Assembly (NCBI GenBank): GCA_964632885.1
Contig: CAZWDB010000004.1
Location: 11,892 to 75,891, forward strand
Source: an uncultured Acidimicrobiales bacterium
Lineage (GTDB): Bacteria > Actinomycetota > Acidimicrobiia > Acidimicrobiales > CAZWDB01
Reading direction: 5' to 3'
DNA length: 64,000 nt
Part shown: piece after piece, positions 1-64,000 of the stretch
Layout: each line of letters opens with the position of its first letter
How positions within the stretch are numbered: the stretch's first letter is position 1
Position numbers and translations under genes: made by a program
Notes under the pieces: model-generated
The model's database searches: none
What the model saw: only the letters and a program-made list of their open reading frames with translations
What the model was told of the DNA's origin: nothing

Positions 1-3000
1 AGGCCACGAACCAGTAGCCCGCACCAGACGGTGTCGCCGCCATCGCAACGATCGGCTGGTTGAGGGCGATGTTGCCGGTGGAGCCGTGGAAGGTGGCGTC
101 GCCGAAGGAGAAGATGCCCCCGTCGGATGCGACCATCCAGTAGCCCTGCCCGGTCGGCGTGGCAGCCATGCCGACGATCGGCTGGTTGAGCTCTACCCCA
201 CCCATGGAGCCGAAGAAGCCGGCGTTGCCGAAGGCGAATACGCCGCCGTCGGCTGCCACCTGCCAGTAGCCGCCGTCGTCGGGCGTCGTGGCCGCGGCGA
301 CGATCGGGGCTACCAGCTCACGGAGGCTGGGAGCGATGATCCCGAACGCCCGGACTGGAGTGATCTGGGTGGCGGAGGCCGTGCCGAAGAAGGTGCACTC
401 GCCGAAGGCGAACACACCGCTGTCCTCGGCCACCAGGCAGTAGCCGTCCGGATCGATCGAGCCCGGAGGCGTCTGCGGCGGTGCAGTTGCAGCGCCGCTG
501 AGCACCTCGACCGAGCCGGTGTCGTCAGAATCGTCGTCGTCGACGGTGAGGGCCGTCGCCGTAGCCGAGTTGGTGAGATCACCTTCCTCGACGACGGTGG
601 CGACGATCGTCACCGTCCGCTCGGCACCGGCGGCGGTGTCACCCTCCCAGGTACAGGTCACCGTGCCGTTGGTGCCGACGGCAGGCGTGGTGCACGAACC
701 ACCCGACGACGGAGTCGCCGAGTTGAACGTCGTGCCCGCGGGCAGGTCGTCGGTGACCGTCACGTCGCGTGCGACGCCCGGTCCCTCGTTGGTCACGGTG
801 ATCTCGTAGGTGACGGTGTCACCCACCTCGACTTCGGTCGGGCTGGCGGTCTTGACGACCGACAGATTGGCCGGGAGGGCCTCGTCGGCGCCCATGTCGA
901 CTGTTGCGGTCCCGTCGCCGTCGGCGTCGATGATGCGATCGTCGCCCTCGAAGTCCTCGTCGAGGCCCGCGGGGACGAGTGCGTTGCTGCCGGCGTCGAG
1001 CGTCGGGCTGTCATTGGTCTGGTGCACGTCGTCGCCGCCCACTAGTGCGGGATCGGCGCAGATGTTGCCGTCGCCGGGGAAGGCACCACCGGTGAACCCG
1101 GCACCCATGCAGGCGTCGGAGAACACCGCGTCGACGTCTTCGAAGCCGGCGATGTCGGGTCCGGTGCCACCGGTGTTGGCGGCGACGATGGTGTTGGTGA
1201 GGTGCAGATGCTCCTCGTCCTCTCCACCGCCGATACCGGGTGCCACCGCACCCGTGCCGGCGGTGTTGCCAGACACGGTGGAGTTCTGCAGCGCGAGCAC
1301 AGCGGTGCTGCCAGAGGAGTCGGCATAGATGCCGCCGCCGGACCCGGTGCCGATGGTGTTGCCCGCTGACACGAGGTTGCGCCCGATGAAGGAGTCGAAG
1401 ACTCGGTCGAGCACCCAGAGCCCGCCGCCCTCGGCGTTGTCGCCGTTGACGGTGTTGTTGGTGAAGGTGTCGTTGGTGCTCTGGGTTTGACCCGCCGCGA
1501 TCCATGCGCCGCCGCCCTGCGTTTCGGCGAAGGGAGGGCTGGCCTGGACGACGTTGCCGTCGAAGAGGTTGTTGGACATCGTGACCTCGCACGACGAGTT
1601 GTCGAGCCACAGACCGCCGCCTTCGCGATCGGACCGAGCCTGGTCAGTCGCGCGCAGCTCGTTGCCCGAGAAGGTGTTGTCGTTCACCTCGACGGTCTCG
1701 CAGCTCGCGCCGGCGTAATAGAGCCCACCCCCGTCGTCGCCGGAGGCATTGCCCTGGAATGTGTTGCCGGCGACGGACGTCGCAACCGATGCTTCGGCCC
1801 ACAACCCCCCACCGTCGCTGGTCGCGTCGTTCGACTCGATCGCGTTGTCGTGAATGCGGAGCACTGGGGCGGAGAGGAACGCGCCACCACCGATGCCCTC
1901 GAGGTCAGAGGTCGTGAGCGCGCGGTTCATCGCGATGCTGTTGCCACTGAGCTCAAGGTCGGCACCGCCAACCAGCCAGAGCCCGCCACCCTCGCCGGCT
2001 GTGATGTTGTCGTTGACCGAGTTGTTCCGAACGTTGAACGTCCCGACACCGATTCCGAGGACGCCCGCTCCGAGCGAGTCGGGACCAGCCTGGTTCCCCG
2101 AGATGGTGTTGTTCTCGACTCGCGTGACCGGTCCGAGACCGATCGGCAGCACGCCGCTGCTGTCGCCGTCGGCATCGGTGATGTTGTTGGAGATGGTGTT
2201 CGTCAGGAGGTTGAGGTCGCCAAGTGCGATCAACTCCGCCCCGGCGAAGATCGAGGCGGCGGAGTTGTTCGATATCGAACTCTGCGTAAACCAGGTCGTG
2301 CCCTCGCTGATCGTGAGCAGCGCGGCCGCACTCCCGTCGGTCATGTCGTTGCCGTCGAAGGTCGAGTTCTCGACCACGAGGTCGCCGGCGGCGGCGCCCT
2401 CGACGGCTTGGGGGTGGACCGCGCCGAAGCGCTCACGAGCGGCTTCAGGTGTGAGCGAGTCCCTGTCGAGCTGCCCAAGCCCAAGGGCATCGCTGCGAGA
2501 AGTCGCGAGTCGCAGCGCGTCCTCGACGCTCCTCGTGCTGCTCACCGACGCAGCCGATGAGATGAGCTCGCCTGCGCCCAAGATGCCCACGCCGCCCGAT
2601 CCATCGGCGACGGCGACGTTGTCATTGGCACTGACCTCTGAGAGATGGATGCCCTCGGCAATCGCGAGGATGCCGCCGAAGTCGTGCGCCATGTTTCCGT
2701 TGAGCGTGGTGTTGGAGAGCGCCAGTCCGCCACCGTCGGAGCCGCCAATCGCGAGGAGCCCGCCTACGACGCCCGCGGAGTCAGTCGCGACGTTGCCGTC
2801 GATGTTGCTGCCGGAAATGAACACGTCGCCGTCGCCGCTGTTGACGAGGAGGGCGCCGCCGATGTCAGGCGCCGAGTTGCCGGCGCCGTTGCCCACGCCG
2901 CCGGCACTCAAGCCGCCGACGATGGTGTCGGTGAGATGGATGTCGGGTGTGGATCCGGAAGTAGAGGTGATGAGGAGTCCGCCGGCAAAGCTTGCCGCCT

Positions 3001-3472
3001 CGTTGCCCTGGAAGATCGAATTCACGATGCGGGGCGCGACCGTGCCGGTGAGAGCGAGGGCGCCGCCGCCGTTGGAACCGGGGTCGGTGCTGTTGCGGAA
3101 GACGAGGTCCCGGATCGTGGTCGTGCCGACGTCGAGGCCCGAGAGGACGCGGTGCGGCGCACCGGTGCCGTCGAAGCCCTCTTCGTCGCCGTCGCCCGGC
3201 ACACCTTCGAGGGTGATCTGCACGCCGTCCTTGAGACGGAATGACATGCCGGTACACAGCGCGTCGAGGGTGATGGTGTCGCCGTCGACCGCCTGGTCGA
3301 GCGCCGCCTGCAGATCGGCGCAGTCGGTGACCGTCTCGTCCGCGGCGAGCGCGGGACTGACGGGTTGCAGCACGGGCGCGTTGACTGGAAGTCCGAACAC
3401 TCCAAGTGCCACTGCCAAAGCCGCCGCCATCGTGATCCGAAGAACCTGGACGCGCAAAGGTGCCTCCTCCAT
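1..3472 (-). CDS. Secreted parallel beta-helix repeat protein with DUF11 domain and C-terminal GYW/SDGG-F-FG repeats (partial; C-terminus lies beyond the left edge)
   Basis: Absent from the ORF track because no stop lies in the window. My reverse translation from ATG 3472 gives [27 protein letters not shown] (signal peptide), many beta-helix turns (NTxSGN, GGGLW), [44 protein letters not shown] (DUF11), then [22 protein letters not shown]-type repeats at 1-450. The plus-strand ORFs 86-1045, 1487-2560 and 1854-3509 are antisense shadows. Confidence 0.8.
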
Positions 3473-3568
3473 TGCAAATGCCCCAGTCGGTGGAGCGGCC
3501 ACACCTTAGGTAGCCGAACTGACGCGGTCAACTAACCACCGCGCGCACGGGCGAGGCACTGTGGACGG

Positions 3569-4729
3569 GTGGTGGCCCCACCAAAGCTCCGCGTGCTGCG
3601 CGTGATCGCACGGACGAACGTCGGTGGGCCGGCGCAGCACGTCGCAGTTCTCACCACGCGACTCGATCCGGAGCGGTTCGAGTCGCTGCTCGCTGCCGGC
3701 ATCCCCGACCCGCGGGAGGGCGACTTGTTCGCCCTGCGGCCCGACTACGCCAGCCAGCTCGAGGGTCGGCTGAAACGAGTCGGAGGCCTGGGCCGGGCGG
3801 TGAACCCAGTGCAGGACATCCGGGCGGCCGCCGCCCTCGAACGTCTCATCCGCCGGTTCCGACCCCACATCGTCCACACCCACACCGCCAAGGCGGGTGC
3901 GCTCGCCCGCCCGCTCGCACGACTGCACCGGGTACCGGTCGTGGTCCACACCTTCCACGGCACAGTCTTCGGCGGTCACTTCCGACCTGCCACCGCTCGC
4001 GCCGTCGCCGCGGCCGAACGCGTGTTGGCCCGGTTCACCGACGCCGCCGTCGCCGTGTCCCCTGCGGTGAAGGCCGAGCTTGCACACCGCGGCATCGCAC
4101 CCGGAGCCATCCGGGTCGTGCCGCTCGGTCTCGACCTTGCCCCGTTCATGGCGGTCCCTCCCATCACGCCCGATCACCGCAATCGCCAGGTAGCTCTCGT
4201 GGCCCGGCTGGCCCCGGTGAAGGACGTCCCCCTCGCTATCGCCGCGGTCGCACAAGCCCGTACCAGGCTCCCTGACCTCACGCTCGCGATCGCGGGCGAT
4301 GGTCCCCTCCGATCCGAACTGGAACGGGCAGCGCCCTCATGGGTGCGCTTCCTCGGCAACGTGGCCAACGTTCCGGGCCTCATGCGAGAAAGTGCCGCCG
4401 TCGTGCTCAGCTCGAAGTCGGAAGGTTCGCCGGTCGCGCTCATCGAGGCGTTGACGGCGGCCCGTCCGGTGGCGGCCGTCCCCGTCGGCGGCGTGATCGA
4501 CCTGTTGAGCGAGCGACCGGGGGCCGCGCTCGCGCGTGACCGCTCGCCTGAGGCGCTTGCCGCTGCGGTGGCCGACGTGCTGTCGGATCCCAGCTACGCG
4601 GCCGGCGCGGCCGCGGGGCGGAGCCGCTTAGCGGACGGGTTCGGTGCCGACCGCCTCGTCGCCGACGTCGCCGCCCTCTACGAGGAGCTCTGGGCCGCGG
4701 CGCGACCGGGCGACGCCGACGACGGCTAG
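3569..4729 (+). CDS. Glycosyltransferase family 4 (GT-B fold)
   Basis: 386-aa ORF. N-terminus RVLRVIARTNVGGPAQHV; C-terminal SSKSEGSPVALIEALTAARPVAAVPVGGVIDLL resembles the GT4 E-x7-E region. Confidence 0.85.
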   Translation: MVAPPKLRVLRVIARTNVGGPAQHVAVLTTRLDPERFESLLAAGIPDPREGDLFALRPDYASQLEGRLKRVGGLGRAVNPVQDIRAAAALERLIRRFRPHIVHTHTAKAGALARPLARLHRVPVVVHTFHGTVFGGHFRPATARAVAAAERVLARFTDAAVAVSPAVKAELAHRGIAPGAIRVVPLGLDLAPFMAVPPITPDHRNRQVALVARLAPVKDVPLAIAAVAQARTRLPDLTLAIAGDGPLRSELERAAPSWVRFLGNVANVPGLMRESAAVVLSSKSEGSPVALIEALTAARPVAAVPVGGVIDLLSERPGAALARDRSPEALAAAVADVLSDPSYAAGAAAGRSRLADGFGADRLVADVAALYEELWAAARPGDADDG

Positions 4730-5773
4730 GGCGACGACGACCGGTATCACCATCCCCCGCTGCCGGAAAGCGGTGCCGGCGTTGCCTTCGAAGATGGCAA
4801 GCACGGCCACAACGCCACCCACGAGGGCGCCGGGCCCAATCCAGTCGGGCCAGAGGTTGTGCCGGTGCCGCACGGCGCCTGCTGCTGCGAGCGCCAAGGC
4901 CGCGTACCACAACGGCAGCTCGACCACGAGCAGGACGCGCGCCGCCGGATCCTCCGCCTGCCACGGGAGCGGCCCGAGGAAGTTGTACACCGCTGCCGTC
5001 GGCGCGCCCTGGGCGACGTCGCCGATGTCGTCGGGCGGCGGACGCACGTGGGAGGTGGCCCCCCGTTCCTTGGAGGTACGCGCCTCGATCTGGGCGTAGG
5101 TCACTTTGTCTTCCACGACGGTAGACCCGGCGACACCGCGGCCGGCCAGTCCGCCCGCAAGCGCGACGAGCACCAGCGCACCGGCCGCCGAGAGCGCGAC
5201 AGGACGGCGGCGCGCCGCGACCGCCGCCACGGCGCCGATGCCGAGGGCGATCACCGCCACGACGTACACCCAATCGCGAAGGAGCACCACGACCACGGCG
5301 CCGCCGGCCGCCACCAACGCCCCGCGCCGGTCTCCCCGGTAGGCGACGAGCGCGCCCAGAAGCATCACCAATAGCCCGAGGTGCACCGCCACGTCCTTCA
5401 GCACGAGCGCCGACCACAAGACGAGTGACGGCCACAGAGCGACCACAAGCCCGGTGATCCACCCCGCCCCGCGGCCCGCGAGGCGGCGGCCGAGCTCGTA
5501 GGCGGCCACGGCCACCGCCGCACCCAACACGACGTTGGTGAGACGGGGCAGCCACGAGCTCTCGAACGTGAGCCGCCACAACAACCCGATGACGTTCGAG
5601 TAGGCGCGGCGGCTCAGATCGCCGTCCGCGGCGAGCGCCCCCTCCTTCAGATACAACCGTTCGTCCCTCTGGAGGAACTCGGTGCCGGTCACCGCCAAAT
5701 ACGTCATGAGCGCCGCCGCCGCCACCGCTCGCGCGCCGAGCGCGACGACGAAGACCTTCCAGCGCTCCGACAT
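4628..5773 (-). CDS. Polytopic membrane protein, GT-C-like glycosyltransferase or glycan polymerase/ligase (family uncertain)
   Basis: ORF 4628-5974 trimmed to ATG 5773 (MSERWKVFVVALGARAV...). It is hydrophobic-helix rich throughout and its 3' end overlaps the convergent GT4 gene by about 100 nt. Confidence 0.6.
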   Translation of the reverse strand: MSERWKVFVVALGARAVAAAALMTYLAVTGTEFLQRDERLYLKEGALAADGDLSRRAYSNVIGLLWRLTFESSWLPRLTNVVLGAAVAVAAYELGRRLAGRGAGWITGLVVALWPSLVLWSALVLKDVAVHLGLLVMLLGALVAYRGDRRGALVAAGGAVVVVLLRDWVYVVAVIALGIGAVAAVAARRRPVALSAAGALVLVALAGGLAGRGVAGSTVVEDKVTYAQIEARTSKERGATSHVRPPPDDIGDVAQGAPTAAVYNFLGPLPWQAEDPAARVLLVVELPLWYAALALAAAGAVRHRHNLWPDWIGPGALVGGVVAVLAIFEGNAGTAFRQRGMVIPVVVALAVVGVARSRRGPELLVEGGDVGDEAVGTEPVR

Positions 5774-5836
5774 GCGATCACGATAGGGGACCTCGCGGGC
5801 GCGGGTGCCAGCTCCGACCTCCGTAACATTGGCCCG

Positions 5837-6874
5837 GTGCGGCAGCCGTCGAACTGGCTCTACCTCTCGATCTTCGTCGCGGCTGCCGGCGCGGCGATCA
5901 TGCTCACGCCGGCGGCAATGCGACTGGCGCGCCGGCTTGGTCACGCCGACCAGCCCGATGGCAGCCGCCATCACGTCGAACCGGTCGCCCTGTTCGGTGG
6001 GCTGGCGATCTACGGCGGCGCGTTCGCTGGCGCGTGGCTGATGGCACCGGGCGCCCGGCCCGAGCTGAAGGGCTTCTTCATCGCCGGCCTGGTGATGCTC
6101 GTCTCAGGGCTGCAGGATGACGTGGCCTCGATGGACCCGTGGCTCAAGACCCTGGCCCAGGTCGCGGGCGCGCTCGTGCTCGTCGGTTTCGGGGTGCAGG
6201 TGCAACTCGTCGGCGTGGCGGTCATCGACGTGGCGCTCACCGTTGGGTGGATCGTCGCGGTCGTCAACGCCTTCAACTACCAGGACAACATGAACGGTTT
6301 GGCCGCGGGCTTGGCTACGACCTGCGCCCTGGGCTTTTTTGCCATCGCGGTGGCTGAGCAGCAGTACCTCGTGGCCATCCTCGCCATCGGACTGGCCGGG
6401 GGCAGCGCGGGGTTCCTGCGATACAACTTCCCGAAGGCTCGCATCTTCATGGGCGACGCCGGCTCGATGTTCATCGGGTTCGTGCTGGCCTTCCTCGGCA
6501 TCCGCCTGCGGTTCCTCGACGCACCCAAGACGGCCACGTTCTTCGTCCCCGCCATCGTGGTCGCCGTCCCCCTCTTCGACGCCGCCCTCGTGACGGTGTC
6601 GCGCCTGCGGCGGCGGGTGCCGGTCACCCAGGGCGGCACCGACCACAGCTCGCACCGCCTCGTTCGCGCCGGCCTCCGCCCCGCGTCCGCCGTGGCACTC
6701 CTGTGGGCGGCCCAGGCGGCGTGCGCCGCCGCCGCGTTCGCGATCACCCGCCTGTCGTGGACCGGCGACCTCATCGTCGCGGGCGTGCTGGCTGCCGTGG
6801 CTCTGGTCGCGGGCATCTCGCTCGAGCGACGTCAGCACACCGCGCCCCTCCCGCGCGGTGCGGAAGCGAGCTGA
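5837..6874 (+). CDS. Polyprenyl-phosphate HexNAc-1-phosphate transferase, MraY/WecA family
   Basis: Motifs NAFNYQDNMNGLAAG and FMGDAGSMFIGF, with multiple TM helices. This is the typical initiating enzyme of envelope glycan pathways. Confidence 0.85.
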   Translation: MRQPSNWLYLSIFVAAAGAAIMLTPAAMRLARRLGHADQPDGSRHHVEPVALFGGLAIYGGAFAGAWLMAPGARPELKGFFIAGLVMLVSGLQDDVASMDPWLKTLAQVAGALVLVGFGVQVQLVGVAVIDVALTVGWIVAVVNAFNYQDNMNGLAAGLATTCALGFFAIAVAEQQYLVAILAIGLAGGSAGFLRYNFPKARIFMGDAGSMFIGFVLAFLGIRLRFLDAPKTATFFVPAIVVAVPLFDAALVTVSRLRRRVPVTQGGTDHSSHRLVRAGLRPASAVALLWAAQAACAAAAFAITRLSWTGDLIVAGVLAAVALVAGISLERRQHTAPLPRGAEAS

Positions 6875-7817
6875 AGCCGTGGATCCCGACGTCTCGGTGA
6901 TCATCCCAACACGGAATCGCCGGGATCTGCTGGCCGAGGCAGTCGCGTCCGTCGCCGCGCAGACGTTCACCGACTGGGAGCTGATCGTCGTGGACGACGC
7001 ATCCGACGACGGCACCGCCGCGTGGCTGGCGACCATCCACGACGACCGGCTGCGGACCGTCACCATGCCCCGGAACGCGGAGCGGTCGGTCGCCCGGACC
7101 GCTGGCCTCGCCGAGGCGCGCGGGCGGTGGGTGCTGTACCTGGATGATGACGACCTGCTCGAGCCGCACGCGCTGGCGACGCTTCACCATGCCGTACGCC
7201 GCCATCCCGACGCGGTGGCGGCCGTGGGTTGCGTGCGGGCCGTCGGCGCAGCGCGTGGTCGCCGCGGCGTGCGGCCGCTGTGGCCTAGCCGAGTCGAGGA
7301 CGGTTGGCTACACCTGATCGCTGGGTGGACACCGCAGATCGGCGCGGTGTTGACGGCGCGCCATGTGCTCGACGACATCGGCGAGTGGCGGGCCTATCCG
7401 CTACAGCAGGACGTCGACTACTGGCTCCGCGTCACCTACCGGGGCACGGTGGTGGTGACGCCTCGCGTCGTCCACGGTTACCGCCAGCACCATGACCAGG
7501 TACGCGCGACACCGGAGGGCGCCTACGAGGAAGGCCGGCACCTGCGCGAGACCTTCATCGCCGAGCTGCCGCCTCAGGATCAGCAGCGGGCTGCCGCCGC
7601 GATGGCGTCCTGGGAGGCCCACCGGGAGGCGGTGCTGGCCGGCCGCGCCCACCGTCCTCTCCACGCCGCCCTGTGCGCCGTACGCGCCGCTCGCTTGGCG
7701 CCCTGGTTGTTGCGGTCACCCATCGGAGTGCCGCGGCTCGTGCGTCCTGTCCTCAGGAGCCTCGCCGCTCGCCCGCTTCGCCGTACACGGCGGCGTAGCC
7801 CGCGGCCATCTGGCTGA
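6858..7817 (+). CDS. Glycosyltransferase family 2
   Basis: VSVIIPTRNRRDLLAEAVASVAAQTFTDWELIVVDDASDDGT and YLDDDD (GT-A DxD). An alternative in-frame GTG at 6879 lies just after the upstream stop. Confidence 0.8.
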   Translation: MRKRAEAVDPDVSVIIPTRNRRDLLAEAVASVAAQTFTDWELIVVDDASDDGTAAWLATIHDDRLRTVTMPRNAERSVARTAGLAEARGRWVLYLDDDDLLEPHALATLHHAVRRHPDAVAAVGCVRAVGAARGRRGVRPLWPSRVEDGWLHLIAGWTPQIGAVLTARHVLDDIGEWRAYPLQQDVDYWLRVTYRGTVVVTPRVVHGYRQHHDQVRATPEGAYEEGRHLRETFIAELPPQDQQRAAAAMASWEAHREAVLAGRAHRPLHAALCAVRAARLAPWLLRSPIGVPRLVRPVLRSLAARPLRRTRRRSPRPSG

Positions 7818-8889
7818 CAGAGAAGTCCTCCGCCCGCTTGCGGCCTGCCGCCGCCAGCCGGGACCGAAGCTGCCGGCCGGTGAGCAGTCGAGTGAGGGCG
7901 TGGGCGAGCTCGTCCGGGTCGTCCGGCGGTACCAAGAGGCCGCTCACGTCGTGGTCGATGATCTCGGGAATGCCGCCCACCGCCGTGGCGAGTACCGGCA
8001 CGCCGCATGCCATCGCTTCCACCACCACCTGGCCGAAGGTCTCGCTCCGGCTCGGTACGACGACCGCGTCGGAGGCGGTGAGCACGGCTGGCAGGTCGCC
8101 CCGCCAGCCCAGGAACCGCACGACGTTGCCGACACCGGAGTTGGCCGCGTGCCGTTCCAGTGCCGCCTGCTCCGGGCCGCGGCCGGCGAACAGCACGGCG
8201 AGGTCGTCGCCCACTTCGGGGATGACGTGGCGAAGCGCGTCCAGCAGCGACCGGTGACCTTTGATCCAGTGGAGCCGGGCGGGGACCGTCACGACAAGGC
8301 GACCACCGAGCCCAAGCTCTTCTCGGACGGCTCGGGCGGCATCAGGGCTCACCTGATGACGGGCGAGATCGATGCCGTTGGGGACGACCGCCACCTTGCC
8401 GCGATGCGTGTGGTCGAGCCGGACGAGGACGTCGCGGACCGCGTTGGAGACGGCAATTACGCGCGTCGCGAACAACGCAGTCGCCCGGTCGACCTGGCGG
8501 TGGAAGGGCCGGTTCATGATGTGGTGCATGTCGCCGTGATGGCGCGTGACCACGACCGGCACACGCGTCAACCGCGCGGCGGCGACCGCAAGCACGGACG
8601 CGTCGAAGCCGTGGGCCTGCACCAGGTCGATCCGCGCGCGGCGGATGAGGGCCACCAACCGGGCGAGCACGGTGGGGTAGTGGCGGCGGGATGCCGCCCG
8701 CGCGGCCACGATGGTGGCGTCAGCCGTCTCGAGCGCGTCGCGCTGCCATGGCTCGGTGCCGCGAACGACCCACACGTGGAACGCGAACCGGTTGGGGTCG
8801 AAGGCGGCAAGGAACGCGGGGAAGTTTTGGCCGTCGAAGCCGTCGATGAGCTGGAGCACTCGAGCGGGTGCCGGGCCGCCCGCGCTCAC
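7753..8889 (-). CDS. Glycosyltransferase family 4
   Basis: ORF 7753-9462 trimmed to GTG 8889, which forms a GTGA overlap with the stop of the upstream GT2. VVVPSRSETFGQVVVEAMACGVPVLATAVGGIPEII is a GT4 signature. Confidence 0.8.
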   Translation of the reverse strand: MSAGGPAPARVLQLIDGFDGQNFPAFLAAFDPNRFAFHVWVVRGTEPWQRDALETADATIVAARAASRRHYPTVLARLVALIRRARIDLVQAHGFDASVLAVAAARLTRVPVVVTRHHGDMHHIMNRPFHRQVDRATALFATRVIAVSNAVRDVLVRLDHTHRGKVAVVPNGIDLARHQVSPDAARAVREELGLGGRLVVTVPARLHWIKGHRSLLDALRHVIPEVGDDLAVLFAGRGPEQAALERHAANSGVGNVVRFLGWRGDLPAVLTASDAVVVPSRSETFGQVVVEAMACGVPVLATAVGGIPEIIDHDVSGLLVPPDDPDELAHALTRLLTGRQLRSRLAAAGRKRAEDFSVSQMAAGYAAVYGEAGERRGS

Positions 8890-9821
8890 CGCCACACCAG
8901 CCGATCGCGCCAACGCCGCGCCCTGGCGCGCCACACCGGCCGCAGCCACGTCTGGAGCCAGAGCCGCCCCGTTCGGGACACGCCGCGCCAGCCACCAACG
9001 GCCCTGCGGGCGGCGCGCAGCTCGCGCCGTGCCACGCCCATGTCGCCCGCCACGTAGTAGTGCGCGGCGCAGAAGCGGTGCATGCCGGCCAGCACGATCT
9101 GGCGTTCCTCTGTCCGCAACGGTGCGCCCCCCACACCTTCGTCGAGCACCAGCTCGGCCGCGATCTGGCGCCAGCGGATGCGGTCGAGGGGATCGTGCAT
9201 CGATCGTCCGGGGTGCTCGCGGATGCGCACCCCCGGTCGCGGCAGCAGGCGCAAGGGGAGGCGAGCGGCCAGGCGGGCGAGAAACACCCAGTCCTCGCTG
9301 CCTTCGAGTGGGGGGAACCCGCCCGCTGCCTGCGCGGCCGCGACCGGCACGACGAGGCCCTGCAGGGGGACGGCCATGCCCCAGAGACAGGCGCGCCGGG
9401 CGTCGCGTTTGGCGTTGTCGGGAATCGGCTGGGCCCGGGTGCGGCCGGCGGCGGCATCCCACAGGCGTGCCGGCGCGGCGAAGACGGCGTCGTCACGGGT
9501 GGCCGACCACGCCGCCTGGAATTGCGCGACCTGCCACGGTTCGAGCACGTCGTCGTCGTCGAGGAAGATCACATAGGACGTTTCGACGGCCGCCAGGCCG
9601 CGGTTGCGGGCCGCGCTGCGCCCGGCGTTGCTCTGCTCGACGACGCGAAGGTGGGGGAAGAGCTCGCGGACGCGGGTCGCGGTGCCGTCCGTGGAGCCGT
9701 CGTCGACGACGACCACTTCATCGGGAACAACCTGCTGGTCGTAGGCGGAGGTGACGGCGTCGGCCACGAGGGGCCAGCGGTTGTGGGTGGGGATGACGAC
9801 AGCGACCGTGGGGGCCGGCAC
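8886..9821 (-). CDS. Glycosyltransferase family 2
   Basis: MPAPTVAVVIPTHNRWPLVADAVTSAYDQQVVPDEVVVVDDGSTDGT and FLDDDD. Confidence 0.85.
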   Translation of the reverse strand: MPAPTVAVVIPTHNRWPLVADAVTSAYDQQVVPDEVVVVDDGSTDGTATRVRELFPHLRVVEQSNAGRSAARNRGLAAVETSYVIFLDDDDVLEPWQVAQFQAAWSATRDDAVFAAPARLWDAAAGRTRAQPIPDNAKRDARRACLWGMAVPLQGLVVPVAAAQAAGGFPPLEGSEDWVFLARLAARLPLRLLPRPGVRIREHPGRSMHDPLDRIRWRQIAAELVLDEGVGGAPLRTEERQIVLAGMHRFCAAHYYVAGDMGVARRELRAARRAVGGWRGVSRTGRLWLQTWLRPVWRARARRWRDRLVWR

Positions 9822-9832
9822 GGCGGGCGAAC

Positions 9833-11971
9833 CTACTTGAGTCGGTCGTCGAGGGAATCGTAGAGGGCGAGGAGTGCGGCCACGCCGGCATCGAGGTCGA
9901 AGTGGGCTGCCGCCGCCGCACGGCAGCGGTCTGGCATGCCAGGCTCAGCGAGCAGCTCCCGGAGCTCGTTGGCGGCGGCGCGGATGTCGTGCTCGTCTGG
10001 GCTGGCCACGACGACACCGCACCGATGGCGGGCGACAAGGTCGTCCATATCACCGAGGCCGGCGCTCACCACCACAGGCCGGCCCACGGCGAGGAACTCC
10101 GCCAGCTTCGTGGGCACCGCGCCGGCCGAGCTCACCGGGTGTCCGCCGCGCAGCATGCACAGACCGGCGTGGGCGTCGGCGATCTCGGCCGGCATTTCCT
10201 CCGGCGGAGTGTGCTGGACGACTCGAAGGACGGCTCCCGCCTCCTCGGCGAAGGCGGCCATCGTGGCGCGGTCATAGAGCGGGTTGAGGGTGCCCGCCAT
10301 CAGCAGCTGCACCGGCGCCGAGGGCATCGGGTGAGGCCGGAACCGGTCGAGATCCACACACGTCGGTACGACGGCGCACTTGGCGGCGACCACCCCGCCG
10401 TAGCGCTCGGCGAGGATCTGGACGGCTGCTGCCGCCAGCACGACGACTCCCCGGGCTCGCAGCGCCGCCGCGCCCTCGAGGCGGCGGAGAGCGCGTGCGA
10501 CGACCGACGTCGGGCTGAGCGATCCGGAGGCGATCCGCTGGTCGACGAAGAAGGCGCGCATGTCCCACACGAACGGGCGGCCCATGAGCATCGCCGCCCC
10601 GGCCGGGAGATAGCCGCGGGCATGGACGAGCTCTGCTCGCCGTATCGCGGCTGCGCCCCGCACGACCCGCACGAGGCCGCCCGCGGCGCCTCCTCGGCCG
10701 AACTGGTGCGGCACCCAGTGCACTCCCACCGCCGCCAGCCGTGCTTCAGTCGACGGCGCGCGGGGCTCCCGCTCGAAGGTGTGCAGCGTGACGGGCCGCC
10801 CCGCCGCCGCGATGCGCTCGACGTAGGGGAGAACCTGCGAGGCGCCCACCCCGTCGGCGAGCGAGTTCACGGTGAGATAGGTGACCCGCCGGGTTCGGGC
10901 GTGGCCGGCCAGGTCGTGCAGCCGCGCCGCGACTGTCGGTCCCCACACCCCCAGCGAGTAGTGGGTGCGGACGCGGTGATGCGCGCTCGTCCGCAGCCGC
11001 TGCCACGTGCGGGCGTCGTCGAGGATCGTGGCCACGGCCGCGGTCCACTCCTCGGGGGAGTCGGCGTGGAGGCCGTCGAGCGCGTCGCGGACGATCGTGG
11101 CGTTGGTCGCGGTGGGGGTCACCACGGGCGGGATCCCATGGGCCATATAAAGAATGGCCTTCAGCCCGCACTTGCCCTCCGCCAGCGGGTGGTCCCGCTC
11201 GATCGGGTAGAGGCCGACCCGCATCCGGGCGAGGGCGGCCGCCTCGGTCGCGGGACTCCACCGTTCGACCGTCACCCGCAGATCGCCCGGCGCGGCCGGT
11301 TCGCCGCCGACGGCGACGACCTCTGGCGGCGGCTTCACCGCGGCGACGGCTGGCAGCACCGTCTCCAGGAAGGGCGCGGTGGTGCGTGACCCGATCCAGC
11401 CCGCGACCCGGCCAGGCGCCGCCGCCGGCAGGTGCTCGGGCACGTCGACCACCGTGGGCACGACGACGACGTTGGAGTTGTGCTCGCGGCACCAGCGGGC
11501 GAGGACCTCGCTGCCGGCCCACACCTCGTCCGCCGTCTCGCACAACCTGCGGTACTTGTCACCGGTCGCCCGGAGCCACTGGGGCACCCACGACACGCTC
11601 ACGTGGTGCTCCCACACCGAGTCGTCGATGTCCCATACGAGCGGGCGCCGGCGGCGGCCGCGGATCAGGCGCTCCACCCACGCGGGGCCGAACGGGAGTG
11701 CTTCCTGCTGGACGAGGAGCACGTCCGCGCCCCGGGCAGCGCGGACGAGGGCGGGGAGGCGCCCGAGGCTGCGGAGGACGCACCCGACCCGTGCGAGGGT
11801 CGACCCGCCCTCCCACGCCGGCAGGTCGGCGGCCCGGAAGAACGTCCACATCGTCAGGTCGAGGCCGCGGCTCGCGAGCGCGTCCCGGTACTGCTCGACG
11901 CGGAGGCGGGTGGACGCGACGGCGGACGGGTGCACGGCCACCGCGAGAACGCGCCCACGGCCTACCGGCAT
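9833..11971 (-). CDS. Fused double GT-B glycosyltransferase (two GT1/GT4-like halves in one 712-aa frame)
   Basis: ORF 9833-12772 trimmed to ATG 11971 (MPVGRGRVLAVAVHPS...). A second GT-B-like half begins near RRVTYLTVNSLADGVGASQVLPYV, with no intervening stop. The upstream 267 codons overlap the opposite-strand S8 protease gene and look non-coding. Confidence 0.7.
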   Translation of the reverse strand: MPVGRGRVLAVAVHPSAVASTRLRVEQYRDALASRGLDLTMWTFFRAADLPAWEGGSTLARVGCVLRSLGRLPALVRAARGADVLLVQQEALPFGPAWVERLIRGRRRRPLVWDIDDSVWEHHVSVSWVPQWLRATGDKYRRLCETADEVWAGSEVLARWCREHNSNVVVVPTVVDVPEHLPAAAPGRVAGWIGSRTTAPFLETVLPAVAAVKPPPEVVAVGGEPAAPGDLRVTVERWSPATEAAALARMRVGLYPIERDHPLAEGKCGLKAILYMAHGIPPVVTPTATNATIVRDALDGLHADSPEEWTAAVATILDDARTWQRLRTSAHHRVRTHYSLGVWGPTVAARLHDLAGHARTRRVTYLTVNSLADGVGASQVLPYVERIAAAGRPVTLHTFEREPRAPSTEARLAAVGVHWVPHQFGRGGAAGGLVRVVRGAAAIRRAELVHARGYLPAGAAMLMGRPFVWDMRAFFVDQRIASGSLSPTSVVARALRRLEGAAALRARGVVVLAAAAVQILAERYGGVVAAKCAVVPTCVDLDRFRPHPMPSAPVQLLMAGTLNPLYDRATMAAFAEEAGAVLRVVQHTPPEEMPAEIADAHAGLCMLRGGHPVSSAGAVPTKLAEFLAVGRPVVVSAGLGDMDDLVARHRCGVVVASPDEHDIRAAANELRELLAEPGMPDRCRAAAAAHFDLDAGVAALLALYDSLDDRLK

Positions 11972-12019
11972 GCCGCCGCAGCCTATGGACTCGATAAGGA
12001 CGTGTCGATGATTGAATGA

Positions 12020-15000
12020 GTGGCAGTGAGATCTCTGGCGGTGGCAGTGGTGGCGGTACTCGCAGCGGCGATGCTGGCCGCGATCCCGCCTGCCGCGGGC
12101 GCCGCGCCGGTCGGGGCGGATCCGTCGGGTCCGGCGTCCGCCCGTCCGGACCGCTCGGGGGACGCGGAGGTGGTTCCAGGCGAGCTGCTTGTCCAATTCG
12201 AGCCTGGCGTGCGCGGGTCGGAGCGGGCAGAGGCGCGTGATCGGAATGGTCTGGCTCATGTACGAAATCTCCCGCTTGTCGACTTCGAGCTGGTTCGCAC
12301 CGGTGACCGCACCACGCCGCCGGAGGAGCAGGCCGAGCGAGTCCAGCGCGATCGCGCCGTTCGGCTCGCTGAGCCGAACTTTGTGTACCACCCGGCCCAG
12401 ACGCTCCCCGACGACCCCGAGTTCGGCGACCTCTGGGGTCTGCACAACACCGGCCAGATGGGCGGCACGGCCGACGCCGACATCGACGCCCCCGAGGCCT
12501 GGGAAATCGACAGCGACCAGAGCGACCTCGTGGTGGCGGTGACCGACACCGGCGTGTGGGCGGACCACCCGGACCTGGCTGGTGCCATGTGGACCAATCC
12601 GGACGAGACGCCGGACGACGACACCGACAATGACGGCAATGAGCTCGTCGACGACGTGCACGGCTACGACTTCTTCAATGACGACGGGTCCGTCTTCGAC
12701 GAAGCCGACCCCGACGACCACGGCACCCACGTGGCGGGCACCATCGCCGCCGTCGCCGACAACGGCACGCACGTTGCAGGCGTGAGCAACGCGCGGATCA
12801 TGGCGTTGAAGTTCATCGGGCCGACCGGGGGCTCGGCCGACGGCGCCATCGCCGCCATCGCCTACGCCGTCGACAAGGGCGCGGACGTCATCAACGCCAG
12901 CTGGGGCGGGGGCATGTTCAGCGAAGCGCTCCGCGACGCGATCGAGGCTGCGGGGGACGCCGGAATCTTGTTCGTGGCCGCCGCCGGGAACGCCGGCAGC
13001 GACAACGACGCCTCGCCGTCATACCCGGCGAGCTACGACCTGCCCAACATCATCTCGGTGGCCGCCACTACCCGCACGGACGCGTTGGCGTCGTTCTCCA
13101 ACTTCGGCGAGACCTCGGTCGACCTGGGGGCGCCGGGGCAGAGCATCCTCTCCACCGTCCCGCAGTTCGCCAAGGCGGTCCTAACCGGACCCGACACTCC
13201 GGGTGCGACCGCGTATCACTCCGCCTTTCACTCCTTCGGGCTCGAGGGCGTGCTGTCGAGTAGCGACCGCGAGGCGCTCCTCGGTGCCGCCCTCGACTGG
13301 GCCGGCGCGGTGAGCGACACGCCCATCCTCCTCGTCGACGACGACGGGGGCGCGTCGTTCGAGGGGACCTACGAGGCGACCTTGACCGACCTCGGCTACA
13401 CCGACGTCACTACGGAGACGGTTCCGGTGCCGGGGCCGAGCGACGACTGTGGGTCGCATCATGGTCCCGACGCGACCACGATGGCCGGCAACCTGGTCAT
13501 CTGGTTCACCGGCACCGACTTCGGCTGCTGGTCGACGAATCCCTTCGGCGCCCCCACGCCGGAGGGCGACGACACCCTCACCGAGACCGACCAGTCGAAC
13601 CTCACCACGCACCTCAACGACGGCGAGGACCTCCTGCTCTTCGGCCAGGACATCGGCTTCGACCTCACCGACGACGGCACCACGCCGAACACGTTGCTGT
13701 CCGACACACTCAACACCGGCTACATCTCGGACCTGGACCTGAACTTCGATCTGGTCGCCCAGGCGGACACCGCCTATGCCGCCCTGCCGACGATCGAGCT
13801 GTCGGCGAGCGGGTCGAGCTCGCAGCTCTTCTCCGACGCGCTGCTCCCCCTGGATGGCGCCGACGCGGGCCTGCGCGGCTCACCGACTACCTGGTTCAGC
13901 GGGACGTCGATGGCGGCTCCTCACGTGAGCGGCGCGGCCGCCGTCGTGCACGCCACGTACCCCGGTCTCGGCCACCTCGACGTGAAGGCCCGCCTGCTCG
14001 ACCTCGGCGACCCATTGTCCGATCTCGACGGCAAGACGGTGTCGGGCAAGCGGCTGAACCTGGCCTCCGCGCTCGAACCTCCGACGGTGCCGGGCGCGCC
14101 CACGGACGTAAGCGCGACTGCGGGCGATGGGCAGGCGACCGTGTCGTGGACGCCTCCGGAGGACGACGGGCACTCCGACATCACGGAGTACACGATCACG
14201 ACCTACGAGGGATCGAACCCAACAGGGACCACAACCGCGTCGGGGTCCGCGACGTCGAAGACGGTCGCCGGCCTCACGAACGGGACGACGTACACCTTCA
14301 CCGTGTACGCGACAAACGGCGTGGGCGACGGTCCGGAGTCGGACCCCTCGAATGCGGTGACACCAGAAGAGGCCACGGTTCCCGGCGCCCCGACCGACGT
14401 CAGCGCCACTGCGGGCGACGCGTCAGCGACGGTGAGCTGGACGCCGCCTGCAGACGATGGTGGCTCCGCGATCACGGAGTACACGATCACGACCTACGAG
14501 GGATCGAACCCAACAGGGACCACAACCGCGTCGGGGTCCGCGACGTCGAAAACGGTCACCGGGCTCACCAACGGGACGACGTACACCTTCACCGTGTACG
14601 CCACCAACGACGCCGGCGACGGTCCGGAGTCTGACCCTTCGAACGCGGTCACCCCCCTCGGTCCACCGGGCGCGCCCACCGGCGTGAGCGCGTCGGCGGG
14701 TGATGCGTCGGCGACGGTGAGTTGGACGGCGCCGGCGGACGATGGCGGGTCGGCGATCACTAGCTACACGATCACGACCTACGACGGCTCGACTCCGGTG
14801 AAGACGACTAGCGCGGGCGCCTCCGCGACGTCGAAAACGGTCAACGGACTCACCAACGGCACGACCTACACCTTCACGGTCTACGCGACCAACGACGTGG
14901 GCGACGGTCCGGAGTCGAGCGCGACAAGCGGCGTCACGCCGAAGACCGTGCCTGATGCGCCCACAAACGTGAGCGCCGTCGCGGGGGAGGAGTCCGCCAA

Positions 15001-15982
15001 GGTCAGCTGGAAAGCCCCGGCCGACAACGGCGGTTCGACGATCACGAAGTACACCGTCACTGCGTACAAGGGCTCCACTTCCGTGGGCGCCACCACCGCC
15101 TCCGGTTCGGCCCGGTCCAAGACCGTGACCGGCCTCGACGCGGGTGCCACCTACACCTTCACCGTCAAGGCCACCAACGGAGTGGGCACCGGCCCGGCGT
15201 CGAGCCACTCCCAGCCCGTCGACATCCCGTTGCCGCGGTCGGGGTACTGGATGCTCGGCTCGCCCGGCAACGTGCACGCCTTCGGTGACGCCGGCGACTT
15301 CGGCAGCGCCAGCCTGCCTGGACAAGCCGAGGACATCGAGCCGTCGCCGTCGGGCAACGGCTACTGGGTGGTCGACGCCGGCGGGTACGTGGGCACCTTC
15401 GGCGACGCCGCCTACCACGGGGGGCTCAACGGCGCGCTCCAGGCGGGCGAAGCCGTCACCGCCATGTCCGCGACCCCTACCGGCGACGGCTACTGGCTCT
15501 TCACCAACTTCGGCCGGGTCGCAACCTTCGGTGCTGCTCCGCACCTCGGCGACATGACCGGCGTCGCCCTCAACGGCCCCGTGCTCGACTCGGTGGCCAC
15601 ACCGTCCGGCAAGGGCTACTACATGGTCGGCTCGGATGGCGGCATCTTCGCCTTCGGCGACGCCGCTTTCTACGGCTCGATGGGGGGTATCCCGCTCAAC
15701 GCGCCGGTGCAGTCGCTTGTGCCCGACGGCGACGGGACCGGGTACTGGCTGGTCGCCTCTGACGGCGGCATCTTCGCCTTCGAGGCGCCGTTCCACGGCT
15801 CGATGGGCGACACCGTCCTCAATCAGCCCGTGACTGGCATGGTCGCGTCGGGGTCCGCCGGGTATCTGATGGTCGCGTCCGACGGAGGCATCTTCGCCTT
15901 CGGCAGCGCGCCGTTCCACGGCAGCCTCGGCGCCAACCCACCGCCGTACCCGATCGTGTCGGTAGCCGTCCTCCGCGACTGA
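12020..15982 (+). CDS. Secreted subtilisin-like serine protease (S8) with four FN3 modules and a C-terminal six-repeat GYW module
   Basis: Signal peptide MAVRSLAVAVVAVLAAAMLAAIPPAAGAAP. Catalytic contexts are VAVTDTGV (Asp), DDHGTHVAGTIAA (His) and SGTSMAAPHVSGAAAV (Ser). Confidence 0.9.
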   Translation: MAVRSLAVAVVAVLAAAMLAAIPPAAGAAPVGADPSGPASARPDRSGDAEVVPGELLVQFEPGVRGSERAEARDRNGLAHVRNLPLVDFELVRTGDRTTPPEEQAERVQRDRAVRLAEPNFVYHPAQTLPDDPEFGDLWGLHNTGQMGGTADADIDAPEAWEIDSDQSDLVVAVTDTGVWADHPDLAGAMWTNPDETPDDDTDNDGNELVDDVHGYDFFNDDGSVFDEADPDDHGTHVAGTIAAVADNGTHVAGVSNARIMALKFIGPTGGSADGAIAAIAYAVDKGADVINASWGGGMFSEALRDAIEAAGDAGILFVAAAGNAGSDNDASPSYPASYDLPNIISVAATTRTDALASFSNFGETSVDLGAPGQSILSTVPQFAKAVLTGPDTPGATAYHSAFHSFGLEGVLSSSDREALLGAALDWAGAVSDTPILLVDDDGGASFEGTYEATLTDLGYTDVTTETVPVPGPSDDCGSHHGPDATTMAGNLVIWFTGTDFGCWSTNPFGAPTPEGDDTLTETDQSNLTTHLNDGEDLLLFGQDIGFDLTDDGTTPNTLLSDTLNTGYISDLDLNFDLVAQADTAYAALPTIELSASGSSSQLFSDALLPLDGADAGLRGSPTTWFSGTSMAAPHVSGAAAVVHATYPGLGHLDVKARLLDLGDPLSDLDGKTVSGKRLNLASALEPPTVPGAPTDVSATAGDGQATVSWTPPEDDGHSDITEYTITTYEGSNPTGTTTASGSATSKTVAGLTNGTTYTFTVYATNGVGDGPESDPSNAVTPEEATVPGAPTDVSATAGDASATVSWTPPADDGGSAITEYTITTYEGSNPTGTTTASGSATSKTVTGLTNGTTYTFTVYATNDAGDGPESDPSNAVTPLGPPGAPTGVSASAGDASATVSWTAPADDGGSAITSYTITTYDGSTPVKTTSAGASATSKTVNGLTNGTTYTFTVYATNDVGDGPESSATSGVTPKTVPDAPTNVSAVAGEESAKVSWKAPADNGGSTITKYTVTAYKGSTSVGATTASGSARSKTVTGLDAGATYTFTVKATNGVGTGPASSHSQPVDIPLPRSGYWMLGSPGNVHAFGDAGDFGSASLPGQAEDIEPSPSGNGYWVVDAGGYVGTFGDAAYHGGLNGALQAGEAVTAMSATPTGDGYWLFTNFGRVATFGAAPHLGDMTGVALNGPVLDSVATPSGKGYYMVGSDGGIFAFGDAAFYGSMGGIPLNAPVQSLVPDGDGTGYWLVASDGGIFAFEAPFHGSMGDTVLNQPVTGMVASGSAGYLMVASDGGIFAFGSAPFHGSLGANPPPYPIVSVAVLRD
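14087..15234 (+). repeat. Four tandem FN3-module coding repeats (about 97 aa each)
   Basis: Repeated VPGAPTDVSATAGD..ATVSWTPP.DDGGS.ITEYTITTY...GLTNGTTYTFTVYATN. Modules 1 and 2 share an identical 80-nt stretch (14180-14259 and 14471-14550). Confidence 0.85.
15236..15979 (+). repeat. C-terminal six-repeat GYW/SDGG-F-FG module, paralogous to 28430-29176 (minus strand) and 1-450 (minus strand)
   Basis: My hand alignment with the C-terminus of the NHL protein is gap-free and roughly three-quarters identical at the amino-acid level. Confidence 0.8.
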
Positions 15983-16006
15983 CGGCCGCCGCGCCTAACC
16001 CCAGAG

Positions 16007-16055
16007 GTTCTTTGAACGGGCAGCCACCCAGGGGGTGGTTTGGCGTTCAAAGAAC
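16007..16055. terminator. Bidirectional hairpin between convergent genes
   Basis: GTTCTTTGAACG (16007-16018) pairs perfectly with CGTTCAAAGAAC (16044-16055). An inner stem CCACCC/GGGTGG closes a 3-nt loop. The hairpin lies 25 nt after the S8 stop and 9 nt before the stop of the minus-strand receiver gene. Confidence 0.6.
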
Positions 16056-16063
16056 GATGTGGG

Positions 16064-16906
16064 TCAGGCGACGGAGTGGAGGGTGGCGGCGATCTCGGCC
16101 ATGGTCGCCGTCTTGGAGAGGAAGGGTACGCCCCATGCCTCCGCAGGCTCGCGGAACTCGTCCGAGGCGGAAGTCATCACGACCTTGGTGTGCGGACAGG
16201 CCTCGCGGATGACCGGTAGCGCGTCGAGGCCGCTCATGCCGGGCAGCATGCAGTCGAGCAGCACGACATCGGGGCAGTCGTTCCGGCAGTGGTCGACAGC
16301 GTCCTCACCGGTGCCGGCCTCGCCCACGACCGCGAACCGTTCGTCGTGGTCGAGGGCAAACCGCAGCAGGAGGCGGATGTCCTCGGTGTCGTCGACGACG
16401 AGCACCCGGATCGGCTGTCCCGGCTGGCGGCCGGGGGCGCCTCCGTTGCCTTCGGCGTCGAACCTCGGGACGACCTCGGCGAACTTGTCGGCGAGACGGT
16501 CGGCCGTGTTGGCGTGGGCGGTGTCGGCCGCCGCGACGACCTCAGCCATGGCTGCCACCAAGCTGTCGTAGAACGGCTCGGCCTCGACCGGCGCCCGCAT
16601 CAGGCCGAACTGCTCGCCCCGCTCCCGGACGAAGCCGGCGATGTTGAACCACCACAGGGCGAGCCGGCTCGACTCCTCGACGTCGACCTCAGCCGCCCAG
16701 TCGAAGCGGTCCGACTCGGCCGCCTCCGTCCACGCGTCGATGAACCGTCGGAACCCGTCGGTGATGCCGCTGGGGACGTCGACCTCAGCCCGAACCCACT
16801 CGTCGTGGCTGAGCTTCTCAATGTTGTGGGCCGCCGTCCGCAACCAGGCGCGCGCGCTCGCAGCGGGGACCGGTCCGATTCTCACCCACATGACGCCGTT
16901 CAGCAT
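16064..16906 (-). CDS. Response-regulator receiver protein with an unassigned N-terminal domain (no DNA-binding output seen)
   Basis: The C-terminal REC domain reads IRVLVVDDTEDIRLLL...PDVVLLDCMLPGMSGLDAL...KVVMTSAS. The first ~150 aa match nothing I recognise. Confidence 0.8.
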   Translation of the reverse strand: MLNGVMWVRIGPVPAASARAWLRTAAHNIEKLSHDEWVRAEVDVPSGITDGFRRFIDAWTEAAESDRFDWAAEVDVEESSRLALWWFNIAGFVRERGEQFGLMRAPVEAEPFYDSLVAAMAEVVAAADTAHANTADRLADKFAEVVPRFDAEGNGGAPGRQPGQPIRVLVVDDTEDIRLLLRFALDHDERFAVVGEAGTGEDAVDHCRNDCPDVVLLDCMLPGMSGLDALPVIREACPHTKVVMTSASDEFREPAEAWGVPFLSKTATMAEIAATLHSVA

Positions 16907-16992
16907 GCCACCGGTCAGCCCGGATCCGGTCGCGGTATCGAGGAGCGGCGCACGCCAGAAAAGGGAATCTCGGCGGTCCGTCGAACTAACCT

Positions 16993-19656
16993 GTGATGAC
17001 TATGGGTCGCATCCCCCAGCGACCAGTCTCGACCGCTGGCCACCGATGCCCTGTCCGCGGGCCGCTGCGCGCCTTGTCGCGCCACGATGTGGCCCGCGTG
17101 CTCGGTGCGCTCGATCGGTCAAAGCGGACCGCGCTCTTCCGGGCGGCGGGGCTCCGCCTCAGCCCCGGCCGCGCCGCCGACCGGGCTCCAGACCTGGTAC
17201 GGGCCAGGTTGCGGTCGCTCGACGACACCGCGGCCCACAACGTCGCGGTTGCGTGCGTCGACCTCCTTCGCGCCGCTCTCGCCGACTTCACGTGGGACTG
17301 CGACGACGACGACGTCGTTCCCCAGATCGAGAGGCTGCTACCCGCCCTGCTCCGCGAGTGGTCGCCAAGTGTCCTCAGGCTCCTGTTCGCGACAGCAGCC
17401 GACATCGGAGCGATTGGTGGGGCCGAGCACAGTGCCATCACTGCCCTCATCGATTCCGCCGAGCGAGCGGCGCCAGTACCCGCGGAAGGGCCGCTACTCG
17501 CGGCGGACACGTCGGAGCCGAGTGCGCCGGAGTCGAGTGCGCCGGTTGCACCTGCACCCGCGACCAGCGACACCCGGCCGTCGGCGCTCGACGAGCTCGT
17601 GCGGTCCACCGCCCGACGCGGTGTCGACGTCGGGGCGGTCGTCGAAGAGCTACTCGACCTCGAGCCGCTGCGAGAGGGGTCGTGGTTCCTGGCCGGATTC
17701 GCCTCCGGCTGGAACAGCGCCACTCCGGCGCCCCCGACCACGACCACCGCGGCGACCGACGCCATGCTGCGCGGCAGGCTCGCCGCGCTCACCGAGCGGG
17801 GCGCAACGACCGAAGTGGCCGAGGTAGTTCGCCGCGCCCACGGCGCGATCGAGCGCATCCTCCGCACCTCTGAGGGGCAGCCCCTCGCGGCGGGGATCGT
17901 CTACGCCATGCTCGACGCGGATCCCAGCCGTGCGAGTGCACTCTTGCGGCTCCCCTCCGAACCTTTCCCGGGCTACCGCGATGTGCTCGCGCATGCCGCT
18001 GACACCGCTCTCCGCCTCCTCGACAGGGGGCGGGTCGCCCTCGCCGAACAAATCCTGGCCGCGTGTGACGAGACCATCACGTTGTGGTCCGCGACGGCCC
18101 GCGACGAGACAGACGCGACCTCGTTGGAGCGGGCGGCCGCGGCGATCGCCATACGACGGGTATCGTGCCGGCGCCAGCGCAGCGACTTCGTTGGCGCGGC
18201 CGACATGCTCGACCGGGTTCCGCCTGACCGAGTGGCGAGAGACGACGCGGCTCGTGCGGCGGAGGAGCGCGCCCTGATCGCGGTGGAGCTCGGCGACCCC
18301 AGGTCGCTCGCGTTTCCGCGCCGGGCCGAGGACCGTGCGCGACTCTCGGCTCGGCTCGAGCGAGCCGAAGCCAGCATCGAGCACGCGGTGCGGGCCGCCC
18401 CAGACCGGGCCGCGCCCCACCTGCTGGCCGGACTGCTCGCCCTCACCCGGCGCGACGACCGCCGGGCGTCGGTGGAGCTGGGGATGGCCAAGGCCACGTG
18501 GCCATCCGTCACCCCCGAAGCCGACCGGGACACGGAGCCCGCGGGAGCCGAGGCCGGTCACCTCGCTGCTATCGGCTTCCATGCCGCCTTGGCCCGCGCC
18601 CGTCTCCTCGAGCCCGGCACCGACGAGGCGGCCGCCACCGCGATGCTCGACGCCCTGGCAGCCGGCTACCAGCCCGGTCCGGACCACCTGGCCGAGGCCA
18701 TCCACGCGCTCGAAGCCCACGGCGCACCCCAAGCCGCCGACATCGCGGTCGCCGCCTTCGGCACCTCCCCCACCAACACTGCCGCCGTCAACGCGCTCAT
18801 CCGCCACGCCCAGCTAGGTCACCCCAGCGCGGTAGCCGCCGCGGGAGCCGTAACCGACGAGGAGCGCGTCAGCCTGGCCGACCGCTTCGAGATCCTGAGC
18901 GCCGCCGCTCGCGGCGCCCACACCGCGGGCGCACCGGACGAGCTCGACGTGGCCGTCGACGGGGTGGAGCGCGTCCTCACCAGGGTGTGCGACCCGGCGC
19001 TCGAGCTGCGGTGGGCGGTAAGCCTTGGTACCGGGCCGCTCCGTGACGCAGTAGGACCACTGTACGCCGACGCCAGGCGAGTCGATCTGCTACGTCGAGC
19101 AGGCGCGCCGGACGAGGCCGCGGCCATCACCCGCGGGCTGTTCTACCGGGCGGCGGCCGACAGAGAGGCCCCCCTCGACGCCCACGATCTCCTCGAGCTG
19201 ATGGGCGAGCTCGGGGTCGACGACGAGGAGTTGGCGTCGCTGGCTCGTCTGGTCCCCGCCGCCTCGGGAGCGCCCGCCTCGTCGGCAACTGCGGACGAGG
19301 CGTCAGTAAGGCTTCGCCGGGTGGTGAAGGTGCTCTTCGTCGGCGGCAACGAAGTCCAGGCGCGGTACCACGCGGCCGTCGATGACCACCTTGGATCCAC
19401 CTACGGCGGGCAGGTCAGCGTCGAGTGGTTCACCCCGGGCTGGTCGGCGAACTGGGGCCAGGAGGCGGCACGCGTCGAGGCCGCCTACCCAACGAGCGAC
19501 GCCCTCGTCCTGATGTCGTTCGTGCGGACGCTCCTCGGTCGTCGGCTCCGGCGGACCGCAGGCGAAGCCGGGCTCCCGTGGATCGCTTGTACCGGCCACG
19601 GGCGAGCATCGCTCGAGCGAGCGGTGGAGCGGGCCGTCGCGGTAGTGGCCCGGTAG
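16993..19656 (+). CDS. Large alpha-helical hypothetical protein with a DUF2325-like C-terminal domain
   Basis: 887-aa ORF with Ala/Leu/Arg-rich helical content. The C-terminus VKVLFVGGNEVQARYH...SDALVLMSFVRTLLGRRLRR...GLPWIACTGHGRASLERAV resembles DUF2325. Confidence 0.7.
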   Translation: MMTMGRIPQRPVSTAGHRCPVRGPLRALSRHDVARVLGALDRSKRTALFRAAGLRLSPGRAADRAPDLVRARLRSLDDTAAHNVAVACVDLLRAALADFTWDCDDDDVVPQIERLLPALLREWSPSVLRLLFATAADIGAIGGAEHSAITALIDSAERAAPVPAEGPLLAADTSEPSAPESSAPVAPAPATSDTRPSALDELVRSTARRGVDVGAVVEELLDLEPLREGSWFLAGFASGWNSATPAPPTTTTAATDAMLRGRLAALTERGATTEVAEVVRRAHGAIERILRTSEGQPLAAGIVYAMLDADPSRASALLRLPSEPFPGYRDVLAHAADTALRLLDRGRVALAEQILAACDETITLWSATARDETDATSLERAAAAIAIRRVSCRRQRSDFVGAADMLDRVPPDRVARDDAARAAEERALIAVELGDPRSLAFPRRAEDRARLSARLERAEASIEHAVRAAPDRAAPHLLAGLLALTRRDDRRASVELGMAKATWPSVTPEADRDTEPAGAEAGHLAAIGFHAALARARLLEPGTDEAAATAMLDALAAGYQPGPDHLAEAIHALEAHGAPQAADIAVAAFGTSPTNTAAVNALIRHAQLGHPSAVAAAGAVTDEERVSLADRFEILSAAARGAHTAGAPDELDVAVDGVERVLTRVCDPALELRWAVSLGTGPLRDAVGPLYADARRVDLLRRAGAPDEAAAITRGLFYRAAADREAPLDAHDLLELMGELGVDDEELASLARLVPAASGAPASSATADEASVRLRRVVKVLFVGGNEVQARYHAAVDDHLGSTYGGQVSVEWFTPGWSANWGQEAARVEAAYPTSDALVLMSFVRTLLGRRLRRTAGEAGLPWIACTGHGRASLERAVERAVAVVAR

Positions 19657-19802
19657 GGGCTGGCCGTGTCGCACCTGGGAATTACAGTCATGGCATTCGG
19701 AGGTCTCCCTCCCCTTCGCGGGCAGCGCTGCCCGCCTCAGCAGATCGCCCTCGCTCGGGTGACCCCGCCCCGGGCGCGCACATATAAAGAGGAGAGCCCG
19801 CG

Positions 19803-20171
19803 ATGAGCGGCCACCAGGGCGAGAACGACCCGGTTGAGGCGATCCGCGCGCGCCGCGTCGAGCTCGTGGACGAGCACGGTGTGGTGCGCGCCGTGGTCGG
19901 CGACCTTACCGACGACGACGTGGGCGGTCCCGGCACCTTCGGGTTCGGCGTGCTGGGCACTGACGGCCGGATGCGGGTCTGGCTTGCCCTCGACCCGTCA
20001 GGCCCGGTGCTCGTGTTCGACCAAGCCGGGAACGTCGCCCTCCAGCTTGGTGTCAGCGACCCCGGAACCGACCTGAAGCACCCAGGCGCCCACTTCTTCC
20101 TGGCATCCGCCGAGGGCGAGCCGCGGATCGGCTGGAGGATCGAAGGCACCTCCGTCCGCCGCCTCGGCTAG
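19803..20171 (+). CDS. Hypothetical protein (122 aa)
   Basis: ATG is preceded by AAGAGGAGA with 8-nt spacing. Codon usage looks plausible. No family recognised. Confidence 0.6.
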   Translation: MSGHQGENDPVEAIRARRVELVDEHGVVRAVVGDLTDDDVGGPGTFGFGVLGTDGRMRVWLALDPSGPVLVFDQAGNVALQLGVSDPGTDLKHPGAHFFLASAEGEPRIGWRIEGTSVRRLG

Positions 20172-20214
20172 CGCCCCTCACTACCGCGCTCGGCGAGCTG
20201 CTACTCATAGGCTG

Positions 20215-20245
20215 TAGACGCAAAGTCATCACCACAGCCTGAATG
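20215..20245 (+). promoter_or_regulatory. Putative promoter of XRE gene 1 (TAGACGCAA ... TGAATG)
   Basis: TAGACGCAA at 20215-20223 and TGAATG at 20240-20245, 7 nt before GTG 20253. The same pair of elements precedes XRE gene 2. Confidence 0.3.
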
Positions 20246-20252
20246 AGGGCTG

Positions 20253-20507
20253 GTGGCCAAGACTGCGGTACTCGACGAATTCGGGAGCCGGGTGCGCGCC
20301 CGGCGGCTTGAGCTTGCGCTGTCCCAGGAGGACCTGGGGGAGCGCTGCGGGCTGCATCGCACCTACATAGGTTCGATCGAGCGGGGCGAACGCAACATCT
20401 CGCTGGCGAACATCGTCCGCGTCGCGGCCGCCCTCGGTGTCGACCCCAGTCAGCTCGTCCGCGGGCTGAGCGAGCAGCCGGAGGGGCGGCGCGCCCGCTC
20501 ACGTTAG
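20253..20507 (+). CDS. XRE-family helix-turn-helix transcriptional regulator
   Basis: RARRLELALSQEDLGERCGLHRTYIGSIERGERNISLANIVRVAAALGV is a classic HTH_3/XRE pattern. Confidence 0.9.
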   Translation: MAKTAVLDEFGSRVRARRLELALSQEDLGERCGLHRTYIGSIERGERNISLANIVRVAAALGVDPSQLVRGLSEQPEGRRARSR

Positions 20508-20548
20508 CGAGCGATCTCGGACCGTGTGGAACCGGCTGGCCGTCCGTT

Positions 20549-20592
20549 CTGGCCGCGGGATCCCGCCAGATCTGGCGGGATCCCGCGGCCAG
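20549..20592. repeat. 44-bp perfect palindrome (hairpin/terminator or operator)
   Basis: CTGGCCGCGGGATCCCGCCAGATCTGGCGGGATCCCGCGGCCAG equals its own reverse complement. It lies 42 nt after the XRE1 stop and 157 nt before the XRE2 start. Confidence 0.9.
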
Positions 20593-20709
20593 TTCGCTCG
20601 GCGGAACCCGGCGCGGGACGCAGAGGCGTCTCCCGCCGCGCCCGCTGAGGTTGACCGTGCGAGGCCTGCCGACGCGTTGCCGATGTTCCGCGATGAGCAA
20701 AGCGCCGTA

Positions 20710-20739
20710 TAGACGCAACGTCGTCGGCCCTGCTGAAAT
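20710..20739 (+). promoter_or_regulatory. Putative promoter of XRE gene 2 (TAGACGCAA ... TGAAAT)
   Basis: TAGACGCAA at 20710-20718 and TGAAAT at 20734-20739, 9 nt before ATG 20749. Confidence 0.3.
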
Positions 20740-20748
20740 GCTCGCCCA

Positions 20749-20994
20749 ATGACCAGCACACTTCGCGACCCGATGACTGAGGTTGGCGCCCGCGTCCGGA
20801 CGCGCCGCCTCGAGCTCGAGCTCTCGCAGGAGCAGCTCGCCGACCGGTGCGAGATGCATCGCACCTACGTCGGCTCCCTGGAGCGGGGAGAACGCAACGT
20901 CTCGCTCCGCAATATCCTCCGCCTCGCCGCCGCCTTATCTGTCGACCCGGGCGAGCTGGTCGGTGGGCTCAGCCAGGAGGGAACCCACCCGTGA
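20749..20994 (+). CDS. XRE-family helix-turn-helix transcriptional regulator (paralog of 20253-20507)
   Basis: RTRRLELELSQEQLADRCEMHRTYVGSLERGERNVSLRNILRLAAALSV. Confidence 0.9.
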   Translation: MTSTLRDPMTEVGARVRTRRLELELSQEQLADRCEMHRTYVGSLERGERNVSLRNILRLAAALSVDPGELVGGLSQEGTHP

Positions 20995-21049
20995 GCCGAG
21001 GTTGTGATCGTTGGTGACACTACCTTCGGTAGAAGTATCTGAGGGTCAA

Positions 21050-22108
21050 CCTCCCAGACCGGTGACCTGTTCGCCGAGACGGCGCCGCAGAGTTGGGACG
21101 CCCTGTTCAGGATCCTCGCCGAGGCAGTCGGTGAGGACCTCCGCCATCGTCGTGGTCAACGAGGACCTGGCGATGATCGAGGGCGCTCAACACGCACGGA
21201 CGGGCCTTCTTCCAGCGGGGGACCGACTCGCCGTGATGCCGCTCAGCCCGCCAGAGGCGGACGAAATCACACGTGCCGCGCTCCCGAGGCTTTCGACAGC
21301 TTCTTCGTCACCGGCGGCCTCCCCATGATCTGTGACGAGTGGCCCGCGGCAGGAGCATCTGGCGCAACCTCGAAGACGCGCTCACCACCCGACCTCCGCT
21401 CTGATAGTCCGCACCGAGCGCGCGCTGGCAGCGGAGTTCCCCGAAGACGCGCAGGCGCGGGCCGTGCTCGGCCGGATCGGCGCGGGCGAGACCACGTTCT
21501 CGCACACTGCCCGCGCGCCGGAGGGCTGCAGGCGTCATGGCTCACGCGGTCGCTCGACACGCTCATCACCAAGCACTGTCGTCGTTCGGGGACTGCCGCT
21601 GTCGACCAAGCCGAGCCGCGAGGCTCGCTACCGGGTCGCGGACTCATCTCTGCGCTTCAGGCTCCGATTCGTCGGGCCCAACCTGGGCGAGATCGAGCCC
21701 GGCAGAGACGATCGGGGCGTCGCACGCGTGAAGGCGGACTGGCCGCCGTGGCGGGGCCGCGCCATCGAGCCCGTCATACGCGAAGCGCTTTCCCGCCTCT
21801 CTCCGCTGCCAGGCTTGCCGGCAGCCGCCGCCGTCGGCGGTTACTGGACTCGGACGAACGTCCCGGAGATCGACCTGATCGGCGCCGACCGCGCGCCCGT
21901 CGCCAAGGCGATCACCTATGCAGGCACGATCAAATGGCACGACAACGCCCCGCTGGGTAACCGGTATTTCCGCCAGCTCGCGGCCGACGTCGCGAGCCTG
22001 CCCGGAGCCGATGCGACGCCGCGCCGGCTCGCTGTGAGCCGAAGCGGTGTGTCCGCGCCCGGCGCAGCCGCCAGGCTCGGGCCTGACGACCTCATCGCGG
22101 CGTGGTAA
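21050..22108 (+). pseudogene. Decayed DUF234-type (archaeal-ATPase-like) ATPase lacking the Walker A region
   Basis: Family-like pieces lie in different frames: SAIVVVNEDLAMIEG and LAVMPLSPPEADEI (frame of ORF 21011-21328), GGLQASWLTRSLDTLITKH (ORF 21325-21960), ARYRVADSSLRFRLRFVGP and the DUF234-like tail EIDLIGADRAPVAKAITYAGTIKW (ORF 21332-22108). Confidence 0.6.
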
Positions 22109-22166
22109 GGCCGTCGCCGAGCCGATCACCGGTGGAGCATGCCGCCCGACGACGTTGCCGCTCGGG

Positions 22167-22892
22167 CTAGACGATGTGTGACCGCTCGATGGTTACATCG
22201 GCCACCAGGGCGGTCCATGTGGCAATGATCTCCTCGTGACTTGCGCCATGCCTGAATAGGTCCTTGTCTAGCGGGTGACCCGCCGTGTCGCGCAGCCGCA
22301 TGCAGTCCGGTGAGATCTCGGAAAGCAAGAGCAGCCGACCTGTGGAATCACGTCCAACGACGACGCAGAAGTCCAGCAACTCACGAGGAGCCAGCCACGC
22401 GCCCACTGTCGAGTTGACTCCCAGGGCGATCGCCTTCAGGTCATCGACAGGCCAGCCTGCGGCGCGAACGTAGTCGTCCGCAATCGGTTGGTCCTCTGGA
22501 TCGATCCGAAAGTCGAACTTCACGACGGGGGGCTCGAATCGATGGCCGGCGGGGAAGAGTCCCGGATACTTGCGAGTGGTTGACCCTTGCGCCGCATTCT
22601 TGACGATCACCTCAAATGGAGGCGCAGTGCACCAGCGGGCGGTATACATCGCGGGTCCCACCCGCTGCCCGAAGGCATGCTCGATGCCAGCGCTCCGCAA
22701 CCGATCGATGGCAAGCTCAAAGAAGTCGAGCCGCAAGACCTCAGTACCTGGCACGTGCTCGTAACGCCCATAAGTAAAGCTACTCAGCGACGGCCGCAGC
22801 TCGACCAGACACAGGCCGTCATTGATCATCCACACCGACTTGCTGTGGCCGACTACCGCCGGTCGCGTCGCGGTCACCGACGCTACATCCAC
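22167..22892 (-). CDS. Divergent SAICAR-synthetase (PurC) family ligase
   Basis: FEVIVKNAAQGSTTRKYPG, PPVVKFDFRIDPEDQPIADDYVRAAGW and LLDFCVVVGRDSTGRLLLLSEISPDCMRLRD...DKDLFR line up with the E. coli PurC blocks VECVVRNRAAGS, PPLFDLFLKNDAMHDP and LVDFKLEFG...DEFSPDGSRLWD...DKDRFR. The GTG start has a TAGGAGAAG RBS. Confidence 0.75.
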   Translation of the reverse strand: MDVASVTATRPAVVGHSKSVWMINDGLCLVELRPSLSSFTYGRYEHVPGTEVLRLDFFELAIDRLRSAGIEHAFGQRVGPAMYTARWCTAPPFEVIVKNAAQGSTTRKYPGLFPAGHRFEPPVVKFDFRIDPEDQPIADDYVRAAGWPVDDLKAIALGVNSTVGAWLAPRELLDFCVVVGRDSTGRLLLLSEISPDCMRLRDTAGHPLDKDLFRHGASHEEIIATWTALVADVTIERSHIV

Positions 22893-22909
22893 CTGTTTAC
22901 TTCTCCTAC

Positions 22910-24784
22910 CTACCTACGGAAGAGGTCGACCGATTCGAGCGGGAAGCCACACCGTTGGTAGCCCTCTCGGACGCGCTCCTTGATCTGCGCTGCCTTAAGG
23001 TATGCCTCGAGATCACCAAGCCAGCCAGCGTGGAAGGTCTGGACTTCTTGGGACGCGGCGTCAACACGAAGCCGTTCACAGACGTCAACCAAGCCGTCGA
23101 AATAGTCGAGGCACATCGCGTCCAGCCTGCGCCGCACCAACTGGAGGGCGTCGGAGTCCTCGACACTAAAGCCGTATCGCGCGGCAGCCTTCTCGAGCGT
23201 CCGCACCGCGTCACGCGCTCCATTGACCTCGCCGAAGAACGAGTTCACCCAGTCGTCGAGACCCTCGATCTGAGAGCGCTTGAATCGCCAGCCATCGCGG
23301 TGCATGGGATCCAGCAGGCCGAGTCTCATCGTGTCCGCAACGACATCGGTACCTGCGTACAGCCGCAGTTTGCGTCGCAGCAGCTTCGGCGGAGCCTCGT
23401 AGCGTCGGATGAACGCCGACGAGGCACGTAGCGAGTCGAACGACGTCAGCGGATGCCATGTGATGTAACCCAACATGATGCGGAGGTCGGCGTCCACTGC
23501 CGGCGAGTAGCCGAGTTCGAGCAGCGTGTCCAGGGCGGCGAAGATCTGGTCAACGGACAAGTCCTTGTCGAAGAAGTCGAGGTCCTCGTCCGACACCGAC
23601 TCAATCCCGAAGTAGATACCAGTGAGCCCTGCCTGCTTGAAATGCGCGAACAACTCCCGGTCGACGGCGTCAGCCCTGCAGAAGAACGTGAACTGGACGG
23701 GATGGTCGAGGGCGATGATCTCGTCGCACAGATCATGCAGGCGACGCCGGCCAGCGCGGCTCTTTATGATGAAGTTGTCGTCTTCGAAGTTGAACGCGGC
23801 TGTGCCGTACGACTCGTACATCTCCGTGATCTCGCCTAGGACACTGGCGTTTGATCTCTGGCGATGATTCCGGCCCTCCTGGAGTGCCTCATACTTCACT
23901 ACGGAGCAGAAGGAACAGCGGTAGAAGCATCCCCGGCTTGCCAGGACGGACGCGGGGATTCTGTCCCCGTAGCGTTGGATGTAGTTCAGATACACGTCTC
24001 TCGCCATGGTCGGAAGCCGATCGAGGTCCGGGATCTTTGGTGGCAGTGGGTTTCTGACGATTCGTCCGCCTGCTCCGAGGTAAGCGACTGCTGGCACCAC
24101 GCGCCAGTCCTGACTGGTGAGGACCCGTTCCACGAGAGCGGGCAAGGTGTCATCCGCTTCGCCGATCAAGTACGTGTCAATCTGCGACGCAACCGCTAGG
24201 TACTCCGCGGACTTGTCGAAGTACGGGCTCGGTCCGTTGGCGATGCCCGTCGAGCACCTCGGATCCGGAGCTACAGGCAACAGGCGCCGCCCCGCTATGC
24301 CGTCGTCGTCGATGTCGCCGGCACCCTTTCCGCGGTCGGTTAGCGCTGCGTCGACGATGGCTCCGACCACAGGTGACTTCGGTGCTCGCGAAGCCGCGAG
24401 AGGCACCGCCACGGGCGGAGCAGCAGTTGCTTCGGCTGGAGCCTCTGACTCTGACATCTGGTCGACGCTGATGCTGGGGCCGTGCCCGCCGACTACCAGG
24501 AATCTGTCGGGACAGCGGGCGCGGACCTTGGTGACAAACTCAAGGACGTCCTCGACATGCTTGTCTCGAAGCATCGACACCCCAACGATCCTCGAAGGCA
24601 CGCTCGCGATCTGATCGACAGTCTCATCGATGGTCCATCCGTCGAGGGATGGCTCAAGGATCTCGACGGTGAAGCCTCGGTCCCGCAAGCTCGCAGTGAG
24701 GATGGCCACACCCATCGGCTCCGCGATCTTCGCGACGCCGAAAACCGAGCTGAGCAACACGATGTCGATAGGATGCTGGTCCAT
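22910..24784 (-). CDS. B12-binding-domain radical SAM enzyme (class B-like)
   Basis: ORF 22910-25327 trimmed to ATG 24784, preceded by GGGAGAAGGGA. The N-terminal Rossmann-like B12-binding region reads IDIVLLSS...IVGVSML...FLVVGGHGPS. The cluster motif is SRGCFYRCSFCSV (CxxxCxxC). Confidence 0.8.
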   Translation of the reverse strand: MDQHPIDIVLLSSVFGVAKIAEPMGVAILTASLRDRGFTVEILEPSLDGWTIDETVDQIASVPSRIVGVSMLRDKHVEDVLEFVTKVRARCPDRFLVVGGHGPSISVDQMSESEAPAEATAAPPVAVPLAASRAPKSPVVGAIVDAALTDRGKGAGDIDDDGIAGRRLLPVAPDPRCSTGIANGPSPYFDKSAEYLAVASQIDTYLIGEADDTLPALVERVLTSQDWRVVPAVAYLGAGGRIVRNPLPPKIPDLDRLPTMARDVYLNYIQRYGDRIPASVLASRGCFYRCSFCSVVKYEALQEGRNHRQRSNASVLGEITEMYESYGTAAFNFEDDNFIIKSRAGRRRLHDLCDEIIALDHPVQFTFFCRADAVDRELFAHFKQAGLTGIYFGIESVSDEDLDFFDKDLSVDQIFAALDTLLELGYSPAVDADLRIMLGYITWHPLTSFDSLRASSAFIRRYEAPPKLLRRKLRLYAGTDVVADTMRLGLLDPMHRDGWRFKRSQIEGLDDWVNSFFGEVNGARDAVRTLEKAAARYGFSVEDSDALQLVRRRLDAMCLDYFDGLVDVCERLRVDAASQEVQTFHAGWLGDLEAYLKAAQIKERVREGYQRCGFPLESVDLFRR

Positions 24785-25026
24785 CTCAGTGTCCCTTCTC
24801 CCGTTGCGCCTCGCCAATGCCCGCAACAGCCTTGTGGGGTGGAGGGCGCGGCGCGAGGTGCCGGGGTAACGCTCGCTCCACGCGGTCGGGATCCGCGTCT
24901 CGCCTGTCCGAGGCGGGAGTCCGCGACGCATCCCGCGCACACAAATCGCCGTTGCCCGCCCGACTGCATGCGCGGCCAGCGTTGCTTGCCCCCGCAGAGC
25001 ACACAGCTCGACGGAGCGGCTGCTGC

Positions 25027-25554
25027 TCAACCGCGAAGCCACGCGCCCAGGGTCGCTGACGTCTCCGCCACAGCATCGGCGAGCGACAGGTCCGTAGTGT
25101 CGAGCAGGAATGATCGTGGCGCGCGCGACGCCAATTCGCGGTAAAGCCGGTGGTAGTGCTCGTGCTTGGCTGGTTCGCCGGGATCCTCGCCGCGTTCGCG
25201 GAGGCGACGCATTGTTACGGGCGTCGACGCCCAGCACACGATGGTGGGCGGCAGCCCGTCGCTCTCCCAGTCGTGCCAAAATACTTCGGGCAGTACGGTG
25301 AACATTGTTGTCCAGTGTCGGTCGCACACGACGCCTTCGGCACCAGCCGATGCGAGAACGCGTTCCACCGCGGTCCGCGCAACGTCACTTGCAAGGGCGA
25401 ACCGCTTGTTCTGCCACAGCGAAGCGATGTAATCGCCCAGCGAGTCCGCAAACGGCCGGACGAAACGCAGGCTGTGCCGTTCTGCAACCGCCGCCCCAAT
25501 CGAACTCTTGCCAGAGCCATCGTGGCCGTCGATGGCGACTATGGTCCCCGCCAC
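25027..25554 (-). CDS. P-loop nucleoside/nucleotide kinase-like protein (dTMP-kinase-like Walker A)
   Basis: MAGTIVAIDGHDGSGKSSIGAAVAE; about 175 aa, the size typical of small NMP kinases. Confidence 0.7.
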   Translation of the reverse strand: MAGTIVAIDGHDGSGKSSIGAAVAERHSLRFVRPFADSLGDYIASLWQNKRFALASDVARTAVERVLASAGAEGVVCDRHWTTMFTVLPEVFWHDWESDGLPPTIVCWASTPVTMRRLRERGEDPGEPAKHEHYHRLYRELASRAPRSFLLDTTDLSLADAVAETSATLGAWLRG

Positions 25555-25555
25555 G

Positions 25556-26284
25556 TCAGAGATGCTCCAGACGCCCGATGCCGGTCACTCGTGGGGGGCA
25601 CAGTTCGACCGGACGAATCTCGACCTCTCCCACGAGCACGTCACGGGGCATCTCGACGACGGCAACGACGACCGCGCCGACTGAGCGCGGCGCCATCTTC
25701 GCCATGCTGGTGTCGGCGTCACGGTTTCTGATGGCGCCAGCGTTGATGCACGTGACTCGAACGCCGAGCGATCGCGCCTCGAGCCTCGCGACGCCAGTGA
25801 GAGCATGGACCGCGGCCTTGGTAGCGCAATAAGCCGCTCCACCTTCGAACGGATGCGCTGCAGCATGACTGCCCATGACGACGAGATCGCCACTGACTTC
25901 TGCTAGGCGTGGCAGCGCGGCCTGCATCAAGGTCAGCGTTGCCGTGAGGTTCGTTTCAACCGAGACTCGCCACGAGCCTTCGCTCATCGCAGTGATCGGG
26001 TCAAGCCGCCGAACAGCGGCGTTGATGACACAGGCCGACAATGGCTCATCGATCCCATCTACCGCCCGCCGCACCGCGTCCACGTCTCGAACATCGCACA
26101 AGATCTCGCCAAGCTCAGATCTTCCTGTGAGTGTTCGGTTAAGCGAGACCACGTCATATCCGGCGGCGAGGAACGCCTCGGCTATACCGCGGCCGGTACC
26201 GCGGTTCGTTCCCGAGATTAGGACTGCGCCGCGCCCGGGCCGGGATGCAGTCGCCGTGGTCACTGAGCTAGATCGCCCTGCCAC
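25556..26284 (-). CDS. Short-chain dehydrogenase/reductase (SDR)
   Basis: AVLISGTNRGTGRGIAEAF (cofactor loop) and AAYCATKAAV (YxxxK). An alternative GTG at 26263 would form a GTGA overlap with the upstream stop. Confidence 0.85.
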   Translation of the reverse strand: MAGRSSSVTTATASRPGRGAVLISGTNRGTGRGIAEAFLAAGYDVVSLNRTLTGRSELGEILCDVRDVDAVRRAVDGIDEPLSACVINAAVRRLDPITAMSEGSWRVSVETNLTATLTLMQAALPRLAEVSGDLVVMGSHAAAHPFEGGAAYCATKAAVHALTGVARLEARSLGVRVTCINAGAIRNRDADTSMAKMAPRSVGAVVVAVVEMPRDVLVGEVEIRPVELCPPRVTGIGRLEHL

Positions 26285-27462
26285 TCTGGCTGCGAAGCAG
26301 ACCGAAACTCCGTCCGTCTCCCCTTGGAAGCTCTCCGCTGAGGGCCGAATAGATGCGGCAAGACGTCGCTGCGTCTATCCCTGCCAGAGTGCCGAGACTT
26401 CTTCGCCAGTAGCGCTACCGCCGCCTTCAACTTACGATCACCAATACCCACCCAGTTTTGAACGAACGCCAAGTTGTAGTAGTGAACATAAGTGTCATCG
26501 TACTTAACCGCCAGCTTCACCAAATCCGGATAGTCGATGTCTCCCTTACTACAGACCATGACAAGGTCTCCCAACAGCTTCCCAGGCGAGTGGTTCGGTC
26601 CAATCGTGTCCCAGGTGGCTAGCTCAGCATAGACTCGCATTGAGAGGAAATAGGTGGTCAGGGCACCGTCGAATACATCACAGTCAGGTGTGATTCGATC
26701 AGGTGGTTTGGTGACCCGTTTCAATAGATCCTTGGTCTCAAGATGTGGGATCCGGACGTTGAAGTGTGGTGTCGCTCTGATGAGCACCTCGACTCGATTG
26801 GCCCTGAGGCCGCGTCCTTGAAAGAAAGGGAAGGCGCGGAGGTGTTGCCGCACAAACCCTTGCGTCCTCGGCTTCATCTTTAGTTCGGCAGGCAAGCCGA
26901 ACGCAGCCAGCTCGTAGCCGAGCTGCTGCTCATTCGCAGCTATCTCAGCGGCAGTTACGCTTCGCAGCTTCCCGCGATACGTGCGGACATGTTGCGAGTA
27001 GCCGAGGCCGTCAAGGACAGCACAAGTCGCTCGGAGGTCCTTTCGTTGGACGAAGAAGTCGATGTCCTTCATTAGGGGCACAACATCGTCTGGGTAGCAT
27101 GTGGACGCGAGGTGTATGCCCTTGAACAGCACGGGCGATACGCGCTCCTCGCGCAGACGCCGCGCGAGAACGTTCCAGGCAGAAACCTGGCACTCGTATG
27201 CGGCCACTGCGGCAAGATGCCAAAGCTGAAAGGGTGAACGTCGAGAGCGGATCCGTGAGTCGTCGAGATAGGCCTTCCGGACGAGGTGCACAATTCGCAG
27301 CTTGAATGCGGCCTCGAAGAGCGCCTCTGTTGTAACGCTCCTTAGAGTTGGCTGAAGGAGCCGTCGGTGCGACTCCCAATCGGCGCCGAACTGACGAAGC
27401 GCGCTGAGAGCGAGGTAGTCGGCAGGCGAGACGCTGACAACTTCGACGTGGTCGGCCACCAC
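26260..27462 (-). CDS. Uncharacterised nucleotidyltransferase (NTP_transf_5/PF14907-like)
   Basis: VLFKGIHLASTCYPDDVVPLMKDIDFFVQRKDLRATCAVLDGLGY matches the family core as I remember it. This is the most A/T-rich gene of the window by eye. Confidence 0.65.
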   Translation of the reverse strand: MVADHVEVVSVSPADYLALSALRQFGADWESHRRLLQPTLRSVTTEALFEAAFKLRIVHLVRKAYLDDSRIRSRRSPFQLWHLAAVAAYECQVSAWNVLARRLREERVSPVLFKGIHLASTCYPDDVVPLMKDIDFFVQRKDLRATCAVLDGLGYSQHVRTYRGKLRSVTAAEIAANEQQLGYELAAFGLPAELKMKPRTQGFVRQHLRAFPFFQGRGLRANRVEVLIRATPHFNVRIPHLETKDLLKRVTKPPDRITPDCDVFDGALTTYFLSMRVYAELATWDTIGPNHSPGKLLGDLVMVCSKGDIDYPDLVKLAVKYDDTYVHYYNLAFVQNWVGIGDRKLKAAVALLAKKSRHSGRDRRSDVLPHLFGPQRRASKGRRTEFRSASQPEWQGDLAQ

Positions 27463-27503
27463 CGGTCAGATCACCACCCAGTCTGCGACTCGGCTGAACC
27501 GCT

Positions 27504-28430
27504 TCACCGCGGACTCAGGTTCTTGATCTCCACCTCGACGACCGATGTGGACTCGCTGTCGCCGTTCGAGGTCGTGCGGTTTACCGACTTCACCACGAGG
27601 CCGTGCCGGGGGGAGAAGAATGCAGTCGTCTCGTGCCGCATGCGGTCGGAGGTGCTGAAGGCAAACTCTTCGACACTCTCAAGCTTCCACGTGTCGATGG
27701 CTTCGCCCCCTACCGTGACGCGGTCGACGCCGACGACCTCAAAGTCCCCCTTCCGGTCGATCGTCATCGGCTCGCCACCGAAGGTGGCAGTGCAACTCGC
27801 CGCGTACGACCACTCGGCACCAATGTCGAGCGGTAGTGCGAGTTCCTTGACAGCGGTGTCCCAGTCACAGCGCTGCTTCACTGGGCCTGTTACGTAGGTC
27901 GTCGCGGTGACGTACGCGCCGTCCCGTCGCCAGGTCACCTCGTTCGTCGCGGATCCTCCACCACTGCCGTGCTTGACAAGCTGGCTGTGGTCGCCGTCGG
28001 TTGTCCCGTCGTCGACCACGACCGTTCGCCGCTCACCGCTGTCCGACTCCGCGCCGTCCTGGCGGGACCAGGAATAGACATACGTCCCAGGTAGCGGCGG
28101 GCTGGTCGTGGCGAGCTGGCGCTGTGCCGCCGGTTCGCCTCGCGCTTTGTCCCCGACGTCGGTTGTTTGCCCTGTGGTTGTCTCGTCGTTGCTGTGTTCA
28201 GCGGGTGCCTCGTTGCCGTCCGCGGGCCCAGACTCGCGGCCCGACTCCACGGGCGCCGACCCGTCACCACCGGCCGTAGGCGTCGGCGCGGTGGGGGTCA
28301 CCGAGGCACCTCCATCACGAGCGCCGGTTGCGACCGCGGCGGCGACGCCGCTGACGAGCAGCGCGACGGTCACCACGGCGACCAAAAGGCGCAGTCGTGG
28401 TGTATCGGAGGGCATGGCTGATCGAGTCAT
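27504..28430 (-). CDS. N-terminally membrane-anchored extracytoplasmic hypothetical protein
   Basis: MTRSAMPSDTPRLRLLVAVVTVALLVSGVAAAVA anchor, then a low-complexity linker. The start forms an ATGA overlap with the upstream NHL gene stop. Confidence 0.7.
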   Translation of the reverse strand: MTRSAMPSDTPRLRLLVAVVTVALLVSGVAAAVATGARDGGASVTPTAPTPTAGGDGSAPVESGRESGPADGNEAPAEHSNDETTTGQTTDVGDKARGEPAAQRQLATTSPPLPGTYVYSWSRQDGAESDSGERRTVVVDDGTTDGDHSQLVKHGSGGGSATNEVTWRRDGAYVTATTYVTGPVKQRCDWDTAVKELALPLDIGAEWSYAASCTATFGGEPMTIDRKGDFEVVGVDRVTVGGEAIDTWKLESVEEFAFSTSDRMRHETTAFFSPRHGLVVKSVNRTTSNGDSESTSVVEVEIKNLSPR

Positions 28431-31400
28431 GGCACGTTGAGTACGGATACAGAACGGATCGGGTACGGCGGAGGCTCGGCGCCGAGCGAGCCGTGGAACG
28501 GGGCGCTGCCGAACGAGAAGATCCCGCCGTCGGTCGCGACCATCAGGTAGCCGGCGGAGCCGAAGGCGACCATGCGCGTGACCGGCTGGTTCAGCGGCTG
28601 GCCCCCCATCGACCCGTGGAACGGCGCCTCGAAGGCGAAGATGCCGCCATCCGACGCGACCAGCCAGTACCCGGTCCCGTCCGGGTCAGCCGTGAGCGAC
28701 TGCACCGGTTGATTGAGGGGCTTCCCGCCCATCGAGCCGTGGAAGGCGGCGTCGCCGAAGGAGAAGACGCCGCCGTCGGACGCAACCATGTAGTAGCCCT
28801 GACCCGACGGGGTCGCCACGGAGTCGAGGACAGGCCCGTTCAGGGTCGTCCCGGACATGTCGCCGAAGTCGGCCGCGTCGCCGAAGACCGCGACCCGCCC
28901 CGCGGTGCTGAAGAGCCAGTAGCCGTTGCCCGACGGCGTCGCCGACATCGAGGTCACCTGCTCACCGGCTTGTACTCCCCCGTTGAGCCCACCGTGATAG
29001 CCGGCGTCGCCGAACGTGTAGACGTAGCCCGCTTCGTCGAGGACCCAGTAGCCGTTGCCCGTCGGCGTGGCCTCGATGTCGACGGCCGAGCCAACGGGCG
29101 TCGCGTTGCCCGCATGCAGCGCATCGCCGAAGGCGTGCACCGCGCCCGGCTCGCCCAGCATCCAGTAGCCGGAGCGAGACCCCGACCCCCCGCCGCCCGA
29201 CGGTGACGACGGAGAGTCAGGGGATCCTTGCGGGGTCACTGCGTTCGAGGGCGCTGACGGCTCGCTCGGGCCTGCCTCGTTCGACGCGCGGACCGTGAAG
29301 GTGTAGCTCGTGCCGTTGGTCAGCCCGGTGACCGTCGCGAACGTCGCGCTCGCGCCGGCGGTGGCCGTCTTGCCTCCTGGGCTCGCGGTGACCTCGTACG
29401 ACGTGATCGCCGCCCCGCCGTCGCTCGCCGGTTCGGACCACGAGACCGTCGCCTCTCCGTCGCCTGCATTCGCGCTCACGCCGGTGGGCGCGCCGGGAAC
29501 GGTGCGCGGCGTCACCGGGCCGGTCGACGCGGCGTCACCCTCGCCAACCTCGTTGGCGGCGGTGACCCCGAAGGTGTACTCGGTGCCGTTCGTGAGACCG
29601 GTGACGGTCGCGGCGCCACTTCCGTCGGTCACCGTCGCCACCGGCTCCTCGCCGCCGTCCTGGTAGACGCGGTAGGTGTCGACGGGTGCGCCGCCGTCGT
29701 CGAGCGGCGGTGACCAGGTCACGGTCACTTCGCCATCGGCCGGCTCGCCCGAGACTGCAGTGGGCGGCCCGGGAGCGGTCGCTGGTGGTGGCCCGACGCG
29801 CCGGACGCGCTGGTTGAACCTGTCCGCGACGTAGAGCACGCCGTCGGCCGTCACGGCGGCGATGTGGGGCCCATCGAGGTGGGCTGAGGTCGGCGGGCCG
29901 CCGTCGCCGTCGAAGCCGGCCACACCGCCCTCACCCGCAACGGTGGAGATGGTGCCGCTCTCATCCACCTGCCGCACGACGTAGTTGTGCGTGTCGGAGA
30001 TGTAGACGCCGCCCGGACCGGCTTCGACCCCGCGCGGCCACCTCAGCTTGGCCGATGTCGCCGGGCCGCCGTCGCCGGAGAAGCCGTCCTCGCCCGTCAT
30101 GCCGGCGAATGTCGTGACGGTGTCATCTTCGACCATCTGGATACGACTGTTGAGCGTGTCCGCGACATAGATCGCACCTTCGGCATCGACCGCTATGCCC
30201 CGCGGAGTGTCCAGTTGCCCAGCGCCGGAGCCCGACGCGTCCGTTCCCGTGACCCGCTCGGCCACGAGCGTGCCGACACGGATCACCGTGTGGTCGCCGG
30301 TGTTGGCTACCAGCAGACTCGCGTCCGCGTCGACCGCCACGTCACCGGGGTCGTCGAGCTCGGCGTTCGCGACGAGGACGGGGTCGGCCGACGACGGGCC
30401 ACAGTGCTTTCCGTCGCCGTCCGGTGGCTGGCCGGCGGCGACGGTGATGACGCCGTCGGCGTCGACCTTCCGGATGACGCAGTTGGCGCTGTCGGCGATG
30501 AACAGGTTGCCGTCGCCGTCGACGGCCAAGCCCATCGGCTTGTCGAGCTGCGCGCCGGTAGCCGGACCGCCGTCACCCGAGTACCCCGGCGCGCCCGTAC
30601 CGGCGACGGTCGTGATGACCCCCTCTGGGTCGATCTTGCGGACGACGTGCTTGCTCCAGTCGGAGACGTACACCGAGCCGTCAGCGGCGACCGCGGTCCC
30701 CCATGGGCTGTCGAGCTGGGCGCCGACAGCGGCCTCCCCGTCTCCGGAGTAGTAGACGGTCCCGTTGCCGGCATAGGTGGCGATGGTGGTGCCGGTGAGG
30801 GCGCGGACGCGGAAGTTGGCGGTGTCGGCGACGAGTACCTCGTCGTCCTGCGTCGCCACTCCGAAAGGAGCCGACAGCATCTGTGCCGTCGCGGTCCCCT
30901 CGCCGTCGTAGCCGCAGTGGACCGATGGATCGGGCACTTTGCCCGCGACCGTGGAGATGGGGTTCCCGAGCTCGCCTCCGGGCTCGACCTTCCGCACGAG
31001 GCAGTTGTCGGTGTCGGCGATGTAGAGGTTCCCGGTGCTGTCGGTCGTTACGGAGTGGGGAGAGTTGAGCTGAACCTCGGTGGCGTCTCCTTCTCCGGTG
31101 TAGCCGCACACCGAGCCGTCAGCTGCGATCCCCGCGTAGGTGGAGATGTCAAGGCTGCTGTCGACCTTGCGGACGCGGCAGTTGCCCTTGTCGGCGATGT
31201 AGAGGTTGTCACCGCGAAGGGCGACGCCGGTCGGCATGTGGAGACGGGCACTCGTTGCCGGGCCGCCGTTCTCCGCCGCCGAGTAACCCGCGGTCCCCGT
31301 CCCGGCGAAGGTGACCACCGCGTCCTCCGCCGGGACGAAGAGCCGGACGCGGTGGTTGCCGGAGTCGGCGATGTAGAGGTTGTCGCCCGCATCGACGGCC

Positions 31401-31951
31401 AGCCCGCTCGGCTGGTTGAACTTGGCGGAGGATGGCGAGCCGTTGGCGAAGTCGGCCTCTCCTGTCCCGGCGACGGTCGTGATCACGCCCGCGGCGTCGA
31501 CCATGCGGATCCGGTGGTTCAACGAGTCCGCGATGTAGAGGTTGCCCGCCGAGTCGACTGCGAGCCCGGGCAGCGGATCGGGTGCGGTGCCGGGCGGCGG
31601 GGATGGAGGTGCCTCGCCGCGGAAGGCGAGCGTCGCCTCCGTCGCCGGCCCGCCGTCACCGGAGAAACCGACCTCGCCGGTGCCGGCGAACACCTCCTCG
31701 GTCGGCGGGTCCGTACTCACGTCGATGCGCCGGAGCACGTTGAAGGTCGTGTCGGCGACGTAGACGAAGCCTCGCTCCTCGTCGACGGCGATCGCCGCGG
31801 GCGTCTGGCCGACGTTGGTGGCCTCGCCCGAGCCGAGGCCGCCGGCGTAGGTGGAGATGACGTCGCCGCTCGCGGCACGCGCCGGCACGATGACCGCGCC
31901 GAGGCCCACCAGCAGTGCCACGAGGCCGAGGATCCCGCCGGGGCGTCTCAT
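28427..31951 (-). CDS. Secreted NHL-repeat beta-propeller protein with two FN3 modules and a C-terminal six-repeat GYW module
   Basis: ORF trimmed to ATG 31951 (MRRPGGILGLVALLVGLGAVIVPARA), which forms an ATGA overlap with the M23 gene stop. There are many NHL-like units (GNLYIADSLNHRIRMVD, DNLYIADSGNHRVRLF, GNLYIADTDNCLVRKVE). Confidence 0.85.
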   Translation of the reverse strand: MRRPGGILGLVALLVGLGAVIVPARAASGDVISTYAGGLGSGEATNVGQTPAAIAVDEERGFVYVADTTFNVLRRIDVSTDPPTEEVFAGTGEVGFSGDGGPATEATLAFRGEAPPSPPPGTAPDPLPGLAVDSAGNLYIADSLNHRIRMVDAAGVITTVAGTGEADFANGSPSSAKFNQPSGLAVDAGDNLYIADSGNHRVRLFVPAEDAVVTFAGTGTAGYSAAENGGPATSARLHMPTGVALRGDNLYIADKGNCRVRKVDSSLDISTYAGIAADGSVCGYTGEGDATEVQLNSPHSVTTDSTGNLYIADTDNCLVRKVEPGGELGNPISTVAGKVPDPSVHCGYDGEGTATAQMLSAPFGVATQDDEVLVADTANFRVRALTGTTIATYAGNGTVYYSGDGEAAVGAQLDSPWGTAVAADGSVYVSDWSKHVVRKIDPEGVITTVAGTGAPGYSGDGGPATGAQLDKPMGLAVDGDGNLFIADSANCVIRKVDADGVITVAAGQPPDGDGKHCGPSSADPVLVANAELDDPGDVAVDADASLLVANTGDHTVIRVGTLVAERVTGTDASGSGAGQLDTPRGIAVDAEGAIYVADTLNSRIQMVEDDTVTTFAGMTGEDGFSGDGGPATSAKLRWPRGVEAGPGGVYISDTHNYVVRQVDESGTISTVAGEGGVAGFDGDGGPPTSAHLDGPHIAAVTADGVLYVADRFNQRVRRVGPPPATAPGPPTAVSGEPADGEVTVTWSPPLDDGGAPVDTYRVYQDGGEEPVATVTDGSGAATVTGLTNGTEYTFGVTAANEVGEGDAASTGPVTPRTVPGAPTGVSANAGDGEATVSWSEPASDGGAAITSYEVTASPGGKTATAGASATFATVTGLTNGTSYTFTVRASNEAGPSEPSAPSNAVTPQGSPDSPSSPSGGGGSGSRSGYWMLGEPGAVHAFGDALHAGNATPVGSAVDIEATPTGNGYWVLDEAGYVYTFGDAGYHGGLNGGVQAGEQVTSMSATPSGNGYWLFSTAGRVAVFGDAADFGDMSGTTLNGPVLDSVATPSGQGYYMVASDGGVFSFGDAAFHGSMGGKPLNQPVQSLTADPDGTGYWLVASDGGIFAFEAPFHGSMGGQPLNQPVTRMVAFGSAGYLMVATDGGIFSFGSAPFHGSLGAEPPPYPIRSVSVLNVP
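28430..29176 (-). repeat. C-terminal six-repeat GYW/SDGG-F-FG module (inverted paralog of 15236-15979)
   Basis: RSGYWMLGEPGAVHAFGD...[24 protein letters not shown]...[32 protein letters not shown]. Confidence 0.8.
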
Positions 31952-33267
31952 GCCTGGGTCACCCGCCGGCGGCGGGCGCGCCGGCGGCGCATCGTCCGCT
32001 TCCACGCCAGCCGCCCACCCGCCATGAACAACAGCACGCCGAAGGGCCCGGCCGCCACGGACGAGATCGGCTGCACAGGCCCCAGAGCGACAGTGGCGGG
32101 CGCTGTCGCCCCGCCGTTGGCTGGCTGGCCGTTGCCGGTCGTCTCGTCGCCCCCGTCCGCCACTTGGGTGCGGGACCCGACGGCGAGGCCGGCGGCTACC
32201 GAGCTGGGCGACGCCTGCACCGAGCGGGCGCTCGTCTCGGCCTCGACCAGCCAGCGGTCGAGGTAGGGCACGGGGTTGATGGCCTCGCCGCCGGCCCGGT
32301 AGATCCCGTAGTGAAGGTGGTCAGCGGTACTCTTCGCGTTGCCGGTCGAGCCGACGAAGCCGAGCACGTCGCCCCGCTTCACCCGGTCGCCCTTTTCGAG
32401 CCCGGGGGCGAACCCGTCGAGGTGGGCGTAGTAGAAGTAGGTGGCGGCTTTGGTGGTCAGGCGGAGGGCGTTGCCGCCGATGAGGCTGTCCTCGACCAGG
32501 CGGCTCACCTCACCGTCGGCCGACGCGATCACGGGAGTGCCACGCGGAGCGAAGATGTCGGTGCCCTCGTGGTAGTGGAGCGTCGGGCTCGTGCGGATCG
32601 CGCCCCAGTCGTCGGTGTAGTGGGCCGGCCCCGCGACGGGGAACGGTGCGAGGATCTTGGCGATGACCGTGGGCGGCAGGTCGAGGCCGGCGAGCAGGTC
32701 GAGCACGCCCGCAGTGGACCGGTCACCGTCTGGCAGCGCGAACGGCTGGTCGCCGGCAGTCAACGAGACCGCGCCTGCCGGCCGCGGCGGCACTGGCTCC
32801 AGCGCGGGCGCGTCGAGCTCGTGCACCGGTGGGAGCCCGTCAGCTTGCAGCTCGCCCGGCGCCGTCGGTTCCTGCCCGGCCGGTGGGAGCTCCGGGGGAC
32901 CGCTGGCGTTGCGGCTGGACGCGGCGATCGTCGAGGGCGTGGTCGACGGCGCCGTCGTGGTGGTCGTCGTCGATGCCGAGTGCGCCGTCGTGGTCGTCGT
33001 GGTCGTGCTCGTCGTCGTGGTCGTGCTCGTCGACGTCGTGCTCGTCGTTGTCGTGGTGGAGGAGGTGAGGTCGTCGACGGTGTCGGTGACGGTGTCGACC
33101 TCGTCTTCGAGCAGGGTGGTCGACGTCGTGGTAGTGGTGAGGAGCTCTTCGCCGAGGCCGCCGGCGGGGCTGGGCAGCATCCCGATGCTGACGCCCGCGA
33201 ACACTCCAGTCGCGACGAGCGCGCCGAGGATCCTGAGGGATCCTCTTCGGGTCGGGCGGGTGGGCAT
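31948..33267 (-). CDS. M23-family metallopeptidase with Thr-rich linker and C-terminal membrane anchor
   Basis: HYHEGTDIFAPRGTPV and TADHLHYGIY (M23 HxxxD / HxH). The C-terminal hydrophobic stretch GPFGVLLFMAGG is followed by an RRRRARRRR tail. ATG 33267 has an AGGAG 8 nt upstream; the track start is 33276. Confidence 0.85.
   Translation of the reverse strand: MPTRPTRRGSLRILGALVATGVFAGVSIGMLPSPAGGLGEELLTTTTTSTTLLEDEVDTVTDTVDDLTSSTTTTTSTTSTSTTTTTSTTTTTTTAHSASTTTTTTAPSTTPSTIAASSRNASGPPELPPAGQEPTAPGELQADGLPPVHELDAPALEPVPPRPAGAVSLTAGDQPFALPDGDRSTAGVLDLLAGLDLPPTVIAKILAPFPVAGPAHYTDDWGAIRTSPTLHYHEGTDIFAPRGTPVIASADGEVSRLVEDSLIGGNALRLTTKAATYFYYAHLDGFAPGLEKGDRVKRGDVLGFVGSTGNAKSTADHLHYGIYRAGGEAINPVPYLDRWLVEAETSARSVQASPSSVAAGLAVGSRTQVADGGDETTGNGQPANGGATAPATVALGPVQPISSVAAGPFGVLLFMAGGRLAWKRTMRRRRARRRRVTQA
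32929..33138 (-). repeat. Thr/Ser-rich low-complexity coding repeat
   Basis: It encodes TTTTTSTT...TSSTTTTTSTTSTSTTTTTSTTTTTTT...STTTTTT. The DNA consists of reiterated gtcgtc/gtggtc units. Confidence 0.7.
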
Positions 33268-33278
33268 CTGCATCACTC

Positions 33279-33869
33279 CTAGTCGGTTGGGCGGAGTCGG
33301 GTGTCGTGGCGTTCGAGGATGGCCTCGGCGCGGTCGTAGAGCTCGTCGGCGGCGGTGCCGAGGGCGGCTGCTAGGTCGATGAGCTCGTCACGGAGCTGGA
33401 CGTCGCCGACGTTGGCGGCGGCCTCGACGGCGCGGGCGGTGTTGACGTAGCCGTCGAGGGCCCCGACGTAGAGCCAGTGGGCGTCGGCGAGGAACTCGGG
33501 CGCGTCGAGAGCTTCGACCTCGGCGCGGAGCGACTCGATCTCGGTCGCCCAGCCCGATGCCATCGAAGCGAGCACGGTCGGGGCGTAGCGCTCGTTGCTC
33601 ACGTCCGCGAGGCCGGGCTTGAGACCGAGGGCGACGACCTGGCCGCCTTCTTTTACGAGGGGGTGGAGGTCCTCGCGGAAGGCGGCCAGGGCGGCGGCGT
33701 CACGGGCGGTCTCGTCGACAGCGGGCGTTCCGCCGCGGTCCATCAGGAGGGGGCGGCCGAGGCCGACGGCGGCCACTGCGGCGAGCGCTCCGAGAAGTGC
33801 CCATCGCAGCGACCACCGCCGTCCCGTCACCGGCAGGGTCGCCGCCCCGGCGGGGTAGGCGGCGCTCAT
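33279..33869 (-). CDS. N-terminally anchored hypothetical protein (196 aa)
   Basis: ORF 33279-34460 trimmed to ATG 33869, which forms an ATGA overlap with the LivF stop. MSAAYPAGAATLPVTGRRWSLRWALLGALAAVAAVGLG is followed by a helical domain. Confidence 0.65.
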   Translation of the reverse strand: MSAAYPAGAATLPVTGRRWSLRWALLGALAAVAAVGLGRPLLMDRGGTPAVDETARDAAALAAFREDLHPLVKEGGQVVALGLKPGLADVSNERYAPTVLASMASGWATEIESLRAEVEALDAPEFLADAHWLYVGALDGYVNTARAVEAAANVGDVQLRDELIDLAAALGTAADELYDRAEAILERHDTRLRPTD

Positions 33870-34669
33870 CCGATGGACCTCGTCGGCAACGTTGCTTTGC
33901 CGTTCGCTGAGCTGGTGCCGTTCGAGGGCCCGCCCGGCTCGCTGACCGCACCGCTGCCGGCGTCGGCGTCGCCGAGGTAGGCCGCCATGAGCTCCGGTGC
34001 GTCGAGGAGCTCGCGGCTCCTTCCCTCCATGGCGACCTCGCCCTTGACGAGCACGTAGGCGCGGTCGGTGTGCTCGAGGGCCATGTGCACGAACTGCTCC
34101 ACGAGCAGCACGCTCGTGCCTTCGGCGTGCACCTCTTCGAGGATCTCGAAGAGCTGGGCGACGATCTTGGGCGCGAGGCCGAGCGACAGCTCGTCGACCA
34201 CGAGGAGGCGGGGGCCCGACATCAGCGCCCGCGCGACGCCCAGCATCTGCTGCTCGCCCCCGGAGAGCGTGCCGGCGGCTTGGTTCGCCCGCTCCCGCAG
34301 GATGGGGAAGTGGTCCATGACGGTGTCCATGCGCGCCTTGAACTGGCGCTGCTTGCGGCGCGGCCAGTTGCCGAGGCGGAGGTTGTCCATCACCGACATG
34401 TCGGCGAACAGCTCGCGGCCCTCGGGGAGGTGGGCGATGCCGGCGTCGACGACCTTCCACGGCGACGCCCCGTCGATGCGCGTGCCGTCGAGGCGGATCT
34501 CGCCCTTGGTGGGCGCCAGCAGGCCAGAGACAGTGCGGAGCGTCGTGGTCTTGCCGGCGCCGTTGGCGCCCACGAGGGCGACCATCTCCCCTGCCTCGAC
34601 GTTGAGCGTCACGCCGCGCAGCGCCTGGATCGGCCCGTAGAAGACGTCGATGCCGTCGACTTCCAGCAT
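33866..34669 (-). CDS. livF: Branched-chain amino acid ABC transporter ATP-binding protein (LivF type)
   Basis: MLEVDGIDVFYGPIQALRGVTLNVEAGEMVALVGANGAGKTTTLRTVSG, LSGGEQQML and LLVVDELSLGL. Confidence 0.9.
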   Translation of the reverse strand: MLEVDGIDVFYGPIQALRGVTLNVEAGEMVALVGANGAGKTTTLRTVSGLLAPTKGEIRLDGTRIDGASPWKVVDAGIAHLPEGRELFADMSVMDNLRLGNWPRRKQRQFKARMDTVMDHFPILRERANQAAGTLSGGEQQMLGVARALMSGPRLLVVDELSLGLAPKIVAQLFEILEEVHAEGTSVLLVEQFVHMALEHTDRAYVLVKGEVAMEGRSRELLDAPELMAAYLGDADAGSGAVSEPGGPSNGTSSANGKATLPTRSIG

Positions 34670-36846
34670 CAGACCTTCACCTGCTCGGGCTCCGGTTCCT
34701 CGGCGCCGGCGGGCTGGCCGAGGTAGGCGGCGATGACGGCTTCATCGCGCTGCACCTCCGCCGGCGTCCCCTCGGCGATCAGCTTGCCGCGCTCGATGAC
34801 GTACATGTAGTCGGTGAGACTCGTCACCATCTTCACGTCGTGCTCGATGACGAGGAGGCTCACGCCGAGGCTCTGGCGCACCCACAGCAGCAGGTCGCTC
34901 AGCTTGTCGGTCTCGGCGTTGTCGAGCCCGGAGGCGGGCTCGTCGAGCATCACGAACGGGGCGCCGGTCACGAGGGCGCGGGCGATCTCGACCATGCGCA
35001 GCACGCCGAACGGCAGGCCGGTCACCGGACGATCGGCTTCCTCCTCCAGGTGCAGGAGCGCGATCACCTGGCGGGCCCGCTGGCGCGCCTCGCGCTCGGC
35101 CTCGACCGCGGTGTCGGAGGCGACGAGGTGGCGGAACAGGCCGGTGCGGTTGCGGAGGTGGGTCGCGACGAGCAGGTTCTCGAACACCGAGAGCTGCGGG
35201 AAGAGCTGGATGATCTGGAACGTGCGGCCCATGCCCAGCCGGGCGCGCTCGTGCACGGCGAGGGAGGTGATGTCCTGGCCGAACAGCTCGACCGTCCCGT
35301 CGGTCGGCTCGTTAAGGCCCGACACCGCGTTGAAGAGCGTGGTCTTGCCGGCGCCGTTCGGGCCGATGAGCCCGACGATCTCACCCTGGCGGACGTCGAG
35401 GCGCGCGTTGTCGACCGCGGTGAGACCTCCGAAGCGCACGGTGATGTGGCGTGCCGCCAGGATGAGCGGCCGCTCCTCGCGGGGCGGCAGGTCGACCTTT
35501 GTGGCGGTGCCGGGCTCGTAGGTCGCCGCGGGGGCAGCCCCGCTGGGCGAGTCGGGGACGTCACCGTCCCGAGGGTCCCAGAGCTGGGGAGTCCAGCCAC
35601 TCCCGTCCCACCAGCGGAGGAGCGGCCCGCCGTGTGGGTCCGGTTGCCAACCCGGTACCTGCCCCGACGGGAAGGGCTGGTCGCTCAGGTGGTCAACGGG
35701 CTGGAAGCCGGTGCCTCCCGAGAGCGTGTCGCGCTCTACGTCCCGACGCCGCCGGACCCTGCTCCAGAAGCGCCGCCGCGCCACGGCATCCTCCGCCGCC
35801 TCGGCGTCGTCGCGGGCAGATGTGAGGCGCCGCCATCGACCAAGCGCCCAGCGGGTCATCCCGGCCAGCCCCTTGCCTGCCCGGCGAACGGTCGGTGCCA
35901 GGCGGTGGGAGATGCCGGCGAGGCCGGCCGGGAAGAACAGGAGCACTGCCGCGAGCAGCATCGCCGACACGATCTCGAGCGACCCTTGCAACGCCTCGAC
36001 CCGGTAGAACAGCTCCTCGAGCGACGCGAACAGCGCGCCGCTCGCCACCGCGCCCGGCAGGCTCGACAGGCCGCCCACGACGGCGACCGCCAGGTAGAAG
36101 AGCGAGATGTTCGGGGCGAAGGCGCTCGAGGTGGTCACCTGCTGGTGGGTGATGATCAGGTTGCCGGCGGTGCCGGCGAGGAAGCCGGAGACAGCGAAGG
36201 CGGCGAGCTTGTAGCGGGTGACGGCGATACCGAGTGACGCCGCAGCCGTCTCGGAGCCCTTCACCGCGAACCAGGCGCGACCCGTCTTCGAATCGCGCAG
36301 GTTCGCCGTCGCCACCACGGCGGCGGCGACCGCGGCGAGCATCACGAAGTAGAACGTGCGCCGGTCGGTGAAGTCGAGGTAGGGGAACGTGTCCTCGACT
36401 CCGAGCGCCTGCGCGGGGGCGGACGCCGATCCTCCGACCCCGGCCAGCCATGACTGGTTGAACAGGTACTCCTGGGCCATCCAGGCGAAGATCAGCGTGG
36501 CGACGGCCAGGTAGAGGCCGCGGACGCGCAAAGCGACGACGCCGAGCGCCGCCGCGGAGCCCGCCGCCACGAGGGCGGCGATCGGGAGGGTGACGGGAAA
36601 AGGGATGTTGAAGCTGCGGGCGAGCACGCCCGTCGCGAAGGCGCCGATACCCACGAAGCTCGCCTGGGCGAGGGAGATCTGCCCGACCCACCCGGTGAGC
36701 ACGACCAGCGAGATCGCCACCAGCGCATACGCGAGCGCGAGGTTGGCGGTGCCGAGCACCGAGAAGGGTGCCAGCCAGACCCACCCGAACACCGCTGCAA
36801 GGGCGGCAGCGCCAAGCACGGTGCGGCCCAACGAGCGCCGCGTCAC
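34669..36846 (-). CDS. Fused LivM-type permease / LivG-type ATPase with a DUF2510-like linker insert
   Basis: ORF trimmed to GTG 36846, which forms a GTGA overlap with the LivH stop. The permease half reads LTGWVGQISLAQASFVGIGAF. The linker contains GWQPDPHGGPLLRWWDGSGWTPQ. The ATPase half reads ITVRFGGLTAVDNARLDVRQGEIVGLIGPNGAGKTTLFN. Confidence 0.8.
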   Translation of the reverse strand: MTRRSLGRTVLGAAALAAVFGWVWLAPFSVLGTANLALAYALVAISLVVLTGWVGQISLAQASFVGIGAFATGVLARSFNIPFPVTLPIAALVAAGSAAALGVVALRVRGLYLAVATLIFAWMAQEYLFNQSWLAGVGGSASAPAQALGVEDTFPYLDFTDRRTFYFVMLAAVAAAVVATANLRDSKTGRAWFAVKGSETAAASLGIAVTRYKLAAFAVSGFLAGTAGNLIITHQQVTTSSAFAPNISLFYLAVAVVGGLSSLPGAVASGALFASLEELFYRVEALQGSLEIVSAMLLAAVLLFFPAGLAGISHRLAPTVRRAGKGLAGMTRWALGRWRRLTSARDDAEAAEDAVARRRFWSRVRRRRDVERDTLSGGTGFQPVDHLSDQPFPSGQVPGWQPDPHGGPLLRWWDGSGWTPQLWDPRDGDVPDSPSGAAPAATYEPGTATKVDLPPREERPLILAARHITVRFGGLTAVDNARLDVRQGEIVGLIGPNGAGKTTLFNAVSGLNEPTDGTVELFGQDITSLAVHERARLGMGRTFQIIQLFPQLSVFENLLVATHLRNRTGLFRHLVASDTAVEAEREARQRARQVIALLHLEEEADRPVTGLPFGVLRMVEIARALVTGAPFVMLDEPASGLDNAETDKLSDLLLWVRQSLGVSLLVIEHDVKMVTSLTDYMYVIERGKLIAEGTPAEVQRDEAVIAAYLGQPAGAEEPEPEQVKV

Positions 36847-37751
36847 GACAGCCCCTCGGAACGCACGTTGGACGCCGACAGCTTCTCGCCGCGCATTGCC
36901 ATGACGGCAAAGGCGACGAGGGCCAGCACTGCCTGGGGTGCGCCGATGGATGACGTGAAGTCGCCGATCAGTGGCACGCTCGTCAGCCCCGGGACGGCGC
37001 CGATCGTCAGCCCGACGACAAGTGCGCCGAGCAGCGCGCCGGGCATGCTGCCGAGACCGCCGATGAGCGCGGCGACGAACGCCGGGAGGGCCTGGAGCGG
37101 GAAGCCGAACGGGTCGAGGCTCATCACTGAGCTGAGGAGGATCCCGGTGATTCCGGCGAGGCCGCCGCCCATCATCCACGCCACCGCCGTAGTGCGGTCA
37201 GGGTTCACGCCCATGAGCGATGCCGCCGTGCGATTCGAAGCCGAGCCGCGCATCGCCAAGCCGAGGGAGGTGAACTTGAACAGCGCGAAGAGCAACGCCG
37301 TGAGGACGCACGAGATCACGATCAGCCCGATCTGGCTGTGGCTGATACCGGCGGAGCCGAAGAGGATCTCGCCGTCGCCGAACACGGGCTCGGCGCGCAC
37401 GGGCGCAGTGCCGAACACGCGCGCGATCACGGCCACTCCGAGGCCGTAAACCGCAACAGTGCCGACGGTCTGCGCCGTCGGTGAGACCTTGCGCAGCCGT
37501 CGCACGAAGATGGCCTCGACGGCAGCACCCAATCCCGCACCCGCGGCAACACCGACGATCACCGCGGCCACCATCGGCAGACCGGCCTCACGCAGCTTGA
37601 GCGTGATGTACGCCGGCACCATCGCCATCACGCCGTGGGCGAGGTTGAGCACCTTCGAGGCGCGGTAGATCAACACGATGCCCAACGCGAACAACGCGTA
37701 GGCCGCGACCAGTGGCGTCGCCAGCACGAGCTGCGTGAGGAAGAACGTCAC
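36843..37751 (-). CDS. livH: Branched-chain amino acid ABC transporter permease (LivH type)
   Basis: MTFFLTQLVLATPLVAAYALFALGIVLIYRASKVLNLAHGVMAM. Confidence 0.9.
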   Translation of the reverse strand: MTFFLTQLVLATPLVAAYALFALGIVLIYRASKVLNLAHGVMAMVPAYITLKLREAGLPMVAAVIVGVAAGAGLGAAVEAIFVRRLRKVSPTAQTVGTVAVYGLGVAVIARVFGTAPVRAEPVFGDGEILFGSAGISHSQIGLIVISCVLTALLFALFKFTSLGLAMRGSASNRTAASLMGVNPDRTTAVAWMMGGGLAGITGILLSSVMSLDPFGFPLQALPAFVAALIGGLGSMPGALLGALVVGLTIGAVPGLTSVPLIGDFTSSIGAPQAVLALVAFAVMAMRGEKLSASNVRSEGLS

Positions 37752-37753
37752 CG

Positions 37754-39427
37754 CTATCCTGCGTGCTCTCCAAGCCAGATGTCACGCGTCGGTTCCTTCA
37801 CAAGCACCCAGCCTGAGAAGCCATTCTTCGACTCGACTCTGAAGGCCTGGGCAGAGTGGTTGGCATAGCGGGCGTCCGGCCGCCACTGCAGTGGTGCGGA
37901 GAGCCCAGTGTCGAGCGGCCCCATCGAGTTCAGCGTGTCGACAAGCGCGGCCCGAGTCACGTTTGGCCCCGTCTGCTTCAAGGCTTCGATGAGCAGGTGC
38001 ATGCCGAGGTAGCCGCCCATCGTGAACTGGTTGAACTCGTCAGCAGACGCGCTCTGTTGATGCAGATCCGATACATAGGTAGCAACTCCGCTCTGACCCT
38101 GGTACTTGTCAATTGGAGGGTTGTAACCCGTCCACAGCCACATGCCATCGCACTTGTCGCCGCAGTTCCGGGCAAAGTCGTACGTGAATAGCGGCTGCGG
38201 GGCGCTGATGGCGAGTTTGTCCGACGCTGTCGGCACGCCGGGAACGGCCATCCAGTCCTGCGCTGTCTTCGGCTCAAGCAGCAGGATCATGAAGTTGCAG
38301 TCGTCTCCGCAGGCGCCCTTCACGGTGCTTACCTGGGTGCCGTACTGGCCCTGGCCCGGGTCGACTCCGCAGAACCGCTCTTCGCACTTGGCGTTGGTCA
38401 GAGGGTTGGAGTAACCGGGAATGTTCTTGCCGCCGGAGACCTTCTTGTATGCCTCGTTGGCGGCGAAGGCGCCCTCGATGCCGAAGCGATATCCCTTGCC
38501 ATACACAATCGCGGGCCTCAACTTGCTCCCGCCCCCTGCCCGGTCAGCAGCCGTCTTCATCATGATGTTGACAGCCGTCGTCGTCGCTGCCGCGACCGGG
38601 AAGATGTAGGGATCCTGGAACTGGCTCCGCACCAGGCCATCCGCGCCGACGACGGGAACCTTCTGGTCCTGGAAGTACCCCTGGCGCTGGGCCTGGTCGA
38701 CCCCCTCCGATGACGGCGACACCGCCAGCGCGAACACCTTGTCGTCCTCGACGAGGTTCTGGATGAAGCGAGCCCCTGTGTCGGGCTTCCAGCCGTCGTC
38801 CTTGTAGACGATCCGGAGCTGTCGCGCGCAGATACCCCCGGCGCGGTTGATCTTCTTGGCCTGCGCCTCCATCCCCTGCCGTACCTCGCCGAGAAAGCTC
38901 TTGGCGATGCCGCTCTCGGCGACCGTGGCGCCGAGCTTGATCTGCGTCGCGGTTACACCCACGTCGGTGTTGCCGCCGTTGCGGCCGCCAGCGCACTCGA
39001 GCGAACCGCCGCCACCGCTCGATTCGGACCCTGACCCACCAGCGTCCCCGCCGCCGAGGTTGGTTCCGCCGCCCGATGTCCCACCCTCACGCCCTTCGGT
39101 CCCCGACGGGTCACCGCCTGTCGATCCGCCCCCGCCGCTTCCCGAGTCGTCGGCGTTGCCTCCGGACTGGGAACGCGTGCCGCCACCGCCACTCTTCTCC
39201 GTGACAGTACGAATGTTGCCCTGCTCGTCGAGGATGACCTCGCCTTCAGCAAACTCGCCATCGAGTGCCACCTCGTCGCCGCCCCCGAAGGTGCCTAGCG
39301 ATATCGGCCCTCCGCTGCCGGGCCCGGCACCACCGGGGACGAAGGCGACCATGGCGACGAACGTCAGAATGGCGCCGACGGCGAAGCCTGCCATCGCCGG
39401 TCCGAGCGGGGAGGTTCTGGACGGCAC
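37754..39427 (-). CDS. ABC transporter substrate-binding protein (Liv/amide family) with N-terminal TM anchor and Gly/Ser-rich linker
   Basis: Anchor GFAVGAILTFVAMVAFV, an approximately 120-aa G/S-rich linker, then IKLGATVAESGIAKSFLGEVRQGMEAQAKKINRAGGICARQLRIVYKDDGWKPD. Confidence 0.8.
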   Translation of the reverse strand: MPSRTSPLGPAMAGFAVGAILTFVAMVAFVPGGAGPGSGGPISLGTFGGGDEVALDGEFAEGEVILDEQGNIRTVTEKSGGGGTRSQSGGNADDSGSGGGGSTGGDPSGTEGREGGTSGGGTNLGGGDAGGSGSESSGGGGSLECAGGRNGGNTDVGVTATQIKLGATVAESGIAKSFLGEVRQGMEAQAKKINRAGGICARQLRIVYKDDGWKPDTGARFIQNLVEDDKVFALAVSPSSEGVDQAQRQGYFQDQKVPVVGADGLVRSQFQDPYIFPVAAATTTAVNIMMKTAADRAGGGSKLRPAIVYGKGYRFGIEGAFAANEAYKKVSGGKNIPGYSNPLTNAKCEERFCGVDPGQGQYGTQVSTVKGACGDDCNFMILLLEPKTAQDWMAVPGVPTASDKLAISAPQPLFTYDFARNCGDKCDGMWLWTGYNPPIDKYQGQSGVATYVSDLHQQSASADEFNQFTMGGYLGMHLLIEALKQTGPNVTRAALVDTLNSMGPLDTGLSAPLQWRPDARYANHSAQAFRVESKNGFSGWVLVKEPTRDIWLGEHAG

Positions 39428-42400
39428 CTACACCACTTCCTTCGCGATCGAGAGTGTCCGGCGGCGCACGGCCAGATAGACGGGCGCCGCCAAGAGGAGC
39501 CAGACCAACCCGAAGAGGACCGCTTGCAGAGGCTCGCGGCGGAGGAAGCCGAGCGCCTCGCTCGGCAGGGCGATCACACGTCCGATGCCCGTTCCGCCGC
39601 TGAGCGGTGACGTGGAGACCTGAGCCGCGGACCGCATGGGCGGCTCCTCGATGATGACGGTCGTCGTCTCGGTCGGTTCGTCGACGAAAGCGGCGTCGCG
39701 CGCAGCCTCCCCGTCCGTGGCGACCTGCGTCTCATCCGTGTCGCTGCTGCCAGATGTCCCGGCAATGCCCTCGAGCCCTGTGATGAACGAGAGCTCCGCT
39801 TCCTGACCCGGAAGTTGGAGCTCGAAGCCCACGTCGTCCGCGGTCAGATAGCCGTCCGGAGCCGACTTCTGGTAGACGACATAGGGGCCGAGCGGCACGT
39901 CCTCGAAGGTGCACATCCCGTCGCCGTCGGTCGTGCACTCGTCGTAGAGCTGGTCGCCGTCGCCGCGCACAAGGTCGCCGTTGTCGGCGAGGACGCCAAA
40001 CGTGGCGTCCTGAAGCGGGAGCGGCGTCCCTGTTTCCCCGCCGTCATCGGTCAGCGATATTTGGATCTCGCCAACGGCGCGAAGGTTGGTAAACACGACT
40101 TCGGTGTGCAGGCCCTCGGCGAGCGAGATCGTGGCATCGTCCGCAGGCGCGTAGCCCGCTGGGGCGGCTGTCTGAGAGACGACGTACTCGCCTGGCGCAA
40201 GCCCCTCGAACTCGCAGTCGCCGATGCCGTCTGCGCCAGTAACGCAGGCACCAAGGAGCCGACCGAGGTCAAGAGGGTCACTGTCGCGCACTTGGAACAC
40301 GCCGCCCTCGAGCGGCTCGCGGCGACTGTCTACGAGACCGACCGAGAGCTTCGTCGGTGCACTGGATTCCGGAGGTTTCGGTTCGCCAATCTGATACTGG
40401 GCCTCGGCGTACGCCCCTGCGAGCTGGAGGATGACACGAGATGCGTCACTGTTGTCGTTGTAGATCGTCAGGTCGAGACCCGTGACTTCGCTTCCAGCGT
40501 CGCCGTTCACTGTGGCGTCGCTCCAGAGTGCGAACCGATCCTTCGTAATCATGGCCTGCGCGCCGCCTGGGCTGTGCCTGGTCAAGGGGTCCATCTCGGG
40601 GCGCGGACCTCTCGCGATGACGCGTGGAGCGAGCCATCGGTTTATCGCGAGGACGACGTCCGCCACGTCGCATTGCTCTCCGCCATCCTGGTTGACCTCG
40701 TTGACGCCCGGGACCCCGCACGAGAAGAGCACATCGCCGGTGGCGTTCGTCAGCCGAACATTCTTGGCCACCGTGTCGAGAGCCGACGCCGCTGAGCCTG
40801 GCCGGCCCGCCGCTTGTGATGTCGCCTCGGTGCTGATCTCTCCGATACTGAGGGCTCCGCTTCCAGGCACTGTGACGGCGATGCCCCGCGCCGTCGACCG
40901 CGAGACCGTCTTAATGCCGCCGTCGGCCAGCTTCGTCACCTCCGCACGTGCGTCCGACTCAGCGATGCCGACGGAGACTGAATCGGGGGTAGCGGCTGGC
41001 TCGAGGGACGCCGAGGCAGACGCAATGACCGTGTCGAGGCGGCGACAGTCGGCCTCCGAGCCGGGGCGCGACGCGTTACGGGGATCGTGCTCGTTACCAA
41101 AGTCTTTGCAGGCTGACTCTTGCAGCGGTCCGGCTCTGGAACGAGCGGAGTCATACGACAGACACTCCTGGCTGGGCTGACTGTCGTCGCACTGCTCGGC
41201 GCCGTCATCGCCAACCCCGAGAGGTCCGGTCACCTGCCCGTACTTCCCCTTGAGGTCGGCTTCTGTTGCCTCGTCGACGGCGATGGCTGCCGCCGACGCT
41301 GTGGCCTCTCCCCGATCGGTCTCGCCCGTGAGCTGCGCGCCTGCGACGCGGCCCAGAAACAACCCGCGGTCGCCGCCTTCGACCTTGAACCGTTCGGTAG
41401 GCCCGGGCAGATTCGCGTTGGCATCTGAGACAAACGGAACACCTTCGACGCCTCTCACCCACATAGCTCGAGCGCCATATGCAGACCCCGCCCCACTGTG
41501 AGAGACTTGAACTGCCTCATCCTCAGGAAGGTCGTGCGTCTCTTCGTCGGGGTCCCGCGGCGCAGCGGGGATGAACGGCTGGGTGCGATCCTCGTACACC
41601 TTCACGTGAACCACTCCGCTCGGCTCGGAGAAGTTGCCCGGCTCGAAGACGCTCCGTGTAACCGGGTCGACGGTCAGGTCGGTGTCCAGCCAGTGTCCGA
41701 TCGGGATCGGCTCGCTCACCACGACGGGTAGCCCGGCGTTGTCCATGAAGCGCACCGCATTGTCGTTCTGGTCCAAGACGTACATGCGCCCTGTAGCGGG
41801 GTCGACTCCGCCACCCCCGACGTTGCCGAAGCCCAAGAGCATCGACCCGATCCAAGCGCCGTGGCGGGCGTCGAAGACGTACGTGCGCTGACCGAAGTTG
41901 GCACTGACCCCTATCGCAATGCGATCGCCCGCAGGATCGCCGATCGCGAAACCGCTGTTCAGGATGTTGCCCGCGAATGGGAAGAACTCCGTCGTCACGT
42001 CGGCAAGAGGGTCGACCGAGTTGGGCTCGTCAACGTGTATCCGCGCCACGCCCGGAGGCACCGAGAAGCCCGTCGCGTTGCGGCAACCCAGGTAGACGAA
42101 GCTGCCGTCCTCAGCCGCATCGATGTACGAAGTGCCCTTCCGTTGCTGGAGTGGGATGCCACAGGAGGGAACGCGGTAGGTCCATAGCGGCCTTGACGTG
42201 CCGCTTAGGGAGGCCGCGCGGTAGGCATGGACCGCGATTCCCTTGGCGTCCTTTCCTGCCGGACTGTGGTCAAATGTCTGACCGCTGGAGGTGAGCACGT
42301 AAAGGCGGTCGCGGGTCTTGTCGACCGCGAGCCCACTCACGACGTCACCTTCCGCCACGTTGGGAGGTGTCTGCTCGGACTGCAGCACAGTCGCCGCTCT

Positions 42401-42967
42401 GGGAAGTTGCACCTGTACCGGCGTCGGGTTAGCTACGGCGAGATCGACGAACGCGAAGCGGCCGGGCTCGGCGCAACCGGCCGGGTTCGTCGGAGCAAAG
42501 TTCGCGCAGCCAAGGTGGAACGACCGTTCGCCGACGAACAGACGGGCCCGAGTTGGATCGTAGGCGGAGACCGTAAACCGCTTCGACGGAAGGCTGCTTA
42601 GGTCGATCCACCGGGTCTGGGTTTGTGTATCGATGTCGACCACACCGACACCCGGCTGCACCGTACCACTACCCTCGGGAAGATAAGCCAGCAACTGGCG
42701 CCGGGCAACATCGACGTGGAGCAATGGCTTGGTCTGCGTCCCGCCCAACGTGCTGCTTGGGTTGGCGCACGTGGGCGAGCAGTTCGAGAGGCTCAGGTCA
42801 GCGACCAACGGGAACCTCGGGTCCGGCGCCGCGGCCGTCGCTACCTGCGGTACTGCGACCGAGAGGGTCGCCGAGACAGCGGCAACAAGTAACCCGACGA
42901 CGACACGCCGAGCAACGTGCGCCCAAGTCCTCTCTGCGTGCTCTCGGTTAGTCGTCGCGGCCACCAT
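39428..42967 (-). CDS. Giant exported surface protein with two C-terminal SpaA/Cna-B-like prealbumin-fold domains and a TM anchor
   Basis: Signal-like VVVGLLVAAVSATLSVAVPQVATAAAP. GGVFQVRDSD...CEFEGLAPGEYVVSQTAAPAGYAPADD and ATFGVLADNG...CTFEDVPLGPYVVYQKSAPDGYLTADD. C-terminal LQAVLFGLVWLLLAAPVYLAVRRR. Confidence 0.8.
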   Translation of the reverse strand: MVAATTNREHAERTWAHVARRVVVGLLVAAVSATLSVAVPQVATAAAPDPRFPLVADLSLSNCSPTCANPSSTLGGTQTKPLLHVDVARRQLLAYLPEGSGTVQPGVGVVDIDTQTQTRWIDLSSLPSKRFTVSAYDPTRARLFVGERSFHLGCANFAPTNPAGCAEPGRFAFVDLAVANPTPVQVQLPRAATVLQSEQTPPNVAEGDVVSGLAVDKTRDRLYVLTSSGQTFDHSPAGKDAKGIAVHAYRAASLSGTSRPLWTYRVPSCGIPLQQRKGTSYIDAAEDGSFVYLGCRNATGFSVPPGVARIHVDEPNSVDPLADVTTEFFPFAGNILNSGFAIGDPAGDRIAIGVSANFGQRTYVFDARHGAWIGSMLLGFGNVGGGGVDPATGRMYVLDQNDNAVRFMDNAGLPVVVSEPIPIGHWLDTDLTVDPVTRSVFEPGNFSEPSGVVHVKVYEDRTQPFIPAAPRDPDEETHDLPEDEAVQVSHSGAGSAYGARAMWVRGVEGVPFVSDANANLPGPTERFKVEGGDRGLFLGRVAGAQLTGETDRGEATASAAAIAVDEATEADLKGKYGQVTGPLGVGDDGAEQCDDSQPSQECLSYDSARSRAGPLQESACKDFGNEHDPRNASRPGSEADCRRLDTVIASASASLEPAATPDSVSVGIAESDARAEVTKLADGGIKTVSRSTARGIAVTVPGSGALSIGEISTEATSQAAGRPGSAASALDTVAKNVRLTNATGDVLFSCGVPGVNEVNQDGGEQCDVADVVLAINRWLAPRVIARGPRPEMDPLTRHSPGGAQAMITKDRFALWSDATVNGDAGSEVTGLDLTIYNDNSDASRVILQLAGAYAEAQYQIGEPKPPESSAPTKLSVGLVDSRREPLEGGVFQVRDSDPLDLGRLLGACVTGADGIGDCEFEGLAPGEYVVSQTAAPAGYAPADDATISLAEGLHTEVVFTNLRAVGEIQISLTDDGGETGTPLPLQDATFGVLADNGDLVRGDGDQLYDECTTDGDGMCTFEDVPLGPYVVYQKSAPDGYLTADDVGFELQLPGQEAELSFITGLEGIAGTSGSSDTDETQVATDGEAARDAAFVDEPTETTTVIIEEPPMRSAAQVSTSPLSGGTGIGRVIALPSEALGFLRREPLQAVLFGLVWLLLAAPVYLAVRRRTLSIAKEVV

Positions 42968-42994
42968 TGCCTCGTATCTGCTTCCTATGAGCGA

Positions 42995-43031
42995 GGCGTA
43001 TTCCCCAGGCGAATCGCCTGGGGAATACGCC
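42995..43031. terminator. Perfect 17-bp stem / 3-nt loop hairpin
   Basis: GGCGTATTCCCCAGGCG-AAT-CGCCTGGGGAATACGCC. It sits about 100 nt downstream of the 43129 gene stop and 28 nt upstream of start 42967. There is no U-tract. Confidence 0.4.
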
Positions 43032-43128
43032 GCACTTTCCGAACTAAGTGTCTCTTACGTGGAAGGCCTGCATATCCCTACTTCAACGGAGTTGCTGTAC
43101 TGCCTCCCTAGCTGAGTTCGTTCCTGAT

Positions 43129-44028
43129 TTACGGCCCTGTATCTACCGCCCAGGCCGCCGAGCGATGAGCGACACCTTCGATGATGAAACCGCAGGGCGT
43201 CGGCGGGGGTAGCGGCGGGCTTACGACACAGAGGGGGAAGTTCACAGTGGGATCAACGCTGATCGCGAGAGCAGCGGAGAAGAACGGATTGGCCGCGACC
43301 GCACCGCCTGCGCTGAGGTCAAAGCATCCCCAGACGTAGAGCGCGGTGCCAACACGGATGTACTTGACCCACCCAGGTGTACCGCCCGCCACGATGTCGG
43401 CCTTGTTGTCGTTCATGGGGCTGACGCAGTCGTTGCTCGGGCCTCCGCCTCGAGCACCCGGTCCCATGCCGATCGCTTCCTGGAAGTTGTCGCTGCTGCT
43501 CCAAGCCGACTCCGTCACGGATCCGTGGTGGTCGTTGAACGGGTGCTGCGCGGCGTTGTTGGTTACCGGGTCGATCTCAAGCAAGTCACCGTCACCGTCG
43601 ATGGTGTTTGGGTTGATCATGTGTCCGTCATTGCCGCCGTCGGAGGTGACTGGGACCGGACCCGTGTCAGTGCACGCGATCACGGTGTTGAGGAAGTTGT
43701 AGTGGCTGTGGGCAGGGTTGTCGTTGAAGAGCGGTATGGTCTTCGGGTCATGCTGCGGGCCGCCAGCAGTGGCCGTTCCCGGAACAACCACGCCGGTGAC
43801 GCCACAGATCTCTGTGAAGCCAGCGACAGCGAGGTTCGGCATCTCCTCGTGGTAGGCGTCGCCGTGGCAGTTGGGCAACTTCGTGTTCGGGTCACTGGCA
43901 GGTTCGTCTGTGCACGGGTGGTTCGTGCCGAGCGGGTCATCATGGCTGGCTGAAGCGGGCTGCGGCACGGCGAAGGCGATGCTCGCCAGCATGAAGCCTG
44001 CCGCCACGATTCGGACGAGTTTTCTCAT
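43129..44028 (-). CDS. Secreted His/Asp/Asn-rich hypothetical protein
   Basis: Signal peptide MRKLVRIVAAGFMLASIAFAVPQPASA. No family recognised. Confidence 0.75.
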   Translation of the reverse strand: MRKLVRIVAAGFMLASIAFAVPQPASASHDDPLGTNHPCTDEPASDPNTKLPNCHGDAYHEEMPNLAVAGFTEICGVTGVVVPGTATAGGPQHDPKTIPLFNDNPAHSHYNFLNTVIACTDTGPVPVTSDGGNDGHMINPNTIDGDGDLLEIDPVTNNAAQHPFNDHHGSVTESAWSSSDNFQEAIGMGPGARGGGPSNDCVSPMNDNKADIVAGGTPGWVKYIRVGTALYVWGCFDLSAGGAVAANPFFSAALAISVDPTVNFPLCVVSPPLPPPTPCGFIIEGVAHRSAAWAVDTGP

Positions 44029-44065
44029 CGAGCTGCTCTCACTTTCGTTGTGGTCAGAAGTGTCC

Positions 44066-44764
44066 TCACCCGATCGGGCTAGGACAAGAGGCCGGAGCGG
44101 CCAAGTTCGTGGCCGTCATCGGCCACCGGTTCGGTGCTTCCAGGTCGAGCACTTCGGCGGAGTGCCGTTTCGTGAGCATGCTCTCGACCGTCCGGTGCAC
44201 GACGTCGACATCAAGCCTCAGGCTCTCAGTCACCTCGTCACCGCTCAGGCCCTGCGCGACTGCCTCGAGGAGCGCTCGTTCGGTCGCTGTCAGGTACATG
44301 GCTCCTGCCGCCTCCAGGTCGTGGAGGGCTTCGGAGGCCAGATGTGAAGGGAAGTCGGGCTTCCCTGCGGCCAACGACCGCGCGGCTGCGGCGATCTCGG
44401 CTGCGCCGCGGTTCAGGTTGGCATGACCGGACGCGCCGGCCTTGAACGTGTCGTAGAGGTGCGGGGCGGCGTCGCTCGTTGTGAGGATCGCCACCCTGGC
44501 GGTCGGCGATGCGGATCGGACTCGCCGGGTGGTCGCCGCCGCAACGCCGTGCGCGCCGCGGAGCTGCACCAGAGCAACATCCGGCAGCAGGGTCCGGGCG
44601 AGGCGTTCCGCCGCCTCACCGTTCGTGGCCACACCTGCCACATCCAAGCCCGGCTCGCGTGCGAGCGCCTGCGCGGAAGCACGGGCTGCAGATACCAAGA
44701 CCGTGCAGGTTGCCCCGGAGGGCGCGCGCATCTCATCGTAGAGTTGAACGCTCATATGCGACAT
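44066..44764 (-). CDS. LuxR-family regulator with degenerate (pseudo-)receiver domain
   Basis: ORF trimmed to ATG 44764 (RBS GGGAAGGGGA). REC-like layout, but the acidic pocket reads VLVSAARA instead of DD, and the phospho-acceptor context reads PDVALVQL (Gln in place of Asp). The C-terminal HTH is LTATERALLEAVAQGLSGDEVTESLRLDVDVVHRTVESML. Confidence 0.7.
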   Translation of the reverse strand: MSHMSVQLYDEMRAPSGATCTVLVSAARASAQALAREPGLDVAGVATNGEAAERLARTLLPDVALVQLRGAHGVAAATTRRVRSASPTARVAILTTSDAAPHLYDTFKAGASGHANLNRGAAEIAAAARSLAAGKPDFPSHLASEALHDLEAAGAMYLTATERALLEAVAQGLSGDEVTESLRLDVDVVHRTVESMLTKRHSAEVLDLEAPNRWPMTATNLAAPASCPSPIG

Positions 44765-44804
44765 CGTCCCCTTCCCGAGCGCGTCATGTGACCTGCACTG
44801 TCGG

Positions 44805-44850
44805 ACTGTACGGACGTGGCCCGAAAAAAAAGAGACCCGTTTGGACGACA
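44805..44850 (-). promoter_or_regulatory. Box + T-tract promoter module, copy 1
   Basis: On the minus strand: TGTCGTCCAAACGGGTCTC (44850-44832), T8, 13 nt, then TACAGT (44810-44805). Confidence 0.5.
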
Positions 44851-44878
44851 TTTGGTGAAATTCTCGTCGTCCGCATTG

Positions 44879-45451
44879 TCACCCGCGGGCCTCCGCGGCA
44901 AGGCGGGCGAGGTGGATAGCTTGGTCCTTCACGACCGCCGGGTCCGTGACCACGTCGGAGTGCTGAACGGTGATGAGCTCGTCGTCCACGCGCACTAGGA
45001 CGAGGCGAAAGACGTCGATCCAGACGGCCTCGTCACCTAGCCCTTCCACCTCCTCGCTCACGCCAGGAAAGCGGGTGGCGAAACCGCGGTACTTCGCCTC
45101 CGCATCGAAGTCGGCGAAGCCGATGTTGGCGCTCCAGCGGGCATCGCGCTCGAGGTTCATCTGGCACACGACCTGGTCGCTGACGACGCCGAGGCCGCCC
45201 TCGCGGGGCTCGAGCACCGGGCCGACGATGCGCTCCGCCTGAGCCTCCGTCACGAGAGTGCAGGGGTCGAGGTGGGGGGTATGGCTGTGCGAGCCGTGGT
45301 CGTGCGCGTCGGCGGCGAAGACCCGCTGTGCAGCGAAGGCGACGCCGCCGACCAGGACGAGGGCGGCGAGGAGCACGAGCGCGCGAGCGCGCCAGCGTGG
45401 CTTCGGGGGCCGCGCGGGCTCCTGCGGCGCGGCTTCGGTCACGAGTGTCAT
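44879..45451 (-). CDS. Exported/anchored hypothetical protein (190 aa)
   Basis: ATG 45451 forms an ATGA overlap with the kinase stop. RWRARALVLLAALVLVGGVAFAA anchor. Confidence 0.65.
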   Translation of the reverse strand: MTLVTEAAPQEPARPPKPRWRARALVLLAALVLVGGVAFAAQRVFAADAHDHGSHSHTPHLDPCTLVTEAQAERIVGPVLEPREGGLGVVSDQVVCQMNLERDARWSANIGFADFDAEAKYRGFATRFPGVSEEVEGLGDEAVWIDVFRLVLVRVDDELITVQHSDVVTDPAVVKDQAIHLARLAAEARG

Positions 45452-48171
45452 CGCGTGGGTTGGCTCCTTCGGGACGGGCGTGGGCAAGAGACAGTGGCTT
45501 CGAGGACGGCGCCCTGAGGGCTCGCGGTCCGCAAGCGGAGCGTGCCGCCGACGGCGGCGAGGCGGCGCTCGACGGCCGTGAGGCCGAAGCGGTGACGGCC
45601 GTCGTCCTCGGCGTCGTTGGCCGCGCTGAATCCGACACCGTCGTCGGTGATGGTGAGGGTGACGTCGCGGCCCGCGCCCCGGAGAACGATCGACGCGTGG
45701 GTCGCCTGGGCGTGGCGCTCGATGTTCATGAGCGCCTCGTGGGTGGTACGGAAGAAGGCGTCGTCCTGCTCAGCCGTCAAGCTGGGCAGGTTGCCGGCGA
45801 CGTCGAGGGAAACGGCGATGCCGGTGGTCGCCTGGAACCGCTTCGTCAGTGCCTCGAGCGACGCCACCAGGCCCATCTGTCGTGCCTCGGCGAACATCAG
45901 GGCGTGGATGGCGTCCCGCACGTCGTTGGCGCCCCGGCCGGCCATGCCCGCCAGCTCCTCGAACCGGCGGTGCCACCGGGGGTCCGGCGCGTCGGCCACG
46001 TACTGGGTGAGCAGCATGCCCATGCCGGTCAGCACCTGGCCGACGGAGTCGTGCAGGTCGTGGGCGATGCGCTCCCGCTCCGCCGCGATGGCGAGGCGGC
46101 GCTCCCGGTCGGCGAGCTCGCGCCGCAGACCGGCCTTGTAGACGATCTCGGCGCAGCCGGCGCCGATGGCGACGAGCAGCTCCTCCGCGCTGGCGTCCGG
46201 TCGCGGGCCGGGCACGGCGACACGCAGGGCGCCGTAGACGCGATGCCGGTGCACGACGGGCACGAGCAGTCCCGTCGACGTCGTCCGCGGTCGGAGCGAC
46301 TCGCCCCGGCGCGCCAGCTGCTGCCGCCAAGAGCGGATGGACGCCATCTCCTCGCGATCGGCCTGGCGCGCACCGACGGCGACGCGGGCGTCCTTATCGG
46401 CGATGGCCACCGACCGGAAGGCGAAGCCCAGCTCCGCCTCGAAGAGCCGGTTCAGCTCGCCGAGGGCCGCGTCGAGGTTCGTCGTGCCGGTGACCACGTC
46501 GGAGAGCCGGTAGAGCGCCTCGACCTCCCGCAGCCGCAGGCGCAGGTGGTCGTCGAGGTCGGCCCGGTGGATGGCAGCGGAGGCCAGCCGGGCAAGCGCG
46601 AGCCCGGTGTCGAGGTCGGCCTCGCCCGCGCCGCCGGGCAGCGGGAAGCCGGTGGCGACGACGCCGACCACACGCTCGCCGCGTAGGAGCGGGAACAGGG
46701 CGGCCGACTGCACCGCCGGCGGCACGAACAGCGGGTCGAGGGCGAGGCCGCCGTCCACTGACGGGTACACGAGAGGATCGGGCCGCTCCGCCCACACTCC
46801 CCGGGCGCGGGCCAGCTCCGCGGGTGCGACGGCGCCGACGCTCTTGGGCCGGGCGGCGAACCAAGCCACGCCGCGGTGCACGAGGGTGTGCAGCACGTCT
46901 GGATCGGCGTCGGAGAGCAGGTTCACCGAGCAGTGGCTCGTCCCCAGCAGCGTCTCGAACGACTGGCACACGAGGTCGAGCACCTCGGCGAGCGACGTCG
47001 AGGAGTTCAGCGCCGCGCTGGCGTCGTAGAGGATGGCGAGGCGGTGCAGTAGGGCGTGGCGCTCCAGCGCGGCGGAGGCGATGTCGGCGAGGGCCACCGC
47101 GGCCGAGCGCTCCTGGTCGTCGAGGGCGGCGCTGGCGTCGAACCCGAGGGTCACGACGCCGCGCGCCGGGCCGTCGACGAGCAGCGGGAGGAACAGGTAC
47201 CGGGTCGCGCCGGCGGCGGTGCCGCCGAACTCCTCGGCCAGCCACGGGTGGTCGCCCATCTCGACCGGCGGCGGGTTGTCGACACCGACCCAGGCGCGAA
47301 TGAGCGGGTCGACGATGGCGCGCGGGACATCCGAGAGGCGCGTGACCGCCGGCAACGGCGTAACGCCCTTGGCAGCCACGGAGGTGATGGTGTCGAGGTC
47401 GTCCTGGAAGAGCACCACCTCGCAGCAGCGGGCCCCGAGCAGGTCGGTGTAGGCGGCTACGAGGCGGTCGACGATCACCGCGGGCTCGAGCGGCGACGCG
47501 AGCGAGGCCGCCGCCTGCGCCAGCGCCTCCTGCAACCGGGCGCGCCCGCGGACGGTTGCATAGAGCTGGGCGTTGCGGACCGCCAGCCCCGCGTAGGCGC
47601 CGAACGCCTCGAGGAGGGCGACGTCGTTGCGGCTGAACGAGCGAACCTCGTCCCAGTCCACGCACATCACGCCGTAGGGCTCGCCGGCGGCCATGAGCGG
47701 GACGAGGGCGAAGCCGCGCAGGTCGAAGCGGGAGATGAGCTCGCCGGGGATGACGTCGGACGTGCGGGCGTCCTCGAAGACGATCGCACGACCAGCGTGC
47801 AGCAGCTCCCAGCGGAAGTCGTCGAGCTCGACGGGCTTCATGCCGTGGAAGCGCTCGTGGAGGTCGGGCCCAGGCACCTCGCGCACGACGGTCGCCGGGA
47901 GGAGCTGGCGCCCTTGCAGCAGCAGGACGGCCGTGCCACCCGCGCCCGTGGCCTCCAGACCGGCCTCGGCGAGCAGCTCAAGAACCTCGTCGAGGTCCAG
48001 CGTCGAGCTGAGCGCCAGCGCGACGCGCTCCAGCAGGCGCCCGGTGGCGGGCGTCACCTCCGGGAACGGGGGCAGCTCGGTGAGGACCATCAGGTCCTGG
48101 TCTCCGTCACTCAGGGTGTTGTACGCACGAGCCGCCGAAACGTCGCGCGCGGGCTCCGGCGGGGCGGCCAC
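45448..48171 (-). CDS. Cytoplasmic multi-GAF sensor histidine kinase (NarL-partner, HisKA_3 type)
   Basis: Repeated GAF-like blocks. The H-box is RERIAHDLHDSVGQVLTGM. The HATPase region is ITDDGVGF...FGLTAVERRLAAVGGTLRL. Confidence 0.85.
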   Translation of the reverse strand: MAAPPEPARDVSAARAYNTLSDGDQDLMVLTELPPFPEVTPATGRLLERVALALSSTLDLDEVLELLAEAGLEATGAGGTAVLLLQGRQLLPATVVREVPGPDLHERFHGMKPVELDDFRWELLHAGRAIVFEDARTSDVIPGELISRFDLRGFALVPLMAAGEPYGVMCVDWDEVRSFSRNDVALLEAFGAYAGLAVRNAQLYATVRGRARLQEALAQAAASLASPLEPAVIVDRLVAAYTDLLGARCCEVVLFQDDLDTITSVAAKGVTPLPAVTRLSDVPRAIVDPLIRAWVGVDNPPPVEMGDHPWLAEEFGGTAAGATRYLFLPLLVDGPARGVVTLGFDASAALDDQERSAAVALADIASAALERHALLHRLAILYDASAALNSSTSLAEVLDLVCQSFETLLGTSHCSVNLLSDADPDVLHTLVHRGVAWFAARPKSVGAVAPAELARARGVWAERPDPLVYPSVDGGLALDPLFVPPAVQSAALFPLLRGERVVGVVATGFPLPGGAGEADLDTGLALARLASAAIHRADLDDHLRLRLREVEALYRLSDVVTGTTNLDAALGELNRLFEAELGFAFRSVAIADKDARVAVGARQADREEMASIRSWRQQLARRGESLRPRTTSTGLLVPVVHRHRVYGALRVAVPGPRPDASAEELLVAIGAGCAEIVYKAGLRRELADRERRLAIAAERERIAHDLHDSVGQVLTGMGMLLTQYVADAPDPRWHRRFEELAGMAGRGANDVRDAIHALMFAEARQMGLVASLEALTKRFQATTGIAVSLDVAGNLPSLTAEQDDAFFRTTHEALMNIERHAQATHASIVLRGAGRDVTLTITDDGVGFSAANDAEDDGRHRFGLTAVERRLAAVGGTLRLRTASPQGAVLEATVSCPRPSRRSQPTR

Positions 48172-48172
48172 C

Positions 48173-48814
48173 TCACCCCCTCGCGTCGGTCATGCCCTGC
48201 TGGGCGGCGTACACCGCAGCCTCTATCCGGTCGCTGAGGTGGAGCTTGGCGTAGATGTCCTCCACCCGCCGCCGGAGGGTGCGCTCGGACATGTGGAGCC
48301 GGGTGGCCATCTCCCGGTTGGTCTCGCCCCGGCCGATGCCGACGAGCACCTCCCGCTCCATGTCGCTGAGCCAGGTGGGGTCGGCCGCCTCCAGGTCGGT
48401 CACGAAGCTGGCGGCCAGGTCGGACGGGATCACCAGATTGCCAGCCCACACCGACCGGACCGCCCGGGCGATGTCAGCCGCCTCGGCGTCTTTCACCACG
48501 TAGCCACACGCCCCCGCCTTGAGGGCCTTGTAGAGGTCGGCTTGCTCGTCGCTGGCGGTGAGCACGAGCACCTTCGTCGTCGGCGAGGCGGCTTGCACCC
48601 GGCGGGAGCCCTCGATGCCGTCGGTCCCCGGCATGCGGATGTCCATCAGCACGACGTCGGGCATGAGGTCGAGCGCCTTCTGCTCGGCGTCCTCGGCGGT
48701 CGTCGTGACGCCCACGACCTGGATCTCGTCGTCCTCGTGCTCGAGCATCACGGCGAGCCCGCGCGCGAAGACGGGATGGTCGTCGCACACGATCACCGTG
48801 ATGGGAGGGGCCAT
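48173..48814 (-). CDS. NarL/LuxR-family response regulator
   Basis: ORF trimmed to ATG 48814. ITVIVCDDHPVFARGL, PDVVLMDIRMPGTDG, VLVLTAS, KAGACGYVVK. The HTH is LSDMEREVLVGIGRGETNREMATRLHMSERTLRRRVEDIYAKL. Confidence 0.9.
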   Translation of the reverse strand: MAPPITVIVCDDHPVFARGLAVMLEHEDDEIQVVGVTTTAEDAEQKALDLMPDVVLMDIRMPGTDGIEGSRRVQAASPTTKVLVLTASDEQADLYKALKAGACGYVVKDAEAADIARAVRSVWAGNLVIPSDLAASFVTDLEAADPTWLSDMEREVLVGIGRGETNREMATRLHMSERTLRRRVEDIYAKLHLSDRIEAAVYAAQQGMTDARG

Positions 48815-48821
48815 GATCGGG

Positions 48822-48867
48822 ACGATACGGATCTGGTGCAAAAAAAAAGAGACCCGTTTGGACGACA
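48822..48867 (-). promoter_or_regulatory. Box + T-tract promoter module, copy 2 (leaderless NarL regulator mRNA predicted)
   Basis: On the minus strand: TGTCGTCCAAACGGGTCTC (48867-48849), T9, 12 nt, then TATCGT (48827-48822). The ATG follows 7 nt after the hexamer. Confidence 0.5.
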
Positions 48868-48992
48868 TCCGCGCGAACGCCCGCAGCCACACCACTGTGC
48901 ATTGCGGGTCGTGATTTGGCCTGGGTCAGCCCCGAATAACGAACCCTACGTGCACACTCGCCTGCGCCTATGCGAGAGCCTTACCCGATCTG

Positions 48993-49643
48993 CTAGAGCA
49001 GCCCGTTCCGGCCCGCGACGGCGGCCGCCTCGGACCGCGTCCGGCAGCCGAGCTTGGCCATGGCCCGGCGCATGTAAGTACGGATGGTGTTCGGCGTCAG
49101 GCCCAGTGCGCCGCCGATGTCCTCGTTCGAGTAGCCCCGGGCGACCAGCCGGAGCACCTGGACCTCCCGGTGGGAGAGGCGCGGCTCGTCGCCCGCGTAC
49201 TGGCGTTGGCCCCGCCACTTGGCGACCCGGCTGGCGATCTTGGGGTCGATCACCGGGTCGCCGGCCGCGACCGCCCGGATGGCGCGCTTGAGCTCGTACC
49301 CACCGATGTCCTTGTACACGAACGCCAGCGCGCCGGCGTCGAGGGCGCCGCGGATCACGTTGTCCTCGAGGAACGTCGTCAGCAAGATGACGGCGACATG
49401 CGGGTGCTCCTCCGTGATGCGTTCGCACAGCTCGACGCCCGTCATGCCGGGCAGGCTGTAGTCGACGACGGCGATGTCAGGGGCAACGTTGGCGATGAGC
49501 TTGAGCGCCTGTTCCCCGCTGGCGGCGACACCTACGAGGTCGATGTCGCGCTCGCGGTTCAGGATGGCGGTGAGTCCCGCCCGGACGATCTCGTGGTCGT
49601 CGACGATGACGATACGCACCGGGTGGTGGTCGGTGGTCATCAT
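48993..49643 (-). CDS. NarL/LuxR-family response regulator
   Basis: ORF trimmed to ATG 49643, which forms an ATGA overlap with the upstream stop. VRIVIVDDHEIVRAGL, PDIAVVDYSLPGMTG, ILLTTF. The HTH is LSHREVQVLRLVARGYSNEDIGGALGLTPNTIRTYMRRAMAKL. Confidence 0.9.
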   Translation of the reverse strand: MMTTDHHPVRIVIVDDHEIVRAGLTAILNRERDIDLVGVAASGEQALKLIANVAPDIAVVDYSLPGMTGVELCERITEEHPHVAVILLTTFLEDNVIRGALDAGALAFVYKDIGGYELKRAIRAVAAGDPVIDPKIASRVAKWRGQRQYAGDEPRLSHREVQVLRLVARGYSNEDIGGALGLTPNTIRTYMRRAMAKLGCRTRSEAAAVAGRNGLL

Positions 49644-50689
49644 CGCACCCGCACTTCCGCCGCGAACGAGGCGACGGCCTCGACGCCGCGAGGCGCGACA
49701 TTGCTGATGCGGAACGCGCCACCGTCGTGCTCGATGGCGCGCTGCAGCGACCGCACCGCCCAGGGCGTCCCGAAGAGTGGGCGATGCACGAGGCTCACCC
49801 CGTCGTCCCGCATCGACAGCGTCACGTCCGACGTGCTGTAGGACAGCACGATCGTGACGGCGGCAGCCCGCGCATCGAGCTCGGCCGTGAGCAGCCAGTC
49901 GACGGCGAGGGCGAAGAGCGCGTACGCGACCGCGGGGTCGACAGGGAACTGCTCGCCGCGGACCTGGGCCGCAACGGAGATGCCCGTCGCCGCTCCGAAC
50001 TCGCCCGCCAGCCACCGCAAGGAGGACCGCAGGTCGTCGACGTCCCGTGCGAGGTAGAGGGCGCCGCCCTCGCCCCGCCGGAGGGCGCGGTGGGCGGCGC
50101 TCAGCTCGTTGAGCAGCCGGGACAAGTTGGCCGGGGTGGCTTCGCGGGCGTCCTGGAGCGCGCCGGCGAGCCCGGTGCCGACGCGGGCGATGTGGCGGCG
50201 GGCGGCCGCCCACGCCGGCGCCGCCATGTCCGCCGGCATCACCCTGCGGTCGCCGAGGCGGTCCAGCTGGCGCTGGGCGTCGACGCGCTCGATCACCAGT
50301 GAGAAGGCGGCCGCCAGGCCTCCGACGAACCCAGGCTCGAGGGCTGCGGTCCGCTTCCGATCGACAGCGACATGGAGGGCGCCGACGAGGCGACGACCTC
50401 GCCGGATGGGAACGACGATGCGGCCCTCCTCAGGTTGAGTGGGACCCTCGTGCTCGCGTGGCGGAGGCGGTGCAACCACGGTTGCGATCGTGACGCCTGT
50501 GTCCAGCGGGCGGCGGAGGCGACGGTTGGCGACCCGCACCGCCGTGGGCAGGTCCGCACTCGTGGCCAGCGCCTCCCACACGCCCAGCAGCACCTCGGCG
50601 AGATCCGGTCTCACATGATGCTGTACGTCCCAGCTGCCAAACCGTCGCGCGCGAAGGAGGACATTCCGCGGTGCCCGGCGAAGTTGCAC
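49640..50689 (-). CDS. Soluble GAF-like / HATPase_c sensor kinase-like protein with atypical H-box
   Basis: The C-terminal LSMRDDGVSL...AVRSLQRAIEHDGGAFRISNVAPRGVEAVASF resembles HATPase_c. No canonical HDxxxQ H-box was seen. The start is uncertain; GTG 50614 is an alternative. Confidence 0.65.
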   Translation of the reverse strand: MQLRRAPRNVLLRARRFGSWDVQHHVRPDLAEVLLGVWEALATSADLPTAVRVANRRLRRPLDTGVTIATVVAPPPPREHEGPTQPEEGRIVVPIRRGRRLVGALHVAVDRKRTAALEPGFVGGLAAAFSLVIERVDAQRQLDRLGDRRVMPADMAAPAWAAARRHIARVGTGLAGALQDAREATPANLSRLLNELSAAHRALRRGEGGALYLARDVDDLRSSLRWLAGEFGAATGISVAAQVRGEQFPVDPAVAYALFALAVDWLLTAELDARAAAVTIVLSYSTSDVTLSMRDDGVSLVHRPLFGTPWAVRSLQRAIEHDGGAFRISNVAPRGVEAVASFAAEVRVR

Positions 50690-50718
50690 AGCACAGGGCT
50701 GGCGCGCGGGGGGTCACG

Positions 50719-51825
50719 ATGCTCGCCTATTCGGGACAACAGCACAAGGCAGCGCCAGGAGCCGCTCCGGACGTTGCCGAGGCGAACGACCTGGACCGGG
50801 CACAGGTCGAGGAGCTGTTCGCTCGGTACCGGCCCAGGGTGCTCGGCCTCTGCCGGAGGCTGTTGGGGCGACGAGAGACCGCCGAGGACGCCTGCCAGGA
50901 AGCGCTGGCCAAGGCCTACGAGGCGTTGCCGCGCTTCCGGGTGGGCTCGCCGATGTGGCCGTGGCTGGCGACAATCGCCGCCAACGCCTGCCGTGACGCG
51001 GCGCGGCGCGAACATCCCGAGACCTCCATCGACGTGCTCGACCGCGTCGACACCGTCGACCTAGAGGAGCTGGTATCCCGTCGATCGCGAGCGGGCCTCG
51101 TGCGCGAAGCCGTCGCATCGCTGCCCTCGTCGTATCGCAACACCGTGGAGCTGCGCGACCTCGAAGGCTGGAGCTACTCCGACATCGCCGACCTTCGGGG
51201 CCGCAGCGTCGGGTCCGTGCGGACGACCCTCATGCGCGGACGAAGGGCGCTCGCGGCCCGCATCGAGGAACTGGCGCGGGAGCGGCGCGAGTGGCCCCTT
51301 GCGGGCGTGCCGGTGATGGTGGACGCCTACCGCCGCCTGCGGGCCCGCGTCGCCGCCCGCCTGCAGCCCACCGTTGACGCCTTTGGCGCGGCCTCGTCCA
51401 GGCTCGACGGCGCGATCGCCGCCCTGTCTGCCGCACCGCTGTCAGTCATGGCGCCCGTCGCGGCGGCGGCCGCACTCGCGTCGCTCACACTGATGCCGTC
51501 GGAGGCGTCGACGGCGGCAGGCACAGCGCGGGCGGCGCGTCCGGTCGTGGTTGCTTCCAGCGATGATTCACCGCCAGCCGACGCCGGCGCTATGCCCACC
51601 GCACCCGCCTCACGCGAGCGTGCCTCAACTGGTGAGGCGCCGGCCCCAGTCGAGACGCCCGCGCTCGCGGTCGCCGCGGAGGCGCCTGCGCCGGAGGACA
51701 CGCCCGCCGACGCCGAGACGCCTGACGGGTTCTACATTGCGGTCGGCCCGACCGGCCTCTACTGCGGCGAGGACGAGGATCGCGAGCAGCTCACCGAGAT
51801 CGTTTGCGACGTGGTCTCGCCCTAG
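50719..51825 (+). CDS. ECF-type sigma-70 family factor with a long C-terminal extension containing a hydrophobic segment
   Basis: VEELFARYRPRVLGLCRRLLGRRETAEDACQEALAKAYEALPRF (region 2) and ELRDLEGWSYSDIADLRGRSVGSVRTTLMRGRRAL (region 4), followed by about 190 aa including AAPLSVMAPVAAAAALASLTLMP. The track start is 50671; ATG 50719 is preferred. Confidence 0.8.
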   Translation: MLAYSGQQHKAAPGAAPDVAEANDLDRAQVEELFARYRPRVLGLCRRLLGRRETAEDACQEALAKAYEALPRFRVGSPMWPWLATIAANACRDAARREHPETSIDVLDRVDTVDLEELVSRRSRAGLVREAVASLPSSYRNTVELRDLEGWSYSDIADLRGRSVGSVRTTLMRGRRALAARIEELARERREWPLAGVPVMVDAYRRLRARVAARLQPTVDAFGAASSRLDGAIAALSAAPLSVMAPVAAAAALASLTLMPSEASTAAGTARAARPVVVASSDDSPPADAGAMPTAPASRERASTGEAPAPVETPALAVAAEAPAPEDTPADAETPDGFYIAVGPTGLYCGEDEDREQLTEIVCDVVSP

Positions 51826-51826
51826 G

Positions 51827-52057
51827 TCAGACCCGGGCGCAGACGTAGACGCGAAAGAACGGCTCCGAGTGGTGAGGCCCACTCCCAAAGCCGGTGCACG
51901 AGGTGCAGCTCTCCGGGAACGGCAGCGGTACGCCGCCGGCGTGGCCGTGGCCGCATACGCCCGGGTCGAGGTTGCTCGGCGTCGCCGGCGCACTCGGAGC
52001 GGCGAACGTAAGCGAGCTGACGGTAAGGGCGGCGCCTATGACAAGGCGCCTCAGCAT
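51827..52057 (-). CDS. Small exported Cys/His-rich peptide (76 aa)
   Basis: ORF 51827-52180 trimmed to ATG 52057. MLRRLVIGAALTVSSLTFAAPSAPA is signal-like, followed by GVCGHGHAGG...ESCTSCTGFGSGPHH...VYVCARV. Confidence 0.5.
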   Translation of the reverse strand: MLRRLVIGAALTVSSLTFAAPSAPATPSNLDPGVCGHGHAGGVPLPFPESCTSCTGFGSGPHHSEPFFRVYVCARV

Positions 52058-52185
52058 CCTGGTACGTGTCACTTGATTGACCCCTTCGGAAGACGAGGGC
52101 GGCCGTCCGCTGCGGTGCGTAGGCCGTCCACTGCTGGGTTCGACGGGCCTCGGCCATCTCCTCGTGTGCTTCGAGGCCATCGCGA

Positions 52186-52231
52186 ACTATGCGCCCTTCG
52201 TCCCGAAAAAAAGAGACCCGTTTGGACGACA
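52186..52231 (-). promoter_or_regulatory. Box + T-tract promoter module, copy 3
   Basis: On the minus strand: TGTCGTCCAAACGGGTCTC (52231-52213), T7, 14 nt, then CATAGT (52191-52186). Confidence 0.45.
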
Positions 52232-52330
52232 CGTTGCGGCTTGGTCCGCTAGTGGCCCTCGTTCCTCGATAGCAGTACGAGCTCGACCAGTCGGTTGGCC
52301 GCGTCGCCTTCGCGGGACGTCGGCGGCGGC

Positions 52331-53302
52331 ATGGATGAACGCCTGCGACACTGGACTATGCCCGAACCGAAGTTCTGCGATCACTGCGCGGCGAGCTTGG
52401 TGCCCCTCGCGGTTCCCCATGTCGAGCGGTCATGCACGGACTGCGGCAAGTCGACATTCATCGTGGAACCAGGCGACGGGGGAAGGGGCATCAAGATCCG
52501 CGAAGGGGACAACTTCACTATTCCAGCTGGGTGGCTCAAGATGTCACTCGACCCTTCCAAGGCCACGGCTCGACTGTTCAAGCCTGGGGTCGCGTGGTTC
52601 GTGACTCAGCTCCTCGCCGGCGAGCTCCCGTCCGAGCCGAACGACGTCGGCGCCTATCTCCAAAAGCTCAAGGAGAAGGCTGACCTGGTCCTGGAGGCGA
52701 GCCCGCGCCTCTCTCACCTCGACCTGGAGAACGAGGAGGACGCTGACAAGGCGATCGAGCTGCTGGAGTCCGACCGGAATTCTGCTGAGTGGTGGGCGCT
52801 TCTTATCGGCAGCCTCGCCTCGAGTCTGCTTGATGACTTGCATGCTGGCGCCGCTCCGTCCGTAGTCGTCCACTCCGTCCGGATGCAGGCGGCCCACTCG
52901 ATGCTCGTCTTCAAGCAGAACCTCGAGGAGCACGTCTGGACGGGCTATAGGCACACAGGGCTCATATATGACATCGCCTCTGCGTCGGCGCGTACACCGA
53001 ACGACGCCGAGAAGATCCAGGCGCTGCGCCCCCTGTTCTCACGCCTCGAAGAGGATGTACTCCACGCCTGGGTGGAGGGTGATGTCGAACTTGGGACGAG
53101 GATCGGCGTGTCGGATGTTGATGAGGCGTTGCTCAAGGGGTTAGCGAAGTATCACCTGAGCGTGTTCGAGCGCAGGCGCCAGGAGTCCACGCTCGCGCGC
53201 GAGCACGCGTCCCGGGTCTGGACGAATCGCATCGCTGCCGCAAGCGTCGGCGCTGTACTCGCCTCTCCCGTCGTCGCGGCGCTGACCGCGATTCTGATCT
53301 GA
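52331..53302 (+). CDS. Hypothetical protein with N-terminal four-Cys zinc ribbon and C-terminal TM helix
   Basis: MDERLRHWTMPEPKFCDHCAASLVPLAVPHVERSCTDCGK (CxxC-x17-CxxC). C-terminal AAASVGAVLASPVVAALTAILI. The track start is TTG 52295. Confidence 0.65.
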   Translation: MDERLRHWTMPEPKFCDHCAASLVPLAVPHVERSCTDCGKSTFIVEPGDGGRGIKIREGDNFTIPAGWLKMSLDPSKATARLFKPGVAWFVTQLLAGELPSEPNDVGAYLQKLKEKADLVLEASPRLSHLDLENEEDADKAIELLESDRNSAEWWALLIGSLASSLLDDLHAGAAPSVVVHSVRMQAAHSMLVFKQNLEEHVWTGYRHTGLIYDIASASARTPNDAEKIQALRPLFSRLEEDVLHAWVEGDVELGTRIGVSDVDEALLKGLAKYHLSVFERRRQESTLAREHASRVWTNRIAAASVGAVLASPVVAALTAILI

Positions 53303-53377
53303 GGACCGTCGCAAAAGCGCGGCCTGCTCCCGAAGCGAGCGGACGGAGTGTCGGCGTAGACACCCTAGGATCGCGCT

Positions 53378-54049
53378 GTGGAGCCCGGCGAAGAGCCAGA
53401 TCTCTGGAGTCGGCTGTTTGTTCGGGTCGCACTCGTACTCAGTGGCCCCGCCACGTTGTGGTTGACCTCATGGGGGATCGTGGTTGCCTCCGCCGACCGG
53501 CAGAGCCGCGCCTTCTGGAACTGGGGTTCTGGGCTCGCCGTAGCCGCCTCCACCGCCGGCCTCGGGTTGTTTGTGCTCGCCACGCTACGCGGCCTGCAGA
53601 GAGAGAAGCTGAACGAACGCCGGGAGTTCGATCGGCGGCTCGAAATGGGCCTTGATCGTCCGGCGTTACCACTCCATCCTGGCGTCCCGCCACGGGGCAG
53701 GCCATCGACGAACTGGCAGCTGCTTCCTGGAGAATGCGTACGTCTCGCGCAAGACCTTGAGCGGTTCAGCCGTGACGTTGATCGCGGAGCAAGCGACATT
53801 GATGAGTACCAAGGAGAGTTGGCACGACGCGCTAGCGGGCTCCTCGACAACGTCCAAGAACACATGCAAGTTGACGACGCTGCAGGGCACACCAGCCGGA
53901 TTGAGCACGCCCGGTCCGCGTCGGCCGTTCGGACGCTGGGTACCTGGTTCCGAGAACTGGCAACCGAGTTCACACGCCATATGCAGGAGCGGATTGCCGG
54001 AGACCGACAGAGACTCCACGGACGACGCAGCTGGTCCGCTGACAGCTAG
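53378..54049 (+). CDS. Hypothetical membrane protein (two N-terminal TM helices plus a helical cytoplasmic domain)
   Basis: LFVRVALVLSGPATLWLTSWGIVVA and GSGLAVAASTAGLGLFVLATL. No family recognised. Confidence 0.55.
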   Translation: MEPGEEPDLWSRLFVRVALVLSGPATLWLTSWGIVVASADRQSRAFWNWGSGLAVAASTAGLGLFVLATLRGLQREKLNERREFDRRLEMGLDRPALPLHPGVPPRGRPSTNWQLLPGECVRLAQDLERFSRDVDRGASDIDEYQGELARRASGLLDNVQEHMQVDDAAGHTSRIEHARSASAVRTLGTWFRELATEFTRHMQERIAGDRQRLHGRRSWSADS

Positions 54050-54652
54050 TTCCCGCGCGATTGGGATGCCGAGGTCGGCGGAGCTTCCCGTTCGTCTTGG
54101 GGAATCATCGGCTCCCGCACTGGCACAGGCTCGACCCGACCAGCCTTGAGATTATCTCGAACGTCGGCAACAACGTGTCGGAGGCGACGGAGCGGAGCTT
54201 CACTCGGTCGGCGCCCGCCGATCGTGCTCCTCGGTGGCCGCGCACCCGACTAAACCAGGTTTCGCACAGGGCGGACGACTCCGCACCACCGGTCGAAAGT
54301 GGTTGTTGGAGTTGACGAGGAGTGATGCTCTCCGGCTTATTGTGTGGAGCTACGTCTCCGCGCGGTAGCGCGTAGCCGAAGGTCGGGCGCCGCACGACAC
54401 GTGAGGTGATGACTTCGGGGACCAGGCGCCGTGATTGGCACCGGAACAACGGCTGTGACGGAGGGCCGCCGTCGAATCTATGTCGGCCGCCCAGCGGATC
54501 TCCGCGTCACACGACCGACATCTGCGACTGACTGGCAGACTGTCCCAGCGTCAACTGATACGTTGCCAACGCTACGCGTGCCCCCCAACTGGTGGATACA
54601 TGCGCTGGCGTACTCACCGGAGCAGCTGTGTGCGCGACCTTCACGCCCATCA

Positions 54653-56031
54653 CTACCTCGTGCCGGCGTAGCGACCGGACCTACCACTGCAGCGGTCGCC
54701 GGACGGATCCTTGTGGGCACGCAACTTTGAGTTGCGAGTGGTGTGAGCGAACTCGCGACCACAGCGGTTGCACTCGTACAGATACTCAGGTCCTCTCGAC
54801 CGCCTCGATCGCGATGTCCGCGAACCCCGAGGCACAGGCGTCCGATACTGCGGCGGCGCATGCAGCGGACCGTGCGCCGAGAACTCGATTGGGAATCGCG
54901 GACGGAATGGTGTTGTGGTGACTCGCAGGCGGGTGATCCTCTCGACCCGGTAGGAGCGATGCCCACTGCCGTCGGCCCGCTCAGCGTGCAAGATCAGGTT
55001 CCCTGCACGGGTCCGGCGTAGCGAGTACGGCTCGATGAGGCGCGTCGTCCCGTCGTAGTGCAGTTCGACGAGAAGGCGGTTCGCGGCCGCGAAGCGCGCT
55101 GCCTCGAGGGGCACGCCGGCACGCCAAGTTGAGACAGTCGGTGGGGGCGACCAAGACTCGTCCTCGTCGCGGCCGTATGCGATCGCACCTGCGACTACCT
55201 CCTGAACTTCACGCTCCAGCCACGCGAAGAGCAATGGGAGCTCCTCAAGGAAGGGCTCGAGTGGCGGCAGGGCCGGAAGTTGATGACCGAGCATGTTGCC
55301 CCACTCCGACTCCAACTCGAGCAGCAAAGGCGGGTCATCGAAGTCGGCTGCAGTCGGTACCGAGATGCTCTTCACGGCGCACTTCTCTACAAGCGCCGAC
55401 CGAATCGCCTCGGGATGCATCCGCAAGTCGTTGCGCCGGAACAGGTTGATGATGTCGTACAGATCGCGCGGCCTTCCCCGCTGCGCCATGGCGCGGATCT
55501 TTTCGGCGAACAGCTCGTCAAATGAGTAGCAGCGGGTGTTGCCGCCGCTGGGGAACGTGTCGGGGTAGGGGTGAGCGATCTTCTGCAACACAGCTGGTCG
55601 GACCACTCGTTCGTCAGCGGAGAGGTCGAGCTTGACGCGCGGCGTCTGCGATGGCGTCCGGCGCGGGCCGGTGTAGTAAACGCGGCCCTCCGTCGACAGC
55701 TGGTTGGGCCGCAAGCGAAGCCGGGGCGCTGTCGAGAAGTCCAGCCCCGACTCGTCTGTGATGCGCGTCAGGGTTCGCCTCAGCAGCGGCTCGACGTCTT
55801 CCGGTCGGTATGGGGCGTCTGGAAGCACGGTGAAGTCGAGGTCCTCGGAGAACCGGTATGTCTCGATGTAGCACTTCTTGAGACACGTCCCTTGAAGACC
55901 CACGCCTGCGAGAGGACCGGGTCGGTTCCGATCCCCCACAGGAGCCATCCGAGGACGTAGTCCTTCTCGACCACCTCCTCAGTCAGGCCCCTCTCCCTGA
56001 CGCGCTCGACGATGTCTGCGCGGGTGATCAC
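54653..56031 (-). pseudogene. AbiEii/DUF1814 nucleotidyltransferase toxin fused to a WYL domain and C-terminal Zn ribbon, interrupted by a 1-nt frameshift near 55886-55893
   Basis: N-terminal piece (ORF 55780-56031): VITRADIVERVRERGLTEEVVEKDYVLGWLLW...AWVFKG. Continuation in the other frame (ORF 54653-55948): TCLKKCYIETYRFSEDLDFTV...FAEKIRAM. WYL-like: LVELHYDGTTRLIEPYSLRRTRAGNLILHAERADGSGHRSYRVERITRL. Zn ribbon: YECNRCGREF. The GTG start forms a GTGA overlap with the AbiEi stop. Confidence 0.7.
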
Positions 56032-56876
56032 CAGTCGCCTCCAGCGGTTCCCAAGGTCACGTTGGCGCGGATCCCCCAGCGCCGGACGATGCGGCCCTTT
56101 GCGTCTATCGATGGGTCAAGTGCGACGAGCCCACTGCTGCGCCTCGCGTGGCAGGCCGCGATCAGGTCGGGCGCGTTCACGCCGACATGCTCGAGAACGA
56201 AGCCGAAGCGCTTGAAGACCGCCCGGTTGCCAAGCCGGTCGCCGTACGCGACCAGCAACTCGTCGTCACGATGCTCGCTGTGGAGGTATTCGTGCAGTAC
56301 GTCTGCGACGTTGCGCATCCCGCCGCCGAGCGAGGGGTCGTCGAAGATGTCGACGACGGTCCGCGTCGGATCGGAGACCTGCACTCGGACCTGGCCGCGC
56401 CACACCGGCGTCGTGCCGAAAAGGTTCTCCTCCGACCGAACAGTGACGCGGAACGATGTGCCCTGGATCACTGGCTCGCGCTCGCGCACCCTTCTCGCAG
56501 TGACGACAAGGACGGTGCGAAAGATCTGCTCCGTCAGGTCCCAGTGCTCACAAGCGCTCCAGCCACCGATGTAGCAGGGGTTGAACACACGGGCCGCGAC
56601 AACCCACGCGTCCTCGACCCACTCGCCTGGCCGCCGGGCATCGAGAGGAACCGCCACATAGAGACCGCGGCGGACGCGAGCCAGCCAGCCACGCCGAGCC
56701 AGGTAGGCGAGAAGCTTGCGCGTCCGGTCCACGTCCAGGCCGATTGCCGCCGCGGCCTGAGCGACGTCGAAGGCGCCAACCATTTCGCGGTGCAGCCGTT
56801 CGAGCAGGATTCGGTTGTCGCGGTTGATGCCCCGCGTACGGGCTCCGGGCGTCCGAGTGTCCCTAGTGTGCATCAT
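56028..56876 (-). CDS. AbiEi-type antitoxin / transcriptional regulator (type IV TA)
   Basis: ORF trimmed to ATG 56876. The N-terminal winged-helix-like region is FDVAQAAAAIGLDVDRTRKLLAYLARRGWLARVRRGLYVAVP. Its position directly upstream of AbiEii, overlapping it, supports the call. Confidence 0.75.
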   Translation of the reverse strand: MMHTRDTRTPGARTRGINRDNRILLERLHREMVGAFDVAQAAAAIGLDVDRTRKLLAYLARRGWLARVRRGLYVAVPLDARRPGEWVEDAWVVAARVFNPCYIGGWSACEHWDLTEQIFRTVLVVTARRVREREPVIQGTSFRVTVRSEENLFGTTPVWRGQVRVQVSDPTRTVVDIFDDPSLGGGMRNVADVLHEYLHSEHRDDELLVAYGDRLGNRAVFKRFGFVLEHVGVNAPDLIAACHARRSSGLVALDPSIDAKGRIVRRWGIRANVTLGTAGGDW

Positions 56877-56887
56877 ACTGCGTGTTG

Positions 56888-56903
56888 CATATACCGGTAT
56901 ATG
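56888..56903. promoter_or_regulatory. 16-bp perfect palindrome CATATACCGGTATATG, candidate AbiEi operator
   Basis: It lies 11 nt upstream of the AbiEi ATG in an A/T-rich patch. Further TACCG(G) copies occur at 56934-56965. Confidence 0.5.
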
Positions 56904-57028
56904 ACACACGATGTACTACTCATATAGTAAGTAATACCGCGGCTGTGGTGTACCGGCGCCACCGGAACGGCTACGTGGCTCCATCGAGCGTCGCGATCAG
57001 CCCGGCTGGTGAGTAGTAGCGAAGGCTC

Positions 57029-58126
57029 TCATGCCAGAGTGAGCCAGGCATCGTGCTCCGTGGCGGCGCGCGGTCGCTCCCCCGAGAAGTGCGTTGCCTG
57101 TCGTCGCCCCTGGTCCGCGGAACCCGCTCGAACGATGGTCGTGAACCGCCAGGGCGAATCTCGGACCGACTCTTTGAGAATCGCGAGGGGGTCGGCGTCC
57201 CGATCGCTGATGCCACCGAACCGAACGACCATCTGTGCGTCGCTGCGGCAAACCTCGGCCACGTTGCGCCACACGTCCCGAAGTTGCCTCGCGAATGCAG
57301 CCGGGCTTGGATGGTCCAGCTGCTTGGGATTCGAGTAGTCCACAGATGCGGGCCCGCCTACGAACCAGTTCCTCAGCCACTGATCGGGGACGTACGTGCG
57401 CATGCCGTAGAAGGGTGGCGACGTGACTGTCCATCGCACCTTCCGGTCGATTGCTTCGAACGTAGCGCTACTCCTGCTATCGCCACAGATCGCGAAGCCC
57501 TCTGCGAACGGCTGGCTCGTGTAGTACCGCGTGGCTCGAACCTTCACCACTGCCCGGACATCGACGCGCGGGGCGTGCATTCCGCGAGTAGTCCAGAATC
57601 GAACTGCGTAGTTCGGCTTCGGCGCGTAGGTGCGCGTGCATTGGTTCGACAGGTGTGATGGCGCTCTCTTGGTGAGCGGACCGTGCAGTGCGCCAAGCAA
57701 AGTCGCTCGAAGCGCGCGTCTGGCATCCGATGTGCAGTCGCCCAGTAGGTCCTCGCGCAGCTGACAAAGTGTCGCGAGGACCTCTGGATGGTATGCGAGG
57801 TCCCAAAACTCACCCATCGGAATGTCGAGAGCGTTTTTGCCTGCGCTCAGGATTTCGTCGGCGCACGCAACCACCTCGTCGGGGGTGACGTTAGCGAGCT
57901 TCGCCTGCGTCAACGAGACGGCCACGTTGCTGCTGTCGATCCCGACTGAAGGCAAGCCGAGGACACGCGCCGCGTAGTTCGTCGTACCGCGGCCAGAGAA
58001 CGGATCCAGCACCCACCCCCCACCTCCCGTCGTGCCGCGCCGAAGTACCCGCAGGGGGAAGTCCAGCGGGAACATCGTGAAGTACGGACAGATGGCGTTT
58101 AGTGCGGTCGAAGGCTGAGCCGTCAT
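57029..58126 (-). CDS. DNA N6-adenine/N4-cytosine methyltransferase (amino-MTase)
   Basis: VLDPFSGRGTTNYAARVLG (AdoMet motif I, N-terminal) and WTVTSPPFYGMRTY (motif IV, about 200 aa later). The start forms an ATGA overlap with the HerA stop. Confidence 0.75.
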   Translation of the reverse strand: MTAQPSTALNAICPYFTMFPLDFPLRVLRRGTTGGGGWVLDPFSGRGTTNYAARVLGLPSVGIDSSNVAVSLTQAKLANVTPDEVVACADEILSAGKNALDIPMGEFWDLAYHPEVLATLCQLREDLLGDCTSDARRALRATLLGALHGPLTKRAPSHLSNQCTRTYAPKPNYAVRFWTTRGMHAPRVDVRAVVKVRATRYYTSQPFAEGFAICGDSRSSATFEAIDRKVRWTVTSPPFYGMRTYVPDQWLRNWFVGGPASVDYSNPKQLDHPSPAAFARQLRDVWRNVAEVCRSDAQMVVRFGGISDRDADPLAILKESVRDSPWRFTTIVRAGSADQGRRQATHFSGERPRAATEHDAWLTLA

Positions 58127-59463
58127 CGATCCGGCGCTCTTCCGGCTCGTACGTAGGTCACGCCGCGGTCGTTCTTGTAGGTGTGCCAGGTCTCGTCTTG
58201 CACGCCAATGAGCTCGTTCATCGCCGTGGCGACGAGCCTGTAAGCAATCGACTCGCGGTCGTCTAGCGAGGTCGGGAGGTGTTCGACGAGAACCGCTTTG
58301 AGACTGCCCCAGGCTGCGCCGTCACCACTTCGGACCCTGGGCATCCATTGCGCGTCGTTCCTCAACGCTTCAATCGCGCGCCGCTCGAACGCCGCCATCA
58401 CATCGGCGCCCGCCGCGGCGAGGTCCCCTCCTAGATCCAGTTGACCCGCAACATCAAGTCCCCGTGTCGACTCATCGACACCCCCGGCTTCGTCACGTTC
58501 CCCCGCGAGGGGTACCCCAGCGGCCCTGAGGTCCTGCTCGAACTCCTCCCGTAAGGAGCGCGCAAACGTGTCTGCCGCCGGAGCGTCGTAGGTCGGGTCC
58601 AGCGGTGGGTACATCCGCTCGAAGGACAGAACGCGAATCGCAACCGGATACGGCGTTCCGCCCACTGAACTCCAGAACACCCCCTGGCCAGGAATCGGCT
58701 CGTTGAGCAGTGCACTGAGCAAGTCGTTGCTGAAATGCGCGTTCGCGCTCCTGACGTTGCCCAAGTCCGCGCCCGAGAGAAGGTGGAAGATGAACCAGTT
58801 GTCACCCTGGCTCAAGATCTCGACCGGAATGCTTCCAGGCTGCTGTGTGACCATCACCGCGCCGAGGTCGTACTTGCGTCCTTCCTTGACCCACGCGATG
58901 TAGGGCTCAGCAGCACTCGACCTCTCGTTGAGGACGCTCTGCGCTTCTTCGATGACGGCGATCGTCGGAATCGATCGAGGCTCAGCCGCCGTGAATTCGG
59001 CCTGGTTATGGTCGAAGATGCGACGCAGCACGAGTCCCGAGAGGATCATCGCCTGACCACTTCGCATCTGCGAGACGTCGACTACGCACAGCTTTCCTTC
59101 CCGTAGTGCGCGAAGGAGCAGATCCATGAATTGACTGGACTTGTCGTGCAACATGCCGACGATCGTCGTCATGTTCGCTCGGGCGGCAAGCGCTTCCGCT
59201 TCTTGTGCAGGCTCGAGATCGAGCAGCCTTCGGACATCCTCCAACCGAGACTGGTTGCCGTTCAGGGCGATGATGTCGACGAGCTCTCCCCATCGTTGCT
59301 GTGGCAACGCCCGCAGCTTCCGCACGTTCTGCTGGTCCTGGCGTTCCGGGCCGAGCGCGATCGCGATGACGTCGGCAGGCTTGATCCGCCGGAGATCCAG
59401 CCGGATGCCGCCAGCTACGAAGGATTGATAAAACGGGCTCGGGTTGCGGCGTGGTGTGAACAC
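58123..59463 (-). CDS. HerA-type ATPase, C-terminal fragment (continues 59415-60275 after a 1-nt frameshift)
   Basis: IPTIAVIEEAQSVL (Walker B-like) and KYDLGAVMVTQQPGSIPVEILSQGDNWFIFHL, typical of DUF87/HerA. Confidence 0.7.
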   Translation of the reverse strand: MFTPRRNPSPFYQSFVAGGIRLDLRRIKPADVIAIALGPERQDQQNVRKLRALPQQRWGELVDIIALNGNQSRLEDVRRLLDLEPAQEAEALAARANMTTIVGMLHDKSSQFMDLLLRALREGKLCVVDVSQMRSGQAMILSGLVLRRIFDHNQAEFTAAEPRSIPTIAVIEEAQSVLNERSSAAEPYIAWVKEGRKYDLGAVMVTQQPGSIPVEILSQGDNWFIFHLLSGADLGNVRSANAHFSNDLLSALLNEPIPGQGVFWSSVGGTPYPVAIRVLSFERMYPPLDPTYDAPAADTFARSLREEFEQDLRAAGVPLAGERDEAGGVDESTRGLDVAGQLDLGGDLAAAGADVMAAFERRAIEALRNDAQWMPRVRSGDGAAWGSLKAVLVEHLPTSLDDRESIAYRLVATAMNELIGVQDETWHTYKNDRGVTYVRAGRAPDR

Positions 59464-60275
59464 GCGAGCTTGTCCTCGAGTGCCGGTACATCCGCCAAAC
59501 CGGGACGCCCCTTCTCGTCTGGCCAGAAGTACTCACCGTCCGGGTCGAATACGACGGTGCCGACGGGAACCTCGCGATCTCGCTTCGCGACGGTGGGGGT
59601 CTCGTGGTACAGGGTGCTGAACAGCAGCTTGTTGAGGTTCGACTTGCCGAATCCGGCCCGAGCAAAGATGAAGGATCGCCGCGACACGAGGTTGCTAACC
59701 GGGAACTTGATCTCGACCGCTGGAGAGCGCACCTGGACCCAGTCCTCCAAGTGGTCCGCGTAGGTGCTGCCCGCGGCGTAGACGTACTCGCCCAGGGCGA
59801 ACAGCCCGATGGCCGCGCCGTCGACGTTGTGACCGGCAATCTCCTGAAGTACTGGACCCGACGGGAACGCGACCGGGCTACCGACGTGGGGCAGTCGTCG
59901 GTGGGAGGCGACGAACTGGACTCGGTCGCCGGTTCGACGAAGAACGCCGAGGACGCGGACATTGACCGCGTACCGGAGGTACTGCTCGCGAAGGTCCTCG
60001 GGGACCGCGCGTTCTTCGCGGACAGCACGGATGTTGAACTCCTCGCCACTCCCGCTCGACAGCTTCCCCTGCGACGAGAGGGACGTGATCCGCCCAAGGA
60101 CCGCCTCGTCTGGCGTCTCGAGCTGAACCAGGATGTGTTGCCCGTGCATCGGGATGCGTTGGAAGTCGCTTCGATATGGCAGAACGACGTCCGCGTGGAA
60201 CTCGAGCCCTCCTTCTCGGAACCCCCGGAATACTCCGACGACATCGTCTCGGCCGAACAGCTCTCTGATGGTCAC
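59415..60275 (-). CDS. HerA-type ATPase, N-terminal fragment (HAS-barrel-like region plus Walker A)
   Basis: The GTG 60275 start has GGAG 6 nt upstream. VVGVFRGFREGGLEFHADVVLPY...GQHILVQLETPDEAVLGRITSL. Walker A is FIFARAGFGKSNL. Confidence 0.7.
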   Translation of the reverse strand: MTIRELFGRDDVVGVFRGFREGGLEFHADVVLPYRSDFQRIPMHGQHILVQLETPDEAVLGRITSLSSQGKLSSGSGEEFNIRAVREERAVPEDLREQYLRYAVNVRVLGVLRRTGDRVQFVASHRRLPHVGSPVAFPSGPVLQEIAGHNVDGAAIGLFALGEYVYAAGSTYADHLEDWVQVRSPAVEIKFPVSNLVSRRSFIFARAGFGKSNLNKLLFSTLYHETPTVAKRDREVPVGTVVFDPDGEYFWPDEKGRPGLADVPALEDKLACSHHAATRARFINPS

Positions 60276-60284
60276 GCCATCTCC

Positions 60285-61430
60285 TCAGCCATACCGCCGT
60301 TGTGACACGTCGAGGTCCTGTAGCCGGAAGGCGTCGAGGACAGGTGCCTCCACGCCAAGTGCGCCCCGGATGCCCGCGAAGATCTCGTCCTGCAGGACGT
60401 CGAAGTCGAAGTCGACAAGGGCGGCGTTCTCATGCGCCTTCTGGAGGCAACGCGGGTACAGGGGAACGGGGAAGCCGTCGATTGCGTCGGCCAGGAGGTA
60501 GCCGAGCACTGCCTGGGCCTCTCCGCGTTGGGGCAGGAACACGTCGATCGGCCAGATCGGGTCCCTCGTACTGGATCCGAACTTGACCAAGAACATCTTG
60601 CCGCCGACGAACCGATTGATCTCCGCGTCAGCGAGCTCGCGGTCATCGCCTCGCGCGTACTCGGACCACACATACGCTTTCTCTTCCAACTCCCGAGGGA
60701 CTTCGACGTACGCGGCGTAGTCGCTCGTAAGAATCCGCTCCAGGGACATGGCGAGCTGGTAGCGGGCCAACACCTTGCTGTGCTTCGCGACGCCTACCAG
60801 GTAGATCCGCCGCCGGTTCCTCCGGTAATGGGCGTCGATTGCCTCCTCCGCAAGACTCAGGTATCGCTTGAACCGATCCGCTGCAAAGACCTTCGAGCGC
60901 AGAAGCCCGTCAAACACGATGAGCGTGTCCGTCCCGAAGTCTTTGTTCTTGAGGATCGAGTAAAGCGTGGCCCACTCGACGAGCTCTCGGTAGACCTGCA
61001 CCCAGCTCGGGCTTGTCGGCCGGTCACCTTCATTTGAACGGATCATGTGGCTCAGCGCTGGGAGTGTCGCCACCTCAAGGTCGTTCATCATCTCGCCGAG
61101 CGGCGTAGCTGGCGCGCCGTAGGCGTCGAACTGTCGCGCGCTTAGTTCGGAGACACTCGTAGTGGGCGTGATGGCCTCAAGGCAGTACTCGTTGTTGCTC
61201 GAGTCGACGACGCGGATGAGCTGTACGAGGAAGGGATCGAATTGGATCGAGTTGTTCCCGCCGTCGGTTCCGACCAGTGAGATCGATGTCGTCGTACGCG
61301 GAAGGATTCGGTGGACCCCTGCGCTGAACCGTCGGACCTCGCTGCGAAGGTCGTCGAGTAGCCCGCGATCAGCGAGGATTCGTTCCGCGATCTCGCGACG
61401 TAACCGCTCGTGACTCTCAGGCTCGATCAC
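60285..61430 (-). CDS. NurA-type 5'-3' nuclease
   Basis: SLVGTDGGNN, TLIVFDGLLRS, YLVGVAKHSKV and YPRCLQKAHENA match the NurA DGS / DGsL / KtS / AH blocks. The start is set to GTG 61430 (GAAGG RBS, 14-nt overlap with the XRE gene). The track ORF reaches 61517. Confidence 0.7.
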   Translation of the reverse strand: MIEPESHERLRREIAERILADRGLLDDLRSEVRRFSAGVHRILPRTTTSISLVGTDGGNNSIQFDPFLVQLIRVVDSSNNEYCLEAITPTTSVSELSARQFDAYGAPATPLGEMMNDLEVATLPALSHMIRSNEGDRPTSPSWVQVYRELVEWATLYSILKNKDFGTDTLIVFDGLLRSKVFAADRFKRYLSLAEEAIDAHYRRNRRRIYLVGVAKHSKVLARYQLAMSLERILTSDYAAYVEVPRELEEKAYVWSEYARGDDRELADAEINRFVGGKMFLVKFGSSTRDPIWPIDVFLPQRGEAQAVLGYLLADAIDGFPVPLYPRCLQKAHENAALVDFDFDVLQDEIFAGIRGALGVEAPVLDAFRLQDLDVSQRRYG

Positions 61431-61686
61431 TTCGCGTGCCTTCGTACGGACCGTCTGGCGAACGGATCTCGGTGCGCAGCGGTGACAGCTGGACAAGGAC
61501 GCCAGAACCGGCTGCACGCACCAGCCTCATCAACGTGGGCAGCGTCGGCTGGCGGTGGCAGTTCTCGTAGGCCGAAATCAGCGCCTGCGATACGCCAGCC
61601 CGCTTGCCGAGCGCCGCCTGAGTCAGCCCTGCCTGGACACGCCCGCGACGCAACGTGCCCGCCGCGACTTCGAGGCTTTCGTCCAC
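61417..61686 (-). CDS. XRE-family HTH regulator (start uncertain)
   Basis: LRRGRVQAGLTQAALGKRAGVSQALISAYENCHRQPTLPTLMRLVRAAG. The first plausible start after the upstream gene is GTG 61686. Confidence 0.6.
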   Translation of the reverse strand: MDESLEVAAGTLRRGRVQAGLTQAALGKRAGVSQALISAYENCHRQPTLPTLMRLVRAAGSGVLVQLSPLRTEIRSPDGPYEGTRSDRA

Positions 61687-61739
61687 GGCCGCAAGATAAG
61701 CAATCGCGTATGAGAACTGGTGGACGCCGGTCCTCGCCT

Positions 61740-61931
61740 TCAGCGAGAGCTGTTGCCAAGGCACCAATGGCAGTTGTCGTAGGACCTGTCCACCTTGGCT
61801 TCTGTCAGGGTGTGGTACCACTGGCGGTGCTCGGGTTTGATCTCGTCGAGCTGGCACGAGCTCTCCTCGTTCTGGGTGTCGTGGACCTCGAGGGTGTTGG
61901 TGTTGCCCAGGTATCGCTTCAGCTTGATCAC
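61740..61931 (-). CDS. Small Cys/His metal-binding protein (Ada-like Zn-binding look)
   Basis: MIKLKRYLGNTNTLEVHDTQNEESSCQLDEIKPEHRQWYHTLTEAKVDRSYDNCHWCLG fits the pattern vH...C...I.p.n...f.t..eA...gY..C..C. Confidence 0.55.
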   Translation of the reverse strand: MIKLKRYLGNTNTLEVHDTQNEESSCQLDEIKPEHRQWYHTLTEAKVDRSYDNCHWCLGNSSR

Positions 61932-62006
61932 GGTAACGTCCTCCTTCGACTCTCGGTACGGATCCGCGGTGTCGTGCCCGCGAGCGCAAAGCCAGTCGTC
62001 GCGGCG

Positions 62007-63119
62007 TCACAGCCGTGGCGGCGCGTCGTGGCGCGGGCGGGCGAAGCGGCCGAGGCCGCCGATGGGGAGCTCGGCGGGCGGCGTGCCGGCCGCGCCGCCG
62101 CGCGCGCCGAGGCGGGCGAGGCGGCGCAGTAGCGGCACCCGTTGGCGGGCAGCGAGGTAGAGGACGACCGCGCCGGCGAACAGCACCGCGGCCGCGGTGG
62201 TCTGGGCGGTGGTGTCATCGATGGACGCGGGCACCGCCGGCCGGACCTCGGGCAGGGCAACCTGGCGCCGCGTAGGCGCGGGCGCAACGGGCTCGGCGAG
62301 GTCGACGGACGGGGCGACGGGCTCCGGCCCGAACGCCGGCGCGGCTGGGGCCGGCAGCTCCTCCTCGAAGACAGGCGCGGGCGCGAGTGGTGGCGGCACG
62401 GCGGTGAGGGGGTCCTTGGTGACTGCGGCACTGCTCTCCGGCGGTGCCACGACGTCGGCGACCGTGACGTCGACGGCGAGGGCAGCAGCGTCGACCTTCT
62501 CAAACCGCAGCTCGAAGGGGGCATGCGCTCCCACCGGTGCGTCCGCGTCGACGAAGGGCACGATAGCCACGTCGACCTCCCGGCTCCCGCCGGCGTCTCG
62601 CGCGAGCCCGGCGAGGTCGAACGTCCACGCGCTGCCGTCCTCGGCGGGGACTCCCGCCACCGACGCCCCGCCGAAGGCGGCGTCACAGTCGGCCAGAGGC
62701 CGGCTGTCCCACCGCCCGCCCTCCTCCCCCACCCACGCCGACGCCGTCGGGCACGCCAGCAGGTCGCCCTCGCCGGCACCGTTGCCGTCCGCCACCGCGA
62801 GCGTGAGCACGGGGTTCGTCTCGTCCGAACCGAGCGCGAAGCGGACGGCGCCAATGGCGTGGGCGCCGTCGGGGTCGCGGGCGACGAACAGGCCGCCGTC
62901 GGGTACGTCGGGAGGCGGGGGTGGCGCGGGCGCGGTGCCGGGCAGTCCCACGTCCGGCGCGGGCCCGACGCCGTCGACCGTCTCGCCGGTGTTGGCCCGC
63001 CACCACCAGCCCGAGTCGGCCAGCTCGGCGGCCCCGGCTGGCGCGCCAGCCACGGCGATCAGGACGGCGGCCACCGCGACGCAGACGGCGGAACGGGCGA
63101 CGAGTCTCATGGCTCTCAT
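62007..63119 (-). CDS. Exported hypothetical protein with C-terminal TM anchor
   Basis: ORF trimmed to ATG 63119, which forms an ATGA overlap with the ABC ATPase stop. MRAMRLVARSAVCVAVAAVLIAVAGAPAGA signal. C-terminal AAAVLFAGAVVLYLAARQR. Confidence 0.7.
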   Translation of the reverse strand: MRAMRLVARSAVCVAVAAVLIAVAGAPAGAAELADSGWWWRANTGETVDGVGPAPDVGLPGTAPAPPPPPDVPDGGLFVARDPDGAHAIGAVRFALGSDETNPVLTLAVADGNGAGEGDLLACPTASAWVGEEGGRWDSRPLADCDAAFGGASVAGVPAEDGSAWTFDLAGLARDAGGSREVDVAIVPFVDADAPVGAHAPFELRFEKVDAAALAVDVTVADVVAPPESSAAVTKDPLTAVPPPLAPAPVFEEELPAPAAPAFGPEPVAPSVDLAEPVAPAPTRRQVALPEVRPAVPASIDDTTAQTTAAAVLFAGAVVLYLAARQRVPLLRRLARLGARGGAAGTPPAELPIGGLGRFARPRHDAPPRL

Positions 63120-63925
63120 GGCGCGACCTCCTGCGGGTGCGCGGCACCCGAGCGACGGATGGCGGCGAGGTCGCCGCCGAGGTAGGAGCTGATCACGCGC
63201 GGGTCGGCGATCACCGCCTCCGGCGTTCCGTCCACGATCGGGTGGCCGAGCTCGAGGGCGATCATGCGGTCGGAGATGCTCGTGATGAGGGGCATGTCGT
63301 GCTCGATCACGAGCAGGGCACAGCCCGTCTCCTGCTGGATGCGCCGGAGCAGCGGGGCCAGGGCCTCGGTCTCGCGCTGGGCGATGCCCGAGGACGGTTC
63401 GTCGAGGAGGAGCACCTTGGGGTCGTGCGCGATCGTCATCGCCAGGTCGACGATGCGCCGCGACCCGGTCGAGAGCTCTCGCACGAACTTGTCGCGGAAC
63501 GCGCCCAGGTTCATGAGCTCGATGAGGTCGGCGACGGCCCACGCCACGTCCTCCTCCTGGCGGACGATGAGCGGCAGGTTGAGCAGCGAGGCCATGTGGT
63601 CGCGCAGCTCGAGGTGGCGCTCGAGCCCGATGGCGATGTTCTCGGCCACGGTGAGCGAGGGGATCAGCCGGGCGTCCTGGAACGACCGACCGACGCCGAG
63701 CCATGCGCGCCGGTCGGCTGTCATGGTCGTGATGTCGTGGCCGTCGAGCACGATGCGGCCCTCGTCGGCGGCGACGAAGCCGGAGACGAGGTCGAAGATC
63801 GTGGTCTTGCCCGCGCCGTTGGGACCGATCAGGCCGAGGATCTCGCCTGGGGCGAGAACGAGGCTGGCGTCGTTGACGGCACCGATGCCGCCGAACCGCT
63901 TCACGAGCGCCTCGACCTGGAGCAC
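63116..63925 (-). CDS. ABC transporter ATP-binding protein (LivG-like)
   Basis: VLQVEALVKRFGGIGAVNDASLVLAPGEILGLIGPNGAGKTTIFDL, LSTGSRRIV and LLLDEPSSGI. The reading frame stays open upstream to the window edge. Confidence 0.85.
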   Translation of the reverse strand: MLQVEALVKRFGGIGAVNDASLVLAPGEILGLIGPNGAGKTTIFDLVSGFVAADEGRIVLDGHDITTMTADRRAWLGVGRSFQDARLIPSLTVAENIAIGLERHLELRDHMASLLNLPLIVRQEEDVAWAVADLIELMNLGAFRDKFVRELSTGSRRIVDLAMTIAHDPKVLLLDEPSSGIAQRETEALAPLLRRIQQETGCALLVIEHDMPLITSISDRMIALELGHPIVDGTPEAVIADPRVISSYLGGDLAAIRRSGAAHPQEVAP

Positions 63926-64000
63926 CGGCTCCGGCGACGCGGTGGACTCTGGAGTGGCCTGCCCCCGGCTTCCGAGGGCAGGCGACTCCAGAGTGCGGTG

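Follow-up and report, generated by a model that had tools for sequence, protein, structure and literature searches.

Five ORFs, all on the minus strand at positions 22167-27462 of the window (the whole 64-kb stretch of DNA analysed), form a low-GC island that we read, with a probability of about 0.55, as an acquired cassette for a purine nucleoside antibiotic of the pentostatin/coformycin class, in a previously undescribed variant. What is new in it is a module made of a thymidylate-kinase-like (TMPK-like) kinase and a B12-binding radical-SAM enzyme (rSAM), which is attached to the known PenC/PenB pair, here a SAICAR-synthetase homologue (PurC-like) and an SDR.

Features of the low-GC island, with positions numbered along the window
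Feature	Position	Strand	Size and remarks
NTP_transf_5 (PF14907) protein	26260..27462	-	400 aa
PenB/CofA-type SDR	25556..26284	-	242 aa from GTG 26284, or 235 aa from GTG 26263
Thymidylate-kinase-like P-loop nucleotide kinase	25027..25554	-	175 aa
Spacer, kinase stop to rSAM start	24785..25026	-	242 nt, GC-rich (71.5%)
B12-binding radical-SAM enzyme (rSAM)	22910..24784	-	624 aa
PenC/CofB/AdeA-type SAICAR-synthetase homologue (PurC-like)	22167..22892	-	241 aa

A preliminary description of this DNA had reported five co-directional and tightly spaced genes. The ORFs and their common direction were confirmed, and the spacing is indeed tight except between the kinase and rSAM genes. The NTP_transf_5 stop codon is the TGA of a GTGA at 26263-26260 whose GTG lies in the SDR frame (the longest SDR start being at 26284), a single nucleotide at 25555 separates the SDR and kinase genes, and the 17 nt at 22893-22909, between the rSAM and PurC-like genes, include a GGAG. 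Because about 47 full-length homologues (600-650 aa) all align with rSAM from residue 7, its start was placed at ATG 24784, and therefore a spacer of 242 nt separates the kinase and rSAM genes. On a near-identical contig, public annotation gives a 710-aa rSAM that overlaps the kinase, a start that the homologues do not support. The spacer has no Rfam match, contains neither a terminator nor a promoter consensus and lacks a fold signal (z = 0.03); a CxxC..CxxC peptide readable in one of its frames was not found conserved elsewhere.

The block is horizontally acquired. Its GC content is 58-65%, compared with 69-74% outside, falling sharply at about 22150, recovering at about 27900 and reaching a minimum of 52-56% at 26.35-26.95 kb, inside the NTP_transf_5 gene. 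Likewise, GC3 is 0.65-0.76 in the island genes and 0.84-0.93 in the flanking genes, which bears out the earlier impression of an A/T-richer, acquired-looking block. In related loci the cassette matches the GC content of its host (41-72%), and in one of them (L009) a DDE transposase adjoins it. XRE regulators and a DUF234 remnant lie near the island, and the window holds a second low-GC island with AbiEi- and HerA-like genes.

In the biosynthesis of diazepine nucleosides, a PenC/CofB-type enzyme converts a histidine-pathway intermediate, derived from ATP and PRPP, into an 8-keto-1,3-diazepine nucleoside 5′-monophosphate, a PenB/CofA-type SDR carries out the NADPH-dependent reduction of the 8-keto group, and a phosphatase then frees a transition-state-analogue inhibitor of adenosine deaminase. 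Pentostatin itself is made by PenB (SDR) and PenC (SAICAR-synthetase homologue) with PenA (HisG); with PenA, PenB and PenC as probes, the mac, cof, foc and prf clusters were located, and the core gene of the family is adeA. The PurC-like protein of the island contains a SAICAR_synt domain (PF01259, Pfam E = 2.9e-20) and, at 241 aa, falls within the length expected of PenC-type proteins (about 230-250 aa). Although its best PDB matches are PurC structures, it is distinct from genuine PurC, scoring 51 bits against the purC equivalog TIGR00081 of NCBIfam, below the cut-off of 189.9. It is 55% identical to the protein P0062 of an aristeromycin/coformycin-type locus of Micromonospora haikouensis (L091), whose gene content agrees with the published mac cluster; 54% identical to a Nonomuraea/Streptosporangium cluster that holds a protein of Nonomuraea spiralis, for which an ade-type cluster has been reported; 56% identical to the homologue in a HisG-PurC-like-SDR-HAD cassette of Aureisphaera (Bacteroidota); and 59% identical to that of an A. 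teichomyceticus locus. Overall, identity to PenC/CofB/AdeA-type SAICAR-synthetase homologues is 54-60%, as measured against the homologues in these loci and not against S. antibioticus PenC or S. kaniharaensis CofB themselves. The PenC-like family has a mean column identity of 60%, is patchily distributed and is located in secondary-metabolite loci.

The SDR (adh_short, Pfam E = 2.2e-28) carries the glycine motif GTNRGTGRG and a YCATK motif, and is encoded in the same operon as the PurC-like protein. Full-length alignment with the SDR that adjoins the PurC-like gene of M. haikouensis gives 41.7% identity, and SDRs adjoining PurC-like genes in about nine other loci (L004, L006-L011, L015, L097 and L109) share 42-50%; the SDRs neighbouring the PurC-like homologues listed above match at 42-50% as well. 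Sequence identity and synteny thus show a PenC/CofB-type enzyme in the PurC-like protein and its PenB/CofA-type partner in the SDR; the former is predicted to form the diazepine ring rather than to act as a true PurC, and the latter to reduce the 8-keto diazepine nucleotide. The preliminary description had seen a divergent PurC and knew of no pathway combining the five activities. The PurC homology that it reported stands, but the protein falls with PenC, CofB and AdeA, and since the PurC-like and SDR genes are the signature pair of pentostatin, coformycin and adechlorin, the second statement now applies only to the kinase, rSAM and NTP_transf_5. A match to characterised clusters is confined to these two of the five genes. 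Its suggestion of a purine- or nucleotide-derived metabolite pointed in the right direction, and its interpretation as a whole is supported in part.

B12-dependent radical-SAM enzymes are mostly methylases, OxsB being, as far as is known, the sole ring-contracting member with a solved structure, and substrate prediction is the usual bottleneck in this subfamily. The B12-binding and Radical_SAM domains of rSAM were both recovered by Pfam (E = 2.7e-11 and 4.1e-12), and its CxxxCxxC motif, C286/C290/C293, is invariant in the family, as the earlier reading of the N-terminal domain and motif had proposed. The protein scores below every NCBIfam cut-off, the best model being ApyD (93 bits, cut-off 750). 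In an AF2 model (pLDDT 84), residues 113-187 form a disordered insert; like OxsB, the protein combines a B12 Rossmann domain, the CxxxCxxC core and a helical bundle at the C-terminus (helices 509-612). OxsB is the best PDB match by sequence (E = 4.6e-6) and ranks first in Foldseek (E = 5e-22, TM 0.63-0.66), with MgmA and TsrM trailing by five orders of magnitude. Nearly all of the roughly 47 members of the rSAM family come from metagenomes; among 185,579 species genomes only seven, all of them MAGs, encode a related enzyme (36-54% identical). OxsB acts on dAMP, dADP and dATP (PMC9204698), and a similar use of adenine deoxynucleotide mono-, di- and triphosphates would explain the adjacent nucleotide kinase.

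The kinase gave weak AAA_18, cytidylate kinase and thymidylate kinase matches in Pfam and NCBIfam. Its P-loop DGHDGSGKS (GxxGxGK[ST]) and DRHW motif (DR[YH]) are invariant among its homologues, and its AF2 model (pLDDT 87) has a TMPK fold, with best TM-scores of 0.71-0.79 to thymidylate kinases, so that the dTMP-kinase-type P-loop noted earlier was correctly recognised. A true dTMP or CMP kinase was rejected, the NCBIfam equivalogs scoring 16-24 bits against cut-offs of 83-135. The protein is 33-52% identical to the kinases adjacent to rSAM genes in L007, L009, L011, L012, L015-L017, L094, L097-L100 and L109. The NTP_transf_5 protein, whose domain call was upheld by Pfam (E = 1.8e-12) together with that of the SDR, has a catalytic-type DxD motif (MKDIDFF). 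An exhaustive search of 1.84 billion representatives returned no relative of it below E = 1e-30, the best being 27% identical, and just two of the other rSAM loci (L006/L012 and L098) have an NTP_transf_5 gene, in very divergent form. On these comparisons the gene is a near-orphan, a lineage-specific accessory outside the conserved core.

A search for synteny in other genomes, as the preliminary description had proposed, identified the four-gene core (kinase, rSAM, PenC-like and PenB-like) in about 15 loci, all from MAGs or metagenomes, with hosts in Actinomycetota, Dehalococcoidia, Alpha- and Deltaproteobacteria. The four genes sit side by side in L007/8, L009/10, L011, L015, L097, L109 and the P0144 contig, where stop and start codons frequently overlap, and the kinase lies directly 5′ of rSAM in the window, L012, L015, L017, L094 and L097-L100. 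Since this synteny recurs across phyla, being kept in four of them, the arrangement is not due to chance. Further nucleotide-related genes often accompany it: adenylosuccinate synthetase (AdSS) homologues in L012, L015, L017, L094, L097 and L100; dedicated HisG, HisA, HisE or HisI in L097 and L006; HisG alone in L110 and, weakly, in L011; and His_Phos_1 or HAD phosphatases in L097, L098, L109 and the P0144 contig. HisG/HisA/HisE-type genes are also present in L004. The four-gene unit adjoins nucleoside-type genes in L109 and NRPS/PKS genes in L009, and by analogy its occurrence beside varied larger clusters is behaviour like that of the PenABC "protector" module. The rSAM/kinase unit is not strictly tied to the PenC/PenB pair, because in L017, L098 and L099 it is joined by another ligase, one closer to PurC, and by a divergent SDR, and in L110 and L101 rSAM occurs without a PenC/PenB-type pair. 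Comparison of rSAM-linked with classical PenC-like proteins revealed zero group-specific residues, which fits an unmodified substrate for the rSAM-linked proteins, although classical members already take ribo, 2′-deoxy and 2′-chloro substrates.

In the pathway that we propose, the PurC-like protein would form the 8-keto diazepine nucleotide and the SDR would reduce its 8-keto group. The kinase and the OxsB-like rSAM would be a conserved add-on whose substrate is a purine nucleotide from this pathway. The kinase may set the phosphorylation state (NMP to NDP), either feeding rSAM its substrate or lifting a modified AMP analogue to the ATP level needed by HisG, and rSAM may alkylate or rearrange the sugar or base by radical chemistry. 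If rSAM does modify a pathway nucleotide, the product would be a modified coformycin-type inhibitor. The NTP_transf_5 protein could serve in nucleotidyl-transfer tailoring or in self-resistance. Homologues of HisG (the PenA-type partner), HisA and HisE are absent throughout the 64-kb window, and no phosphatase or exporter gene was found there; because of these absences, housekeeping enzymes would have to cover the HisG/HisA/HisE and phosphatase steps. Against this pathway stand these absences, the low identity to OxsB with its N-terminal domain and OxsA partner missing, the mainly methylating chemistry of B12 radical-SAM enzymes, the lack of group-specific residues in rSAM-linked PenC-like proteins, and the loci in which rSAM occurs without the PenC/PenB pair. 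With somewhat less than even confidence, we suggest that the OxsB-like enzyme remodels or alkylates the sugar or base of a purine nucleotide before or after diazepine formation. It would then represent only the second nucleotide-acting B12 radical-SAM clade, and the cassette, in uncultured hosts of at least four phyla, would make transition-state deaminase inhibitors of a structural class not seen before, perhaps accompanied by a sugar-modified adenosine analogue to match.

The same genes could instead encode two parallel routes, a "protector-protégé" arrangement in which the PenC-like and PenB-like enzymes make ordinary coformycin or pentostatin while the kinase and the OxsB-like rSAM separately make a sugar-modified adenosine analogue from an adenine (deoxy)nucleotide, with the inhibitor shielding this analogue from deamination. 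All characterised PenB/PenC pairs cluster with an adenosine-analogue pathway (Ara-A, formycin, aristeromycin or 2′-amino-2′-deoxyadenosine), OxsB with a single partner enzyme gives oxetanocin A from dAMP, dADP or dATP (PMC9204698), and a radical-SAM enzyme and a nucleoside kinase yield 4′-thiothymidine (thmA-C; PMC12691670). The lack of group-specific residues in rSAM-linked PenC-like proteins is also in its favour, as is the fact that the kinase and rSAM are also found in other company or by themselves (L017, L098, L099 and L110). Yet the four genes move together and are translationally coupled, the four-gene unit is itself attached, protector-like, to other nucleoside-type clusters (L109), and in L097 the dedicated HisG/HisA/HisE and AdSS suggest that a non-standard ATP analogue enters the diazepine route, as has been proposed for a chlorinated intermediate in the ade cluster. 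We regard two separate routes as unlikely, but as deserving real weight. That the cassette is nothing but auxiliary primary purine metabolism, a spare SAICAR synthetase and housekeeping neighbours assembled by chance, would agree with the PurC structures found as best PDB matches and with the public annotation of the whole family as "phosphoribosylaminoimidazolesuccinocarboxamide synthase". It is very improbable given the score below the purC equivalog cut-off, the patchy distribution of the family in secondary-metabolite loci, the four-gene synteny across four phyla and the compositional island.

The preliminary description had also raised anti-phage and RiPP functions, neither of which gained from the analysis. 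As a defence or counter-defence module, rSAM and the kinase would produce a chain-terminating or toxic nucleotide, in the manner of viperin, or the cassette an intracellular deaminase inhibitor. PADLOC did return two matches that look sub-threshold, of rSAM to PDC-M51A (21.2 bits) and of the kinase to PDC-M51B (17.9 bits), parts of one candidate system, and the acquired island lies in a window with XRE regulators, a DUF234 remnant and, in its other low-GC island, AbiEi- and HerA-like genes. These scores are nevertheless at the generic superfamily level, covering only the rSAM core and the P-loop; viperin, pVip and the other PADLOC defence models were unmatched; and rSAM was not found among 2.9 million viral contigs. 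Moreover, what surrounds the cassette in other genomes is not defence genes but purine and histidine genes together with those for phosphatases, NRPS and ABC export, and two of the four core genes come from a natural-product family of known chemistry, which leaves a defence function improbable. Modification of a ribosomal peptide, for instance a lasso peptide, by NTP_transf_5, the kinase and rSAM is still harder to credit and in our view hardly likely at all. The best NCBIfam match of rSAM is the RiPP enzyme ApyD, and a RiPP C-methyltransferase model also matches, but the ApyD score is far under its cut-off; in L007 a nucleotidyltransferase-like gene with a PqqD domain is located some 4 kb away from the cassette, but Pfam searches of the island and its flanks found no precursor, cyclase, protease or RRE genes. 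Furthermore, the spacer peptide is unconserved, NTP_transf_5 is missing from most related loci, and the conserved partners are nucleotide enzymes.

Pentostatin is in clinical use. To our knowledge, no more than a handful of diazepine nucleosides have been described from nature, and their producers are all cultured actinomycetes or fungi. The joining of the signature pair to a B12 radical enzyme and a kinase points to a probable new relative of this clinically used class, and its conservation predicts new analogues. The loci extend the host range of diazepine chemistry to Chloroflexota and Proteobacteria, and the four-gene module is a tractable target for heterologous expression. Radical-SAM enzymology gains an OxsB-related clade with a strongly implied nucleotide substrate, and the "SAICAR synthase" annotation of the whole PenC-like family is misleading.

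Among known systems, prokaryotic viperins with kinases and PDC-M51 likewise place a radical-SAM enzyme beside a small P-loop kinase. Viperins, however, have no B12 domain and reach only about half the length of the window rSAM, and the matches of the window rSAM and kinase to the two PDC-M51 components are weak, at 18-21 bits. The loci related to the module have no defence-island context and no viral copies. The 4′-thiothymidine genes thmA-C of Photorhabdus and the albomycin genes AbmM/AbmG also form very small clusters in which a radical-SAM enzyme and a kinase for nucleosides or nucleotides together serve to make a sugar-modified nucleoside. This is a likeness of logic; their radical-SAM enzymes are independent of B12 and their kinase is an AbmG-type nucleoside kinase. 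OxsB, which with OxsA makes oxetanocin A in Bacillus megaterium, is the nearest solved relative of rSAM in sequence and fold and shares its B12 Rossmann domain, radical-SAM core and C-terminal helical bundle. Identity is only about 16%, the N-terminal domain I of OxsB was not found in rSAM, where the B12 domain comes first, rSAM has the 75-residue disordered insert, and the island contains no HD-domain gene for an OxsA partner. Compared with the pen (PenA/PenB/PenC), cof (CofA/CofB), mac and ade (AdeA) clusters of actinomycetes, the new module differs in the B12 radical-SAM enzyme and TMPK-like kinase joined to it, genes for which we found no literature linking them to those clusters. It differs as well in the adenylosuccinate synthetase homologue frequent in its loci, in its exclusively uncultured carriers, which include Chloroflexota and Proteobacteria besides Actinomycetota, and in the lack of HisG and phosphatase from the window copy. 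In the window as in those clusters, a short SAICAR-synthetase homologue adjoins a dedicated SDR, with identities to the mac-type locus of 55% for the PurC-like protein and about 42% for the SDR. Just as in pen, cof, mac and ade, related rSAM loci recruit HisG, HisA and HisE paralogues and HAD or His_Phos phosphatases, and the four-gene module is found beside other nucleoside pathways.

Every domain call made in the preliminary description was upheld by Pfam, and the five open reading frames of the cassette proved real and co-oriented. The junctions it reported are present: a GTGA overlap at 26263-26260, a 1-nt gap at 25555 and, ahead of the PurC-like gene, 17 nt that contain GGAG. The tight spacing claimed for the whole block applies to these junctions and not to that between the kinase and the B12-binding radical-SAM enzyme (rSAM), which are 242 nt apart. 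Because ~47 full-length homologues of the rSAM (600-650 aa) align from residue 7, its start was placed at the ATG at 24784, which leaves this spacer; the 710-aa start of the public gene call was ruled out by the homologue lengths. The spacer, which runs from the kinase stop to the rSAM start, is GC-rich (71.5%) within a lower-GC operon that is otherwise tightly packed, and it gave no Rfam match, no promoter or terminator consensus and no RNA fold signal. A CxxC-x17-CxxC peptide encoded in one of its frames is not conserved in the related loci, and Rfam at a permissive threshold returned nothing relevant, and no cobalamin riboswitch, between 20 and 29 kb.

Features of the window, with Pfam support or remarks
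Feature	Position	Strand	Support or remark
XRE-type HTH paralogue	20253-20507	plus	
XRE-type HTH paralogue	20749-20994	plus	
DUF234-only ORF	21332-22108		
PurC-like	22167-22892	minus	Pfam SAICAR_synt, 2.9e-20
B12-binding radical-SAM	22910-24784	minus	Pfam B12-binding 2.7e-11 + Radical_SAM 4.1e-12
Spacer	24785-25026		
P-loop kinase	25027-25554	minus	weak Pfam kinase families
SDR	25556-26284	minus	Pfam adh_short, 2.2e-28
NTP_transf_5	26260-27462	minus	Pfam PF14907, 1.8e-12
308-aa ORF	27504-28430		no Pfam domain
Second low-GC stretch	52000-62000		~63% GC
AbiEi-antitoxin-like gene	56028-56909	minus	
HerA/DUF87-like gene	59415-60275	minus	

The five activities had been said to combine in no known pathway. 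This stands for the kinase/rSAM extension, which is new, but not for the PurC-like protein and the SDR, a signature pair already known from pentostatin and coformycin biosynthesis. The purC equivalog model, whose cut-off is 189.9 bits, gives the PurC-like protein a score of 51, yet relatives ~240 aa long and 52-68% identical to it number in the hundreds. A PurC of primary metabolism was rejected on this equivalog test and on a context that is patchy, mobile and of secondary-metabolite type. The gene order in Aureisphaera (Bacteroidota) is HisG - PurC-like - SDR - HAD, and the neighbours of the PurC-like gene in Actinoplanes teichomyceticus and Micromonospora haikouensis are inositol-phosphate-synthase-like, SAH-hydrolase, PNP, adenosine-deaminase, IMPDH and HAD genes, with an SDR directly after the PurC-like gene in M. 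haikouensis. The latter produces aristeromycin and coformycin, and its mac cluster was located with PenB and PenC probes (PMC12648386). Over its full length the window SDR is 41.7% identical to that of M. haikouensis, and it shares 42-50% identity with every SDR found adjoining a PurC-like gene. Proteins of Nonomuraea spiralis and Streptosporangium belong to a 90%-identity cluster that shares 54% identity with the window PurC-like protein; ade-type clusters have been reported in both genera, and across the cluster families of pentostatin, coformycin, adechlorin and pyrazomycin the core gene is adeA, a 'SAICAR synthetase' (PMC13055916). Pentostatin is made by PenA (HisG-like), PenB (an SDR) and PenC (a SAICAR-synthetase homologue), and PenB/PenC have homologues in CofA/CofB, FocJ/FocI1 and PrfQ/PrfP (bioRxiv 10.1101/728154).

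By homology and synteny, the window pair is of the PenC/PenB type. According to Ren et al. in PNAS in 2020, the SAICAR-synthetase homologue reportedly converts a histidine-pathway branch-point intermediate into 8-ketocoformycin 5'-monophosphate, which the SDR is said to reduce with NADPH before dephosphorylation. These biochemical roles, established for the family, would extend to the window copy. Public databases label the whole PenC/CofB-like family 'phosphoribosylaminoimidazolesuccinocarboxamide synthase', which looks like a systematic misannotation.

The rSAM, whose B12-binding and radical-SAM assignments were confirmed, fell under every NCBIfam cut-off (best ApyD, 93 bits vs 750). OxsB was its best match in a PDB sequence search (E 4.6e-6), with AprD4 and TsrM next. 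OxsB also came first in Foldseek (E 5e-22, TM 0.63-0.66), ahead of MgmA (7.5e-17), TsrM, CysS, AprD4 and TokK, when an AlphaFold model of the rSAM was used (22 homologues, pLDDT 84, disordered insert at 113-187). OxsB catalyses deoxyribose ring contraction on dAMP, dADP and dATP (PMC9204698). The kinase carries a P-loop, DGHDGSGKS, and a DRHW motif, both invariant; thymidylate kinases give the best superposition with its model (TM up to 0.79), and the protein scores under the cut-offs of the dTMP and CMP kinase equivalogs. PDB sequence searches with the kinase and with the NTP_transf_5 protein gave no informative match.

Among 185,579 species-representative genomes, a related rSAM (36-54% identical) was found in only seven loci, all in MAGs (two Actinomycetota and one each of Dehalococcoidia, Acidimicrobiales, Acetobacteraceae, another Alphaproteobacterium and a Deltaproteobacterium), and a metagenome collection yielded about a dozen more. 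The arrangements of all loci were read by tblastn and Pfam, and the PurC-like and rSAM genes are adjacent again in several of them. Linkage is tightest between kinase and rSAM, the PenC-like/SDR pair coming next, and the wider context is always purine/histidine nucleotide metabolism together with phosphatases or exporters. Homology and synteny identify the kinase and rSAM as a conserved add-on in a nucleotide-metabolic context.

Gene arrangements in the related loci (L-numbers and the P0144 contig; AdSS, adenylosuccinate synthetase)
Locus	Arrangement	Span
L007/8/13, L009/10, L011, L109	rSAM - PenC-like - SDR - kinase	L109 790-12888
L015, truncated L094 and L100	AdSS - kinase - rSAM - PenC-like - SDR	
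L097	His_Phos_1 - kinase - rSAM - PenC-like - SDR - AdSS - HisG - HisA - HisE	
L006/L012	larger cluster: HisG, HisA, HisI fragments, second B12-rSAM, ACP, NTP_transf_5, AdSS	10001-17004
P0144 contig	rSAM - kinase; HAD, SDR, PenC-like on opposite strand	
L017, L098, L099	variant: second kinase, more PurC-like ligase, formamidase-like protein (Pfam-checked in L098 only), divergent SDR, then kinase - rSAM	L017 5115-11620; L098 6314-12435; L099 1956-7074
L110	HisG - rSAM only	
L101	rSAM only, cut at 5' end	
L014, L095, L096	more distant rSAMs (36-39% identical), no partners	

The variant loci suggest a related yet distinct pathway around the same rSAM; their SAICAR_synt protein (Pfam 2.9e-38) is only ~28% identical to the window PurC-like protein. 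In L109 the four-gene unit stands at the end of a larger nucleoside-type cluster (PNP, PurH-like AICARFT_IMPCHas, inositol-phosphatase-like, PLP enzyme, aminotransferase, methyltransferase, dNK/TMPK-like kinase, HAD). L006/L012, from an Actinomycetota MAG, contains a second B12-rSAM of 463 aa, a 324-aa protein without a Pfam domain and an acyl carrier protein, and many of its upstream histidine-pathway genes look fragmented, possibly by assembly frameshifts. Only two of the other rSAM loci have NTP_transf_5 genes, very divergent ones, and when 1.84 billion representatives were searched exhaustively with HMMER the window protein had no relative below E 1e-30 (best 27% identical). We regard this protein, whose DxD motif is intact, as an accessory outside the core, for nucleotidyl-transfer tailoring or self-resistance.

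The A/T-richer composition of the block was borne out, with 58-65% GC inside against 69-74% outside and GC3 of 0.65-0.76 against 0.84-0.93 in the flanking genes. The edges are sharp (~22150 and ~27900) and the minimum is the NTP_transf_5 gene. In related loci elsewhere cassette GC equals host GC (41-72%), whereas the window copy lies 8-10 points under its flanks, which points to a recent acquisition. In L009 a DDE transposase lies next to the cassette; at the borders of the window island, a tRNA scan found no tRNA and a repeat search no flanking direct repeats. The flanking genes are unrelated (NHL/fn3 secreted protein, M23 peptidase, S8 subtilase, two XRE regulators, DUF234 remnant). The XRE-type paralogues lie in a 190-nt direct repeat of 73% identity, and the DUF234-only ORF after them, lacking the ATPase normally present at the N-terminus, may be the remnant of a gene. 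Between the 1192-aa NHL/fn3 gene, with whose stop it has a 4-nt overlap, and the cassette, which follows after 41 nt, stands the 308-aa ORF; it encodes a signal/TM segment and a linker rich in Pro and Thr, and the lowered GC extends into its 3' half. It was left out as a sixth cassette gene for its secreted-host-protein look, its coupling to the NHL/fn3 gene and its lack of a Pfam domain; transcription of the upstream operon that carries it may run on into the cassette. The second low-GC stretch, with the AbiEi-antitoxin-like and HerA/DUF87-like genes and several ORFs without a Pfam domain, may be a defence or mobile island independent of the cassette.

Two roles proposed earlier were abandoned. 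For an anti-phage module, PADLOC on all five proteins gave only two weak partial matches (21 and 18 bits, PDC-M51A/B) and no match to a viperin model, the rSAM profile found no relative in 2.9 million viral contigs, and the neighbours in other loci are not defence genes. For RiPP tailoring, Pfam revealed neither a precursor nor any maturation enzyme in the island or its flanks, and NTP_transf_5 lacks conservation. We favour a coformycin/pentostatin-type module in which kinase and rSAM would share a pathway with the PenC/PenB-type pair and have one of its purine nucleotides as substrate, be it ahead of the histidine-type steps or at the stage of the diazepine nucleotide. HisG needs an NTP, towards which a modified AMP analogue would, in the former case, be phosphorylated again; this would explain the AdSS and the dedicated HisG/HisA/HisE of the fuller clusters, and would resemble the ade cluster, where a specialised HisA has been proposed for a chlorinated intermediate. 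The 64-kb window contains no HisG, HisA, HisE, AdSS or HAD homologue, so the cassette must depend on housekeeping enzymes.

The main rival is a protector-protege arrangement with two products, the kinase and rSAM making a separate adenosine analogue; OxsB/OxsA offer a precedent, as does the thm cluster (rSAM and kinase, 4'-thiothymidine). The four-gene unit, however, adjoins other nucleoside-type or NRPS clusters (L109, L009) as a PenABC 'protector' module does, which favours one pathway. No group-specific residues distinguish rSAM-linked from classical PenC-like proteins (53% identity between groups, 56% within the rSAM-linked group), and their absence is neutral to mildly contrary to the one-pathway model, since ribo, deoxy and chloro substrates are all accepted within the classical group already.

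A full-text literature search returned no paper joining pentostatin/coformycin genes to a cobalamin radical-SAM enzyme; a 2025 review leaves radical SAM and B12 unmentioned, and a 2026 phylogenomic study radical SAM, B12 and kinase. The scaffold-forming PenC/PenB-type pair is already known; the kinase/B12-rSAM extension conserved beside it and the spread of that extension over uncultured bacteria of several phyla are new, as would be the predicted product.

Follow-up and report, generated by a model that had tools for sequence, protein, structure and literature searches.

The window, by which is meant the whole stretch of 64,000 nucleotides that was analysed, carries on its minus strand a NurA-family nuclease gene, a HerA-type motor gene and a DNA amino-methyltransferase gene in succession, preceded by genes for an XRE-family regulator and a 63-aa Cys/His protein (Table 1). 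A sequence-only reading had described them as five genes packed into one operon and as a candidate methylation-guarded NurA-HerA defence system. The minus-strand open reading frames (ORFs) lie where that reading had placed them, with HerA present as two ORFs. The identities of NurA, HerA and the amino-methyltransferase are upheld by profile and structure searches, and no conventional restriction endonuclease occurs within the operon. The description as a single five-gene unit, in contrast, was overstated: the genes for the 63-aa protein and the XRE regulator are missing from all 160 more distant loci, and when neighbourhoods are compared across loci, the sole conserved core consists of NurA, HerA and methylase, here called the triad. 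The G+C content is 0.63–0.65 over 52–62 kb versus 0.70–0.75 in the flanks, which together with the AbiE module next door places the locus beside AbiE in an island, as had been proposed.

Table 1. Features of the locus, in the order of transcription.
Feature	Coordinates	Strand	Remarks
63-aa Cys/His small protein (H..C...CHWC)	61740..61931	-	GGAGG 8 nt before GTG
XRE-family HTH regulator	61417..61764	-	HTH_3 1.9e-11
NurA-family nuclease (RNase H/PIWI-fold)	60285..61430	-	381 aa; appears intact
HerA N-terminal fragment	59415..60275	-	286-aa ORF; HAS-barrel region and Walker A (ARAGFGKSN)
HerA-splitting frameshift (net -1)	~59464..59470	-	from alignment with intact orthologues
HerA C-terminal fragment	58123..59463	-	446-aa ORF; Walker B (IAVIEEAQ), remaining ATPase core, C-terminal extension
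Circularly permuted beta-class N4/N6 DNA amino-methyltransferase	57029..58126	-	365 aa; appears intact
AbiEi	56028..56909	-	intact; PADLOC 8.5e-87
AbiEii	54653..56031	-	frameshifted near 55895, split at FKG/TCLKK

The mechanical ORF of the NurA-like protein extends to 61517, and its start was set at MIEPESH, as in all relatives; its overlap with the XRE gene is the 14 nt read earlier. The Pfam NurA profile scores 19.0–19.4 bits against a cut-off of 21, with profile positions 4–252 of 254 covered, and is matched by five of 12 relatives (best 2.2e-5). The NurA assignment stands in spite of this sub-cut-off score, since the AlphaFold (AF2) model (pLDDT 89.6) folds like TdpB and NurA: its best PDB match in Foldseek is TdpB (8wfd_G, E 3.4e-11, TM 0.58/0.61), followed by the NurA structures 2ygk (archaeal), 9x1m and 3tai. 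The NurA identity is thus confirmed by the predicted structure. TdpB is the best match by sequence as well, at 19% identity. The motifs GTDGG, VFDGLL and KAHENA are all kept, D56 and D76 are near-invariant among relatives (39 of 43), and so are E152, D296 and D315. PADLOC-DB v2 has no model for this protein.

The HerA identity also holds, but a single HerA gene does not, the motor being divided over two overlapping ORFs in different frames. The N-terminal fragment has a DUF87 match (1.9e-10, residues 185–255) and aligns to residues 1–276 of intact orthologues at 72–76% identity, and the C-terminal fragment matches HerA models of PADLOC (2.4e-15) and NCBIfam (4.6e-14). When an intact orthologue is compared with PDB sequences, the best match is TdpA (8wet_A, E 9.9e-21), archaeal HerA (4d2i, 1.3e-11) coming after it; about 140 aa at the C-terminus have no counterpart in TdpA. 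The GGAG noted before the HerA GTG is there, with a spacer of 5 nt rather than 6. The frameshift lies in 'aagctcgcgtgttc', which is not a homopolymer run. Where orthologues have LEDKLVVFTPR, the window's HerA has LEDKLA/CSHH, with homology back at VFTPRR; the codons at the site are aag ctc gcg tgt tca, against K-L-V-V-F-T in the orthologous proteins, and the second ORF opens with GTG exactly at the frameshift. Of 70 species representatives, 67 have HerA as a single ORF of about 704–717 aa, as does the 89% relative (L091), and HerA is broken also in three further loci (L045, L078, L079). The Logan assembly of run SRR12687281 (contig L003) is 100% identical over 5543 bp and has the identical split. 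Since the frameshift parts Walker A from Walker B, the window's copy has most likely lost the function of its restriction arm and is then most likely not a working system.

The methylase matches PF01555 (2.5e-9) over residues 14–72 only, the motif-I end of the profile, and has TSPPFYG at residues 235–241, in agreement with the earlier placement of motif I N-terminal to motif IV. The permutation is seen against PDB chains, where query residues 208–306 correspond to chain residues 21–101 and query residues 18–76 to chain residues 220–278. A methylase profile finds TTHA0409 (2zie, 1.7e-10) in the PDB, then the N4-cytosine methyltransferase 8s9n, DpnA and CcrM, and PADLOC MTase_II matches at 2.9e-15. 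VLDPFSGRGTT and TSPPFYG are invariant in the orthologue comparison (17–56 sequences), in which no hypervariable target-recognition region was found. The ATGA overlap between HerA and methylase is present as described.

The triad occurs in highly similar form in more than 10 bacterial phyla, with amino-acid identities of 63–71% among Chloroflexota, Pseudomonadota, Cyanobacteriota, Bacteroidota, Planctomycetota, Acidobacteriota, Bacillota and others; Methylococcus capsulatus Texas (L019) and Acaryochloris marina MBIC11017 (L046) are among those with an intact triad. Its distribution is patchy, the bare three-gene cassette is found inserted amid unrelated housekeeping genes, and many triads lie between metabolic genes; judged by these comparisons, the cassette has moved horizontally between distant phyla. 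The methylase adjoins the NurA-HerA pair in about 100 of 118 informative loci, in many phyla and several orientations, so that the census called for by the sequence-only reading finds the triad strongly conserved elsewhere. Of the 70 species-representative genomes, which are those with complete HerA, 57 encode an orthologous methylase immediately downstream in the same orientation, and six have a divergent methylase paralogue nearby. Of 48 informative metagenomic loci, 31 have a same-strand methylase downstream and 11 have one that is immediately adjacent but convergent, which means that adjacency survives rearrangement. An apparently intact pair without a related methylase within reach exists in seven of the 70 genomic and five of the 48 metagenomic loci, some methylase-less loci adjoining type I HsdM, so that the pair need not be lethal alone. 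For a methylation-guarded NurA-HerA system, this means that the linkage stands, while the strict requirement of methylation for surviving the nuclease is weakened, about one locus in ten being without an adjacent methylase. Distant NurA-HerA relatives (31–44% identity) have no methylase and lie amid housekeeping genes, in one case (L088) next to FtsK and RecQ, from which a DNA-repair ancestry of the pair may be suspected.

The 80 genes that flank 40 of the loci include the PADLOC-named TmtA (Sacsin/NOV) five times, extra methylases five times, integrases three times, GmrSD, UvrD/GajB-like proteins and Mokosh twice each, and DpdJ, HsdM and WYL; one triad (L002) adjoins a type IIG-like enzyme, a PLD-SNF2 protein and an integrase fragment. 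In the window, the AbiEii toxin when stitched across its frameshift covers PADLOC profile positions 1–395 of 396, with a gain in score from 365.5 to 425.3 bits. Two frameshifts, in AbiEii and HerA, fit a decaying island. Restriction-modification (R-M) loci usually decay in such a way that the restriction arm is lost and the methylase is kept, and a broken HerA beside an apparently intact methylase follows this usual pattern.

The triad is probably a restriction-like defence system, and the locus is best read as a decayed Tdp-like restriction module in which a methylation guard takes the place of phosphorothioation, a reading given a probability of about one half. TdpABC is described in PMC12914056 as a phosphorothioate (PT)-based R-M system of thermophiles, where TdpA is HerA-like, TdpB is NurA-like and TdpC writes the PT; as cited there, TdpAB is the restriction arm of this modification-based system (An et al., Nat Chem Biol 2025). 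Structures of TdpABC are in the PDB (8wet, 8wfd, 8y1k). Both TdpABC and the triad are compact three-gene units of nuclease, translocase and one DNA-modifying enzyme. They differ in that TdpC writes PT whereas the triad has a PF01555 amino-methyltransferase, in that the HerA of the triad exceeds TdpA by about 120 aa and has an extra C-terminal domain, and in that the hosts of the triad are mostly mesophiles from many phyla. PT on self DNA reportedly stops translocation and cleavage by TdpAB.

To see how such a module could work, consider an intact triad by analogy with TdpABC and with archaeal HerA-NurA. The methylase would mark host DNA with m4C or m6A, and a hexameric ring of HerA, a translocase of double-stranded DNA capped by NurA, would thread and degrade DNA at the expense of ATP. 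Unmarked DNA from phage or plasmid would then be processed and marked DNA left alone. In the window's lineage, the XRE regulator, whose gene overlaps that of the nuclease, could play the part that a controller protein has in R-M systems. The HerA pore is expected to touch mainly the DNA backbone, and the sensing of a base methyl would therefore need a reader other than that of phosphorothioate.

This reading is suggested by the closest solved relatives, TdpA and TdpB, which carry out restriction within a modification-based system, and also by the defence and mobilome flanks, the horizontal spread, the tight methylase linkage, the decay pattern and the XRE overlap in the two closest loci. With a classical R-M system with controller, the triad shares a methylase co-located and translationally coupled with the nuclease module, an XRE-type gene that, among the closest relatives, overlaps that of the nuclease, survival of the methylase in decay and a compact horizontal cassette. 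It differs by having no PD-(D/E)XK, HNH or PLD endonuclease; in its place stands NurA, which has an RNase H fold and is driven by a ring translocase. That the methylase has no variable target-recognition region is unusual for diversifying R-M systems, and the TdpA and TdpB similarity is distant (for NurA and TdpB 19% identity, TM about 0.6). The methylase-less, apparently intact pairs, the donation role of ICETh1 and the methylase-free housekeeping relatives weaken the case further. From the analogies we infer a defence role, protection of self DNA by methylation and control by XRE. No published name for the triad was found in the literature; the modification-guarded HerA-like/NurA-like design is, however, already known from TdpABC, and the gene order from ICETh1, so that the NurA-methylase design, with which the earlier reading was not familiar, has precedents.

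Among operons of this gene order, that of ICETh1 in Thermus thermophilus HB27 alone has been studied, and its function is donation, not defence. The co-transcribed tdtA operon comprises TthHB27I/Tth111II, TTC1878 (NurA-like, 377 aa), TTC1879 (TdtA) and TTC1880 (PF01555 methylase) (PMC5365140). The NurA-like and HerA-like genes are required for DNA donation, their knock-outs abolishing or strongly reducing transjugation, while the methylase is almost dispensable (PMC5365140, PMC7767461). The published operon resembles the triad in what its genes encode and in how they are ordered: the NurA-like protein has about 380 aa, the hexameric ATPase is of the HerA/FtsK family and the methylase is of the N4/N6 type. 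Like the triad, which has clearly spread horizontally, it is carried on acquired DNA. The triad could on these grounds be a similar device, for gene transfer rather than defence, where the HerA-like protein pumps double-stranded DNA, NurA trims it and the methylase has a minor part. This is unlikely, though the best of the alternatives. ICETh1 depends also on a type IIG enzyme of its operon and has an integrase and att repeats, which most triads lack next to them, and TdtA has 568 aa against about 704 aa for the triad HerA. A conjugation-like device is expected on mobile replicons, but the triad was found neither in PLSDB plasmids nor in phage genomes, and only once among 2.9 million viral contigs.

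A little less probable is an abortive effector in the style of SIR2-HerA or DUF4297-HerA (Gao_Her), where the HerA-NurA complex is silent until a phage cue sets off indiscriminate DNA degradation, and the methylase is accessory or an anti-anti-restriction element and does not itself tell self from non-self. HerA-scaffolded effectors are established as defence systems (PMC11291478, PMC11472057, PMC11514289), the common element being a HerA-family hexamer with an effector in defence islands, and intact methylase-less NurA-HerA pairs occur in such islands beside UvrD-PD-(D/E)XK and Sacsin/NOV, type I R-M, or IrrE-XRE and PIN. The effector in the triad is NurA, however, and Gao_Her systems have no methylase, the frequent adjacency of which, despite changes in orientation, is unexpected for an optional accessory. 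The matches of the triad HerA to anti-phage HerA models of PADLOC (1.6e-17) and NCBIfam are weak, TdpA being best.

Improbable, too, is a housekeeping pair for end resection and repair as in archaea and Deinococcus, with the methylase as unrelated passenger or epigenetic regulator. It would account for the bare pairs among distant relatives, the triads between metabolic genes, the NurA fold (2ygk, 3tai, 9x1m), the HerA ATPase match and the adjacent, probably translationally coupled, genes. It is at odds with the lack of Mre11/Rad50 linkage, with patchy horizontal spread at high identity across phyla, with a single methylase family kept through rearrangement, with defence and mobilome neighbours and with the toleration of inactivating mutations. 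Slightly behind it comes a still-working window copy, with both HerA fragments made and reassembled or the frameshift a read-level error, as the GTG at the resumption of homology and the lesion-free NurA and methylase genes might hint; against it stand a split inside the ATPase core at a non-homopolymer site, no slippery site or Shine-Dalgarno sequence before the GTG, the identical independent read assembly, the single-ORF orthologues and the frameshifted AbiEii next door.

The two upstream genes follow histories of their own. The XRE call is borne out by its profile match; the protein is kept, at 60% identity, in the 89% relative only, where its gene likewise overlaps the start of NurA. The 78% relative (L090) has no such gene upstream, nor have the 160 other loci examined. 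A C-protein-like control of the nuclease genes is possible by analogy. The 63-aa ORF is present as described, with its Shine-Dalgarno-like sequence; it has no match in Pfam, PADLOC or NCBIfam and is missing from all other triad loci examined. Judged by its homologues, it is a real gene of a separate actinobacterial family outside the conserved system: at least 134 homologous clusters (63–64 aa) exist in Actinomycetota, including Ca. Microthrix, where the homologue, without NurA-HerA, adjoins a divergently transcribed XRE gene and an M78 peptidase beside integrases or IS21.

The unit that is conserved between genomes consists of three genes, encoding a NurA-like nuclease, a HerA-like ATPase and a DNA methylase of the PF01555 type. 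For the NurA-like protein, a database clustered at 90% contains at least 2974 homologues, all unnamed. The protein occurs in at least 215 GTDB species representatives, with 63-71% identity to the window protein, and in hundreds of metagenomic contigs. Its carriers are found in Chloroflexota, many Pseudomonadota, Bacteroidota, Planctomycetota, Acidobacteriota, Verrucomicrobiota, Nitrospirota and Bacillota, and they include Acaryochloris marina. Cultured strains with an intact triad are Methylococcus capsulatus Texas ATCC 19069 (L019), A. marina MBIC11017 (L046), Cupriavidus cauae MKL-01 (L022) and Desulfacinum infernum DSM 9756 (L034), among others. HerA stands directly after NurA in every case. 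The position of the methylase was counted at those loci that have a complete HerA and room for a visible neighbouring methylase, i.e., 70 genomic and 48 metagenomic loci. An orthologue of the methylase lies directly downstream and on the same strand in 57 of the 70 and in 31 of the 48, which bears out the association of methylase with NurA-HerA that the sequence-only reading had proposed. A divergent methylase paralogue (42-45% identity) is present nearby in six genomic loci, where it is upstream, convergent or several kb off, and in one metagenomic locus, while no methylase was found in seven and five loci, respectively. Bordetella genomosp. 2 AU8256 (L051) and Ectothiorhodospira shaposhnikovii DSM 243 (L060) are examples of carriers that lack a methylase at the locus.

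In 11 further metagenomic loci the methylase orthologue is immediately adjacent but convergent, an arrangement that was not counted separately among the genomic loci. These 11 all fall in a clade with 55-60% NurA identity to the window (related loci L110, L111, L113, L119, L121, L142, L146, L148, L151, L169 and L175), in which the orthologous methylase comes right after HerA on the opposite strand. The triad thus has two conserved arrangements. That the adjacency of the methylase has been kept through an inversion argues for a functional linkage between NurA-HerA and the methylase, rather than mere co-transcription. Across phyla, the identity to the window proteins is 63-71% for NurA and 66-80% for the N-terminal half of HerA, which is unusually high for genes of mobile islands. 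The methylase diverges faster: in L091, the closest relative examined, it is 67% identical, compared with 89% for NurA.

In the window, the triad belongs to a minus-strand stretch, 57029-61931, that ORF calling resolves into six consecutive ORFs (see table). The sequence-only reading had described this stretch as an operon of five genes and as a single conserved unit. The genes are real, but the ORFs are six because HerA is split in two, and the XRE-family regulator and the 63-aa Cys/His protein are accessory to a conserved unit of three. The couplings between the genes are essentially as had been described: XRE overlaps the start of NurA by 14 nt, HerA and the methylase have an ATGA overlap in common, and GGAG precedes the GTG of HerA, although at a distance of 5 nt and not 6. 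The start of the NurA-like gene is placed at the GTG that gives MIEPESH because all relatives start there. The position beside AbiE in an island was also correctly read, since AbiEi and AbiEii genes adjoin the operon and the G+C content is 0.63-0.65 at 52-62 kb, compared with 0.70-0.75 on either side.

Features of the window, with positions, strand and distinguishing properties
Feature	Position	Strand	Property
63-aa Cys/His ORF	61740-61931	-	GGAGG 8 nt upstream of GTG
XRE-family HTH gene	ends 61417	-	HTH_3 at 1.9e-11
NurA-like gene	60285-61430	-	GTG start, MIEPESH
HerA, N-terminal ORF	59415-60275	-	Walker A (ARAGFGKSN); frame differs from that of the C-terminal ORF
HerA, C-terminal ORF	58123-59463	-	Walker B (IAVIEEAQ)
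Methylase	57029-58126	-
AT-rich spacer	56910-57028		between methylase stop and AbiEi start
Sigma-70-like match	56901-56928	+	in the spacer, running just into the AbiEi start
AbiEi	56028-56909		intact
AbiEii toxin gene	54653-56031	-	frameshifted near 55895 (FKG|TCLKK)
223-aa ORF	53378-54049	+
335-aa ORF	52295-53302	+	CxxC...CxxC zinc-ribbon-like motifs
1179-aa protein	39428-42967	-	SpaA/prealbumin-like repeats
Second low-GC stretch	22910-27462	-	B12-binding radical SAM protein (805 aa) and NTP_transf_5 nucleotidyltransferase (400 aa)

A scan of the coding strand of the region for promoters and terminators gave nothing informative. The sole sigma-70-like match of the region, on the plus strand, is directed away from both operons.

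All three enzyme assignments made from the motifs have held. For the NurA-like protein the Pfam NurA profile (PF09376) gives 19.0-19.4 bits, which is under the gathering cut-off of 21 but covers profile positions 4-252 of 254; the same profile matches five of 12 relatives at E <= 0.01, with 2.2e-5 as the best value. When AF2 was given 12 close relatives, its model was unusable (pLDDT 50). Searching 1.84 billion representatives with a profile returned 490 matches at E <= 0.001, and an alignment of 43 diverse sequences from these, 26-69% identical to the window protein, gave a second model with pLDDT 89.6 and pTM 0.88. The best Foldseek match of this model in the PDB is TdpB, the NurA-like subunit in the TdpAB-DNA complex (8wfd_G, E 3.4e-11, TM 0.58/0.61), followed by NurA of Sulfolobus, Thermococcus and Pyrococcus and then by Argonaute PIWI domains; the top 11 matches, with E from 3.4e-11 to 2.1e-4, are all TdpB or NurA chains. 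The window protein is thus predicted to have the RNase H/PIWI-like fold of NurA. In the sequence alignment the possible catalytic residues D56 and D76 (39 of 43), E152, D296 and D315 show conservation of at least 90% in the relatives of 26-69% identity, and these residues and the motifs GTDGG, VFDGLL and KAHENA are all kept in the window copy. No PADLOC-DB v2 model matched the window NurA-like protein, and a cluster look-up of its distant relatives returned only 'hypothetical protein'.

The HerA ATPase matches DUF87 (PF01935) at 1.9e-10, the PADLOC HerA model weakly at 2.4e-15, and an NCBIfam HerA model at 4.6e-14, the last far under the equivalog cut-offs. When an intact orthologue is compared with the PDB, the best match is TdpA (E 9.9e-21); archaeal HerA (1.3e-11) and the HerA proteins of defence systems rank below it. 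Only the N-terminal 60 residues of the methylase match PF01555, and they fall on the C-terminal part of the profile, the end with motif I. A profile of 17 methylase orthologues finds in the PDB TTHA0409 (1.7e-10), a cytosine-N4 methyltransferase (N4CMT), DpnA and CcrM. Against 2zie, residues 18-76 of the query align with 220-278 of the chain and residues 208-306 with 21-101, i.e., the canonical beta order, with motif IV N-terminal and motif I C-terminal, is reversed. From this follows that the enzyme is a circularly permuted amino-methyltransferase of the beta class, in agreement with the motif order noted earlier. Its motif I (VLDPFSGRGTT) and motif IV (TSPPFYG) have conserved equivalents across the 17 aligned orthologues, in which D41, P42, G45-T48 and S236-P238 are strictly invariant. 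The orthologues are uniformly about 365 aa long, and their alignment contains no hypervariable target-recognition segment.

The HerA gene of the window is not the one intact gene that had been assumed. Walker A and Walker B, which lie on one polypeptide in the orthologues (67 of 70 are single ORFs), are here distributed over two ORFs. The window sequence reads LEDKLA|CSHH, and homology picks up in the other frame at VFTPRR, where intact orthologues of 703 and 708 aa have LEDKLVVFTPR. The lesion amounts to a net shift of -1 within 'aagctcgcgtgttc', a sequence that is not a homopolymer and does not form a slippery site. Programmed frameshifting was rejected, as a slippery sequence is absent and the orthologues are encoded in one frame. 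In the Logan assembly of run SRR12687281 there is 100% identity to window positions 56691-62233, with the same two HerA ORFs, and in the 89% relative L091 HerA is one ORF of 717 aa. It is therefore unlikely that the copy still works, either as a functional split HerA or because the shift is an error at the level of reads; with its ATPase core split, the system is most likely inactive in this genome. The methylase, NurA, XRE and AbiEi genes of the window look intact, and the methylase is probably an orphan methylase here. The three exceptions to a single HerA ORF among the 70 species representatives are L045 (a stop near 9783), L078 (a shift near 11969, at almost the same place as the break in the window) and L079 (a shift near 12314-12423), and these disruptions reflect either recurrent inactivation or errors of MAG assembly.

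A frameshift also interrupts the neighbouring gene for the AbiEii toxin. When its two parts are stitched, the PADLOC AbiEii model is matched over profile positions 1-395 of 396 and the score rises from 365.5 to 425.3 bits. The island of this genome therefore holds two inactivated effectors, HerA and AbiEii. The stitched AbiEii also has a WYL-like C-terminal part. The low-GC island contains, in addition, the two plus-strand ORFs of 335 and 223 aa, which have no Pfam, PADLOC or NCBIfam match and could be another uncharacterised cargo.

The two accessory genes have distributions of their own. Among the loci examined, the XRE gene is limited to the window and L091, with 60% identity between the two copies and an overlap with the start of NurA in both; the 78% relative (L090) and the 160 other loci all lack it. 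The 63-aa protein is a member of a family of its own in Actinomycetota, with at least 134 clusters. In Ca. Microthrix contigs (L093-L095) a gene of this family, at 6001-6192, adjoins a divergent XRE gene (155 aa) and an M78/ImmA-like peptidase, and no NurA-HerA is present at these loci. Directly beyond it lies variable mobile DNA, which in L094 holds three tyrosine recombinases and in L093 an IS21-type transposase and its helper. The family may represent a small regulator or mark an insertion hot spot.

What the triad does is suggested by analogy with two characterized machines. Archaeal HerA-NurA couples translocation to digestion (PMC12977600), and TdpABC, found in thermophiles, is listed as a third phosphorothioate-based restriction-modification system, with TdpC as its single writer (PMC12914056). 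The translocase and nuclease of TdpABC are the best solved relatives of the window HerA and NurA, although distant ones (19% identity between NurA and TdpB). The difference lies in the third gene: TdpC is absent, and the window, like about 100 related loci, has a PF01555 methyltransferase in its place. Among the genes called in the inspected loci, none matched the DndC or PAPS-reductase Pfam families. A search for the Tdp/Tdt family with a 196-aa fragment of TdpA gave only eight short fragments, whose gene contexts were uninformative. In the work of An et al. (Nat Chem Biol 2025), duplex DNA was reportedly threaded by the TdpA hexamer and cut by TdpB, both activities being blocked by phosphorothioate on self DNA.

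By the same logic, the methylase would mark self DNA and the HerA-NurA machine would processively destroy DNA that lacks the mark, with XRE, in the lineage of the window, possibly in the role of a restriction-modification controller protein. A ring translocase is expected to grip mainly the DNA backbone, and therefore the question arises how it would sense a methyl group on a base. A candidate reader is the C-terminal extension of HerA, of about 140 aa, which is present here and absent from TdpA. We infer a defence role with methylation-based self protection from these likenesses. In full, the reading is that the triad constitutes a distinct and widespread class of ATP-dependent restriction-modification, in which a base methyl (m4C or m6A) and not phosphorothioate licenses self DNA against a processive ring translocase with an RNase H-fold nuclease, which has spread at 63-71% amino-acid identity through more than 10 bacterial phyla, and which is in no defence catalogue checked; we give this a probability of about 0.4. 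In comparison with catalogues of the PADLOC-DB v2 era, i.e., up to 2023, we class the triad as an unlisted form of HerA-NurA restriction in which a DNA modification would act as the guard. The methylation-guarded defence of the sequence-only reading is supported in part, with the qualification that the window copy is pseudogenised. The novelty that it claimed for the NurA-methylase design stands insofar as full-text searches of the literature brought up no paper naming the triad as a defence system, but TdpABC and the tdtA operon of ICETh1 resemble it.

This operon, in Thermus thermophilus HB27, provides the strongest rival explanation, which is DNA donation. It has the same order of genes as the window and the 57 + 31 related loci, with NurA-like TTC1878, the HerA/FtsK ATPase TdtA and the PF01555 methylase TTC1880, and it drives donation in a manner that requires the nuclease and the ATPase, while the methylase is nearly dispensable (PMC5365140, PMC7767461). 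The ICETh1 system, however, also needs a type IIG enzyme, encoded in the operon, and it sits in an ICE that has an integrase and att repeats; the window has neither the enzyme nor the ICE. Integrases make up only three of 80 genes flanking triad loci, and the PLSDB plasmids gave no Thermus match. The triad is therefore filed neither with TdpABC, as TdpC is missing, nor with ICETh1, as the type IIG and ICE features are missing. At one locus, L002, the triad lies beside an integrase fragment, a PLD-SNF2 protein and a type IIG-like enzyme; the gene for this enzyme is about 6 kb off, on the opposite strand.

The 12 loci without a methylase, several of them inside clear defence islands, would fit an effector that is scaffolded by HerA and triggered by infection. 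The usual setting of the triad is that of a bare cassette between unrelated housekeeping genes. The 80 immediate flanking genes of 40 loci include five Sacsin/NOV genes (PADLOC TmtA), five further PF01555 methylases, the three integrases, two GmrSD, two UvrD/GajB-like helicases, and Mokosh components, DpdJ, HsdM and WYL regulators. In Betaproteobacteria (L020, L024, L051 and L059, about 3300-9900), NurA-HerA without an adjacent methylase of its own lies directly downstream of a Sacsin/NOV_C gene (PADLOC TmtA, about 1084-1152 aa), upstream of which is a divergent gene for a UvrD-type helicase, of about 970 aa with a PD-(D/E)XK domain in L024 and truncated to about 309 aa in L020. L026, L036 and L040 have a type I HsdM and a WYL regulator upstream instead.

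The ancestral NurA-HerA pair may have acted in DNA repair, in view of the distant relatives (31-44% identity), which lack the methylase and stand among housekeeping genes, one of them next to FtsK and RecQ. The cassette has no close homologue on PLSDB plasmids, was not found in phage genomes and gave one partial match in IMG/VR, and it is therefore no phage or plasmid element.

Several named HerA systems were rejected: SIR2-HerA and DUF4297-HerA because neither domain occurs in the operon, MADS (mad1-mad8) because only mad8 is matched, weakly, by the ATPase (4.4e-7, or 2e-10 when stitched), and the BREX-related and Dnd 'HerA/FtsK capture systems' because NurA is unmentioned in the text of both papers (PMC10853773, PMC12839542).

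If methylation gates the machine, restriction by HerA-NurA under the control of a modification, for which TdpABC of thermophiles is the known case to date, would be a general principle, its writer module would be interchangeable between phosphorothioate and methyl, and the Thermus ICETh1 operon, with the same architecture but described as a DNA-donation device, would be due for re-examination. The interest of the triad lies in the conserved family more than in the window's decayed copy.

Two other stretches of the window have lowered G+C content. The second low-GC stretch (0.60-0.66), with the radical SAM protein and the nucleotidyltransferase, could be a peptide-modification cluster. The third, at 37-45 kb, contains the 1179-aa repeat protein, which is of surface adhesin or pilin type.
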